A stretch of 64,000 nucleotides of DNA from Squalus acanthias. Lineage: Eukaryota. Under the pieces are notes generated by a model. The model worked only from the letters and a program-made list of their open reading frames with translations. It was not told where the DNA came from and did not search any database. The stretch covers positions 122,886,001 through 122,950,000 of the forward strand of contig CM059431.1 in the NCBI GenBank assembly GCA_030390025.1, read 5' to 3'. Both the position numbers and the translations under genes were made by a program. Position 1 is the first letter of the stretch, and each line of letters begins with the position of its first letter. Shown one piece after another: positions 1 to 64,000 of this stretch.

Positions 1-543
1 CACATTCCCCTCCCAATCTACACGCTCCGATACAAGGCAAACGCCTCGGGGTTTTTTTTAAAGTTAATTTTAAACGAGAGATGAAGGAAAACCCCGGTTA
101 CCTACTCAAGAATTTTGCCGGTTAAGAGAGATTTCCGGATATTTGGGTGCCGGTTAATAAAGAGTTTCCTGTATCCGGAATTCTCACTTAACCGGCAAAA
201 ATCATCCTCTGAAAACTCCTCTCAAATAACCGGCAATGTTGCCGAGTCGCAGTCGAGTCTCCGCGAACGGCGAGTACTCCGAAAACTCCTCTCAAATAAC
301 CGGCAATGTTGCCGATCCCGAGTCCGCGTCCGCGAACGCCGATTTAGTCAGTAGGGGTAGTTTTCAAAAGTGCCACTACTCGGCCTCCTGGCGCTGTCGG
401 AAGTATACTGCACATTTCTTGATTTATTTATTTTTCTTTGTTAAAAATAGCCTCGGTAGATATAACTCTCCGTTATCCGGTACTTTCGATAAACCGGCAC
501 CACGCCGGTCCCGTCGGTGCCGGTTAATAAAGAGTTTCCTGTA
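1..543. mobile_element. Possible pogo/Tigger-like (Tc1/mariner) non-autonomous element end with internal repeats
   Basis: Ends in GGTGCCGGTTAATAAAGAGTTTCCTG-TA (reverse strand TA-CAGGAAACTC), repeated at ~146-172. Recurrent AACCGGCA motifs and a 70-bp-period direct repeat at 211-245/281-315. Confidence 0.4.
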
Positions 544-544
544 C

Positions 545-1760
545 TCCCTTATCTCCAATCTCCCTTTCCTGTCCAAATTCCATGAACATGTTGTTGCTTC
601 CCAAATACATGCTCATTTTTCCTGCAATTCCATTTAAATCTCTCCAATCAAGTTTCAACCCATGTCACAGCACTGAAACAGTCCTAACCGACATCATAAA
701 TGACTGTTACCGTGGTACATTATCCCTCCTTGTCCTCTGCAGCCTTTGACACTGTTGACTACACCAGCCTCCTCCAACGCCACTCCTCCACCGTCCAGCT
801 CAGTGAGGCTGTCCCTAGTTCCAATCTTACCTATCCAATTGAAGTCACAGCATGTCCAGCAATGGCTTCTATTCACACCCCTGCACTGTTACATCCAGAG
901 TCCCCCAAGGATCTATTCTTGACCCCCTCCTCTTCATCTACATGTTGCTCTCTGGTAACATCAGCAACAGACATGGACACACAGTTCTATCTCTCCTCTA
1001 TTGCCTCAGTATTGTCAGACTGCTTATCCGACACCTAATCTTGGATGAGCCGCAATTTCCTCCAGCTAAACATCAGGAAGACCGAAACATTCGTCTTAAG
1101 CCCAGTACCCTCACCACCGATTCCAACCCCTCTCCGGCCACTATCTCAGGTTAAACCAAACTGTTCCCAAACATGACCTGAGCGGAGCTTTTGATCCTAT
1201 AACCTCTCCATCATAAAGACTGCCTAAGTCCACCTCCATCACATCGCCTGCCTCTACCCCTACCTCAGCCCATCTTCAGCTGATGCCCTTCTCTATCCCT
1301 TTCTCACCTTCAGACTCAAGTATTACAATACTTTCTTATCCCATCCACCATGCTCCATGAACTTCAGCTCATCCAAAACCTGACTGCCCATATCCTATCC
1401 CACACCAAATCCCGATAACCCATTTTTGCTGACCTACATTATCTGCCGGTACCCAAATGCCTCCAATTTAAAATTTTCATCATTGTGCTGAAATCCCTGC
1501 ATGATCTCACCCCTATCGCTGTACCATCCTCCCTATGACCCCTTCAGCCCCAAATTCTCTGTTCCTCTGACTCTGGCCTTTTGTGTTACACCCATTCACC
1601 ACTGGTGACCGTGTCTTCAGCATTCTCAGCCTTATACTCTGGAATTCTCCCCCTAAACCCCATTTCACTTCTCTATCCTCCTTTCAGAACCTCCTTAAAA
1701 TACACCTCTTTGACTAAGCTTTGGTTCACCTCTTCCAATAACTCTTTCATTGGCTGAGCA
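545..1760 (+). mobile_element. Decayed L2-clade LINE (RT region and 3' end)
   Basis: Frameshifted RT motifs HSTET, SAAFDTVD and VPQGSIL. Pyrimidine-rich L2-type 3' end CTTAAAA..CCTCTTTGAC.AAGCTTT at ~1695-1722. Confidence 0.7.
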
Positions 1761-1784
1761 TTCATTTTTGTCAAAATTTAAAAT

Positions 1785-2075
1785 TAATGCTTCAATTTTA
1801 AGATTCCCATCCTTGTTTTCAAATCCCTCCATGGCCTCGCCCCCTCCCTTCCTTCAGCCCTACAAGTCTTTGCGATAGCTGCACTCTTCCAATCCTGGCC
1901 TCTTGCGCATCCCCAAATTCAATCACTCCCCCGTTGGTGGCCCTGCCTTCAGGTGCCTAAGTTTTGGAATTCCTCCCTAAACCTTTCCGCCTCTCTACCT
2001 CTCTCTCCTCCTTTAAGACGCTTCTTAAAACCTACATCTTTGACCAAGCTTTTGGTCATCTGTCCTAATATCTCC
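1785..2075 (+). mobile_element. Second L2 3'-end fragment
   Basis: Repeats the same 3' region (TTTTAAGATTCCCATCCTTGTTTTCAAATCCCTCCATGG ... CTTAAAACCTACATCTTTGACCAAGCTTTTGG). Confidence 0.6.
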
Positions 2076-2079
2076 TTAT

Positions 2080-3536
2080 GTGTTCTCCGATGACTCCCTC
2101 CATATGCTTACGGAGGGAATGAGAGCACGCAGGGAGGTCCTCTTCCCTTCTAATAGGCGCAAGAGAACTCCCCAGGAGACAAAAAGAGCCTGGTTCCAAA
2201 TAGCAGAGGAGTTCAACAGCAGGGATGTGGTCAGGAGGACCTGGGTGCAGTGCTGGAAACTTTTCAATGATCTCATTAGATCAGGAAAGGTGAGTGCAAA
2301 GCCACACTCAACTTCATCCTGCTGTGTCTCTCATCACATCCCCATCACTCTGCCTTCCCAACCCTACTCCTGCACATCCTTACCCACACCAACATACCTT
2401 GCACACCCAGCCATCCCTCTATCTCTATCTACATTATCACATCCCCATCTGAATAGCCACCCTTCACACTCACCCTCATCCTAATGCAATCATACCAACT
2501 AACAACACAAGGAGGCCACTTGGCATTGCCACCCCAGTCTCCCTCTACAGATGCAACCCATCCATTCCTTACACTCATTCCATCACTCTCACTCAACCTT
2601 CTCTTCTTTCCCTCCTCAAGAAAAGAGAGCCCACAATGAGAGGGAGGGAACCGGAGCTGGCACTCCATCATTGGCCAACCTAACATCAGCAGAGGAGGCT
2701 GCCTTGGACGTCTCTGGAGTCGCCGAGCAGCTGGAGGTGGGAGACAGAGAGAGGAGGACATCTCCACAACCCGGTGACAGAATTACATATCATACAGCTA
2801 CATGGCATACAACAGTCACCCATATGGGGCTAATGTCAGCAGCCAGTGAATGTTCATCATGAGCATAATGGTATCTGTACCCATTCTCCATATGATATAT
2901 CTAACTCATCTCTTTACTCTCCCACAGGTCCATCAAGAGCCCCCCCTCACTGTGCAGGAGGAAGAGGAAGATGATTCCTCAGAGCAGCCTCCAGCCTCTG
3001 AGGGCGCACCATCACCAGACATGAGCGCACCCAGCATCAGCGCAGATACGCACACCTCGGTGGGTCCTACGCGAGAGAGAGTAGTGTTGCCACCTGGTGT
3101 GTCACAATTCGCAAGTGAGCAAGAGCAGATGGTGGAGACAGGGACAGCAGTGAAGGCTCCTCGCCGGAGGGTGCAGGACGCTCCCAGCTCTGCTCACCTT
3201 CATGCAGAAGCTGAGCCTCAGGGGCCATCGAGAAAGAGGGCGATTCTGGAGGTGCAGCAAGAAGTGCAGGAGGCTCTGACAGGTTTTGCGACCGTGATGT
3301 TTGCAAATGTCCAGAGAATGGAGGAGTCCATCTCCAACGTGAGCATCACTATGTCACAAGCGATGCCGACTGTAGGCTCTTCCATGGAAAGGATGGCCAC
3401 CTGCATGGAGCGCCACTCACAGGAGCACATGGTCTCTATGGAGAATAGATGGCTATCTATACAGAATAGATGGCAGAGGCTCATAGACGTCCTCTCTAGA
3501 TGGGATATCAATGTAGTAGTGGGTCCTCCTTGCTAG
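2080..3536 (+). pseudogene. Harbinger Myb/SANT-like (MSANTD-type) DNA-binding protein, 3 exons, 5'-truncated
   Basis: FSDDSL..W..IAEE..RTWVQC..FNDL motif. Donor at 2290, exon 2 EKRAHN (acceptor mutated to CAA), exon 3 from 2928. Collinear with the copy at 32395. Confidence 0.8.
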
Positions 3537-3631
3537 CCGGAAAGTGCTGGTGGCCCATGACAGTGATGATGATGGTGAAAGGGGACATGGAAGTAGGGGC
3601 TCCTCTCAAAGCGCTCACACTTCTCCCGCAT

Positions 3632-6460
3632 ATTCATAGTCATAATTTTTAGACAATGTCCAAAACTCCTCCATCACCATCCCTGGGTACGTCCTGTCCC
3701 TCCAGCAGGACAGACCCACCAGGGTGGCGGCACAGTGGTATACAGTAAGGAAAGAGTGGCCCTGGGAGACCTCAACATTGACTCCAGACCCCATGAAGTC
3801 TCATGGCTTCAGGTCAAGCATGAGCAAGGAAACCTCCTGCTGATTACCACCTACCGCCCTCCCTCAGCTGATGAATCAGTACTCCTCCATGATGAACAGC
3901 ACTTGGAAAAAGCACTGAGTGTAGCAAGGGCACAGAATGTACTCTGTGTGAGGGACTTCAATGTCCATCACCAAGAGTGGCTCGTTAGCACCACTACTGA
4001 CCGAGCTGGCCGAGTCCTGAAGGACATAGCTGCCAGTCTGGGCCTGTGACAGGTAGTGAGAGAACCAACACGAGGGAAAAACCTACTTGACCTCGACCTC
4101 ACCAATCTACCTGTCGCAGATGCATTTGTCCATAACAGTCTTGGTAGCAGTGACCACCGCAAAGTCCTTGTGGAGACGCAGTCCCATCTTCACACTGAGG
4201 ACACCCACCATCGTGTTGTGTGGCACTACCACCTTGCTGAATGGGATAGATTCAGAACAGATCTAGCAGCTCAAAACTGGGCATCCATGAGGCGCTGTGG
4301 GCCATCAGCAGCAACAGGATTGTACTCCACCACAAACTGTAACCTCATGGCCCGGAATATCCCTCACTCTACCATTACCATCAAGCCAGGGGACCAACCC
4401 TGGTTCAATAACGAGTGTAGAAGAGCATGCCAGGAGCAGCACCAGGCATACCTTAAAATGCGGTGCCAACCTGGGGAAGCTGCAACACAGGACTACATGC
4501 ATGCTAACAAGCGGAAGCAGCATGCTATAGACAGGGCTAAGCGATCCCACAATCAACGGATCAGATCAAAGCTCTGCAGTCCTGCAACATACAGTCGTGA
4601 ATGGTGGTGGACCATTAAACAACTAACGGAAGGAGGAGGATCCATGAATATCCCCATCCTCAATGATGGTGGAGCCCAGCACGTGAGTGCAAAAGACAAG
4701 GCTGAAGCATTTGCAACCATCTTCAGCCAGAAGTGTCGAGTGGATGATCCATATCGGCCTACTCCTGAGGTCCCACCATCACAGAAGCCAGTCTTCAGCC
4801 AATTCGATTCACTCCACGTGATATCAAGAAACTGCTGAGCTCACTGGAAACAGCAAAGTCTATGGGCCCCGACAACATCCTGGCTATCGTGCTGAAGACT
4901 TGTGCTCCAGAACTGGCCGCGCCTCTAGCCAAGCTGTTCCAGTACAGCTACAACACTAGCATCTATCCGACAATGTGGAAAGCTGCCCAGGTATGTCCTG
5001 TCCACAAAATGCAGGACAAATCCAATCCGGTCAATTACTGCCTCATCAGTCTACTCTCAATCATCAGCAAAGTGATGGAAGGTGTCATCGACAGTGCTGT
5101 CAAGCGTCACTTACTCACCAATAACCTACTCACTGATGCCCAGTTTGGGTTCCGCCAAGACCACTCGGCTCCCGACCTCATTACAGCCTTGGTCCAAACA
5201 TGGACAAAGGAGCTGAATTCCAGAGGTGAGGTGAGAGTGACTGCCCTTGGCATCAAGGCAGCATTTGACTGAATGTGGCATCAAGGAGCCCCAGTAAAAC
5301 TGAAGTCAATGGGAATCGGGGGAAAAACTCTCCACTGGATGTAGTGATACCTAATACAAAGGAAGATGGTTGTGGTGGGTGGAGGTCAATCATCACAGCC
5401 CCAGGACATCGCTGCAGGAATTCCTCAGGGCAGTGTCCTAGGCCCAACCATCTTGAGCTGCTTCATCCCTCTAACATAAGGTCAAAAATGATGATGTTCG
5501 CTGATGACTGCACAGTGTTCAGTGCCATTCACAACTCCTCAGATAATGAAGCAGTCCATGCCCGCATGCAACAAGACCTGGACGACGTTTAGGCTTGGGC
5601 TGATAAGTGGCAGGTAACATTCGCGCCACACAAGTGCCAGGCAATGACTATTTCTAACAAGCGAGAGTCTAACCACCGCATTACCATCACCGAATCCCCC
5701 ACCATCAACATCCTGGGGATCACCATTGACCAGAAACTTAACTGGAGCAACCGCATAAATACTGTGGAACAAGAGCAGATCAGAAGCTAGGTATTCTGTG
5801 GCAAGTGTCTCAACTCCTGACTCCCCAAAGCCTTTCCACCATCTACAAGACACAAGTAAGGAGTGTGATGGAATACTCTCCACTTGCCTGGATGAGTGCA
5901 GCTCCAACAACACTCAAGAAGCTCAACACCATCCAGGACAAAGCAGCCCGTTTGATTGGCACCCCATCCACCACCTTAAACATTCACTCCCTCCACCACC
6001 GGCATACCATGGCTGCAGTGTGTACCATCTACAAGATGCACCGTAGCAACTCGCCAAGGCTTCTTCAGCAGCACCTCCCAAACCTGTGACCTCTTCCATC
6101 TAGAAGGACAAGGGCAGCAGGCGCATGGGAACACCACCACCTCCAAGTTCCCCTCCAAGTCACACATCTTCCTGACCTCAACATCAAGGCAGCATTTGAC
6201 TGAGTGTGGCATCAAGGAGCCCTAGTAAAACTGAAGTCAATGGGAATCGGGGGGGGGAAAACTCTCCACTCTCCTTCATCGTCACTGGGTCAAAATCCTG
6301 GAACTCCCTCCCTAACAGCACTGTGGGAGTACCTTCACCACACGGACTGCAGCGGTTCAAGAAGGTGGCTCACCACCACCTTCTCAAGGGCAATTAGGAA
6401 TGGGCAATAAATGCTGGCCTTGCCAGCGACGCCCACATCCCATGAATGGATAAAAAAAAA
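3632..6460 (+). mobile_element. 5'-truncated CR1-superclade LINE ORF2 (APE endonuclease + RT), decayed
   Basis: YRPP, DFNVHH, SDH endonuclease motifs. GPD..LK.CAPEL, QFGFR, AAFD, FADD RT motifs. 3' tail GCCAGCGACGCCCACATCCC followed by A-rich end. Confidence 0.9.
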
Positions 6461-6859
6461 TATCCCTGGAAGGAGCTTGATGTGAACATGTTGAGGACAC
6501 TGGGGACTTTGATAGCCACTGATAAGGCATGTCCACCCGCTCCTCTGGACTGCAGTTCTTCCACCAGCAATGTTCAAATGTCTGCAACGACCTGGCGTGA
6601 TAGCCTGCACCTCCTTGGCACTGCTGCTGCATCAGGTTGAGGAAGCTCATCCTCTGCCTGTATACCCTGTGTTGGGGGTATCGCCTCCGGCACAGTGCAG
6701 CCCTGCGCTGATGCCCTCTGTCCTGTGCAGCATCAGGTGGTTGAGGAGAAGGTTGGTGGTATTTTTTTGGTGCTGCTGGTGTGCCTGGTGCTGCTGGTGT
6801 TGGGGCTCATCGTAGTCTGATTCTGAGGACCAAGGTGAGACAGTATAAATGGCACCCAT
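6461..6859 (-). pseudogene. Harbinger transposase N-terminal fragment
   Basis: MGAIY..WSSES..poly-Q/H start, homologous to the 35867 ORF. Continues through MSFLNL..QQC to GSFQG-like codons. Confidence 0.75.
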
Positions 6860-7407
6860 GCTGATATAATAGATGGCAGGTCAAGTAGAGATGCCAGAAG
6901 CAATCTGTCAATGGTGTTATAGGTTCTACCAATGAGGTGACACTCGATGCCGATGTTGTTGGAAACACTTGCAACCTCTAGCTAAATCTGTGCTGACAAT
7001 GCAATCAGCAACAGCATCTGCCTTATGAAAGTGATCAGCTGTGAGGTGGCAGTTTTTATTGTACCTTTCATGTTGTGCACTAATGAGCTGGATCAATGGC
7101 CACTCAACTTCGACCTCAAGTTCACAGACGTGGTTCCCAAGCTGGGTGATTCCCGTGCTCATCCAGGAAAATTTGAAAGGTAAGCTGAAAAAGGCTCTTA
7201 AGTGTCTGACAAATACCTCATAATGATTTAAATTACCTCACCCGCCTCTGCCGTTTGGGTCGCTGCCCTGCAGGCAAACGCACCCGAGGGAAAGGCGCGT
7301 GGAGGTGGGATGATGGCAGGTTCCCAACCTGCTGCAAGATAATTGAAATTTCCCACCCGACCCACCTCCCATCGCGCCCGCACGGACCCCTGAAAATTCC
7401 AGCCTAA

Positions 7408-8700
7408 GTACTGGGAAAAACCAGAATTAAGCAGGGCCAATCAGCACAGATTTCTAAAAGGCAAGCTATGCTTAACCAATCTTATAGAATTCTTTGAAGA
7501 AATAAACACAGAGAATTTTCAAAAAGCATTTGATAAAGTACCATGTAAGAGACTTCTGGATAAGAAAATGGCATATGCAATTAAGGAGAATGTGGCCACA
7601 TGGATAGACAGATGGTTGTAGGGCAGAAAGCAAAGATTAGAGGAGTCAAAAGGTGTAGTGAATGGTGTTCCATGAGAGTTTACTTTGCTGCCTCTCTAAT
7701 TTATTATATACATAAGTAATTCATACTTAAGGATTAAGGGAACAATACTGAAATTTGCTGATGACACCAAATTGGACATGATGACAAATCGTGATGAGGA
7801 GTGTGAAAGATTGCAACAGGACATAGATAGACTCGTGGAATGGGAAGATAGGTGGCAGATGCAGCTCAGTAAGAGAAGTGTGCAGTGAAACATTTTGGAA
7901 GTAATACTAAAGAAAGGAAAAACATCGTGCGGTGGTGGGGGGGGGGAGATATTTAACTCACCGCCATTTTGAAAATTCAATTTTCATGGGTTGAAAATGG
8001 AATGGAGAGTGGGTGGGGGGAGACACCTCAGCTGTGCCATTGATGCCCAAGTCCTAGCTGATCCAATATCCAGGTGGGCCTGCAAATGGACGAGCAGCCT
8101 GCACCTAGGAAATAGGTGGAAGGCTGCTTCTCCATACAAATTGGGGTCCTATGACAGATGAAGGACCCCGATGCAAAATTCAGCTGCAAATGGGCGGAGC
8201 TTGCGTGTCACAAACTTTTTTCAAAGTTATATTCTTGTGGAGCCAGAAGGAGCAGAATCTACTTAGGGCCGACTCATCGTTGGAGCTGTCCGAAATTCAT
8301 CCACCACCAGCATGTTACATCGCAACAACTGTTTGGTACCTGCAGATCACTGTTTCTATTCAAATAAGCCTGATGCTAAATTTGAATTTAAGTAGTAAAT
8401 AGAGTAGAGGAGCAGAGGAATCCCAGTGTGCAGTTACAAATAAATAAGGCCATAAAATAGACAAATGAAGTCCTTGAATTTGTATCTACAACTCCAGAAT
8501 ACAAAGATAAGGAGGCAATGGTATACTTATACAAAACCACAGTTATGTAGCAGTTGGATTATTATGCACAGTTTTGGGAACTCCACTACAGAAAGGGTAT
8601 AAACATAAAGCAAAAGATGCAACGAGGATTCACTACAATGTTATTAGAGAGGAGAGGTCATAGTTGTGAGAAGGCACTTAGGAAATTAAAGCTTTTTCCA
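7408..8700 (+). mobile_element. Heavily decayed CR1 RT fragment with a probable internal insertion (~7925-8400)
   Basis: [40 protein letters not shown] and YYAQFW motifs. Confidence 0.7.
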
Positions 8701-9220
8701 GCTGATAGATTTAATCATAAAATTATTTATTTAATATTAGAAATGCCTGCAAGAAATCTCCTCAGACAGGGCTGCCCTTCTGTCCCGAGCATCATGTCTG
8801 AGTTGGCAATTCCTTGCTGGCTGTTGGTTTCTAGCTACTGTTTGCCTGTTTATCTATGAGTGAGAAAGAGCGCGAGAGCCAGAGTGAGAGATGAATTGCT
8901 GGAGTTGTGGTTTTCACCTTGCTCACATGGTACTCTAATACCCAGAGCACAACACAACAGCTGAGCTGAAAAGGAGCAGGGAGTTCTAGCTCCTGTGGAG
9001 AAATTCTGCGTGTGAGTGATCATCAAGGGAGTTGCAGTTGTCATTCTGATTCTACAGAACTAACAATACTCAGATTTACTGCAACAAGCAGGTAGAACAT
9101 GAACAAACAAGAAGAGACAAACAAACCTTCAAAAATAGAAAAAGCGCTGGATCAGTGCTAGGCTCACAGCTTCCCTAAGAAGTATAAATGAACTGTGGGA
9201 GGGACAGCAAAACATAATTT

Positions 9221-9350
9221 GGGCCAGAAATTCGGCTCTTGTCGGGTGAGTACGCGCTGTGTACTCACCCGTAAGGCCACCTAAAGTGCCGGTTTCCTGC
9301 ATGCACTGCACATGCGCGGGAAACCGGAACTTCCGTTCCCCTGAAGGGAG
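9221..9350. mobile_element. Harbinger-type MITE end fragment
   Basis: TIR-like GGGCCAGAAATTCGG followed by hairpins CGGGTGAGTACGC/GTGTACTCACCCG and CCGGTTTCC/GGAAACCGG. No partner end found. Confidence 0.4.
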
Positions 9351-9522
9351 GGGTTCTATAAGTATAATACAGCAAATATATACACAATTAAACATCTAGG
9401 GCTAGAAATTCGTTATAGCCAAGAAATGGGCGGTGTAAGTAGAAAAGTTGAAGAATTAACACCAGGCGCTAATGCTTTAGACTGCACGCAAAATTCATGT
9501 TCACTGCTCACAAAAATACTTG

Positions 9523-10295
9523 GGGGGAAAAATTCAGCTGCTTGCGCCTCCCGTTAGCGCCTTAAGAGGGCGCTAATGGGGCGTAAAGCAGCTAACGCCC
9601 GGGCGCAGCGCCGCCCACGCCTCCCGAAAAATTCAGCGGGAGGTTAGCGGCGGCGGCAGCCGGTAGCGCCCTGTGGCGCTGCGCCGCCGGCGATGACGTC
9701 ATCGCCGTGCGCAGCACCCCGCTCGCGCCCCGGCCGTGATCTTCAGTCGCGCCCCCTGATTTACCGCCAGACGCTATGTCCGACGGGTTCAGGGAGGCGT
9801 ACGTGCGGCCGGAGCGGCGATATTTAAAGGGGAGGTGGCAGGCGGCCATTTTTGTTGCTGGCCGCCTGCCAGCACCTGCCCCCGTTGCTGTCCCTGGCCC
9901 CCGTGAAGCCCCCCCACCGTGAAGTGCCGGCTGCGCTCCAAGAGCCCGGCACTTCTCTTGAGTGCCGGGCTCTTTAGCCGGCACTCCCGATCCCTGGGGG
10001 CCCAGCTGGGCCCCGGTTCGCGCTGCGCAGGGTCCCTCCCCTTTAAGAAGGGGAGGAAGGCCTGCAATACCGCGGCGCGACGTGCCGCAGCGCGTGGCGC
10101 TGCGGCACGTAGCGCCAGGATATTCCCTCGCAGCGCCCCAAGAGGGATGCGGGGTGCTTCAAGTGGCGCCCCGCTTCCCTCTTGGGGCGCAACCACTGAA
10201 GTTCCGGCGCGGGGCCGCTAATTTTTTCGGGGCGCTAAAAGTCGCACCCCGGCGAGGTTGGCGCCCCAAATGGGGCGCGACTCAATTTTTACCCC
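9523..10295. mobile_element. Non-autonomous Harbinger (MITE), 773 bp
   Basis: TIRs GGGGGAAAAATTCAG and GGGGTAAAAATTGAG (13/15), TSD TTG/TTG, many GGCGC/GCGCC motifs. Confidence 0.85.
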
Positions 10296-10676
10296 TTGGA
10301 GTCCTAATTCAAGTCTTAGGGGGAAAAATTAGGTCGCGCCCCATTTGGCGTGCAAATATCGTCTGGACGCAAAAATTAGCGCCTGGCGCTAATTATCGCC
10401 ACTGACTGGAAACTTCACTTTTACCGCCCCGGGAGGTGAGTGGAGCGCTAAATCAGGTGCTGCACACCTGTCTTAAGGCGCAAAGGCCGAGCAGTGAGGC
10501 GCTAACTCAGCGCGCGAGCGCAGCGCAGGTGCTGCCAGTTAGCGAGGGAACACAGACACACTGGCAACGGCCAGTTCTTAAAGGGGGGGGGCCAACTTGC
10601 TCCCCAGCCACACCCTGCTCATTGCAGCCTTGAATCTCGGCCTGGAGAGACCTGTGAATCCATTTTGCAGCCAAGG

Positions 10677-12550
10677 ATGGAGAGGGTGAGAGAACGAGCT
10701 CAGCGCTTCACCGAGCGGGCCTTGGATGCTCTGGTTGGCGCGGTGGAGCGCAGAAGATCTATACTCTTCCCTGAGAGTGGCAGGAGGCCTTTGCCACGCG
10801 AGTACAGAAGAGTGTGGAGGGAGGTGGCTCAGAGCATCTCCTCCAGGAGCATGGTGCCCAGGACCCATGTTCAATGCCGCAAAAAGTTCAACGACCTCAC
10901 TCGGGTCGTCAGGGTGAGTGGCTTTTTCTCAATACCTCTCCATCCCTCCATCTCAACCTCACTCTATGGCCAGAGGGTCTTAAAACCCCAATGCACAACA
11001 CTCATCCAACACCTATGGCCCTTTCATGAAACACACACACACATTCCACACTTTGCATACAGTAAGGGCTATTCACCTATGGGAGGCACATCAGGCAAGA
11101 CCATGGCTGTATACATTAAGGGCTATTCACCTATAGGAGGCACATCAGGCAAGACCATGGCTGTATACAGTAAGGGCTATTCACCTATGGGAGGCACATC
11201 AGGCAAGACCATGGCTGTATATTTACTCAGATGCTGTCCTTTTTCTTGCAGGCCAAGCTGGCGCATAATAGGAGACAGCAGCAACGGACAGGTGGAGGGC
11301 GGCCTCAGCTGCAACCCCTCAGCGATCTTGAGGAGCGCGTCCACAGGATTGTGGCAAGCCGGGTGATCGGTCCCGTTGCCACTGGAGACGCCGACCCCGT
11401 TCTGGACAGCAATGGTAAGGTCATCACCTTTTTGTCCTCTGTCCTTCCACTTGTCCCTCACAACACCAGCCTTTGACACTTTCAATCCAACTTGCTAACT
11501 CGCTGCACTTATACCTCCCTTACTGCCACCCTGTCCTCACGCTAAAGCCACTCTTGTACCTCCCTGCTTTCAGATGGTGATTCACCAGCTGAGGAGACGG
11601 GCCCTGAAGCTGCCAGTGGGAGTGAAGCTGCAGCCGAGGAGGAAGAGGAAGCCGGAGCATCAGTGCCACCCTCTCCCGAGGAAGCCCATGCCCACACTGG
11701 GAACACGCCTTCCCTGGAGGGGAGCAGGGGGGAAGGGTCTGATGAGGGTGAAGCTCCAGGACCCAGCGGGCTGCAGCAACACCATGGGGGTAGGGAAGGA
11801 CGGGGGCCTTCTCCCCAGAGGGAGAGTATGCCAGCGACTCCTACTGCAATGGACGCAGAGGAGGAGCGGCTGATCGCAGAAATGAACACCCAGGTGGTGG
11901 GCATGCACACTGAGCTCATGGGTGCAGTGGGAAGGGTGCCCGAATGCATTGAGTCACTGGCAAGGAGTGTGGAGCACTTCGCTGTAGCACAGGCGGATGC
12001 CACACTAATGCTTAGTGCTGCAATTCAGTCACTGACTGCCGTGATCCCATCTCTGACTGCTCTCATGCAGACTCAGATTGAGGCCACGCGAGCACTGACT
12101 GCTGCCAACCTCGATGGTTTGTTCACATGTCCCCGGGGCTCTCACCGCGCCGCAGCAGGCCAGCAATCTGTGCTCCAGCAGATTGCTCCAGATGCTGAAG
12201 TGCTGCCCCGTGGGAGTGCCAGTGTGTCGGTCGAGCAGGGAGTTGCTGTCCTCTCTCACGATGACAGCATTCCTGCTGCCAACACTGTCACTTCTCCACT
12301 GCACTTGCCACCGCCTGTAGGACAGACTGCTGCCGCCCATGCAGAGTTGGTGCAGTCTGCAGCCGGGCCCTCCAGGCCCAGAACTGGTCGAGGCCGTCCT
12401 TCAGGGGCATCTGCAGTGTCAGGGTCTGACAATCAGCAGCCTTCCACCAGCCTTGCTGCAGCCACTGAGGTCCCATTACGGAGGAGCAGTAGGGTTAGAA
12501 GGGGGGAAGTGCGCAAGGGAAGGAGATCACCCTCGAAGGGCAAAAAGTAG
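10677..12550 (+). CDS. Harbinger Myb/SANT-like DNA-binding protein, intact spliced ORF of 458 aa (exons 10677-10913, 11252-11414, 11574-12550)
   Basis: GT-AG introns with strong signals (GTGAGT/TTGCAG, GTAAGG/TTTCAG) whose phases 0 and 1 join into one open frame. RF.....AL..W.EVA..RT..QCRKKFNDL domain, acidic linker, helical region, basic C-terminus. Confidence 0.85.
11058..11220 (+). repeat. 3 x 54-bp tandem repeat in intron 1 of the Myb gene
   Basis: TAAGGGCTATTCACCTAT at 11063, 11117 and 11171. Confidence 0.95.
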
Positions 12551-12862
12551 GAGGTGTGACAAAATGCTGGTCATTTTTTTATTAAAGGCCGAGGTTCGTG
12601 GTCCAACTTTTGTCTAGTGTTTTGGACATTATCTCCAGGTTGTGAGAACCAGTTATGTTAATGACTGTTTTTTTGTGTTTATTTCTATGAGTTTGTCATG
12701 AGGAAATGACACACACAGAGTTTGTAAAATAAATAAGTTTTTGTATTCAAAATATACATGTTTGGTGTTTGGAATCATTGGTGCCTTGGCTGGCTTAGGG
12801 GTTGCGTGCTGGGTTCATTGATGTTGTTAGCAATGGCAGAAGCCATTTCCACAGCAGGGGCC

Positions 12863-14023
12863 CTAGAAGCGGCTTGCTATCAGCCGTTGACGGACGGCCC
12901 TTGCAGTTTCACCATTGTGGGCCGCCCTTCCGCCTTGGTGCTGCTGATGATCATCCTCCTCGTCCTCTTCCTCCTCTTCCTCCTCCTCCTCTGGTGGTGC
13001 TCCAAGGCCTGGTGGCATTGGCTGGGTCCTGACGATTGCCATGTTATGCAACATGCAGCACACAACTACGAAGTTGGATACTCGCTCAGGCGAGTACTGC
13101 AGGGCTCCTCCAGAATGGTCGAGACAGCGGAACCATTGCTTCAGCACGCCGATTGTGCGCTCAATGATGTTCCTGGTAGCTTGATGGCTCTCGTTGTACC
13201 GCAGCTCAGCAGGGGTGTTGGGCGTACGGAGCGGTGTCATCAGCCAGGTGCTCAATGGATACCCCTTGTCCCCGAGAAGCCAACCAACTGGCTGATGCGG
13301 TGCCTTGAAAAGTTCTGCCACAGTAGCCTGGCGCAGGATGAAAGCATTGTGGCAGCTGCCAGGATAGTGGGCATTGACAGCGAGTATCAGCTGTCTGTGG
13401 TCACAGACCAACTGAACATTCAAGGAATGGAACCCCTTTCTGTTCCGGAAATCCTCGGCATTCTCATGTGGAGCACGCAAAGCCACATGTGTGCAGTCAA
13501 TGGCGCCCTGCACCATGGGGAAGCCCGCTATCCTCGCAAAGCCCAGAGCGCGGTCACGCTTCTTGTCTAGGGTCATGGGGAAAGAGATGAACTCTCATCT
13601 CCTTTTAAAGAGGGCATTTGTGACCTGCCGGATGCAGCAATGCACCGCGAACTGGGAGATATTGGCGAGGTCCCCAGCAGCAGCTTGAAATGAGCCAGTA
13701 GCATAGAAGTTGAGAGCCACTGTGACCTTCACTGCCACCGACAGAGACGTCCTGGACCTCAGTTGAGGCTGCAGATCTGGCTGCAGCAGGTGGCAGAGCT
13801 CAGTGACCACCTCCTTGCTGAATTGCAGCCTTCGCAAACACAGCTCCTCAGACATATGAATGTAGGAGAGCTGTTCACGATATACCCTGGGAGGGTAAGC
13901 TCTCCTGTACATACGCCTGTTGGCCCTCCTCCGTCTGGCCATCATTGCCACTCTCTCTCTGCGTCTCTGTGTCCTCCGATTCAGCTGGAGCAGGACGACG
14001 CCCCCAATCAGTGCAGCCCCCAT
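12863..14023 (-). pseudogene. Harbinger DDE transposase (HARBI1-like, DDE_Tnp_4), 386 codons with one in-frame stop
   Basis: ORFs 13595-14092 and 12863-13576 share a frame, separated by TGA at 13595-13597. Motifs GAIDCTH, NRKGFHS.NVQLVCD, GDKGY, IERTIG, CC.LHN, acidic tail. Confidence 0.95.
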
Positions 14024-14764
14024 AGTCTCTTTGCAAGCAAAATTATGAAGGACAGCAACCAAAGTACCAGCGAAGTTAGGATCAGTAGGCAAAACTACCT
14101 CACAAAGCGTTGACTCAATGCAGAAGTTTCTCTTTCTCTCTCTCCGAATCTCTCTCTCTCTCTCAGAACGAGTGGTGCAAAAATGTCAACCACAGAAAAA
14201 GACAGGAAGAGGCCCCCTTTAAATAGCGCCCCCCCCCCCCCCCCCCCCAGCCCCACAGCGACTGATAGCGTTCCAGTCTTCCGGTCGTTGGATGCGCCAG
14301 GCGGTAAGGCAGGGGGCGCCACTCAATTTCCGCTCCGGGGCGCCACAAGGGCGTTGCACCATGGAATGACGTCACAATCTACGCGCGCAGGTGGTCGCAG
14401 CGGTAAAGTTTAGCGCCGCCGCACAATGTCTAGTTAAGTTCCCGAGCGGCGCAAACATCGTTGCGCCCGGGCGCTAGCGGCTTTGCGCCCCATTAGCGCC
14501 CTCTTAAGGCGCTAACGGGAGGCGCAACCAAATGAATTTTTCCCCCTTAAAACCCAAGCTCATTAGCGTTACACTCAAAGGGTGGACCAATAGCAGGTGC
14601 AGTCTAATCGCAAGTCATGTTTGCCACAGGCTATTTTCATTACTTAAAGGGGAGGTTAATTGATGCTGCAGCACCTCATTCTCAGCATTGCTGGCTGTGC
14701 AGCTGCCTCAGCAAGCAGAAGCAGGACAAGGAGAAGGAGCCAGAGGACTGAACCAGGTGTACTC

Positions 14765-16794
14765 ATGGCAGATCCACGCCCCAGGGAGAGAGCCCGCAGA
14801 TTCTGCGATGAATCATTGGAGGCATTGGTTTTCGCTGTGGAGAGACGGAGGGTGGTGCTCTACCTGGAAAGTGGCAGGAAGCCCTTGCCACAAGTCTTTT
14901 GCACCAGGTGGAGGAAGGTAGCCCAGCACATCTCGGGCAGCACTGTGGTCCCCAGGACCCACACACAGTGCAGGAAGAAATTTTATGACCTCACTAGGGT
15001 GTTCAGGTTGAGTGAATGCTTCAACAAATGCTACATACCACCATCTGAGCCACAATCTTCACAGACTGCCCAAAGCAGCACACCCCTAGCACTCACCCAC
15101 CAACAATCTCTACCTAGCAACACTCACACCCACATCTCCCACCTTGCACACAATGGCAGCTATTCAACTATGGCAGGCACACCACCTAAACACTTTGCTC
15201 CACACTCACTCACACACTTTCCTTTCTCTTGCAGGCTAAGGTGACTCACAAAAGGAGTGAGCAGGAGCACACAGGCAGGGGACAAGCTGACACCCAAGTA
15301 CTGTCTGCACTGGAGAATCGAGTGCTGCAGATTATTGGGCACCAGGTGGTGGGCGCCGTGGCCACTGGCGACATTGACCCCCTTGGGGAAAACAATGGTA
15401 TGTTAATCCCTATTCCTTCTTTTCTCATCCCACTTCCTCCTCATCTCACAAGCCTTTCACACTTTCCAGCTAATCATGCGGTCTGCATGCATTGCTCCCT
15501 TCCTGCCCCCTGACCCTCACCTTAACCCGACTCTTGCGCCTTTATGCTTTCAGATAATCAGCAAGCACCTGAGCAGCCTATCCCTGAGGGCACCATAGAG
15601 AGCGAGGCAGGAGAAGTGGAGGAGGAAGAACACACCGAGTCACTGCATGTCTCACCTGCAGACACCAGCTCAGATACTGGCACTACACGTTCTTTCGAGG
15701 CTAGTATAGTAGCAGGTTCTGCACAGGGTGAGGCACCGGGGACGAGTGGGCTGCAGCAAGGCCAGGGGGAAAGGGTAACTCGGAGGCCCGCTCCCCGGAG
15801 GGCAAGTTCCCGCTCGAGTTCTGCTGCACAGGACTCAGATGAGGACCTCGATGGGGAAGACGTTTAGAAAAAAAGAAAAAAAGGAAGACTTGCATTTATA
15901 TAGCGCCTTTCACAACTACCGGACATCTCAAAGCACTTTACAGCCAATTAAGTACTTTTGGAGAGTGTAGTCACTGTTGTAATGTGGATAACGCAGAAGG
16001 GTGATGGGCATGTACACGGAGGTAATAGATGCAATGGCAAGGGTGCCGCCTCTCGGTAATGGAAAGGAGCATGGAGGAGTCCGCCTCCAACATTGCACAA
16101 GGTTCTGTGCAGACCATGGAGCCCATCATTTCCAGTCTGCAAAGAATGGTAGACTTCCAGAGAGTCCGTGGCGACCCAGACCTGATGCCGTGTGTAATGG
16201 GTGATCTGGCAGCTTCCATTGCAGCACAGGTGGAAACGATGCAACGTCTTAGTGCTGTAATGCAGTCTATGCTTGGTGGCATCCGATCTCAGACTGCTCT
16301 CATGCAGTCTCAGAATGATGCCACGCAAGCTCTGACAGCTGCCATCGTGGCTGGATCTACCACTGTCAACCGGGGATTTTACAGTGTTGCAGCAGGCCAG
16401 CAATCTGTGCTCCAACAGATTGCTGGGGAACCTGAGGTGCTGCCCCGGGGGCGGGGGGTGGGGGGTAAGGGTTGAGAGTGGGTCATTGGAGCAGGAACCA
16501 GCTGTCCTCTCTCAGGATGACAGCATTCCTGCTCCCACCACTGCCACTCTGCCATTGCCCTTGTCGCTGCCTGTCATCCAGCCAGCCCAGACTGCTGCCG
16601 CCCATGCTGAGGTGGTGCAGTCTACAGCCGGGCCTTCCAGGCCCAGAGCAAGGCCATCTGAAGTCTCCCGCACGGACACTTAGCAACCTTCCACCAGCCC
16701 TGCTGCAGCCAGTGGGCCAACACTTCATAGGAGCACTAGAGTAGGCAAAGGCTCAGTAACAATAGGCATTAATGGATTGCACAAGGGTGAATAG
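14765..16794 (+). pseudogene. Myb/SANT-like gene of H2 (mutated donor, SINE insertion, frameshifts)
   Basis: MADPRPRERARRF..W..VAQ..QCRKKF. Exon 2 15235-15397, exon 3 from 15554. C-terminal part homologous to the H3 Myb protein. Confidence 0.85.
15866..15986 (-). mobile_element. 3' tail of a Deu/SacSINE1-type SINE or partner LINE
   Basis: Reverse strand GTGACTACAC..AAAAGTACTTAATTGGCTGTAAAG..GTGAAAGGCGCTATATAAATGCAAGTCT plus T-rich tail. Same tail at 42742. Confidence 0.7.
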
Positions 16795-16958
16795 TTAACA
16801 TTTTTGGTGTAAATATGTGTTCACTGATTTTTGATAAATTTATTAATTCAGTTTGGGTTCTTTTGTGGAGTCTCTCATTTCAGCTTTTCGCTGTGCTATG
16901 GCCTGCAACAAGGATGGAATGATGGGATGTGGTGAGCAACGGGGATCTAGGGTTTAAT

Positions 16959-17940
16959 TCATTCGAACCGCAGTCTGATGAGGCGGGCACAGACCACCCT
17001 ACTGGAAGGCTGTTTGAGTGGCTGCCTCCTCCCTCGCTCCTGTTCCTCCTCTTCCTCCCCCTCCTCCTTCTCATCTTCCTCTTCCTCCTCATCCTCCTCC
17101 TCCTCTCCCTCTGCCTCCTCCTGAGGTGATCCCACAATCCATGATGACAAGGGCTGGGCCCTCATGATGGCCAAGTTGTGGAGCAAGCAGCAGACCAGCA
17201 CAAAATGGGACACCCGCTCAGCCGCGTGCTGGAGGGCTCCTCCCGAGCAGTCAAGGCAGCGGAACCGTTGCTTCAGCATGCCGATGGTCTGCTCAATGAT
17301 GTTCCTGGTGGCAGCATGGCTCTCATTATATGAGTGCTGGGCAGGAGTGCTGGGGTTGCAGAGTGGCATCATGAGCCAGCTGGAGAGCAGATAACCCTTG
17401 TCTCCGAGCAGGCAGCCGCGAGCTTGACGTGTTGGCTGGAAGAGTACTGGCACAGGATGAAGGCATTGTGGCTACTGCCAGGATAGCAGGCATTGATGGT
17501 GAGGATTTGTGATGCGTGGTCACACACCAACTGCACATTAAGCGAGTGGTAGCCTTTGCAGTTACGGAAGATCTCAGGATTGTTATGTGGTGCCTGCAAA
17601 GCATGACAATCCTGAGATGGGTGCAGTCAGTGACGCCTTGCACCATGGGGAATCCCGCTATGCTGGCAAAGCCACATGCACGCTCATCCTGCTTCTCTCT
17701 TGTGATGGGGAAGGAAATGTAGTCCCTTCTCCTACTGTAGAGAGCCTTTGTGACCTCTTGGATGCAGCAATGAACGGCGAACTGTGAGTTGTTAGCTATA
17801 TCTCCTGTTGCAGACTGGAAGGATCCGCTGGCAAAGAAATTGAAGGAGACGGTGTCCTTGACTGCCACTGGGAGAGCCATGGTCACCCAGGTCTGAGGCT
17901 GGATGTCTGGTTGCAGGAGGTGGCAGTGTTCTGTGACCTT
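16959..17940 (-). pseudogene. Harbinger transposase of H2, frameshifted and 5'-truncated
   Basis: [41 protein letters not shown], acidic tail. Confidence 0.9.
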
Positions 17941-17944
17941 AGTG

Positions 17945-20450
17945 AAGGTTAGTATTAGAAAGGCTGGCTGTACTTAAAGTAGTTAAGTCACCAGGAGCGG
18001 ATGGGATGCATCCTAGGATGATGAGGGAATTGAGGGAGGAAATCGCGGAGGTACTGGCCATAATCTTTCAATCTTCCTTAGATACGGGGGTGGTGCCAGA
18101 GGACTGCAGAATTGCAAATTATACACCATTGTTCAAAAAAGGATGTAAATATAAACCCAGCAACTACAGACCAGTCAGTTTGACTTCAGTAGTGGGGAAG
18201 CTTTTAGAAACAGTAATCAGGGACAAAATTAACAGGCACTTGGACAAGTGTGGATTAATTAAGGAAAGCCAGCATGGATTTGTTAAAGGCAAATCCTGTT
18301 TAACTAACTTGATTGAGTTCTTTGATAAGGTAACAGAGAGGGTTGATGAGGGTAATGCAGTTGACATAGTGTACATGGATTTCCAAAAGGCATTCGACAA
18401 AGTGCTACATAATAGGCTTGCCTGCAAAGTTGAATCCCATGGAATAAAAGGAATAGTGGCAGTATGGATACGGAATTGGCTAAGTGATAGGAAACAGAGA
18501 GTAGTGGTGAACAGTTATTTTTCATACTGGAGGAAGTTATAAAGTGGTGTTCCCCAGGGGTTGGGACCTGTTTTTCTTGATATATATTAATGACTTGAAT
18601 GTGGGTGTACAGGGCACAATTTCAAAATTTGCAGATGACACAAAACTTGGAAGTATAATGAACAGTGAGGAGGAGAGTGATCGACTTCAGGAAGACATAG
18701 ACAGGCTGGTAAAATGGGCGGACACGTGGCAGATGAAATTTAATGCAGAAAAGTGTGAAGTAATACATTTTGGTAGAAAGAACGAGGAGAGTCAATATAA
18801 ACTAAATGGTACAATCCTGAAGGGGGTGCACGAACAGAGAGACCTGTGCACAAATTGTTGAAGGTGGCAGGGCAGGTTGGGAAAGCAGTTAAAAAGGCTT
18901 GCAGGATCCTGGGCTTCATGAATAGAGTTATAGGGGGAAAAATTCAGTTGGCTGCGCCTCCTGTTAGCGCCTTAAGAGGGCGCTAATGGGGCACAAAGCA
19001 TCTAGTGCCCAGGCGCGCCGATGTTTGCGCCGCTCGCGAAATTAACTAGACATTTTGCGGCAGCGCTAAACACTACCGCCACGATCTCCTGCGACGGCAG
19101 ATCATGACGTCAGTGGAGTGCGCAACGCCCCGGTATCGCCCCAGAGCAGATATTGAGTGGTGCCCCCTGCCTTACCGCCTGACGCTAGCAACGACAGGTT
19201 GGGGGGAGCGAATTGCAGTCATGAAGGGACTGGGGGAGCGCTATTTAAAGGCGACCGCTTCCTGCCTTTTATTGTTGGTGCCATTTTTGAACCACGCATT
19301 CTGAGAGAGAGAGAGAGAGACTTCTGGAGAAATTCAACGCTGTGTGAAGGAGTTTTAGGTACTGAGCAGCACTTTGCAGGTTCATTTTGATTTGCCATTC
19401 CTTGTATCGATTTAGAAGAGACTGTAGGGGCTGCACTCTAAGCTCTTTCCCTGCACTCTCCATTGTTCTTTCCAGCAGATTTGATGTGCAGGTCTCTCCA
19501 GGCAGAGATTCAAGGCTGCAATGAGCAGGATGTGGATGGAAAGCAAGATCAACCATCCCCTTTAAGAACTGGCCGGTGCCATTGTGTGTGTGTTCCATTG
19601 CTGACTGACATCACATGAGCTTCGCCAGCGCTCTGAGGTAGCGCCTCGCTCCTCGGCCTTTGCGCCTTAAGACAGGTGTGAAGCGCCTGATTTAGCGCTC
19701 CAATCACCTCCAGGGGCGATAAAAGTCAAGTTTGCAGTCGGTGGCGATAATTAGCGCCAGGCGCTAATCTTTGCGCCCGGCCAATAATTGCGCCCCAAAC
19801 GGGGCGATACTGAATTTCTCCCCCATAGAGTACAAAAGTGTGGAAATTATGACAAACCTGTATAAAACACTCTTTCGACCCCAACTGGAGAACTGTGTCT
19901 AATTCTGGGCACCACACTTTAGGAAGGGTGTGAAGGCCTTAGAGAGGGTGCAGAAAAGATTTACGAGAATGATTCCAGGAATGAGGGACTTCAGTTACGT
20001 TGATAGACTGGAGAAGCTGGGGTTGTTCTCCTTGGAGCAGAGAAGGTTAAGAGGAGATTTGATAGAGGTGTTCAAAATCATGAGGGGTCTGGACAGAGTA
20101 GATAGAGGGAAATTGTTCCCATTGGCAGAAGGGTCGAGAACCAGAGGACACAGATTTAAAGTGATTGGCAAAAGAACCAAAGGCGGCGTAAGAATAAACA
20201 TTTTTATCGCAGCGAGTGGTTAGGATCTGGAATGCACTGCCTGAAAGGGTGGTGGAGACAAATTCAATTGCAGCTTTCAAAAGGGAGTTGGATTAGTATC
20301 TGAAGGAAAGAAATTTGCAGGGCTACGGGGAAAGGGCAGGGCAGTGGGACTAGCTGAAGTGCTCTTGAAGAGAGCCAACATGGGCTTGACAGGCCGAATG
20401 GCCTTCTTCCATGCTGTAACCATTCTATGATTCTATGATTCTATTCTATG
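17945..20450 (+). mobile_element. 5'-truncated CR1 LINE (RT and 3' UTR) interrupted by a MITE
   Basis: [39 protein letters not shown]. Tail (ATTCTATG)n at ~20422-20450. Confidence 0.95.
18933..19824 (-). mobile_element. Non-autonomous internal-deletion derivative of the H3 family (892 bp)
   Basis: TIRs GGGGGAAAAATTCAG and GGGGGAGAAATTCAG, TSD ATA/ATA. Ends match both H3 termini in inverted orientation. CR1 is restored when it is removed. Confidence 0.9.
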
Positions 20451-21235
20451 ACATTCAGGCTTGGGCTGATAAGTGGCAAGTAACAATCGCGCCAAACAAG
20501 TGCTAGGTAATGACTATCTGCAACAAGCAAGTGTCTAACCACTGCCCTTTGACATTCAACGGCATTACCATCGCCGAGTCCACCACCGTCAACATCTTGG
20601 GGGTCACCATTGACCAGAAACTTAACTGGACCAGCCACATAAATACTGTGGCAACAAGAGCATGTCAGAGGCTAGGTATTCTGCGGTGAGTGCCTCACCT
20701 CCTGACTCCCCAAAGTCTTCCCACCATCTACAAGGCACAAGTAAGGAGCGTGATGGAATACTCTCCACTTGCCTGGATGAGTGCAGCTCCAACAACACTC
20801 ATGAAGCTCGACACCATCCATCCACCACCTTAAATATTCACTCCCTCCACCACCGGTGCACGGTGGCTGCAGTGTGAACCATATACAAGATACACTGCAG
20901 CAACTTGCCAAGGCTTCTTCGACAGCACCTCCGAAACCTGCGACCTCTACCATCTAGAAGGACAAGGGTAGTAGGCACATGGGAACACCATCACCTGCAA
21001 GTTTCCCTCCAAGCCACACACCATCCTGACTTGGAAGTATATCGCCGTTCCTTCATCGTCGCTGGGTCAAAATCCTGGAACTCACTCCCTAACAGCACTT
21101 CGGGAGTACCTTCACCACACGGACTGCAGCGGTTCAAGAAGGCGGTTCACCACCACCTTCTCAAGGGCAATTAGGGATGGGCAATAAAAACTGGCCTTGC
21201 CAGCGACGCCCACACCCCGGGAACAAATAAAAAAA
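20451..21235 (+). mobile_element. 3' fragment of the same LINE family as 3632-6460
   Basis: Collinear with ~5585-6460, ending GCCAGCGACGCCCACACCCCGGGAACAAATAAAAAA. Confidence 0.9.
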
Positions 21236-21699
21236 GAGTACTTGAAGACTGACCAATTAAATCATTCCAATGATTTCTTTACATTGTTTTCAGCCACAAC
21301 TCATCGGAATATGAAAAAGGAGGTTATCTCAATTACAGTCGGCTGTACGCAGTGTGATTAAACAATATATCGTATTGTGTGACCTTTTAATTTCCACATA
21401 ACCCTTTTAAACAAAAACACCAAAGGTTACACTGTGAGGTCCAATTCATTGGTGTGAGGTTTATCCTATTAAATACTGCTGGCACCATTTATAACTGTGT
21501 TTCATTTATTCTTGACAACTGCGCTTGGTAAATTATTTTCTCAAATAATTGCCACCTCCATCCACCTCTGCACATCTCTCAAAATGACACAGTTTGTCCT
21601 TGGAGCAAAATCACTGAGGTGTGATTAATGTCTGGTGGAGTTAGTCGCCTTGCTTGGTCTTATATTTATAATTATCAGTATAACAGGGCTTGTGAACAA

Positions 21700-22020
21700 C
21701 CAATGGCTGCGATATCGGGTGGGAAACCGGGAAGCAGTTACTTCTGCGTTTGCTGTCGAATGCGCAGGAGCGGGCATGGTGCGGACCCACATGATGCGAT
21801 CTCAACTGGAGTATTTAAAGGGTTGATCCGAGGATGGAATTTGGAGGAGGTAGGAGTTGCTGCAAGACGAGGGAGGAGTGCTGTAATGGATTCCGGACAG
21901 TCACGGGCTGCACCAAGATTTAATGACGCATCCCTTAATGTACTGCTGGGTGCAGTGAGGTGTAGGAGAGAGATCCTCTTCCCCAGCAACAGGAGGAAGA
22001 AACCAGCTGCAGCTACAGCT
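21700..22020 (+). pseudogene. Isolated Harbinger Myb exon-1 fragment with upstream region
   Basis: MDSGQSRAAPRFNDASL..L..AVR.RREILFPSNRRK at ~21886-22017. Confidence 0.7.
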
Positions 22021-22154
22021 GGAGTAATTTTGTATTTTATAAAAGGAGGCTAATATGATTGATGAAAACTATTGAAAGTAAAAGCATTGGGCACAGTGGA
22101 AAATGCAAATAAAATGAAAAAATAAATAAACACTGCATTGGACTTATTGAGGTA

Positions 22155-22775
22155 GGGCCGTATATTCCGATGCCTACGGTGTGTACGGGCTGTCAAACCA
22201 CCCGTAGGGACATCGGAAATGCCGGTTTCAGGCATGCGAAGCGCATGCGCTGAAAACCGATATTTCCGGTCTATCCGGTCTGCCTGCATAAGAGTTGAAA
22301 AATGTAAAAAAAAAATGTCACTGATTTATAATTTTAAAATACTTTAAAAAAAGATAAGTTTATTTTTAGCCCTGTAAAAAACTTTAATAATTTTTTTCAA
22401 AAAATTCAATTTTTGTTTAAAATAGTTAATTTATTGTAATTTCAACTCATTTTAAAAATGTGATTTTTAAAAAATATGTATTTAATGTTTTACAGTATTT
22501 TGGGGGTCATCTCCATTCATATATTTGACACGTCTATCTGTCAAGTGTATGAAGGGAGATTCCCTTCTCCTATTAGCTTCCCATGGCCCACAGGATCCCA
22601 GGGACGCTTGCGAACTGCATGCGCCTCTGGGATACGTGGGCCCTGCCCATTTCGAGTTTGGAGAGTCCCAGGAGCAGAAGTATATGCACTTCGGGAGCCC
22701 TCAGGTAAGTCCGTAGATTTTTTCCAGATCGGAGGCCTCCGCACACGGGAAGCCTCCGATCGGAATATACGAGCC
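22155..22775. mobile_element. Harbinger-type MITE (621 bp) with AT-rich core
   Basis: TIRs GGGCCGTATATTCCGAT and GGCTCGTATATTCCGAT (15/17), TSD GTA/GTA. Confidence 0.85.
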
Positions 22776-22984
22776 GTAGATTTTCACCACATGGGTAGTA
22801 ATCTGGCAAAGTGAATCATCCATACATTGTAGAACCTGCTCCATTTTCATTCCATTCATCTCAATGAAAACCAGATGAATTATATAGCTCCACCAGATTA
22901 CCCCTCATGTAGTCAAGACAAAAATTTACCCACTGTGCTACTTTCTGTCATAGGTCAAATCTCGAGGCGCTTTGGAGGGTAGTA

Positions 22985-23163
22985 GTGAAATTCATCTTGG
23001 GCTGTTGCACAAATGAATGTGATGGTGAATCAGCAGCCTGTTTTACGCTCCACCTGGTTTCCTTTTCCATTCAGGTCAATGGAAAAGGAAATCAATGCGA
23101 GTGTAAAACGGACTGCAAATTCGCTATCTCCCATTTTGCTCTACCGCTTAAGATGAATTTCAC
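22985..23163. mobile_element. Small old MITE
   Basis: 14-bp perfect inverted repeat GTGAAATTCATCTT / AAGATGAATTTCAC. Confidence 0.5.
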
Positions 23164-24558
23164 CTCCAGTATGTTTTAAATGAAGCAAATCATATCAAAA
23201 CTTCATATTTAGAACTTTTTGTGCTCGAATCAGATTTCAAATCACCATTGAGTTTTGATATTAGTAAGCTATTAACTAGAATAAGTAGGATTATTTGTAG
23301 TATCATTGGTAATGCACTTAAAACATTTGATTGCTACAAGATTTCTAAATGTATACATCCTTTAATTTAACTAGCCACCAAAAACAATTGTAAAATTTCA
23401 AAGGATGAATAATGATTTAAAGTACTACAAGACAAATTTGCCTATAAAAATAATGGCCGGAATTTTCCTGTTGCCGTGCGTGTGAGTTTGGAGGTGGGTC
23501 GGCTGTAAAAATGGCAAAAATAGGCAGCACATCGTCATCCCGCCTCGTCGCGCCTTTAACTCGGGCGCGTTTGCCAGTGCACCACGGACCCGATCGGGAG
23601 AGTCGGGCGACCTAATTAAAGTAATTAAATCCTTATTATCAGAACCTTAACAGAGTTTTTTAAGTGCAGCTTCTGAATTTAATGGCATGAGCACGGGAAG
23701 CACACAGCTCGTGAAGAGGAGGCGGAAGTTCAGTGGCCATTGTGCGAGGGCAATAATTGACAGCTGGGAATACCAGATAAATAGACACACCTTACATCTC
23801 ATTAGTTTCCTAAGGGAAAGGCAGTTGATGACTCAATTCTGTGCACAGATTTAGGTTTCTGGAGTTTGCAGGTCATTTCTGCAAACTCGGAAGCGACTCT
23901 CACCACATTGCTACTGAGTATTAGAACATTGGCCCTCTGATTGCTACTTAACCTGCCATCTAGGACATCAGCATTGGTGCTGCTTATACTGTCTCACTGT
24001 GGTCCTCAGATTCGGCCCAAGGTGAGCACCACCACCAACAACACCAGCCACACCAGCAGCAACCACAACAGCAGCCTTCTCCTCAACGACATGATGCTCC
24101 ACAGGAGAGAGGGGGCACCACAGGGCTGAAGCGCACTGGAGGCAATACTCCCAACACAGGGTATACAGGCAGAGGATGAGCTTCCCGGACATGACTGAGC
24201 AGCAGTGCTTCAGGAGGCTCAGGCTATTGCACCAGATCATTGCAGACATTTGTAGCTTGCTAGAACAAGACCTGCTGCCCAGGGGTCCTGTAGGACACTC
24301 CTTATCAGTGGCAGGCAAAGTCACCACCGCCCTCAATTTCTTCACCTCAGGCTCCTTCTAGGGATTTGCAGCAGACATTTGCAGGCTCTCCCAGTCGGCC
24401 GCCTAAAGATACATCACACAGGTCACCGATGCCATATTTCACAAGTCAACCAATTATATCAACTTTGCAATTGATGACGCTAGTGTTAGTGAGCGGGCAC
24501 TCGGCTTTGCGGCTCTGGCTGACTTCCCACAGGTGCAGGGCGTCATCGACTGCACACA

Positions 24559-27500
24559 TAAGAACATAAGAACATAAGAAATAGGAGCAGGAGTAGGCCA
24601 TACGGCCCCTCGAGCCTGTTCCGCCATTCAATAAGATCATGGCTAATCATTGACCTCAACTCCACTTTCCTGCTTGATCTCCATATCCCTTGAATCCCCT
24701 AGAGTCCAAAAATCTATCTAGCTCAGCCTTCAATATACTCAATGACTCAGCATCCACAGCCCTCTGGGGCAGAGAATTCAAAAGGTTCACAACCCTCTGA
24801 GTGAAGAAATTCCTCCTCATCTCAGTCTTAAATGGCCTACCCCTTATCCTGGGACTATGCCCCCTAGTTCGAGACACTCCAGCCAGGGGAAACAACCTCT
24901 CAGCATTGACCAGGTCAATCCCCTTCAGAATCTTATAAGTTTCAATGAGATCAGCTCTCATTCTTCTAAACTACAGAGAGTATAGGCCCATTCTACACAA
25001 TCTCTTATCATAGGACAGCCCTCTCATTCCAGCAATCAATCTGGTAAACCTTTGTTCCACTGCCTCCAAGGCAAGTATATCCTTCCTTAGATCAAATCTG
25101 TCCACAGTACTCCAGGTGTGGTCTCACTCAGGCCCTGTACAATTGTAGCAAGACTTCCTCACTCTTATACTCCAACCTGTTTGAAATAAAGGCCAACATG
25201 CCATTTGCCTTCCTTATTGCTTGCTGTACCTGCATGCTAGCTTTCTGTGTTTCTTGCATGAGGACACCCAAATCTCTCTGAACACCAACATTTGAAAGTT
25301 TCTCACCATTTAAAAAATATTCTGTTTTTCTGTTCTTCCTACCAAAGCGAATAACCTTACATTTCCCCACATTATACTCCATCTGCCAACTTATTGCCTA
25401 CTCACTTAGTCTATCTATATCTCTTTGCAGACTCTTTGTGTTCTCCTCACAGCTTACTGTCCCACCTAGCTTTGTATCATCAGCAAACTTAGATACATTA
25501 CACTCGGTCCCTTCATCTAGGTCATTAATATAGATTGTAAATAGCTGAGGCCTGAACACTGATCCTTGCGGCACCCCACTAGTTACAGCCTGCCATCCTG
25601 GAAAAGACCCGTTTATCCCTACACTCATTTTTCTGTCCGTTAACCAATCCTCTATCCATGCCACTATATTACCCCTAACCCCATGGGCCCTTATCTTGTG
25701 TAACAACCTTTTATGTGGCACCTTATCGAATGCCTTTTGGAAATCCAAATATACTACATCCACTGGTTCCCCTTTATTTACCCTGCTAGTTACATCCTTA
25801 AAAAACTCTAATAAATTTGTCAAACACGATTTATCTTTCATAAAACCAAGTTGAGTCTGCCTAATCATGTTGTGATTTTCTAAGTGCCCTGATACCACTT
25901 CCTTAACAATGGATTCCAGCATTTTCTTGACAACTGATGTCAGGCTAACTGGCCTGTAGTTCCCTGTTTTATCTCTCCCTCCTTTCTTGAATAGCTGGTG
26001 TTATATTTTCTACCTTCCAATCTGCTGGGACCATTCTAGAATCTAGGGACTTTTGGAAGATCAAAACCAATGCATCCACTATCTCTGCAGCCACCTCTTT
26101 TAGAACCCTAGGATGTAGGCCATCAGGTCCAGGGGATTTGTTGGCTTTTAGTCCCATTAGTTTCTCTAGTACTTTTTCTCTACTTAATTTAATTACGTTA
26201 ACTTCCTCACCCTCATTAGACCCTTGGTTCCCCATCAATATTGGTATGCTTTTTGTGTCTTCTACTGTGAAGACAGATACAAAATATTTGTTTAACGTTT
26301 CTGCCATTTCGTTATTCCCCATCATAATTTCTCCTGTCTCAACCTCTGTGGGACCAATGTTTACTTTTGCTACTCTCTTCATTTTTACATACTTGTAGAA
26401 GCTCTTACAATCTGTCTTTATATTTCATGCTAGTTTTCTCTCATATTCTATTTTTTCCCTTTTCATCAATTTTTTGGTCATTCTTTGCTGGTTTCTGAAA
26501 CTCTCCCAATCCTCAGGCTTACTACTATTCTTCGCAAAATTATAAGCTTCTTCTTTCAATCTAATGCTGTCCTTAATTTCTTTAGTTAGCCACAGATGGA
26601 TCACTTTTCCCATGAGTTTTTGTTTCTCAATGGAATATATTTTTGTTGAGAATTATGAAATATTTCTTTAAGTGCTAGCCACTGCTTATCTACCGTCATA
26701 TCTTTTAATCTATTTTTCCAATCTACCTTAGCCAACTCGCCCCTCACACCTATGTAATTGGCTTTATTTAAGTTTAAGACTCTAGTTTCAGACTTAGGCA
26801 AGTCACTCTCAAACTTAATATGAAATTCTTTCATATTATGATCACTCTGCCCCAGAGGATCCTTTACTATGAGATTGCTAAGTAACTCTGTCTCATTACA
26901 CAATAAAAGTTCTAAAATAGCCTGTTCTCTGGTTGGTTCCATGACGTGTTGTTCTAGGAAACTGTCCCGAATACATTCCATGAACTCGTCCTCCAGACTA
27001 CCTTTGCCAATTTGATTTGTCCAGTCTATATGAAGATTAAAGTCCCCCACGATTATTGCATTACCTTTGTTACAAGCTCCTACTATTTTTTAATTAATAT
27101 TCTGTCCAATGATATAGCTACTGTTAGGACGTTTATATATTACTCCCACCAATGTTTTCTGCCCCTTGTTATTTCTTATCTCCACCCATACTGATACTAC
27201 TTCCTGATCTTCTGAGCCGAGATCCTTTCTCATTACTGTCCTTATGTCATTCTTTATTATCAGGGCTAACCCCCCCCCCACCCCCCACACACACACACCC
27301 ACTCCTTTTCCATTCTGCCTGTCTTTTCAAAATGTCAAGTACCCTGTAACATTTAATTCCCAACCTTGGTCATCTTGCAACCAAGGGCTCGATTTTGCCA
27401 GGTCTGAGGAGACGGGAATGGAGGCGTGTGGGGTGTTAAAATTGCAAAAAATGGCGGGCGGGCTTGACCCCACCTCCATCCCGCCTCTGAGCAATTTTCC

Positions 27501-29740
27501 CAAATGCGTGGTTTCTGATCCCGTCTCTGTCCCGCCTCCAAGAGGCGGGATAGGCCCTTAAGGCCCTTAACAACCACTTAATTGCCTCTATAATCCCATT
27601 TTGAGAGGCCTTTCTGATTTTAAGACTTTTCCGACGTGATGCACGCCTCCTCTGAAACACGACGGTGAAACCTGGCGGTAGCACATTTGGATTGCTGACT
27701 ATCAGCCGCAGGTCCACCATTAAGAAGGAGATTTGATCAATCATCATTCTGGGGGAACTTTTAGCAGTCATAATCATTGTTGTGGAAGTTTGGAGCCTGG
27801 AGTAGTAGTGGTGGTGGTGGTGGAAAAAAATTCTGGGAGCAGACTTAGGTCTCCTGCTGCTCATTTTGCCTCCAGCTCCCTCTCACAGCAAAGGCCAAAA
27901 GCTTCCCAGTCTTTGCAGACCTTAAATGCAGATGCAATGATGACATCATCAGAGGCGACTTTCAGGCTGAAAAACTAATTGGGTCATGGGTTCCCACATG
28001 CTGGAACTCAATTGCCCAATTAGGGGAAAATCGAATAATTCTCCCACATCCAATTGGAGTCGGGTGGCTAACACGAAAAGCGGATGACACGACCCCAGCC
28101 CGCCCCAATGACAAAATCGAGCCCCATGTCTCTGTAATGGCTATTAGATCAAACCCATTTATCTCTATTTGTGCCACTTGTTCTTCTATCTTGTTACGAA
28201 TGCTTCGTGCATTCAGATAAAGAGCCTTTAATTTACAATTTTTACCATTATTCCCTGCTTTGACCGTATTCTCTGCTGCACTGCTACCGTTAAACTCTCT
28301 GTCCCTTCCTGTCACACTCTGCTTATTTTTACACAAATTGCTACACTGCTCTATTCCCTTGACCTTTCCCTTCAGATTTCTAAATATCCCCTCACCTGAC
28401 CTCTCCCCCCCTTTTTTAGTTTAAAGCCCCATCTACAGCCCTAGTTATTCAATTTGCCAGGTCGTTGGTCCCGACAGAACAGCTCCCTCTTTCCCCAGTA
28501 CTGGTGCCAGTGCCCTATGAATTGAAACTCCTTCTTCCACACCACTCTTTGAGCCATGCATTTAACTCTCTGATCTGCTTGACCCTGTGCCAATTTGCGC
28601 GTGGCTCAGGTAGTAATCCAGAGATTATTAACATTGAGGATCTGCTTATTAATTTGGACCCTAGCTCCTCAAGCTCCCTCAGCAGAACCCCATTCTTAGT
28701 TCTACCTATGTTGTTGGTTCCTACATGGACCATGACAACTGGATCCTCCCCCTCCCACTTCAAGTTCTTCTCCAGCCACGAGGAGATGTCCTTAACCCTG
28801 GCACTGGGCAGGCAACTCAGTCTTCAGGACTCTCTTTCGCGGTTGCAGAGAACAGTATCTATCCCCCTGACTATACTGTCTCCGACCACTACCACATTCC
28901 TTCCTTCGCCCCCCACTTGGATGGCCCCCTGTACCACGGTGCCGTGGTCAGTTTGTCCATCCTCCTAGCAGTCCTTTTCCTCATCCATACATGTAGCAAG
29001 CACCTCGTACCTGTTGGCCAAGATCAAGGGCTGAGGATCCTCCATCACTACATCTTGGGTCCCCATACCTTCCTGACTCACGGTCACACCCTCCTGTCCC
29101 TGACCACTGATGAACTCTAAAGTACCTCTTAACCTAAAGGGTGTGACTGCCTCCTGGAACAAAGTGTCCAGGTAACTCTCCCCCTCCCTGATGCATTGCA
29201 ATGTCTGCAGCACGTACTCCAGCTCAACAACTCTGAGCCGAAGTTCCTCGAGTTGCAGACACTTACTGCAGATGTGGTTGTTCGGGATCGCGATGCTCCC
29301 CACAGACTCCCACATGCTGCAGTTATGACACACCACCTGCCCTGCCATCTCGAACCTTGTTTTATTTATTAATTAATTCGTTAAAACTTTTATTCAATCG
29401 ATATTTTAGTTTTATTGTTTGATTATTTTATCTAGTTTAACTTATTAATTTAATAAGTACTAGCAAGTTACAGTTTCTCAGCTCTTAATTTAACCCCCTT
29501 CCCTAACTTAGAGAGCAAAAAAAAAGCTGTAAAAAGAAGCTGTAATACTCACGAACCAATCACCTACCTGCTCTCCTGTGACGTCACGCTTTGATTTTTT
29601 TTAGTTGTTTGTGAATCGGAGCCTCGCCCCTGCCGCTGCTTTAATTCAGGTCCACTCTCAGGCCGCTCTTTCTCCTCTCGCTGCTGCCACTACTTTAATT
29701 CAGATCTGTTCTCGGGCTGCTCTTTATCCTCTCTCCGCTG
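24559..29740 (-). mobile_element. Near full-length CR1 LINE (5' UTR, ORF1 with Cys motif and SGNH esterase, ORF2 APE-RT), decayed
   Basis: ORF1 CHNC..CSKC plus HVGTN esterase block (28515-29348). ORF2 LNARSIRNK, ITETW, GDFN, SDHN, GVPQGS, FADD. Tail (TTCTTATG)n. Confidence 0.95.
27385..28124 (-). mobile_element. Non-autonomous derivative of the H5 family inserted in the CR1 endonuclease
   Basis: TIRs GGGCTCGATTTTG at both ends, TSD CAA/CAT. Splits ITETW|LQDDQGWEL. Ends homologous to the H5 ends. Confidence 0.9.
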
Positions 29741-30561
29741 CCATGAAGGCACCTCATCATCACCCAAGAGTGTTTATGAACCGGAAAGGCTTCCGCTCCC
29801 TCAATGTGCAGCTTGTCTGCAACCATAAAAAGATAATTATGCATGTGTGCGCCAGATTCCCTGGCAGCTGTCATGACATTTTCATGCCACGCCAGTCCAT
29901 GCTCCCTCAGCTCTTTGCATCTCCAAACATACTTATCGGCTGGCTGCTTGGAGACAAGGGCTATTCACTGAAGACATGGCTCATGACACCCCTCAGGAGG
30001 CCAAATACTGAGGCTCAGGAGCATTATAATGAGAGCCACATGTCCACCAGATGCGTCATAGAGCAAGCAATAGGCATGCTGAAGATGCGCTTCAGATGCC
30101 TTAACAGGTCTGGAGGAGCCCTTCAGTATGTACCAGCTAGGGTTTCCAGGATCATCATCGTCTGCTGCACGCTGCACAACATAGTGCAGCAGCGAGGATC
30201 GGAGCTGCAGGAGGAGCAAGGTGCAGAGCGCACTGTCTCTTCAGAGGAGGAGGAGGAGGAGGATGATGAGCAGGTGGAAGACAAGGAGGAGGTGGGGGAG
30301 GAGGAAGCTGAGATTCAGATGGCTTCAGCAGCGGTGCACATTGTTGCTTGGGAGGCCCGGGATGGCCTCATCACGGCCAGATTTACTTAACTTACCCCCA
30401 CCTCCCCCCACCAACAACACCATAAAGCATGCCAACAATGACCAAGCCATTGCTCTCACCCAAAGGCCCAATGCTCGAGGTTAAATAATGTCTCTCCATT
30501 CACTCCAAGTGACAAAGCCACTTCCAAGGTTTGAGGCAAAAATGGACAAGACCCGAAACTG

Positions 30562-30703
30562 GCGCAATATCCAGCCATGTTCTCTTTGTTGCTTGTGGAG
30601 TTCTTCTTTGCCTGTTAGCAGGGAAGATGACCTCCCTGTGTACTCTGACAGCCTCCACAAGAGTATGCAAGGAAGAATCTGAGAACCGGGGTGCAGCCTT
30701 TGG
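30562..30703 (-). pseudogene. Truncated Myb exon 1 of H4
   Basis: Reverse strand reads PKAAPRFSDSSLHTLVEAVRVHREVIFPANRQRRTPQATKRTWLDIA. Confidence 0.8.
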
Positions 30704-31324
30704 CTATCCCAGTTTCAAAAGTTTTAGCTCTCCTTTGGCTTTTCTTTGACACCTTCCACCCTCCTCTGGAAACCTTCAAGTGAGTTCAGTGCAAGGTTGC
30801 TTCAAATATGGGCGCTGGAAACGAGTCATCGATAACATCATCAGACCCACTCCTTTTAATAGGGCCAGGAAACACGCATGACTGCTTTAAGTAGAGCCAT
30901 TAAGGGAAAGTTGCTCTGAGCAGCGCGCTGCTGAAAACATTGCGTTTTAGACCTGCTATGCCGCCCACACGCACACAATCCGATGCGAAGGTGAAAATTC
31001 CGACCAATATTTCTTAATTTGTTGCGTTCCTGAAACACTTATTCTGATGAACTTTTGATTTTCTTGCAGACAAACTACAGCAATCCTCAAAATACAGTGG
31101 GGATCAACAAATCTAGGTTGGAAATCCTAGTTAATCTGAAATGGTCAATTTCAATGGGCTGGGCTTAACCTAAGCCTTGTTCTGTTTGGGTTTGGATAAA
31201 CACAGAGTACAGCTTAGACATTTTTTGCTTTGCAATTAATCTTCCTGTGGATTTGCTCTTTAGTTCTGACTGAATTCAATGGGTATTGATTAATGTGGCT
31301 TGAGTAGACTAATTGACTACAGCT

Positions 31325-31890
31325 TATAAAAAAGGGAAACTTGCATCTCTCCCGAATGACCCAAGCATACAGTGAATTGCTTTAAAATGCAGTGACTGTT
31401 ATTTTGTAGGCAACTAGTAGCCAAGGTGTACACAGCAAGTTCTCATGTGTCGGTCGAGGAAAGAATATTAGCCAGACTACGAAGAGAGCCCCTTGTTCTT
31501 TTTCAAATGTCATGGGATTTTTTAACATCCATTCAAAAAGCAGCCCCTCTGACAGTACAGTTTAATTCCTTTAGTAACATGTTGCTGACTCAGATAATCA
31601 GCACTTACAGGTTTAAGAGATTCCTCAACCGTCCAGGTTTTTGCTCCCAAAACTGAATTGTGGGCTCTCACTCTGAAGTCCTAAAGCACTATACCACACA
31701 GCAATGTTTAATCATTTATCTTGCACTGAGCTTTTTGTATGAAACAAGCATAGTCCACTTGAATAATTCCTCACATCAAAAGCATCGGATTTTAGCATTG
31801 CACTGGAGTGTCAGCCAAGATAACAGGTTGAAATCAACCACAACCTGCTGGTTCAGAGGGGAGATTGCTACCAGCTAAGCCAAGCTGGCA
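31325..31890 (-). mobile_element. Decayed tRNA-derived SINE (Deu/SacSINE1-like)
   Basis: Reverse strand has a tRNA-like head (GCTTGGCTTAGCTGGTAGC..GGTT), GCTGACACTCCAGTGCA and a TGCAAGT tail. Confidence 0.55.
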
Positions 31891-32394
31891 CTGCTGTTAG
31901 TTAGTCCACTTAGAGTGCACTTACCACCATGAACCTCTGTTGATTGCATGTCTGGCGCAGGAGATTTTGCAGATGTCAACTTGGCAAGGCAGAAGATCTC
32001 CCTCGATGAAATGCAAACAGACATGAATATTACCAATGCTGTGGGAAACGGATTTGAAAGTCTTTTGGAAGGTTTTCTATAGGATTCTTGTGACCTGACT
32101 AGACAACTTGGGCTCGATTTTGCCATTGGTGGCGGGTTGGGTGCGGGTCAGGTGGTCGGCGGGTCCCGATCCCGCCTCCGCTGTCGGGCGGGAAAAAATA
32201 GCGATTTTGTCCTAATTGGGCAATTGACTCCCAGCGTGTGCGAACCTTGGCCCAATTAGTTTTTTGGGCCTGAAACTTGCCTCTGATGACGTCATTTCTC
32301 CAGCTGCATTTAAGGGCTCCAAGCAGCCTTGGTTCATTTTGTGCCTAAACGCTTGTGTTTGCTTCTGTTGAAAATAGTTTTTGGAGCTAGTGCA

Positions 32395-34359
32395 ATGTCG
32401 ACTTTAAGGCCCAAGGCCTCACCACGCTTTAATGATGACTCACTCCATGCTGTGGTGGACAGAGCCAGAGCACAAAAGGAGGTGGTCTTTCCATCCTCTG
32501 GGATGAAAAAACCTCCTCAGCAGACCAAAGCTGTGTGGCTGCAAGTTGCCCAGGAGATCAGTTCCAGATCGATGTGTAGCAGAACCTGGCTGCAGTGCCG
32601 AAAGAGGTACAATGACCTTGTCCAAACAGGCAAAGTGAGTATACCATCACCTTTACCCTCATTCTGCTCCCCTTCTCCTCTCAGCACCATCACTCTGCAT
32701 TGTCAACCTACTCCTACACATCCCACTTTACCCTTACATCCCTTGCACCCTTAACCATTCCCTCTCTCTCTTTGTGCACAATCACTTAACTATTCGACTA
32801 TGCTGCCCTCACACTCCCTATCACTGTTATTCTATGACAACAACTAACAACACACAGGGAGAGCCCTTAGTATTGGGACCTCACTCCATCTTTGTGTCCT
32901 TCTAAGTATCTATGCTATGGGTTATCTACACTCACTCCATCATTCTCACTCAAACTCCACTCATGTCCCTCATTGCAGGAAAAGAGAGCCCACAATAAGA
33001 GGGAAAGGGCGAAGACCGGAGGCGGGCCAGCCTCAATAGCCCATCTTAGCAGCGCAGAGGAGGCGGCCCTAGAGATCATTGGCACCGAGGAGGATGTGGA
33101 AGTGGGGGACGGACAGACAGGCACATCAGAGCAAGCTGGTGACAGAATAGTTTTGCATCTCTCTCATTGACATTGCATGAGTGACTTTTATGGCTTCTGA
33201 TGGTCAAACAGATTGACTTATGATCATCTGCAATATTCCATGTGCATGCTACATTTATATCACATGTCTAACTCATGCCTTTATTCCCCACAGGACCATC
33301 GACAGCCCCCCTCCCCACGGTCCAGGAGGAAGAGGCTGAGCCGGACGACTCCGCAGAGGAACCTGCAACCTCTGAAGCCGCAGCGTCACCAGGACTCAGC
33401 ACACCCAGCACCAGTGTAGATACGCACACCTGGGTGGGACCTTTGGGTCATTGAGTAATGTTGTCACCTGGTGTATCACAGCTCACAAGTGAGCATCAGC
33501 AGATGGTGGAGACAGGGACAGCAGTGGAGAGTCCTCGCCGGAGGGCACAGGACGCTCTCAGCTCTGCTCAGCTGCATGTGGACCCTGTGCCTCCGGGTCC
33601 ATCCAGAAGGAGAGCGGTGCTGGAGCTCCACGAACAGGTGCAGGAGTCTCTGGCAGGTTTTGTCTCCAGGGACACTGCAAGTGTGGAGCGGATGGAGGAG
33701 TCCAACGCTAACATGAGCAGAGCCTTTGTGGAGGCATTGGCGAATGAACACATCACCGCAGAAAGGATGGCAACCTCCGTGGAAGGGATGGCTATGGTAG
33801 AGAAGAGGATGGCTATGGCCATGGAGGAGCTAAGTCGCCAGAGTGTGGAAGACATGGTGAATGTTCAGAATAGACTGACATCTCTGGAGGAGCGATGGAC
33901 AGCTATTGATCAGAGAAACCAGACCTTCATGGAAGTCCTCTGGAGTAGGACTGCCAGTGTAGAAACGTGTCCTCATGCCCCCCTGATGTGCAGCAGGGTG
34001 CTGTCAAGCCACTTGCTAGCTCTGAAGTAGGTCTGACCCATGAGAGGGATGTTGGTGGCAGAGAACAAGGAACTGGGGGCTTCTCTCCAAGTGCTCACAC
34101 TCCCATGCCACTGCGAAGCCCTCTGGCAGAGCCCCACCAGAGTCCTCACCCAACTGAGATGGGCGTCTCAGCCCCTGCACAGCCACAGGAGGAGCAGACT
34201 TTTGGCAAGACCGCACAGGCTCGCAACCCCAGAGGACGCTCGTCAAAGGTGTTGAAGCAGGAGTAGCATGAAAGTGAGCAAGTGGCCTCTACATCTGCTG
34301 AAGCCACAGGGGAAGCACCACGTAGGAGCACACGTAAGAGGAAGATAAAGCACAAGTAG
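32395..34359 (+). pseudogene. Myb/SANT-like gene of H5 (exons 32395-32634, 32979-33138, 33294-~34359) with stops and a frameshift
   Basis: PRFNDDSL..W..VAQE..RTWLQCRKRYNDL. Phase 0 and 1 introns. TGA at 33452, frameshift near 33970, basic tail RRSTRKRKIK. Confidence 0.85.
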
Positions 34360-34616
34360 TCACAAGGGTAGTCACTTGGGAGTTCTGTTCTGTTTAATTC
34401 TTAAATGCTAGCCTTTAGTCAATGTATTAAAATTAAGTGATGGCAAACTATTGAAGTTCTGGACTCTGTCGTTTCGGAAATGGAAGTCCCAATTTGAGGG
34501 CTCAAGACGAATTGTATTTGTCATGATGGTGGTCAGAGTGATAGGAAGCCATAGGTTCTTGTCATTGTCTATGGTGTGGTAAGAAGGTGCCAGGCACATG
34601 TGTTTGAATGGGCAAC

Positions 34617-35867
34617 TTAAGCAAATATGGCCAAGATGAGTGCTTCCCTTGCATCCTGGGCAGCAATGTGCTCACGTGCTGCTGCAATAGGTTGATGCGC
34701 ATCTGCAAGGTCTTCGTTCTCGTTCTCCTCCTCCTCCTCCTCCTCCTCCTCCTCATCTGAAGAGGCTATGCACTGAGTCACTTGTTCCTCAGGCAGCTGC
34801 AAGCCACGATGCTGTGCGATGTTGTGCAGTGCACAGCAGACCACGATGATTCTGGAGACCCTGGCTGCTGAGTACTGCAGGGCTCCACCTGATCTGTCAA
34901 GGCATCTGAATCGCATCTTCAGCAAGTTGATGGTTTGCTCCATGATGGATCTGGTCGAAATGTGGCTGGAGTTGTAGCGCTCCTCAGCTTTGTTGGATAG
35001 CCTCCTGAATGGTGTCATTAGCCACGTCTTCAGGTGATAGCCCTTGACTCCAAGTAGCCATCCGCAAAGTTGGTTTGGTAGACTTAAGAGCGGAGGCACA
35101 CTAGACTGGTGCAGGATGAACGTGTCATGGCAACTGCCAGGGTACTTGGCGCAAACATGCAAAATGTCCTTCTTGTTGTTACACACCAGCTGCACGTTGG
35201 GGGAGTGGAAGCCCTTGTGGTTGACAAAAAGAGCTGGGTTGTGATGGGGTGCCTTAAGGTCCACATGTGTGCAGTCTACGACGCCCTGCACCCTTGACAA
35301 GCCTGCCATATTTGCAAAGCATACCACACGTGTGGTTATACTTGCTTGATCTGTGGAGAAGTGGCTATAATTGTGCGCCTTTGCAAAGAGGGGGTCAGTA
35401 GCCTGCGTGATGCAAGTGTGTGCGGCCGACTGGGAGATGCCGCTGATGTCTGCTGATGATCCCTGGAAGGAGCCTGAAGCAAAAAGGTTGAGTGCGGTGG
35501 TGACTTTGACAGCCACTGGTAAGGGGTGTCCCCCCGCTCCTCTGGGCTCGTGGTGTTGATGCAGCATTGCGCAGATGTCACCGACTACCTCTTGCAAAAG
35601 TCTCAGCCTCCTTTGGCACTGCTGCTCCGTCATGTTGAGGAAGCTCATCCTCATCCTGTAAACCCTGTTTTGGGGGTATCTCCTGCGGCGACGTGCTTCC
35701 CTGCGCTGGCGCCTTTTGTCCTGTGCACCATCAGGTGGGTGAGTAGCAGGTTGGCATTCCTGTTGTTGCTGCTGTTGGTGCTGCTGTTGTGCCTGGTTCT
35801 GCTGCTGCCGCAGCTGCTTGTCCTCCAAATCTGAGGACCAGGATGAAAGGAAATAAATGGTTCCCAT
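34617..35867 (-). CDS. Harbinger transposase (HARBI1-like), uninterrupted 416-aa ORF with GDKGY changed to GVKGY
   Basis: Poly-Q and basic N-terminus, [31 protein letters not shown], acidic tail. Confidence 0.85.
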
Positions 35868-36379
35868 GCTGCTGGTAGATATCTCCGTTGAGGAAGCGCT
35901 CAGCCAATGTGGGGTGAGGGTTTTCCCAGGAGGTCACAGTGGAGATGGATCTCAGCTTCACCACTTCCAAGATCAGTGGACTTGCAAAAAGTTCTCCAAG
36001 ACCTGAAAAAACGAAGTTCTGCCACCTGCAACTGATCCTCATTGAGAGCTCCGTTTTTATGGTGGAGCTGCAGCTGTTAGGAAGCCAGCCACTTGTCAAC
36101 CCGACAGGATTAGCTGGGATGTTTCAGGAGAGACCTGCAGCACGCTGGAAATGTGGCAAAATAGGATTATAGAGGTACCTAAGTGGTAGTTAAGTGCCTT
36201 AAGTCCCTATCCCGCCGCCTGGAGGCACAACTGAAACGGACTCTGCAAGCCCGCCTCTGGCAAAGTTGCGTGGAGACGTGTTGACTGCGGGATCGGAACC
36301 CACCGTCACTTTTTCAAATTTTCCCACTAGTCCCGCCTCCAAACCCGCCTCCTCAGGGCTGGTAAAACCCAGCCCCTTG

Positions 36380-36530
36380 AGTTTTTGTGCTCTTATAATT
36401 GGGTTTGAGAGAATTGGTTGGTAACCGACTTGTGTACATCGAGCTGACCAGTTGATCTTAAAAATCATCCAGAGGCACCAGCATTGAAATTTATCCAACC
36501 TATCTCGGCCTGCTTTTATGGTATTCAAGA
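36380..36530 (-). mobile_element. Possible ancient RTE-like LINE relic
   Basis: RLDKFQCWCLWMIFKINW resembles the LD.F...CLR.I..I.W motif of RTE C-termini. No other support. Confidence 0.3.
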
Positions 36531-36613
36531 ATCACCTGCATGAACTTAAAAATATGTCATCAGAGTTTGTAAAGGAGAAGCTCAGTTTGAGATCATAGGT
36601 TGTTGCTGATGTT

Positions 36614-37253
36614 GGGACTGAAATTCTTCGGGAGCTCCAGCAGTTTTCCACCATAACACTGGCAGCAGAATGGCAAAAAACTTTGGAAAATGATGGAGAT
36701 CCAGTTATGTTGGAAGTCTGCCATTTCCAGGAGGATCCTCCTTGTAAGGGGTGGAACCTCTGTCTGTGCCTTGCAGGTTAACTGCAAATAAGGGGATGGA
36801 GCCAGGGTTGTAGATTCCCTGTATCAGGAGTTACCCCTCCTTTGGCCATGTCATGACCTGAAGTATTAGGAAGGTGAGGGGGAACCAGCCTCATGTGGGC
36901 CCGAATGGTGGGGTGCACGCCAGGAAAGCAACCTGGACCCCCCAAAGAAAGACTCCGATTTAAAAAAAAAAATCAGCCACCTAACACAGGGGGTCAAAGA
37001 GCATATGGCTGAGGCTGGGCATGGGGGGCATGGGCACTCACTCCTCTCCCACAAGAATGGTCAGGCACCAGAGTCAAGCAGACGTCAAGAGTACACCTGT
37101 AGTATTGCTGGTGGCTACCAGATTCATGCTAATGAGCTGCCCTCCCACTTGCAATACTGCAGGTGTCAACTCTAGTGGGGTCCACGCTTGAGGGCACCAC
37201 CGTCATGCTCCTTGCATAACCGCCAGGAATGTGAGCCATGGATTTTCAGCCCC
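36614..37253. mobile_element. Old Harbinger-type MITE
   Basis: TIRs GGGACTGAAATTC and GGGGCTGAAAATC, flanks GTT/ATT. Confidence 0.5.
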
Positions 37254-38839
37254 ATTGTATCCAAGGACCTTGTTGCAAATCACACGATTCTGTGCGCGCT
37301 TCACTCAATACATTGTGAGCGATTGTTTATCTGAGGTTGAATATGATCAAAGTACACCAAAAAATTGTAAGTCGCACTGAAACTTCACGCCCTTGGTAAT
37401 AAAAGCAGGGATATTGTATGGAAAATGATTTAATGCAGGGAGATTAGGCAAATTAGCAATTTCAGGATTGCTTAACAGGATTAAAGAGCTTTTTTTGAAT
37501 TTGTCTATCATGAAAATGACAGAGGAAATCAAGTCATACATATTAAAGCAGTGTAACAAATAATTATAATATATGTGTAGAATGACAACTTTTAATCAAC
37601 ATGTCCTTTTCTTGTTATGTTTGAAACCGTGCATATTCTTGACACAGGAAACCAAATTATTTGCTTAGCATTTTGTCATGGCACACATTGTTATACACTA
37701 ATATCTTGAAGGGTTTATAAAAATCAAGTAAATAAAGTTATTTTTAAAAATCAAGATTTCTGATTATAGTATATGTGGGTACATTTTGTGAGGCTCCATT
37801 TCTGGTGCAGAGCCTGGCTGGGGATCAGATTTGGGCCTGCGGGTCTAGCCCATTTTGCAGCAAAGACTTTTTGGGATTCTGGGGGAGAAGAGGCTGTAGG
37901 CCCAGTGGAGTCACGGTAGAGGCTTGAAAACTACGCAAATAAATCCCACACAAGATTTTTTCAGGCTCATTTTGTGAGGCAATGCCAGTGGTGTTGGTGG
38001 TGGGCACCAGCCCAATTCTCAGCATGCCGCATATTGCAACTGCTGATTTAAAGACGAAGATGGCCGATGTTGCAGACAAGCACAGGCCTTATTTAGATTG
38101 AATAGTTATTTAAAGCCAGTTTTAGGCTGAATCTTATGGCTTTGGGTGAAGTTCCATCCACACTGCATACCTTGCCCATATAAATTAACGGCAGGGTACA
38201 TCCTGGGACCTGTCCTGGCCCAAGTAGAATTCTTAATGGAAGTTAACAATGTGAGGTAAAAATATCATACATTTTTAAAAAATTACATTTTGCTGCACTT
38301 TGTTCCATGCTTTAGTTGGTTGAACTGGGTAGTCCACCATTTTTGATTTTTGCTTCCTCCCACTGCTGGCAATGAATGAAAACACAGCGATGAGGTTGGA
38401 GTTTTGATGGTACTGTATGATTTAGATGAGGAAGACAAGTTCATGAGGGACAACAAATGCAAGTGCAATGACACCGTTTTACTCTCATGCGTCACTACCC
38501 AAGGGCTCGCGTTTATAGATCCCTCTCCTGCACAGAGGAGACCTGTCTTTACTACCACCACTTCACAGTGGAGATTGTCACATAACTATGCCATCTGCTG
38601 CAGGCTGATCGGCAGACAACTTGTACCACAGGCATGGCTCATTCTGTGGGCGTGCATTAAACATTAAGACCATACCATGCCAAGCCACTACCAATAACAT
38701 ATACCAATTAGTCATTCAGGTGTACACAACTGTGCAAAGTATTTGCAAGCACCAATATATTCATCACTTTCCCTGTGGAAGGAGGCACCAGCTGGGCCGG
38801 ACAGAAAATATTTTCCAGATGCCAGGTTTCCCAAGAGTT

Positions 38840-38904
38840 GAGTGTCAGCTGTGGCTCAGTGTTCGAAGGTTGGGGTTCAAGTCCACTCCAGAGGCTTGAG
38901 CATA
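38840..38904 (+). mobile_element. tRNA-derived SINE head, continuing at 40025-40052
   Basis: TGGCTCAGTG A-box and GGTTCAAGTCC B-box. Interrupted by the insertion 38905-40024. Confidence 0.6.
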
Positions 38905-40024
38905 TAACACAATAGCAAAACACTGTGGATGCTGGAAATCTGAAACAACAACAGAAAATGCTGGAAACTCTCAGCAGGTCAGGCAGCATTGTGGAGAGAG
39001 AAACGGAGTTAACGGGCTGGATTTTATCAATGGGGAGGCGTTGGGGGCGGGACTGCTGCTTGTCGGGTTTCAGTCCCGCCCCCAACGACGTCCGGCCAAC
39101 CCACGCTATTTTCCCTTGATTGACCTTGTGAAGCCCGCCCTGCGGGTTTAGCCGGCCAATTAAGGGAAAGCCGGTGACAGAGAACATCAGCGTATGATGT
39201 TTCATCTTGACAGATTTTTTTGACAGATGAATTGTCATCGTTTGACAGCTTTGAGAAGCTGTCAAACACTGACAATCTCTGTTCAAAGGTAAGCCCTTGG
39301 ACTGAAGGCTTACCAAACCTCTCTCCTTAGCAGAAATCATATGGCTCCTGCATCGGAGAATGCAGCAGCCATTCTGTCATCTCTGCCATTGAGATGAGGC
39401 ACCTCCGGATCCCAAAAGATTGAAGCCTGCAGAAGAAACAAAGGTACGTAACCTTTTTCTAACACTTTGCACTCACCTCTCCACACTTGCTCCCATCACT
39501 CACCTCTACAGCAGACTTTTCGACCCCTCTCACCCCCGCAGACCCACTGCTCGCCTCGCTGACCCTGGCGAGGTTCGCAGCCATCGGGAAGCCCACACTT
39601 GTGTGGGTAAAATGGGGATAAGCTTCTTAATTGCCTGTTAACTACCTGTTAACAGGCAGTTAAGTGGCTGTAATTCCCTTCCCGCCTCGAGGAGACGAGT
39701 CCCCGCACGAATCGGGGACCCGCCTCCTGGGAAGATGGCATGGAGGCGGATTGGGAGCGGGGTTGGTACCCGCTCCCAGTTTCTGCCATTTTCCCGGCAG
39801 TCCTGCCTCCATACCCACCTCTCCAGGGCTGGGAAAATTCCCCCCAACATTTGACCCTTCGTCAGAACTGGAAAAAGTTAGAGATGTAACAGATTTTTAA
39901 GCAAGTGCAGAGGCAGGGAAGGGTCTTTGTCAGAAGGATCATCGACCTGAAACGTTAACTCTGTTTCTCTCTCCACGATGCTGCCTGACCCGCTGAGTGT
40001 TTCCAGCATTTTCTGTTGTTGTTA
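38905..40024. mobile_element. Penelope-like non-autonomous insertion with inverted pseudo-LTR arms
   Basis: TSD CTTGAGCATA (38895-38904, 40025-40034). Arms ~38945-39013 and ~39954-40022 are reverse complements. Degenerate hammerhead cores. Confidence 0.75.
39014..39845. mobile_element. Harbinger-type MITE nested in the Penelope-like element
   Basis: TIRs GGGCTGGATTTT and GGGGGGAATTTT, TSD AAC/AAC, CCCGCC subterminal motifs. Confidence 0.75.
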
Positions 40025-41604
40025 CTTGAGCATAGAATGCTAGTTTGACACTTTGGGGGAAATTTTAATCTAAAAGAACGGGTGGGTTGGGAGCGTGTGA
40101 TTAGTTAAATTGTTAAAAATATGATTACTGACCTGAACCTGCCTCCAACCCGCCCACTTCCGGTTTTAAAGGCGGCGGGACGGGGGCGGGTAGTGAACCC
40201 ACTGCCAGGAGGCGGGCGGTTGATTTAAATATTAGAATGAGGCTGGAAGCCTCTTCTTTAACCTCCATTTTGTGTTTAACTGTAGCTGGTCGAGTTTTAC
40301 ACATCTCGTAAAACTGACAGATACAGCAAGGCGAGGACTGCTGCATCCAGGAGGTAAGTACCTTTACACTTACCTCCTGGATCCACAGTCAGTGCCTAAC
40401 CCAACCACCCCCCGCGATCGGAGACCCCCCAGGCCTCCGATCCCTCACGAGGCCTCCCCCAGGCCTCCGATCCCCCCACCCAGGCCTCTGATCCCTCCCC
40501 AATGCCTCAAATTGCACGCTCGAGGCCACCAATTCCACCCCCACCCCCCACCCTCAAGCCTCCGATGCCTCCATGAGGCTTGCCCCCTTGCTCCTCCAGC
40601 CTTCCCCGTGCTGCTCCCGACCCTCAATCCCTTCAGACACCTGCCCCATTCCTCCGGCTGCCCCGTGACCCATCGCCCCCGATCGTCTGCAGACGGCTGC
40701 CCTGCAGCCCATCGTCCCCGATGTTCTGTAGGCCCAACCCCGCGGCCCTGCCCCATGCTCCTCCTGGCCCACGTTCCTAGTGAGACCTCCCTGTACTGCT
40801 CCCGGCCCTCGATCCTGGTGAGATCCCCCCCACCTTGCTGCTCCCGGCCCGCGATCCTGGTGAGATCCCCCCCCACCTTGCTGCTCCCGGCCCTCGATCC
40901 TGGTGAGATCCCCCCCCCCCACCTCGCTGCTCCCGGCCCGCGATCCTGGTGAGGCTCTAGTTGCAGTCCCCCTTGGGCTGCAATATCCCATGGAGATGGA
41001 GCAGAGGCAGCAAAGGGGACAAGCTGCTCGCAGAGGGAGGAGGAGGAAGCAGAAGAGGAGGAAGGAGATGAGTAGGAAGCAGAAGAGGAAAAAGCAGAAA
41101 GGAAAAAGCAGAGGAGGAAGATGCAGAAGAGAAAAAGCAGAAGAGGAGGACGTGGAAGGAAGGAGGCAACCCAGACAGCCCATTTCTGGCTGGGATATCT
41201 GGGATCAAATCATCTACCTGCAGTACCAGTGAACACAACCTCAATTCCCCTTTCAACATTTGCCTACACCGTACCTGCCCTCTGTCACAGTGTCCTCTTG
41301 GCCACGATGCTGAAATGAAAACCACCACAAAGCAAATTTTCGAATCCAACTTTATCCATATATGCATCCAATATTACATTAAAAAATCAACTCATCACCC
41401 TTGTGCATCCCCTTAGTGAGTGGCCTGCGTGTGCCTTTGCCTATCCTAGTGCTGTCACGCAGTGCTACCCCAGTGGCTGCAGCATGGCTGGTAGAAGGCT
41501 ACCGGGGCGGGGGGGGGGGGGGGGGGGAGGAACACACTGCAGATGGCCTTGCAAGATGACCTCGAGGAGCTGGTGGTTGGGAGTGTGAAATCGAGTGACG
41601 GTGT

Positions 41605-41697
41605 TTCTTCTTCTTCTTCTTCTTCTTCTTCTTCTTCTTCTTCTTCTTCTTCTTCTTCTTCTTCTTCTTCTTCTTCTTCTTCTTCTTCTTCTTCTTC
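41605..41697 (+). repeat. (TTC)31 microsatellite
   Basis: Uninterrupted TTC run. Confidence 0.97.
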
Positions 41698-42061
41698 TCC
41701 TCTCTCCTCTCCCTCTTCTTGGTCAATCACTGGCTGAGCAGGCTGGATTTCTTGGGTGTCTGAAATGATGAAGGCACAAGGGTAGGGTTGTGGTGAGGGG
41801 AGAGGTTGAAAGCAAGAGGTGCATGCTTACACCATGTGCAGTCTGTAAATCAGAAGATATTGTGGGATGAGGGGGAAGTGGGATGTGAGAAGGAGGATAA
41901 CGTATGAGGATACCAGCATCTTGTATCCTTTCAGCCCCGCCACTGGCCAAGGGCTCAGCCATGCCCCTGCCCAGAATGCGGAGATGCCGGTGTTGGACTG
42001 GGGTGGGCAAAAGTGAGAAGTCGCACAACACCAGGTTATAGTCCAACAGTTTTATTTGAAA

Positions 42062-42099
42062 TCACAAGCTTTCGGAGCGGCTGCTCCTTCGTCAGGTGA
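42062..42099 (-). ncRNA. Minimal type I hammerhead ribozyme motif
   Basis: UCAC-CUGACGA-A-GGAGC-AGCC-GCUCC-GAAA-GC-UU-GUGA: intact core, 5-bp stem II, 4-bp stem I, palindromic AAGCUU stem III. Confidence 0.75.
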
Positions 42100-42112
42100 A
42101 GTTCTTTTGAAG

Positions 42113-42150
42113 TCACCTGATGAAGGAGCAGCCGCTCCGAAAGCTTGCGA
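42113..42150 (+). ncRNA. Minimal type I hammerhead ribozyme motif
   Basis: UCAC-CUGAUGA-A-GGAGC-AGCC-GCUCC-GAAA-GC-UU-GCGA, with one stem I mismatch. Confidence 0.7.
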
Positions 42151-42741
42151 TTTCAAATAAAACTGTTGGACTATAACCTGGTGTTGTGCGACTTCTCACT
42201 TTTGTCCTGCCCAGAATGGCCAGCACCGTCTCCTCCAAGGAGGTGAGGTGAAGCTAAGAAAGTGAGGTGTGCCTCATGTTTGGTGGAGATTGTTGGTCGG
42301 TGAGTGATGGGGGGGGATGGTCATGCATTGAGCAGTGTTTGAGGCTAATGGTGCAGTTGGTCCCACATCCTTCTTTCTGGAGGGTCTCTCTTCCAGTATT
42401 GACCCCCTGCACAAAGCTGGAATGCTGCGTCCGAGACCCTGGGTGCCCTATCCTTGGCCTGTTGTGCCATTTGTGTTAGTGCTGAAACACTTTTACCATT
42501 TTGATCAGCAGAAGACACCTCACCTTTAAGAGGTACAGACTGCCTAGTGCTGAAGCAATTTTACATTTTTTTATCTGCAGAGGGCAGCTCAGCTTTAAGA
42601 GTGGCAGACTGCCTTTAAGAGGAGCAACAATGAAGTTGACGCGCTGCCTGCGCTTTTTGAACGGGTGCGGGCATATCTTGCATCTTCCTGGCCATTATGT
42701 GTTTGTGATAGTTTGCTGTGCACAAATTAGCAGCTGCTTTT

Positions 42742-42843
42742 CCGACACTGCAAGTGACTACACTTCAAAAGTACTTAATTGGCTGTAAAGTCCTTTGGGA
42801 CATCTTGAGGTTGTGAAAGGCATTATATAAATGCAAGTCTTTC
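42742..42843 (+). mobile_element. SINE/LINE 3' tail (Deu-SINE type)
   Basis: GTGACTACACTTCAAAAGTACTTAATTGGCTGTAAAG..GTGAAAGGCATTATATAAATGCAAGTCT. Confidence 0.7.
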
Positions 42844-43625
42844 TATCACAAATGGCAACTAGATAATGCAAAGAATTGTTGAGCCTGGCCTTGAGATTGT
42901 GAGCGTGCATTTATGTTCTCTGCAGAAGTCGTCCTGAAGTTTTACGTAGGGCAAGCCTGTTCACAACTGCCTCCTGCAGTGAAGCATCCACTTTATCAAC
43001 CATCAGACATGGTTTAGCTGCGGTGCTGTTCTATCACTTACCCATAGAGATCATTTTGTGCCTGCATGTTGGTTTCCTTTTAACTTCATTTTTGCTTTGT
43101 CCTTCTTTCTCCATCCTTTCCCAGCCATAGAAAAGTTTGACAAATAATTAACATACATTTTAAAGCTTTATAAAGGCTGAAAAATTATGATAGATTTGCT
43201 GAGTCCTTGCACACGACGAGGAACTCTGCATCTCATGAGCATTCATTAGAAAGTTGTGGGCCAACTACCCACAATTTTCACTTCCATTGAAATTATTGGA
43301 TATTAAATATCAGCAGCATGCACACAATTTTCTGAGGATTGCTCACATTGTGCAAGGCACCTCCCCATGAGCAATCATAACATTTATTTCCCCCCCTTCT
43401 GCAGCCAATTACCTTCAAGTGCATTCATCCTTTTGAATTTGAGTTACTAACCAAATTTTCCACACCCCTGTTAGTTTGGTTGCAGCTCAGGATCAAAGCT
43501 GTCCTGAGAGTTAATTATCAAAGGCAGGCTTTACCAGTTCCTTATGATTGGGCTATCCTTGACAACTAAAATCTTTGTCTGATTACTCTCCTGTGAAGCA
43601 CCTTGGGACGTTCCCTGCATTCATG

Positions 43626-44244
43626 GGGGGAAAAATAGTGCATAGCCCATTTTGGGGAGCTAACCTTGCCAGGGAGCTAATTTTAGTGCCCCAAAAAAGT
43701 TGGCGCCCCTACCCTGTAAATTCAGTAGTGGCGCCCCAAGAAGGAGGTGGAACGTTACTGGAAGCCCTCCACCTCCTTCTTGGGGTGCTTCTACTCAATA
43801 TCGCGGCGCTACGTGCAACAGCGCCACGTGTGGTGACATGTAGCGCTGCATCATTGCAGGCCTCCTCCCCAGATCAAAGGGGAGGGGCCTAGCGCTGCAC
43901 ACAGCGGTGCCCTGCTAGACTACTGGGGCGAGGGGTGCCGTGGAAACAACCCGGCCCGCTCATTGGTTGTCCGGCAGGGCCCCGGTGCGCACAGCGCTAG
44001 GCACCCCATTAGTCAGGGGAGGAGGCCTGCAATGACGTGGCACTATGTGCAGCGGAATGTAGCGCCGGAACATTGAGTAGTAGCGCCCCAAGAAGAAGGT
44101 GGAGGGCTTCCGGTAGCGCCCCACCTCCTTCTTGGGGCGCTACTACTGAATTTACGGGGTAGGGGTGCTAACTTTTTCGGGGCACTAATATTAGTGCCCG
44201 GCGAGGGTAGCGCCCCAAAATGGGCTATACCCAATTTTTCCCCC
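43626..44244. mobile_element. Harbinger-type MITE with ~200-bp inverted arms
   Basis: GGGGGAAAAAT termini. Arms are mutually inverted and similar to the right arm of 9523-10295. TSD not clean. Confidence 0.75.
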
Positions 44245-44651
44245 AGTATGAATAATGAGCTATTGATTATAATTTATATTGCATAGATCAGCCACTAAGG
44301 TTATCCCCCAGTGTAGTCAAAATAAGGTCCAGTAATTTACTGCTTAGTGTTGTATCTATATATAACAATGGGTGCTGTCTTGTTACTGGAAAAGTAAATT
44401 TACTTTTTTCATAACATCTATGTCTAACTACATCTCATCTGAACAGGGTCAATCAAGTCCTCAAAGTCATTTTTGTGGTTAAGAGTGAGTAGCAGACTGG
44501 AGAATGTATTTGAACTTCCTCAAAGTGGTCCTGCAATATTGCCTCAGAATTTTGGAGCAGTAAACAAAAGAGCCTGCGAATGGCAAGCTTGCACAATCAA
44601 AGTTGTTTTCAAGTCGTGATTCATAACTTTGTTTATAGCACAGTACTTCCC

Positions 44652-44790
44652 TAACACGATAGCAAAATACTGCAGATGCTGGAAATCCGAAATAACAACA
44701 GAAAACGCTGGAAAAACTCAGCAGGCCAGGCAACATCCGTGGAGAGAGAAAGAGAGTTAACGTTTCAGGTCGAAACCCTTCGTCGGAACT
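44652..44790 (-). mobile_element. Solo Penelope-like pseudo-LTR of the 38905 family with a hammerhead-like motif
   Basis: Duplication ACTTCCCTAACA (44645-44656, 44788-44799). Reverse strand AGUU-CCGACGA-A-GGGU-UUCG-ACCU-GAAA-CG-UU-AACU. Confidence 0.75.
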
Positions 44791-45196
44791 TCCCTAACAG
44801 TTGGGTTGGAGCCCTCAACAGGTCACACCTGCTTTATAGATCACAAATCTGTTATTTTATCACGTACATATGTTAACAGTTCCAACAGTTATTGATCATA
44901 GGTGTGTTTAACAAAGCGGTTCGCTTTAATTATGGAGTTTTAGTAATAACTTAACCATCTGGAGATGAAAGGCTGATAAAGGTTCCAAAAAGCAGTTAAA
45001 TCAATGATGTCTACTTCAAAACCTGGTTTTATGGCATAGACAAGATCATGGGAAAGAAATTAACTAGGAAACACAAGATTGGAGGAAAGTTAGGAATAGC
45101 AAAATATATTGTGGTAAAAAGAAAAACTACAAATGCAAAACCCCTAATACTGAAAGACAGGTTCATATCTCAGGTGGTAAAGGGGTTCAACCAAAA

Positions 45197-48100
45197 GGGT
45201 AGATTTCTGCGAACTCGCCTGAGGTAGATTTCTGCGAACTCACCTGAGGTAGATTTCTGCGAACTCGCCTGAGGTAGATTTCTGCGTGTTCGCCTTAGGT
45301 AGATTTCTGCGAATTCGCCTGAGGTAGTTTTCTGCGTGTTCGCCTTAGGTAGATTTCTGCGTGTTCGCCTTAGGTAGATTTCTGCGAACTCGCCTGAGGT
45401 AGATTTCTGCGTACTCGCCTGAGGTAGATTTCTCCGTGTTCACCTGAGGTAGATTTCTGCGTACTGGCCTGAGGTAGATTTCTCCATAGTCGCCAGAGGT
45501 AGATTTCTCCGTGTTCGCCTGAGGTAGATTTCTTCATATTCGCCTGAGGTAGATTTCTGCGTACTTGCCTGAGGTAGATTTCTGCGTACTTGCCTGAGGT
45601 AGATTTCTGCGTGTTCGCCTGAGGTAGATTTCTTCATACTCGCCTGAGGTAGATTTCTCCGTACTCGCCTGAGGTAGATTTCTGCGTGTTCGCCTGAGGT
45701 AGATTTCTGCGAACTCGACTGTGGTAGATTTCTGCATGTTTGCCTGAGGTAGATTTCTGCGTGTTCACCTGAGGTAGATTTCTGCGTGTTCACCTGAGGT
45801 AGATTTCTGCCTACTCGCCTGAGGTAGATTTCTGCGTGTTTGCCTGAAGTAGATTTCTGCGTGTTTGCCTGAAGTAGATTTCTGCGAACTCGACTGAGCT
45901 AGATTTCTGTGTACTTGCCTGAGTTAGATTTCTGCGTGTTCGTCTGAGGTAGATTTCTGCGAACTCGCCTGTGGTAGATTTCTGAGAACTCGCCTGTGGT
46001 AGATTTCTGTGAACTCGCCTGTGGTAGATTTCTGTGAACTCGCCTGTGGTAGATTTCTGCGTGTACGCCTGAGGTAGATTTCTTTGAACTCGCCTGTGGT
46101 AGATTTCTGCATGTTCACCTGAGGTAGATATCTGTGTACTCGCCTGAGCTAGATTTCTGCATGTTCGCCTGAGGTAGATTTCGGTGTGTTCGCCTGATTT
46201 AGATTTCTGCGTGTTTGCCTGAGGTAGATTTCTGCGAACTCGACTGAGCTAGATTTCTGTGTACTTGCCTGAGCTAGATTTCTGCATGTTTGCCTGAGCT
46301 AGATTTCTGCATGTTTGCCTGAGCGAGATTTCTGCATGTTCGCCTGAGGTAGATTTCTGCGTGTTCGTCTGAGGTAGATTTCTGTGTGTTCGCCTGAGGT
46401 AGATTTCTGCGAACTCGCCTGTAGTAGATTTCTGTGTGTTCGCCTGAGGTAGATTTCGGTGTGTTCGCCTGAGGTAGATTTCTGCGAACTCGCCTGTGGT
46501 AGATTTCTGTGTGTTCGCCTGAGGTAGATTTCTGCGAACTCGCCTGAGGTAGATTTCTGCATGTTTGACTGAGATAAGTTTCTGCGTAGTCTCCTGAGGT
46601 AGATTTCTGCGTGTTCACTTGAGGTAGATATCTGTGTACTCGCCTGAGCTAGATTTCTGCATGTTCACCTGAGGTAGATATCTGTGTACTTGCCTGAGGT
46701 AGATTTCTGCATGTTCGCCTGAGGTAGATTTCTGCGTGTTCACTTGAGGTAGATTTCTGCGAACTTGCCTGAGGTAGATTTCTGCATGTTCACCTGAGGT
46801 AGATATCTGTGTACTTGCCTGAGGTAGATTTCTGTATGTTCACCTGAGGTAGATATCTGTGTACTCGCCTGAGCTAGATTTCTGCATGTTCGCCTGAGGT
46901 AGATTTCGGTGTGTTCGCCTGAGGTAGATTTCTGCATGTTCGCCTGAGGTAGATTTCTGCGTGTTTGCCTGAGGTAGATTTCTGCGTACTCGTCTGAGGT
47001 AGATTTCTGCGTGTTTGCCTGATTTAGATTTCTGTGTGTTCGCCTGAGGTAGATTTCTGCGTGTTCGCCTGAGGTAGATTTCTGCGTGTTTGCCTGATTT
47101 AGATTTCTGTGTGTTCGCCTGAGGTAGATTTCTGCGTGTTTGCCTGATTTAGATTTCTGTGTGTTCGCCTGAGGTAGATTTCTGCGTGTTTGCCTGATTT
47201 AGATTTCTTCATATTCGCCTGAGGAAGATTTCTGCATGTTCACCTGAGGTAGATTTCTGCGAACTCGCCTGAGGTAGATTTCTGCATGTTCGCCTGAGGT
47301 AGATTTCTGCCTACTCGACTGAGCTAGATTTCTGCGAACTCAACTGTGGTAGATTTCTGTGTACTCGCCTGAGGTAGATTTCTGCGTACTCGACTGAGCT
47401 AGATTTCTGTGTACTCGCCTGAGGTAGATTTCTGCGTGTTCGCCTGAGGTAGATTTCTGCGTACTCGCCTGAGGTAGATTTCTGCGTACTCGCCTGAGGT
47501 AGATTTCTGCGTACTCGACTGAGCTAGATTTCTGTGTACTCGCCTGAGGTAGATTTCTGCGTGTTCGCCTGAGGTAGATTTCTGCGTACTCGCCTGAGGT
47601 AGATTTCTGCGTACTCGCCTGAGGTAGATTTCTGCGTGTTTGCCTGATTTAGATTTCTGTGCGTTCACCTGAGCTAGATTTCTGCCTATTCGCCTGAGGT
47701 AGATTTCTGCATTTTTACCTGAGGTAGATTTCTGCGTGTTCACCTGAGGTAGATTTCTGCGACCTCGCCTGAAGTAGATTTCTGCGTGTTCACCTGAGGT
47801 AGATTTCTGCGAACTCGCCTGAGGTAGATTTCTGCGAACTCGCCTGAGTTAGATTTCTGCGTGTTCACCTGAGGTAGATTTCTGCGAACTCGCCTGAGGT
47901 AGATTTCTGCGACCTCGCCTGAAGTAGATTTCTGCGAACTCGACTTTGGTAGATTTCTGCGTGTTCGCCTGAGGTAGATTTCTTTGAACTCGCCTGTGGT
48001 AGATTTCTGCATGTTCACCTGAGGTAGATATCTGTGTACTCGCCTGAGCTAGATTTCTGCATGTTCGCCTGAGGTAGATTTCGGTGTGTTCGCCTGATTT

Positions 48101-51100
48101 AGATTTCTGCGTGTTTGCCTGAGGTAGATTTCTGCGAACTCGACTGAGCTAGATTTCTGTGTACTTGCCTGAGCTAGATTTCTGCATGTTTGCCTGAGCT
48201 AGATTTCTGCATGTTTGCCTGAGCTAGATTTCTGCATGTTCGCCTGAGGTAGATTTCTGCGTGTTCGTCTGAGGTAGATTTCTGTGTGTTCGCCTGAGGT
48301 AGATTTCTGCGAACTCGCCTGTAGTAGATTTCTGTGTGTTCGCCTGAGGTAGATTTCGGTGTGTTCGCCTGAGGTAGATTTCTGCGAACTCGCCTGTGGT
48401 AGATTTCTGTGTGTTCGCCTGAGGTAGATTTCTGCGAACTCGCCTGTGGTAGATTTCTGTGTGTTCGCCTGAGGTAGATTTCTGCGAACTCGCCTGAGGT
48501 AGATTTCTGCATGTTTGACTGAGGTAAGTTTCTGCGTAGTCTCCTGAGGTAGATTTCTGCGTGTTCACTTGAGGTAGATATCTGTGTACTCGCCTGAGCT
48601 AGATTTCTGCATGTTCACCTGAGGTAGATATCTGTGTACTTGCCTGAGGTAGATTTCTGCATGTTCGCCTGAGGTAGATTTCTGCGTGTTCACTTGAGGT
48701 AGATTTCTGCGAACTTGCCTGAGGTAGATTTCTGCATGTTCACCTGAGGTAGATATCTGTGTACTTGCCTGAGGTAGATTTCTGTATGTTCACCTGAGGT
48801 AGATATCTGTGTACTCGCCTGAGCTAGATTTCTGCATGTTCGCCTGAGGTAGATTTCGGTGTGTTCGCCTGAGGTAGATTTCTGCATGTTCGCCTGAGGT
48901 AGATTTCTGCGTGTTTGCCTGAGGTAGATTTCTGCGTACTCGCCTGAGGTAGATTTCTGCGTGTTTGCCTGATTTAGATTTCTGTGTGTTCGCCTGAGGT
49001 AGATTTCTGCGTGTTTGCCTGATTTAGATTTCTGTGTGTTCGCCTGAGGTAGATTTCTGCGTGTTTGCCTGATTTAGATTTCTTCATATTCGCCTGAGGA
49101 AGATTTCTGCATGTTCACCTGAGGTAGATTTCTGCGAACTCGCCTGAGGTAGATTTCTGCATGTTCGCCTGAGGTAGATTTCTGCGTACTCGACTGAGCT
49201 AGATTTCTGCGAACTCAACTGTGGTAGATTTCTGTGTACTCGCCTGAGGTAGATTTCTGTGTACTCGCCTGAGGTAGATTTCTGCGTACTCGACTGAGCT
49301 AGATTTCTGTGTACTCGCCTGAGGTAGATTTCTGCGTGTTCGCCTGAGGTAGATTTCTGCGTACTCGCCTGAGGTAGATTTCTGCGTACTCGCTTGAGGT
49401 AGATTTCTGCGTACTCGACTGAGCTAGATTTCTGTGTACTCGCCTGAGGTAGATTTCTGCGTACTCGCCTGAGGTAGATTTCTGCCTATTCGCCTGAGGT
49501 AGATTTCTGCATTTTTACCTGAGGTAGATTTCTGCGTGTTCACCTGAGGTAGATTTCTGCGACCTCGCCTGAAGTAGATTTCTGCGTGTTCACCTGAGGT
49601 AGATTTCTGCGAACTCGCCTGAGGTAGATTTCTGTGTGTTCACCTGAGGAAGATTTCTGCGAACTCGCCTGAGGTAGATTTCTGCGTGTTCACCTGAGGA
49701 AGATTTCTGCGAACTCGCCTGAGGTAGATTTCTGCGAACTCGCCTGAGGTAGATTTCTGCGTACTCTTCTGAGGTAGATTTCTGCGTGTTCACCTGAGGT
49801 AGATTTCTGCGAACTCGCCTGAGGTAGATTTCTGCAAACTCGACTGTGGTAGATTCTGCGAACTCGCCTGAGGTAGATTTCTGCAAACTCGACTGTGGTA
49901 GATTCTGCGACCTCGCCTGAAGTAGATTTCTGCAAACTCGACTGTGGTAGATTCTGCGAACTCGCCTGAGGTAGATTTCTGCGAACTCGACTGTGGTAGA
50001 TTTCTGCGTACTCGCCTGAGGTAGATTTCTGCGTACTCGACTGAGCTAGATTTCTGCGTACTCGCCTGAGGTAGATTTCTGCTTGTTCGCCTGAGGTAGA
50101 TTTCTGCATTTTTACCTGAGGTAGATTTCTGCGTGTTCACCTGAGGTAGATTTCTGCGACCTCGCCTGAAGTAGATTTCTGCGTGTTCACCTGAGGTAGA
50201 TTTCTGCGAACTCGCCTGAGGTAGATTTCTGCGAACTCGCCTGAGGTAGATTTCTGCGAACTCGCCTGAGGTAGATTTCTGCGTACTCTTCTGAGGTAGA
50301 TTTCTGCGAACTCGCCTGAGGTAGATTTCTGCGACCTCGCCTGAAGTAGATTTCTGCAAACTCGACTGTGGTAGATTTCTGCGTGTTCGCCTGAGGTAGA
50401 TTCTGCGAACTCGCCTGAGGAAGATTTCTGCGAACTCGACTGTGGTAGATTTCTGCGTACTCGCCTGAGGAAGATTTCTGCGTACTCGACTGTGGTAGAT
50501 TTCTGCGAACTCGCCTGAGGTAGATTTCTGCGTACTCGCCTGAGGAAGATTTCTGCGTACTTGACTGTGGTAGATTTCTGCGAACTCGCCTGAGGAAGAT
50601 TTCTGCGAACTCGACTGTGGTAGATTTCTGCGAACTCGACTGAGGAAGATTTCTGCGAACTCGACTGTGGTAGATTTCTGCGTACTCGCCTGAGGAAGAT
50701 TTCTGCGAACTCGACTGTGGTAGATTTCTGCGAACTCGCCTGAGGTAGATTTCTGCGTATTCGCCTAAGGTTGATTCTGCGACCTCGCCTGAGTTAGATT
50801 TCTGCGTGTTTGCCTAAGGTTGATTTCTGCGTACTCGCCCGAGGTAGATTTCAGCATACTCGCCTGAGGTAGATTTCTGCGAACTCGCCTGAGGTAGATT
50901 ATGCATGTTTGCCTGAGGTAGATTTCTGCGTGTTTGCCTGAGGTAGATTTCTGCGTGTTTGCCTGAGGTAGATTTCTGCATGTTCGCCTGTGGTAGATTT
51001 CTGCGTGTTTGCCTGAGTTAGATTTCTGCGTGTTTGCCTGAGTTATGTTTCTGCGTACTCGTCTGAGGTAGATTTCCGTGTTCTCGCCTGACGTAGATTT

Positions 51101-54100
51101 CTGCCTACTGGCCTGAGGTAGATTTCTGCATGTTCACCTGAGTTACATTTCTACGAACTCACCTGAGGTCTATATCTTCATGTTTTCCTGAGGTAGATTT
51201 CTGCCTACTCGCCTGAGGTAGATTTCTGCCTACTCGCCTGAGGTAGATTTCTGCCTACTCGCCTGAGGTAGATTTCTGCCTACTCGCCTGAGGTAGATTT
51301 CTGCCTACTCGCCTGAGGTAGATTTCTGCCTACTCGCCTGAGGTAGATTTCTGCCTACTCGCCTGAGGTAGATTTTTGCGTGTTCGCCTGAGGTAGATTT
51401 CTATGCACTTGCCTGAGTTAGATTTCTGCATGTTCGCCTGAGGTAGATTTCTATGTACTCGCCTGAGGTAGATTTCTGTGTACTTGCCTGAGGTAGATTT
51501 CTGCATGTTTGCCTGAGGTAGATTTCTTCATGTTCGCCTGAGGTAGATTTCTGCGTGTTTGCCTGAGGTAGATTTCTGCATGTTTGCCTGAGGTAGATTT
51601 CTTCATGTTCGCCTGAGGTAGATTTCTGCGGTTTGCCTGAGGTAGATTTCTGCGTACTCGCCTGAGGTAGATTTCTGCGTGTTTGCCTGAGGTAGATTTC
51701 TGCGTGTTTGCCTGAGTTATGTTTCTGCGTACTCATCTGAGGTAGATTTCCGTGTTCTCGCCTGAGGTAGATTTCTGCCTACTGGCCTGAGGTAGATTTC
51801 TTCATGTTCGCCTGAGGTAGATATCTGCGACCTCGCCTGAGGTAGATTTCTGCGTGTTTGCCTGAGGTAGATTTCTGCATGTTCGCCTGTGATAGATTTC
51901 TGCATGTTCGCCTGTGATAGATTTCTGCATGTTCGCCTGTGGTAGATTTCTGCGTGTTTGCATGAGTTAGATTTCTGCTTACTCGCCTGAGGTAGATTGC
52001 TGCGTACTCGCCTGAGGTCGCTTTCTGCAAACTCACCTGAGGTAGATTTCCGTGTTCTCGTCTGACGTAGATTTTTGCATACTGGCCTGAGGTAGATATC
52101 TGCGTGTTCGCCTGAGGTAGATTTCTGCGTACTCGCCTGAGGTAGATTTCTGCGAACTCGCCTGAGGTAGATTTCTGCGTACTCGCCTGAGGTAGATTTC
52201 TGCGAACTCGCCTGAGGTAGATTTCTGCGTGTTTGCGTGAGGTCTATTTCTGTATGTTCGCCTGAGGTCGATTTCTGCATGTTCGCCTGTGGTAGATTTC
52301 TGCGTGTTTGCCTGAGTTAGATTTCTGCTTACTCGCCTGAGGTAGATTTCTGCATACTCGCCTGAGGTCGCTTTCTGCAAACTCACCTGAGGTAGATTTC
52401 CGTGTTCTCGTCTGACGTAGATTTCTGCATACTGGCCTGAGGTAGATATCTGCGTGTTTGCCTGAGGTAGATTTCTGCGTAGTCACCTGAGGTAGATTTC
52501 TGGGAAGTTGCCTGAGGTAGATTTCTGCGTAGTCACCTGAGGTAGATTTCTGGGAAGTTGCCTGAGGTAGATTTCTGCGTAGTCACCTGAGGTAGATTTC
52601 TGCGTGATCGCCTGAGGTAGATTTCTGAGAAGTTGCCTGAGGTAGATTTCTGCGTAGTCACCTGAGGTAGATTTCTGCATGCTCCCCTGCGGTAGATTTC
52701 TGCATGCTCGCCTGAGGTTGATTTCTGTGTGCTCACCTGAGGTAGATTTCTGCATGCTCGCCTGAGGTAGATTTCTGCATGCTCACCTGAGGTAGATTTC
52801 TGCATACTCGCCTGAGGTAGATTTCTGCATGCTCACCTGAGGTAGATTTCTGCGTGTTCGCCTGAGGTAGATTTCTGCTAGTTCGCCTGAGGTACATTTC
52901 TTCGAACTCGCCTGAGGTATATTTCTGCATGTTCGCCTGAGGTAGATTTCTGCCTACTCGCCTGAGGTAGATTTCTGCATGCTCACCTGGGGTAGATTTC
53001 TGTGTACTTTCCTGAGGTAGATTTCTGCGTACTCGCCTGAAGTAGATTTCTGCGTACTCGCCTGAGGTAGATTTCAGCATACTCGCCTGAGGTAGATTTC
53101 TGCGTGTTTGCCTGAGGTAGATTTTTGCATTTTTACCTGAGGTAGATTTCTGCCTACTCGCCTGAGTTAGATTTCTGCATGCTCACCTGAGGTAGATTTC
53201 TGTGTACTTTCCTGAGGTAGATTTCTGCGTATTCGCCTGAAGTAGATTTCTGCGTACTCGCCTGATGTAGATTTCTGCATGCTCACCTGCGGTAGATTTC
53301 TGTGTACTTTCCTGAGGTAGATTTCTGCCTACTCGCCTGAGGTAGATTTCTGCGTACTCGCCTGAGGTTGCTTTCTGCAAACTCACCTGATCGATCTCTG
53401 CGTTCACACCTGACGTAGATTTCTGCGTACTGGCCTGCGGTAGATTTCTGCGTGTTCGCCTGCGGTAGATTTCTGCGTGTTCCCATGAGGTAGATTTCTG
53501 CGAACGCACCTGAGGTAGATTTCTGCGTGTTCGCCTGAGGTAGATTTCTACATGTTCGCCTGTGGTAGATTTTGCGTGTTTGCCTGTGTTTGATTTCAGC
53601 TTACTCGCCTGAGGTAGATTTCCGCGTACTCGCCTGAGGTCGCTTTCTGCAAACTCACCTGAGGTAGATTTCTGATAGTTCGCCTGCGGTAGATTTCTGC
53701 GTGTTCGCCTGAGGTAGATTTCTGCAAACTCACCTGAGGTATATTTCTGCGTTCTCGCCTGACGTAGATTTCTGCGTACTGGCCTGAGTTAGATTTCTGC
53801 GTGTTCCCATGAGGTAGATTTCTGCGTGTTCGCCTTAGGTAGATTTCTGGGAACTCGCCTGAGGTAGATTTCTGCGTACTCCCCTGAGGTAGATTTCTGC
53901 GTACTCGCCTGAATAAGATTTCTGTGTACTCGCCTGAGATAGATTTCGGTGTACTCGCCTGAGGTAGATTTCTGCTTGTTCACCTGAGGTAGATTTCTGC
54001 GAACTCGCCTGAGGTAGATTTCTGCATGTTCGCCTGAGGTAGATTTCTGCGTACTCGACTGAGGTAGATTTCTGCATGTTCGCCTGAGGTAGATTTCTGC

Positions 54101-57100
54101 GTACTCGACTGAGCTAGATTTCTGCGAACTCAACTGTGGTAGATTTCTGTGTACTCGCCTGAGGTAGATTTCTGTGTACTCGCCTGAGGTAGATTTCTGC
54201 GTACTCGACTGAGCTAGATTTCTGTGTACTCGCCTGAGGTAGATTTCTGCGTGTTCGCCTGAGGTAGATTTCTGCGTACTCGCCTGAGGTAGATTTCTGC
54301 GTACTCGCTTGAGGTAGATTTCTGCGTACTCGACTGAGCTAGATTTCTGTGTACTCGCCTGAGGTAGATTTCTGCGTACTCGCCTGAGGTAGATTTCTGC
54401 CTATTCGCCTGAGGTAGATTTCTGCATTTTTACCTGAGGTAGATTTCTGCGTGTTCACCTGAGGTAGATTTCTGCGACCTCGCCTGAAGTAGATTTCTGC
54501 GTGTTCACCTGAGGTAGATTTCTGCGAACTCGCCTGAGGTAGATTTCTGTGTGTTCACCTGAGGAAGATTTCTGCGAACTCGCCTGAGGTAGATTTCTGC
54601 GTGTTCACCTGAGGAAGATTTCTGCGAACTCGCCTGAGGTAGATTTCTGCGAACTCGCCTGAGGTAGATTTCTGCGTACTCTTCTGAGGTAGATTTCTGC
54701 GTGTTCACCTGAGGTAGATTTCTGCGAACTCGCCTGAGGTAGATTTCTGCAAACTCGACTGTGGTAGATTCTGCGAACTCGCCTGAGGTAGATTTCTGCG
54801 AACTCGACTGTGGTAGATTTCTGCGTACTCGCCTGAGGTAGATTTCTGCGTACTCGACTGAGCTAGATTTCTGCGTACTCGCCTGAGGTAGATTTCTGCC
54901 TATTCGCCTGAGGTAGATTTCTGCATTTTTACCTGAGGTAGATTTCTGCGTGTTCACCTGAGGTAGATTTCTGCGACCTCGCCTGAAGTAGATTTCTGCG
55001 TGTTCACCTGAGGTAGATTTCTGCGAACTCGCCTGAGGTAGATTTCTGCGAACTCGCCTGAGGTAGATTTCTGCGAACTCGCCTGAGGTAGATTTCTGCG
55101 TACTCTTCTGAGGTAGATTTCTGCGAACTCGCCTGAGGTAGATTTCTGCGACCTCGCCTGAAGTAGATTTCTGCAAACTCGACTGTGGTAGATTTCTGCG
55201 TGTTCGCCTGAGGTAGATTCTGCGAACTCGCCTGAGGAAGATTTCTGCGAACTCGACTGTGGTAGATTTCTGCGTACTCGCCTGAGGAAGATTTCTGCGT
55301 ACTCGACTGTGGTAGATTTCTGCGAACTCGCCTGAGGTAGATTTCTGCGTACTCGCCTGAGGAAGATTTCTGCGTACTTGACTGTGGTAGATTTCTGCGA
55401 ACTCGCCTGAGGAAGATTTCTGCGAACTCGACTGTGGTAGATTTCTGCGAACTCGACTGAGGAAGATTTCTGCGAACTCGACTGTGGTAGATTTCTGCGT
55501 ACTCGCCTGAGGAAGATTTCTGCGAACTCGACTGTGGTAGATTTCTGCGAACTCGCCTGAGGTAGATTTCTGCGTATTCGCCTAAGGTTGATTCTGCGAC
55601 CTCGCCTGAGTTAGATTTCTGCGTGTTTGCCTAAGGTTGATTTCTGCGTACTCGCCCGAGGTAGATTTCAGCATACTCGCCTGAGGTAGATTTCTGCGAA
55701 CTCGCCTGAGGTAGATTATGCATGTTTGCCTGAGGTAGATTTCTGCGTGTTTGCCTGAGGTAGATTTCTGCGTGTTTGCCTGAGGTAGATTTCTGCATGT
55801 TCGCCTGTGGTAGATTTCTGCGTGTTTGCCTGAGTTAGATTTCTGCGTGTTTGCCTGAGTTATGTTTCTGCGTACTCGTCTGAGGTAGATTTCCGTGTTC
55901 TCGCCTGACGTAGATTTCTGCCTACTGGCCTGAGGTAGATTTCTGCATGTTCACCTGAGTTACATTTCTACGAACTCACCTGAGGTCTATATCTTCATGT
56001 TTTCCTGAGGTAGATTTCTGCCTACTCGCCTGAGGTAGATTTCTGCCTACTCGCCTGAGGTAGATTTCTGCCTACTCGCCTGAGGTAGATTTCTGCCTAC
56101 TCGCCTGAGGTAGATTTCTGCCTACTCGCCTGAGGTAGATTTCTGCCTACTCGCCTGAGGTAGATTTCTGCCTACTCGCCTGAGGTAGATTTTTGCGTGT
56201 TCGCCTGAGGTAGATTTCTATGCACTTGCCTGAGTTAGATTTCTGCATGTTCGCCTGAGGTAGCTTTCTATGTACTCGCCTGAGGTAGATTTCTGTGTAC
56301 TTGCCTGAGGTAGATTTCTGCATGTTTGCCTGAGGTAGATTTCTTCATGTTCGCCTGAGGTAGATTTCTGCGTGTTTGCCTGAGGTAGATTTCTGCATGT
56401 TTGCCTGAGGTAGATTTCTTCATGTTCGCCTGAGGTAGATTTCTGCGGTTTGCCTGAGGTAGATTTCTGCGTACTCGCCTGAGGTAGATTTCTGCGTGTT
56501 TGCCTGAGGTAGATTTCTGCGTACTCGCCTGAGGTAGATTTCTGCGTGTTTGCCTGAGTTAGATTTCTGCGTGTTTGCCTGAGTTATGTTTCTGCGTACT
56601 CGTCTGAGGTAGATTTCCGTGTTCTCGCCTGACGTAGATTTCTGCCTACTGGCCTGAGGTAGATTTCTGCATGTTCACCTGAGTTACATTTCTACGAACT
56701 CGCCTGAGGTCTATATCTTCATGTTTTCCTGAGGTAGATTTCTGCCTACTCGCCTGAGGTAGATTTCTGCGACCTCGCCTGAGGTAGATTTCTGCGTGTT
56801 TGCCTGTGATAGATTTCTGCATGTTCGCCTGTGGTAGATTTCTGCGTGTTCGCCTGAGGTAGATTTCTGCGTACTCGCCTGAGGTAGATTTCTGCGAACT
56901 CGCCTGAGGTAGATTTCTGCGTACTCGCCTGAGGTAGATTTCTGCGAACTCGCCTGAGGTAGATTTCTGCGTGTTTGCGTGAGGTCTATTTCTGTATGTT
57001 CGCCTGAGGTCGATTTCTGCATGTTCGCCTGTGGTAGATTTCTGCGTGTTTGCCTGAGTTAGATTTCTGCTTACTCGCCTGAGGTAGATTTCTGCATACT

Positions 57101-60100
57101 CGCCTGAGGTCGCTTTCTGCAAACTCACCTGAGGTAGATTTCCGTGTTCTCGTCTGACGTAGATTTCTGCATACTGGCCTGAGGTAGATATCTGCGTGTT
57201 TGCCTGAGGTAGATTTCTGCGTAGTCACCTGAGGTAGATTTCTGGGAAGTTGCCTGAGGTAGATTTCTGCGTAGTCACCTGAGGTAGATTTCTGGGAAGT
57301 TGCCTGAGGTAGATTTCTGCGTAGTCACCTGAGGTAGATTTCTGCGTGATCGCCTGAGGTAGATTTCTGAGAAGTTGCCTGAGGTAGATTTCTGCGTAGT
57401 CACCTGAGGTAGATTTCTGCATGCTCCCCTGCGGTAGATTTCTGCATGCTCGCCTGAGGTTGATTTCTGTGTGCTCACCTGAGGTAGATTTCTGCATGCT
57501 CGCCTGAGGTAGATTTCTGCATGCTCACCTGAGGTAGATTTCTGCATACTCGCCTGAGGTAGATTTCTGCATGCTCACCTGAGGTAGATTTCTGCGTGTT
57601 CGCCTGAGGTAGATTTCTGCTAGTTCGCCTGAGGTACATTTCTTCGAACTCGCCTGAGGTATATTTCTGCATGTTCGCCTGAGGTAGATTTCTGCCTACT
57701 CGCCTGAGGTAGATTTCTGCATGCTCACCTGGGGTAGATTTCTGTGTACTTTCCTGAGGTAGATTTCTGCGTACTCGCCTGAAGTAGATTTCTGCGTACT
57801 CGCCTGAGGTAGATTTCAGCATACTCGCCTGAGGTAGATTTCTGCGTGTTTGCCTGAGGTAGATTTTTGCATTTTTACCTGAGGTAGATTTCTGCCTACT
57901 CGCCTGAGTTAGATTTCTGCATGCTCACCTGAGGTAGATTTCTGTGTACTTTCCTGAGGTAGATTTCTGCGTATTCGCCTGAAGTAGATTTCTGCGTACT
58001 CGCCTGATGTAGATTTCTGCATGCTCACCTGCGGTAGATTTCTGTGTACTTTCCTGAGGTAGATTTCTGCCTACTCGCCTGAGGTAGATTTCTGCGTACT
58101 CGCCTGAGGTTGCTTTCTGCAAACTCACCTGATCGATCTCTGCGTTCACACCTGACGTAGATTTCTGCGTACTGGCCTGCGGTAGATTTCTGCGTGTTCG
58201 CCTGCGGTAGATTTCTGCGTGTTCCCATGAGGTAGATTTCTGCGAACGCACCTGAGGTAGATTTCTGCGTGTTCGCCTGAGGTAGATTTCTACATGTTCG
58301 CCTGTGGTAGATTTTGCGTGTTTGCCTGTGTTTGATTTCAGCTTACTCGCCTGAGGTAGATTTCCGCGTACTCGCCTGAGGTCGCTTTCTGCAAACTCAC
58401 CTGAGGTAGATTTCTGATAGTTCGCCTGCGGTAGATTTCTGCGTGTTCGCCTGAGGTAGATTTCTGCAAACTCACCTGAGGTATATTTCTGCGTTCTCGC
58501 CTGACGTAGATTTCTGCGTACTGGCCTGAGTTAGATTTCTGCGTGTTCCCATGAGGTAGATTTCTGCGTGTTCGCCTTAGGTAGATTTCTGGGAACTCGC
58601 CTGAGGTAGATTTCTGCGTACTCCCCTGAGGTAGATTTCTGCGTACTCGCCTGAATAAGATTTCTGTGTACTCGCCTGAGATAGATTTCGGTGTACTCGC
58701 CTGAGGTAGATTTCTGCTTGTTCGCCTGAGGTAGATTTCTGCGTTTTCACCTGAGGTAGATTTCTGCATGTTCACCTGAGGTAGATTTCTGCATACTCCC
58801 CTGAGGTAGATTTCTGCGTACTCGCCTGAATAAGATTTCTGTGTACTCGCCTGAGGTAGATTTCTGCATACTCTCCTGAGGTAGATTTCTGCTTGTTCGC
58901 CTGAGGTAGATTTCTGCGTGTTCACCTGAGGTAGATTTCTGCGTACTCGCCAGAGGTAGATTTCAGCGTGTTCACCTGAGGTAGATTTCTGCAAACTCTC
59001 CTGAGGTAGATTTCTGCGTGTTCGCCTGAGGTAGATTTCTGCATGTTCGCCTGTGTTAGATTTCTGCTTACTCGCCTGAGGTAGATTTCTGCGTGTTCGC
59101 CTGAGGTAGATTTCTGCATGTTCGCCTGTGGTAGATTTCTGCAAACTCTCCTGATGTAGATATCTGCGTGTTCCCATGAGGTAGATTTCTGCATGCTTGC
59201 CTGAGGTAGATTTCTGCGTTTCGCCTGAGGTAGATTTCTGTATGTTCGCCTAAAGTAGATTTCTGCGTACTTGCCTGAGATAGATTTTGGTGTACTCTCC
59301 TGAGGTAGATTTCTGCGTGTTCCCCTGAGGTAGATTTCTGCGTGTTCGCCTGAGCTAGATTTCTGTCTACTCTCCTGAGGTAGATTTCTGCGTTCTCGCC
59401 TGACGTAGATTTCTGCGTACTGGCCTGTGGTAGATATCTGCGTGTTCGCATGAGGTAGATTTCTGCGTACTCCCCTGGGTTAGATTTCTGCGTGTTCCCA
59501 TGAGGTAGATTTCTGCGTACTCCCCTGAGTTAGATTTCTGCGTACTCGCCTTAGGTAGATTTCTGGGAACTCGCCTGAGGTAGATTTCTGCGTACTCCCC
59601 TGAGTTAGATTTCTGCGTACTCGCCTTAGGTAGATTTCTGGGAACTCCCCTGAGGTAGATTTCTGCGTATTCGCCTGAAGTAGATTTCTGCGTACTCGCC
59701 TGATGTAGATTTCTGCATGCTCACCTGCGGTAGATTTCTGTGTACTTTCCTGAGGTAGATTTCTGCCTACTCGCCTGAGGTAGATTTCTGCGTACTCGCC
59801 TGAGGTTGCTTTCTGCAAACTCACCTGAGGTAGATCTCTGCGTTCACACCTGACGTAGATTTCTGCGTACTGGCCTGCGGTAGATTTCTGCGTGTTCGCC
59901 TGCGGTAGATTTCTGCGTGTTCCCATGAGGTAGATTTCTGCGAACGCACCTGAGGTAGATTTCTGCGTGTTCGCCTGAGGTAGATTTCTGCATGTTCGCC
60001 TGTGGTAGATTTTGCGTGTTTGCCTGTGTTTGATTTCAGCTTACTCGCCTGAGGTAGATTTCCGCGTACTCGCCTGCGGTCGCTTTCTGCAAACTCACCT

Positions 60101-61652
60101 GAGGTAGATTTCTGCGTGTTCGCCTGCGGTAGATTTCTGCGTGTTCGCCTGAGGTAGATTTCTGCAAACTCACCTGAGGTATATTTCTGCGTTCTCGCCT
60201 GACGTAGATTTCTGCGTACTGGCCTGAGTTAGATTTCTGCGTGTTCCCATGAGGTAGATTTCTGCGTGTTCGCCTTAGGTGGATTTCTGGGAACTCGCCT
60301 GAGGTAGATTTCTGCGTACTCCCCTGAGGTAGATTTCTGCGTACTCGCCTGAATAAGATTTCTGTGTACTCGCCTGAGATAGATTTCGGTGTACTCGCCT
60401 GAGGTAGATTTCTGCTTGTTCGCCTGAGGTAGATTTCTGCGTGTTCACCTGAGGTAGATTTCTACGTGTTCACCTGAGGTAGATTTCTGCATGTTCACCT
60501 GAGGTAGATTTCTGCATACTCCCCTGAGGTAGATTTCTGCGTACTCGCCTGAATAAGATTTCTGTGTACTCGCCTGAGGTAGATTTCTGCATACTCTCCT
60601 GAGGTAGATTTCTGCGTGTTCACCTGAGGTAGATTTCTGCATGTTCACCTGAGGTAGATTTCTGCATACTCGCCAGAGGTAGATTTCAGCGTGTTCACCT
60701 GAGGTAGATTTCTGCAAACTCTCCTGAGGTAGATTTCTGCGTGTTCGCCTGAGGTAGATTTCTGCATGTTCGCCTGTGTTAGATTTCTGCTTACTCGCCT
60801 GAGGTAGATTTCTGCGTACTCGCCTTAGGTAGATTTCTGGGAACTCCCCTGAGGTAGATTTCTGGGAACTCCCCTGAGGTAGATTTCTGCGTGTTCCCCT
60901 GAGGTAGATTTCTGCGTGTTCCCCTGAGGTAGATTTCTGCATGCTCGCCTGAGGAAGATTTCTGCGTTTCGCCTGAGGTAGATTTCTGTATGTTCGCCTA
61001 AAGTAGATTTCTGCGTACTCGCCTGAATTAGATTTCTGCGTACTCGCCTGAGATAGATTTCGGTGTAGTCGCCTGAGGTAGATTTCTGCGTGTTCGCCTG
61101 AGCTAGATTTATGCCTACTCTCCTGAGGTAGATTTCTGCGTACTCTCCTGAGGTAGATTTCTGCGTAATCGCCTGAGGTAGATTTCTGCGTGTTCGCCTG
61201 TGGTAGATTTCTGCGTGTTTGCCTGTGTTAGATTTCTGCTTACTCGCCTGAGGTAGATTTCTGCTTACTCGCCTGAGGTAGATTTCTGCATACTCCCCTG
61301 AGGTAGATTTCTGCGTACTCGCCTGAATTAGATTTCTGTGTACTCGCCTGAGATAGATTTCGGTGTACTCGCCTGAGGTAGATTTCTGCTTGTTCGCCTG
61401 AGGTAGATTTCTGCGTGTTCACCTGAGGTAGATTTCTGTGTACTCGCCTGAATTACTTTTCTGCGTACTTGCCTGAGGTAGATTTCTGCGTGTTCCCCAT
61501 AGGTAGATTTCTGCGTGTTCGCCTGAGGTAGATTTCTGCGTGTTCGCCTGAGGTCAATTTCTGCGTTTTCGCCTGCGGTTGATTTCTGCATGTTCGCCTG
61601 AGGTAGATTTTTGCGTGTTTGCCTGAGGTAGATTTCTGCGTGCTCGCCTGAG
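45197..61652. repeat. 25-bp satellite, ~16.5 kb (~660 monomers), consensus CCTGAGGTAGATTTCTGCGTACTCG
   Basis: Continuous tandem array with a conserved 17-mer and a variable octamer, plus higher-order duplications. Confidence 0.98.
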
Positions 61653-61957
61653 ACAGAGTAAGTTGCCAGTTGCTCATTGCAAATTTGCGGGCCCGCTGTC
61701 CAATATTTTCCAAAGAAACTCATGGACTATGAGCTGTTTCATTGGGGGTGGGCTCTCGGAAAACCTACCTTAAAATGTTAACTTCTCTTTCCCTATCAAC
61801 TGCTGACTGACTTGCTGTGATTTCCAATATTTTCTTTTTTTATTAAAATGCCTGTTGATGTCCCAGGAGGTGGACCCGGGGAGTCTTGTCTTGACCAGGT
61901 GTAGTCTTTAGGTGATGTGAGGTCAGAGGGTGGAGCACAACTGCACCAAATTACATA

Positions 61958-62653
61958 GGGGGAGAAATTGGGTGCCTTTGCACCTCTCGTTAGGGGCGCT
62001 AACAGGGCACAAATGGCGTTGACATTGACTCCCGCCATAATCGGCGGGAGTTTTCCGACGGCGCTACAGCGTTGCGCCCCGATTTCCTTCGCCCGCAGAT
62101 CATGATATCATCGGCTGCGCATCGCCCCAGACCTGAAATTGACATTTGCCCCCTGCAGCAACGCCGGTCGAAAACACCGACAGTTGCAGGAGGTGTGCAT
62201 CGAGTGACTGGTAGCTTCAGAGGCGATAATCAAAGGCGAGGTGGCCGAGTTAAGTAAAAAAAGACTTACCTTTCCTGTTGGTGTTTTTTTCGCGGATTCC
62301 AGCACGCGATCAATCAGCTCGGCACTCTACTTGAGTGTCAGGCTGATCGCACTGGATCACGGCAGCCTTGGTGGTCCAGGTAGATAATTTTTCCATTGCA
62401 GAGCCTGCAGTGATGGCCCTTCCCTTTGAGGGAGGGAGGGAGCCTTTGAACGTAGCAGAGCTGAAGTCTCCTCCCTGATATTTGGGATTAGCACTCCAAG
62501 AAGGAAGTGTTGCACTTGATTTAGCGCTCTACCTCCCTCTTGGTGCGCTAAAACTGAATTTCGCGGTCGCCGGCGGTAAGTCGCGCCGGGCGCTAAAGTT
62601 TGCGCCCAGGCGATGGTAGCGCCCCAAAATAGTCGATACCGAATTTTTCCCCC
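61958..62653. mobile_element. Harbinger-type MITE (H3-related ends)
   Basis: TIRs GGGGGAGAAATT and GGGGGAAAAATT, flanks ATA/ATT, GGCGCTA motifs. Confidence 0.75.
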
Positions 62654-63148
62654 ATTCTGTCCTTATTTTTATATAACACTTTGATTTTATATTATTCATA
62701 GCAAACTGACAAAACCTACAGCAATTTAGGAAATAGAATTTGTTTGGAAGATAGGAGTTTCTTTATAATGCAGGCTGCATGACAAGTTTACTTAATGTGT
62801 TTCCATTAGAAATATGGATGTAGAAATTTATAGGGTTTTGTAGACAGGAAGTCATGCGTTCAAGGATATTAATGTATAATCGATTTCTTGTTTGGATCCT
62901 GGGGTTTTCCTTTAAATAAATTCGACACACACTGTCACTGGTATGCTGTCAGTATACCAGTTAATAGTCTTAATTCTGTTCGAGAATTTTGAAGGTGTAG
63001 GAGCTTTGCTGCGATACAGTGCCAGCCTAGTTATTACTGGGGAACGTGTATCATACTAAAAATATATTTAATGGAAAAAAATCACTCATGCAATTGGAAT
63101 TAAAAATGTATTCTATTAAAAGAAACCAACTGCTTGGTAATTTTTGTT

Positions 63149-64000
63149 TCATAGAATCATAGAAAGTTACAGCACGGAAGGAGGCCATTTTGGCCATCGT
63201 GTCTGCGCTGGCCAACAAAGAGCTATCCAGCCTAATCCACTTCCCAGCTCTTGGTCTGTAGCCCTGCAGGTTACAGCATCCTAAGTGCACATCCAAGTAC
63301 TTTTTAAATGTGGTTAGGGTTTCTGCCTCTACCACCCTTTCAGGCAGTGTGTTCCAGACTCCCACAACCCTCTGGGTGAAGAAATTTCCCCTCAAATCCC
63401 CTCTAAACCTTCCACCAATTGCTTTAAATCTGTGCCCCCTGGTTTTTGACCCCTCTGCTAAGGGAAATAGCTCCTTTCTATCCACTTTATCTATGCCCCT
63501 CATAATTTTATGCACTTCAATAAGGTCTCCCCTCAGCCTCCCCTGTTCCAAGGAAAACAAATCCAGCCTATCCAGTCTTTCCTCATAGCTAAGATTCTCT
63601 ACTCCTGGCAATATCCTTGTAAATCTCCTCTGTACCCTCTCTAGTGCAATCACATCTTTCCTATAATGTGGTGACCAGAACTGCACGCAGTACTCTAGCT
63701 GAGGCCTAACTAGTGTTTTATACAGTTCAAGCATAACCCCCCTGCTCTTGTATTCTATGCCACGGCTAATAAAGGCAAGCATTCCGTATGCCTTCTTAAC
63801 CACCTTATCTACCTGGCCTGCTACCTTCAGGGATCTGTGGACATGCACTCCAAGGTCCCTTTGTTCCTCTACTCAGTGTCCTACCATTTAATGTGTATTC
63901 CCTTTCCTTGTTAGCCCTCCCCAAATGCATTACCTCACACTTCTCCGGATTGAATTCCATTTGCCACTGTTCTGCCCACCTGACCAATTTATTGATATCT
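63149..64000 (-). mobile_element. CR1 LINE 3' part (RT C-terminus and tail), runs off the window
   Basis: WQMEFNPEKC, LVRPQLEYCVQFWSP, LEQGRLRGDL. (TTCTATGA)n tail. Confidence 0.95.

Follow-up and report, generated by a model that had tools for sequence, protein, structure and literature searches.

A palindromic hammerhead locus in Squalus acanthias as a probable head-to-head insertion of two truncated Penelope-like element copies

EN+ Penelope-like elements (PLEs) are described as carrying an inverted 5'-truncated copy and a tail of 30-40 bp (PMC8557442, text and legend to Fig. 2; for Adineta Pen2a/Pen3a, PMC3846280). A CX2-5CxxC linker between reverse transcriptase (RT) and endonuclease is given as a Neptune feature in PMC8557442; Nematis also has it, so it is not exclusive to Neptune. 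For Schistosoma, PMC4209133 already records hammerhead pairs on opposite strands at distances of 100-700 bp, and no difference between paired arms within a single insertion is described in the parts consulted. In vitro, the Poseidon protein of Anolis carolinensis nicks and extends both strands with uncleaved RNA as template; two internal start sites, 111-118 nt into the ORF and free of strand bias and homology, bound the tail, and a dimer is predicted (PMC11167929). The inverted pseudo-LTR (pLTR), the tail and the dimer-type hammerheads have thus been published already, and the layout is known. The insertions described here share with EN+ PLEs the head-to-head inverted pLTR, a one-sided tail reaching the ORF start, partial tandems, a target-site duplication (TSD) of about 10 bp, and a TATA box with an initiator-like TCACT in the pLTR. 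They differ from the published descriptions in that both copies are cut to about 100 nt, that the TSD is 11-14 bp long, and that thousands of copies make the asymmetry and the length coupling countable.

The locus lies in a 64,000-nucleotide stretch of Squalus acanthias contig CM059431.1 (hereafter the window, whose coordinates are used throughout). Its parts are the following.

41966-41978, plus strand: left TSD, 13 bp, single-copy in 11/11 paralogous empty sites
41979-42007, minus strand: one-sided tail, the last part of the source element's 5' leader, stopping 4 nt before the ATG
42008-42102, minus strand: tail-bearing 5'-truncated copy, starting 7 nt before the hammerhead core, at the presumed RNA start
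42062-42099, minus strand: putative minimal hammerhead, intact, predicted cut 42066/42065
42103-42112, no strand: filler in which TGAAG is repeated, at a junction that occurs once in the genome
42113-42205, plus strand: 5'-truncated copy that lacks the tail and faces the tail-bearing copy head to head
42113-42150, plus strand: putative minimal hammerhead, stem I broken by an A-C mismatch, cut predicted after 42146
42206-42218, plus strand: right TSD, the same 13-mer as the left one, its first 2 nt also matching the element

Two 92-bp arms (42008-42099 and 42113-42204) enclose a 13-nt loop, 197 bp in all, and differ at only two positions (42091/42121 and 42064/42148); the minus-strand copy extends to 42102, beyond the end of its arm. 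Folded as RNA, the region reached -202 kcal/mol (z = -27 against 200 shuffles), and no tandem repeat was found at the palindrome. The host site (41760-42300) belongs to a repeat family with 2,717 candidates. All 11 paralogous empty sites examined carry one copy of the 13-mer followed directly by the right flank, showing that the flanking 13-mer is a true TSD. The initial annotation, which had described a 197-bp palindrome with a one-sided tail and a 13-bp TSD and had pointed to an inverted truncated copy, was right on each of these points. The last 3 nt of the left TSD match the tail as well, which we infer to be priming microhomology. With neither TATA box nor ORF the window stump is probably inert, and the locus itself is an ordinary dead insertion.

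A complete hammerhead had been claimed for each arm. Both cores are present (42117-42146 on the plus strand, 42095-42066 on the minus strand), with an extra A between A9 and stem II and a stem II of 5 bp, and the palindrome AAGCUU stands as the sole stem III in each arm, as had been stated. The claim appears to hold in full for the minus-strand copy, which has a 4-bp stem I, the core with its extra A, the 5-bp stem II and the palindromic stem III. It does not extend to the plus-strand copy: the A-C mismatch at 42115/42148 replaces a pair that is A-U in 24/24 recurrent long-copy haplotypes, and this copy, judged from its sequence, is not a complete ribozyme; its N7 is likely the result of CpG decay. 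The predicted cuts are correctly placed by standard hammerhead numbering. With the minimal PLE hammerheads of PMC4209133, as described there, these motifs share the extra nucleotide between 9 and 10.1, G10.1-C11.1, the palindromic 15.2-16.2, the short stem I and the high variability of stem II; a stem II of 5 bp sets them apart.

The proposed search with hammerhead models did not detect the motif: at E<=10 no Rfam hammerhead model matched the locus, and only hairpin-type chance matches below the gathering score were returned, so that the assignment rests on motif and covariation. Among the 24 recurrent haplotypes C3, G5, A6, G8, A9, GAAA and GCU are invariant, U4 is replaced by C in four, and the core is otherwise constant apart from N7. 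Stem cells are paired in 97.7% of cases, with compensatory C-G to U-A changes in 5 rows for stem I and 3 rows for stem II; these rows are related, each change may represent one event, and the downstream leader is also well conserved. The pattern suggests that the ribozyme is kept under selection in the source lineages, in line with the minimal, dimer-type hammerheads that had been proposed. The four haplotypes with C at core position 4 (L204, L163, L076 and L078) were amplified nonetheless.

To identify the source element, the 3.7-Gb genome assembly was searched with a 24-nt arm motif, which gave 98,841 exact matches and none for the reversed control. In long copies an ORF precedes the hammerhead, at 532 pLTR-ORF junctions the tail continues into an ATG, and the window tail is the last part of the source element's leader before the start codon. 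The tail arm of the window is identical to the full-length copy L193 at 123/125 nt, and the arm is thus the end of the coding element itself; the Penelope-like origin that had been suspected was right. Full-length copies repeat a unit of about 3.1 kb in tandem, either completely or in part (37 tandem pairs in 60 regions examined), and their upstream pLTRs start elsewhere than at the position 7 nt before the core (hereafter -7), namely 14 to >900 nt upstream. ORFs of 891-892 aa were obtained from 21 of the 53 ORF starts scored. RVT_1 was found above its cut-off in the source ORF (E 1.3e-8), and a C-x4-C-x2-C linker, which conforms to the CX2-5CxxC Neptune feature, in 21/21 ORFs of this length. 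GIY-YIG was not matched in the Pfam search of the source ORF and the PDB search gave 0 matches; an Atlas cluster with 31% GIY-YIG is close to the C-terminal 153 aa (score 0.96), and the ORF contains VYLIRC...YIGET, which we take to be the GIY-YIG motif.

The source thus combines a single ORF of about 890 aa, reading from RT through the linker to a C-terminal GIY-YIG-like domain, with tandem pLTRs that carry a minimal hammerhead. Its insertions combine an inverted 5'-truncated copy with a one-sided tail of 30-40 bp and a TSD. These are features of EN+ PLEs, and the source is an autonomous PLE, of Neptune type as judged by linker and domain order. The partner with RT and GIY-YIG that was expected to share the arm has accordingly been found, its endonuclease domain being GIY-YIG-like. 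In L238 (C2:211213576-211223019) and L207, as many as four units of 3,138 nt follow one another head to tail and have near-identical pLTRs, an arrangement expected from rolling-circle copying.

Head-to-head core pairs within 30 nt occur at 5,627 loci genome-wide, and the central junction of the window is found once. Spacers are distinct in 42 of the first 50 mini-palindrome loci; three simple spacers recur 3-4 times in these 50, as 6-9 nt microhomology joins, and do so on different subfamilies with different outer ends. The single shared complex spacer seen (L009 and L023) comes with common flanks, which identifies it as a duplication. Anchors of inverted pairs in an unselected sample (the first 100 motif matches on contig C1) are 47 to 2,915 nt apart in a continuous range, and the mini-palindrome is the short end of a length continuum that reaches up to full-length coding copies. 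An internal junction and termini shared among copies, the mark of a non-autonomous unit, were not found. Non-LTR retrozymes, described as non-coding, hammerhead-bearing and related to PLE pLTRs (bioRxiv 10.64898/2026.07.22.740005), resemble the locus in these respects, but they are head-to-tail tandem repeats, whereas the locus has no head-to-tail tandem and its arms stand head to head; this identification was rejected in favour of a single-event stump with no sign of amplification of its own.

Several regularities are shared by the inverted pairs. Exactly one tail was present in 29/29 pairs chosen by hand from the table of the unselected sample. A script applied to 50 mini-palindromes scored one tail in 41, none in 6 and left 3 unparsed; by eye, four of the six have a mutated tail. 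The only two-tailed locus, L029, was met among the 30 best matches. Arm lengths are coupled, with 13 short-short, 15 long-long and 1 mixed pair against 14.4 mixed pairs expected (p = 6e-8). Either arm may be the longer, by up to 10-fold, and several long pairs have near-equal arms (L058, L078, L096, L107). The distance from the anchor to the outer end falls into two groups, 34-47 and 70-92 nt. A TSD was found at 40/51 loci, of 11-14 bp in 38 of them, and the mean overlap between element and target is 1.3 and 1.8 nt, the latter at the tail-less end. As for the inner ends, 11 of the 100 unselected arms stop 7-9 nt before C3, 5 at 16-30 nt, 49 beyond 60 nt and 16 inside the ribozyme. A TATA box lies 30-32 nt upstream of -7 in 32 of the 33 copies that have a TATA word; a cap-derived G at arm ends is unsupported (G 26, A 18 of 44). 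Downstream of the cut the arms agree, in 47/47 cases for the block +1 to +8 and in 45/47 at +16, where about 23-25 mismatches would be expected randomly. Spacers often hold short inverted or repeated pieces.

Element identity, the true TSD, the unique junction, one tail per pair, coupled lengths and the pile-up at -7 are observed. Taken together they make it probable that the palindrome is a one-off insertion of two 5'-truncated, head-to-head PLE copies, made when both nicked strands primed synthesis on one RNA and ran off at its 5' end. A staggered target cut about 12 bp wide would leave two 3' ends. One would prime near the start codon and give the tail arm, and the other, on the same RNA, would start some 38 nt further towards the ribozyme. 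The template would be a linear, uncleaved transcript beginning at the TATA/initiator site, so that both cDNAs would run off 7 nt past the core after about 95-130 nt. Microhomology end joining with filler would then unite the cDNAs into a palindrome of 200-250 bp. The same priming on circular or tandem RNA would yield long arms and the 3.1-kb tandems, and providing such RNA would be the hammerhead's role. This scheme fits the reported in vitro behaviour of Poseidon (PMC11167929) and the circle model (PMC4209133).

Several observations stand against parts of this model. Against run-off, some of the pile-up could be due to stalling on structure (16/100 arms stop inside the ribozyme, and stops in stem II are many), -7 is not where full-length copies have the beginning of their upstream pLTRs, and the cap signature is absent at arm ends. 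Against start sites specific to a single strand, Poseidon in vitro is reported to show neither strand bias of its start sites nor target homology (PMC11167929), whereas here the start sites are at or before the ATG, one per strand in 29/29 pairs, with an overlap of 1-2 nt. Against a single RNA, the stem II differences in mini-palindromes are left unexplained. The copy set constrains the mechanism by which PLEs make inverted pLTRs and tails, and the purpose of the hammerhead; specific predictions for the existing in vitro assay follow from the single tail of each pair, the coupling of arm lengths and the stop at a point defined by the TATA box.

In 17 of the 47 parsed mini-palindromes the two arms have stem II sequences more than one transition apart, against 1/15 long pairs (p = 0.047, Fisher) and 1/30 parsed tandem pairs (p = 0.0007); L001-L030, which had been ranked by likeness to the query, were excluded from these counts. 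The discordant long pair, L105, joins two separate insertions, leaving 0/14 among true long pairs. The window's own two arms agree at stem II. The commonest AGC-loop form occupies one arm in 17/17 discordant pairs. On foreign backgrounds, two targeted searches returned 92 and 38 matches for this form. By eye, the partner stem differs in 24 of the 25 readable insertions among the first 30 of the 92, and 21 of these 30 AGC arms lie within mini-palindromes; for the first 30 of the 38, a partner is visible in 18 insertions and differs in 17 of them, and 15 of the 30 arms lie within mini-palindromes. Such arms are rare in the youngest subfamilies, where 38 AGC arms were found genome-wide against 998 arm matches in young mini-palindromes. 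There are also swaps that do not involve the AGC form (6 in the first 50 of 457 loci, by eye). A rare variant would be expected to remain unpaired if templates were independent, yet both flanks are usually native, so that the pattern agrees neither with one RNA nor with two RNAs taken at random.

Any of three causes could produce these differences: template switching, conversion or an artefact of polishing. For the stem II differences alone, there is a good chance, if somewhat short of even, that they arose after insertion by short-tract gene conversion in hairpin-prone DNA or during polishing of the assembly, where short reads could drop out at palindromes and the commonest variant be written in. 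The presence of the AGC-loop form in one arm of every discordant pair, the preference of AGC arms on foreign backgrounds for mini-palindromes and the sparing of the youngest subfamilies all agree with such an origin. It is harder to reconcile with diagnostic sites 3-16 nt past the cut that are unconverted (0/47 and 2/47), with upstream flanks that remain lineage-specific and with the swaps that do not involve AGC; moreover, no age effect on discordance was seen, discordant loci being no more diverged than concordant ones (p = 0.98, at low power). A single crossover at the cleavage site was rejected as a general rule, since several long arms have kept both of their native flanks and arm ends at the cut are few. 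L297 and L299/L300 are apparent single-crossover recombinants, with an upstream half of the AGC-loop subfamily and a downstream marker of a young subfamily. Source elements with two different pLTRs were rejected on the tandem pairs, and no internal donor of the AGC form was found within the element in 37 units.

A broader proposal, which we regard as a long shot, is that mini-palindromes are a fossil record in which uncleaved RNA primed twice became a strong-stop stump unless the hammerhead had circularised it, and in which paired hammerheads served as a retroviral-like dimer site where a stalled RT hopped to the partner RNA at stem II. Hopping at stem II, if true, would account for the differences between arms and likewise for the extreme variability that stem II shows in PLE hammerheads. 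The differences, if they survive a check of raw reads, would be evidence of template exchange at the ribozyme. Neither stem II differences between arms nor run-off at the RNA start was found described in the main-text passages of open-access papers that were searched.

As to the palindrome itself, it is unlikely that the 3' end of a target-primed cDNA snapped back and copied itself, with cutting or joining of the copy some 38 nt before the tail end. Near-equal arms, as in L058, L078, L096 and L107, are predicted by such a fold-back as well, and short inverted or repeated pieces in spacers and agreement between arms downstream of the cut would follow from it; self-priming has been proposed (PMC3846280). 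It does not account for pairs in which either arm is the longer, by up to 10-fold, for the clustered tail-less end with its mean target overlap of 1.8 nt, or for the stem II differences, and the in vitro reactions reported in PMC11167929 extended both strands from two sites that bound the tail.

Copying of two RNAs, one by each strand, held by a protein dimer and perhaps paired through the palindromic stem III, is more doubtful still. It would accommodate the stem II differences in 17/47 mini-palindromes, the arms of L066, L138 and L029, which show linked differences at several sites and correspond to two real haplotypes, and the pairing of loop AGCC with AGCA in 6 of the first 50 of 457 loci, where G occurs at that place in none (by eye). 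Within one lineage, however, a polymorphism at +16 differs in 2 of 31 pairs against 14.7 expected, no true long pair is discordant, and in L247, L250, L256, L268, L274 and L276 both flanks are native and the change is confined to stem II, alone or together with N7. The strict one-tail asymmetry and the length coupling are also simpler with one RNA.

The proposal of the initial annotation, that the locus belongs to a young palindromic mini-element without coding capacity whose transcript is mobilised in trans as a whole and switches between self-cleavage and dsRNA, is hardly credible: the abundance of head-to-head junctions, the similar size of the copies and the three recurring simple spacers speak for it, but the window junction is unique and most spacers are distinct, the recurring ones sit on different subfamilies with differing outer ends, the sole shared complex spacer is a duplication, the arm is the end of a coding element, and lengths run continuously up to full-length coding copies. 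The switch found no support either: a transcript of either strand makes the antisense arm first, which would likely sequester the ribozyme, and the ribozyme needs a partner while the plus-strand copy is damaged.

Other sequences were noted beside the palindrome. The window holds a 16.4-kb satellite at 45198-61652 (25-bp unit, 659 copies, 83% matches), and its ORFs at 10506-11366, 29605-30390 and 34617-35933 look like a Harbinger transposase and Myb-like partners. At 39850-39970 lies a second, decayed hammerhead-like remnant of another type, with CTGACGAAGGGTC on the minus strand and GAAACGTT on the plus strand, possibly an older head-to-head Penelope stump. Elsewhere in the genome, L135, L142 and L198 carry the same foreign sequence at one fixed arm base, in both arms in the case of L135. 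Many of the insertions L031-L060 lie inside LINE-like RT coding remnants.
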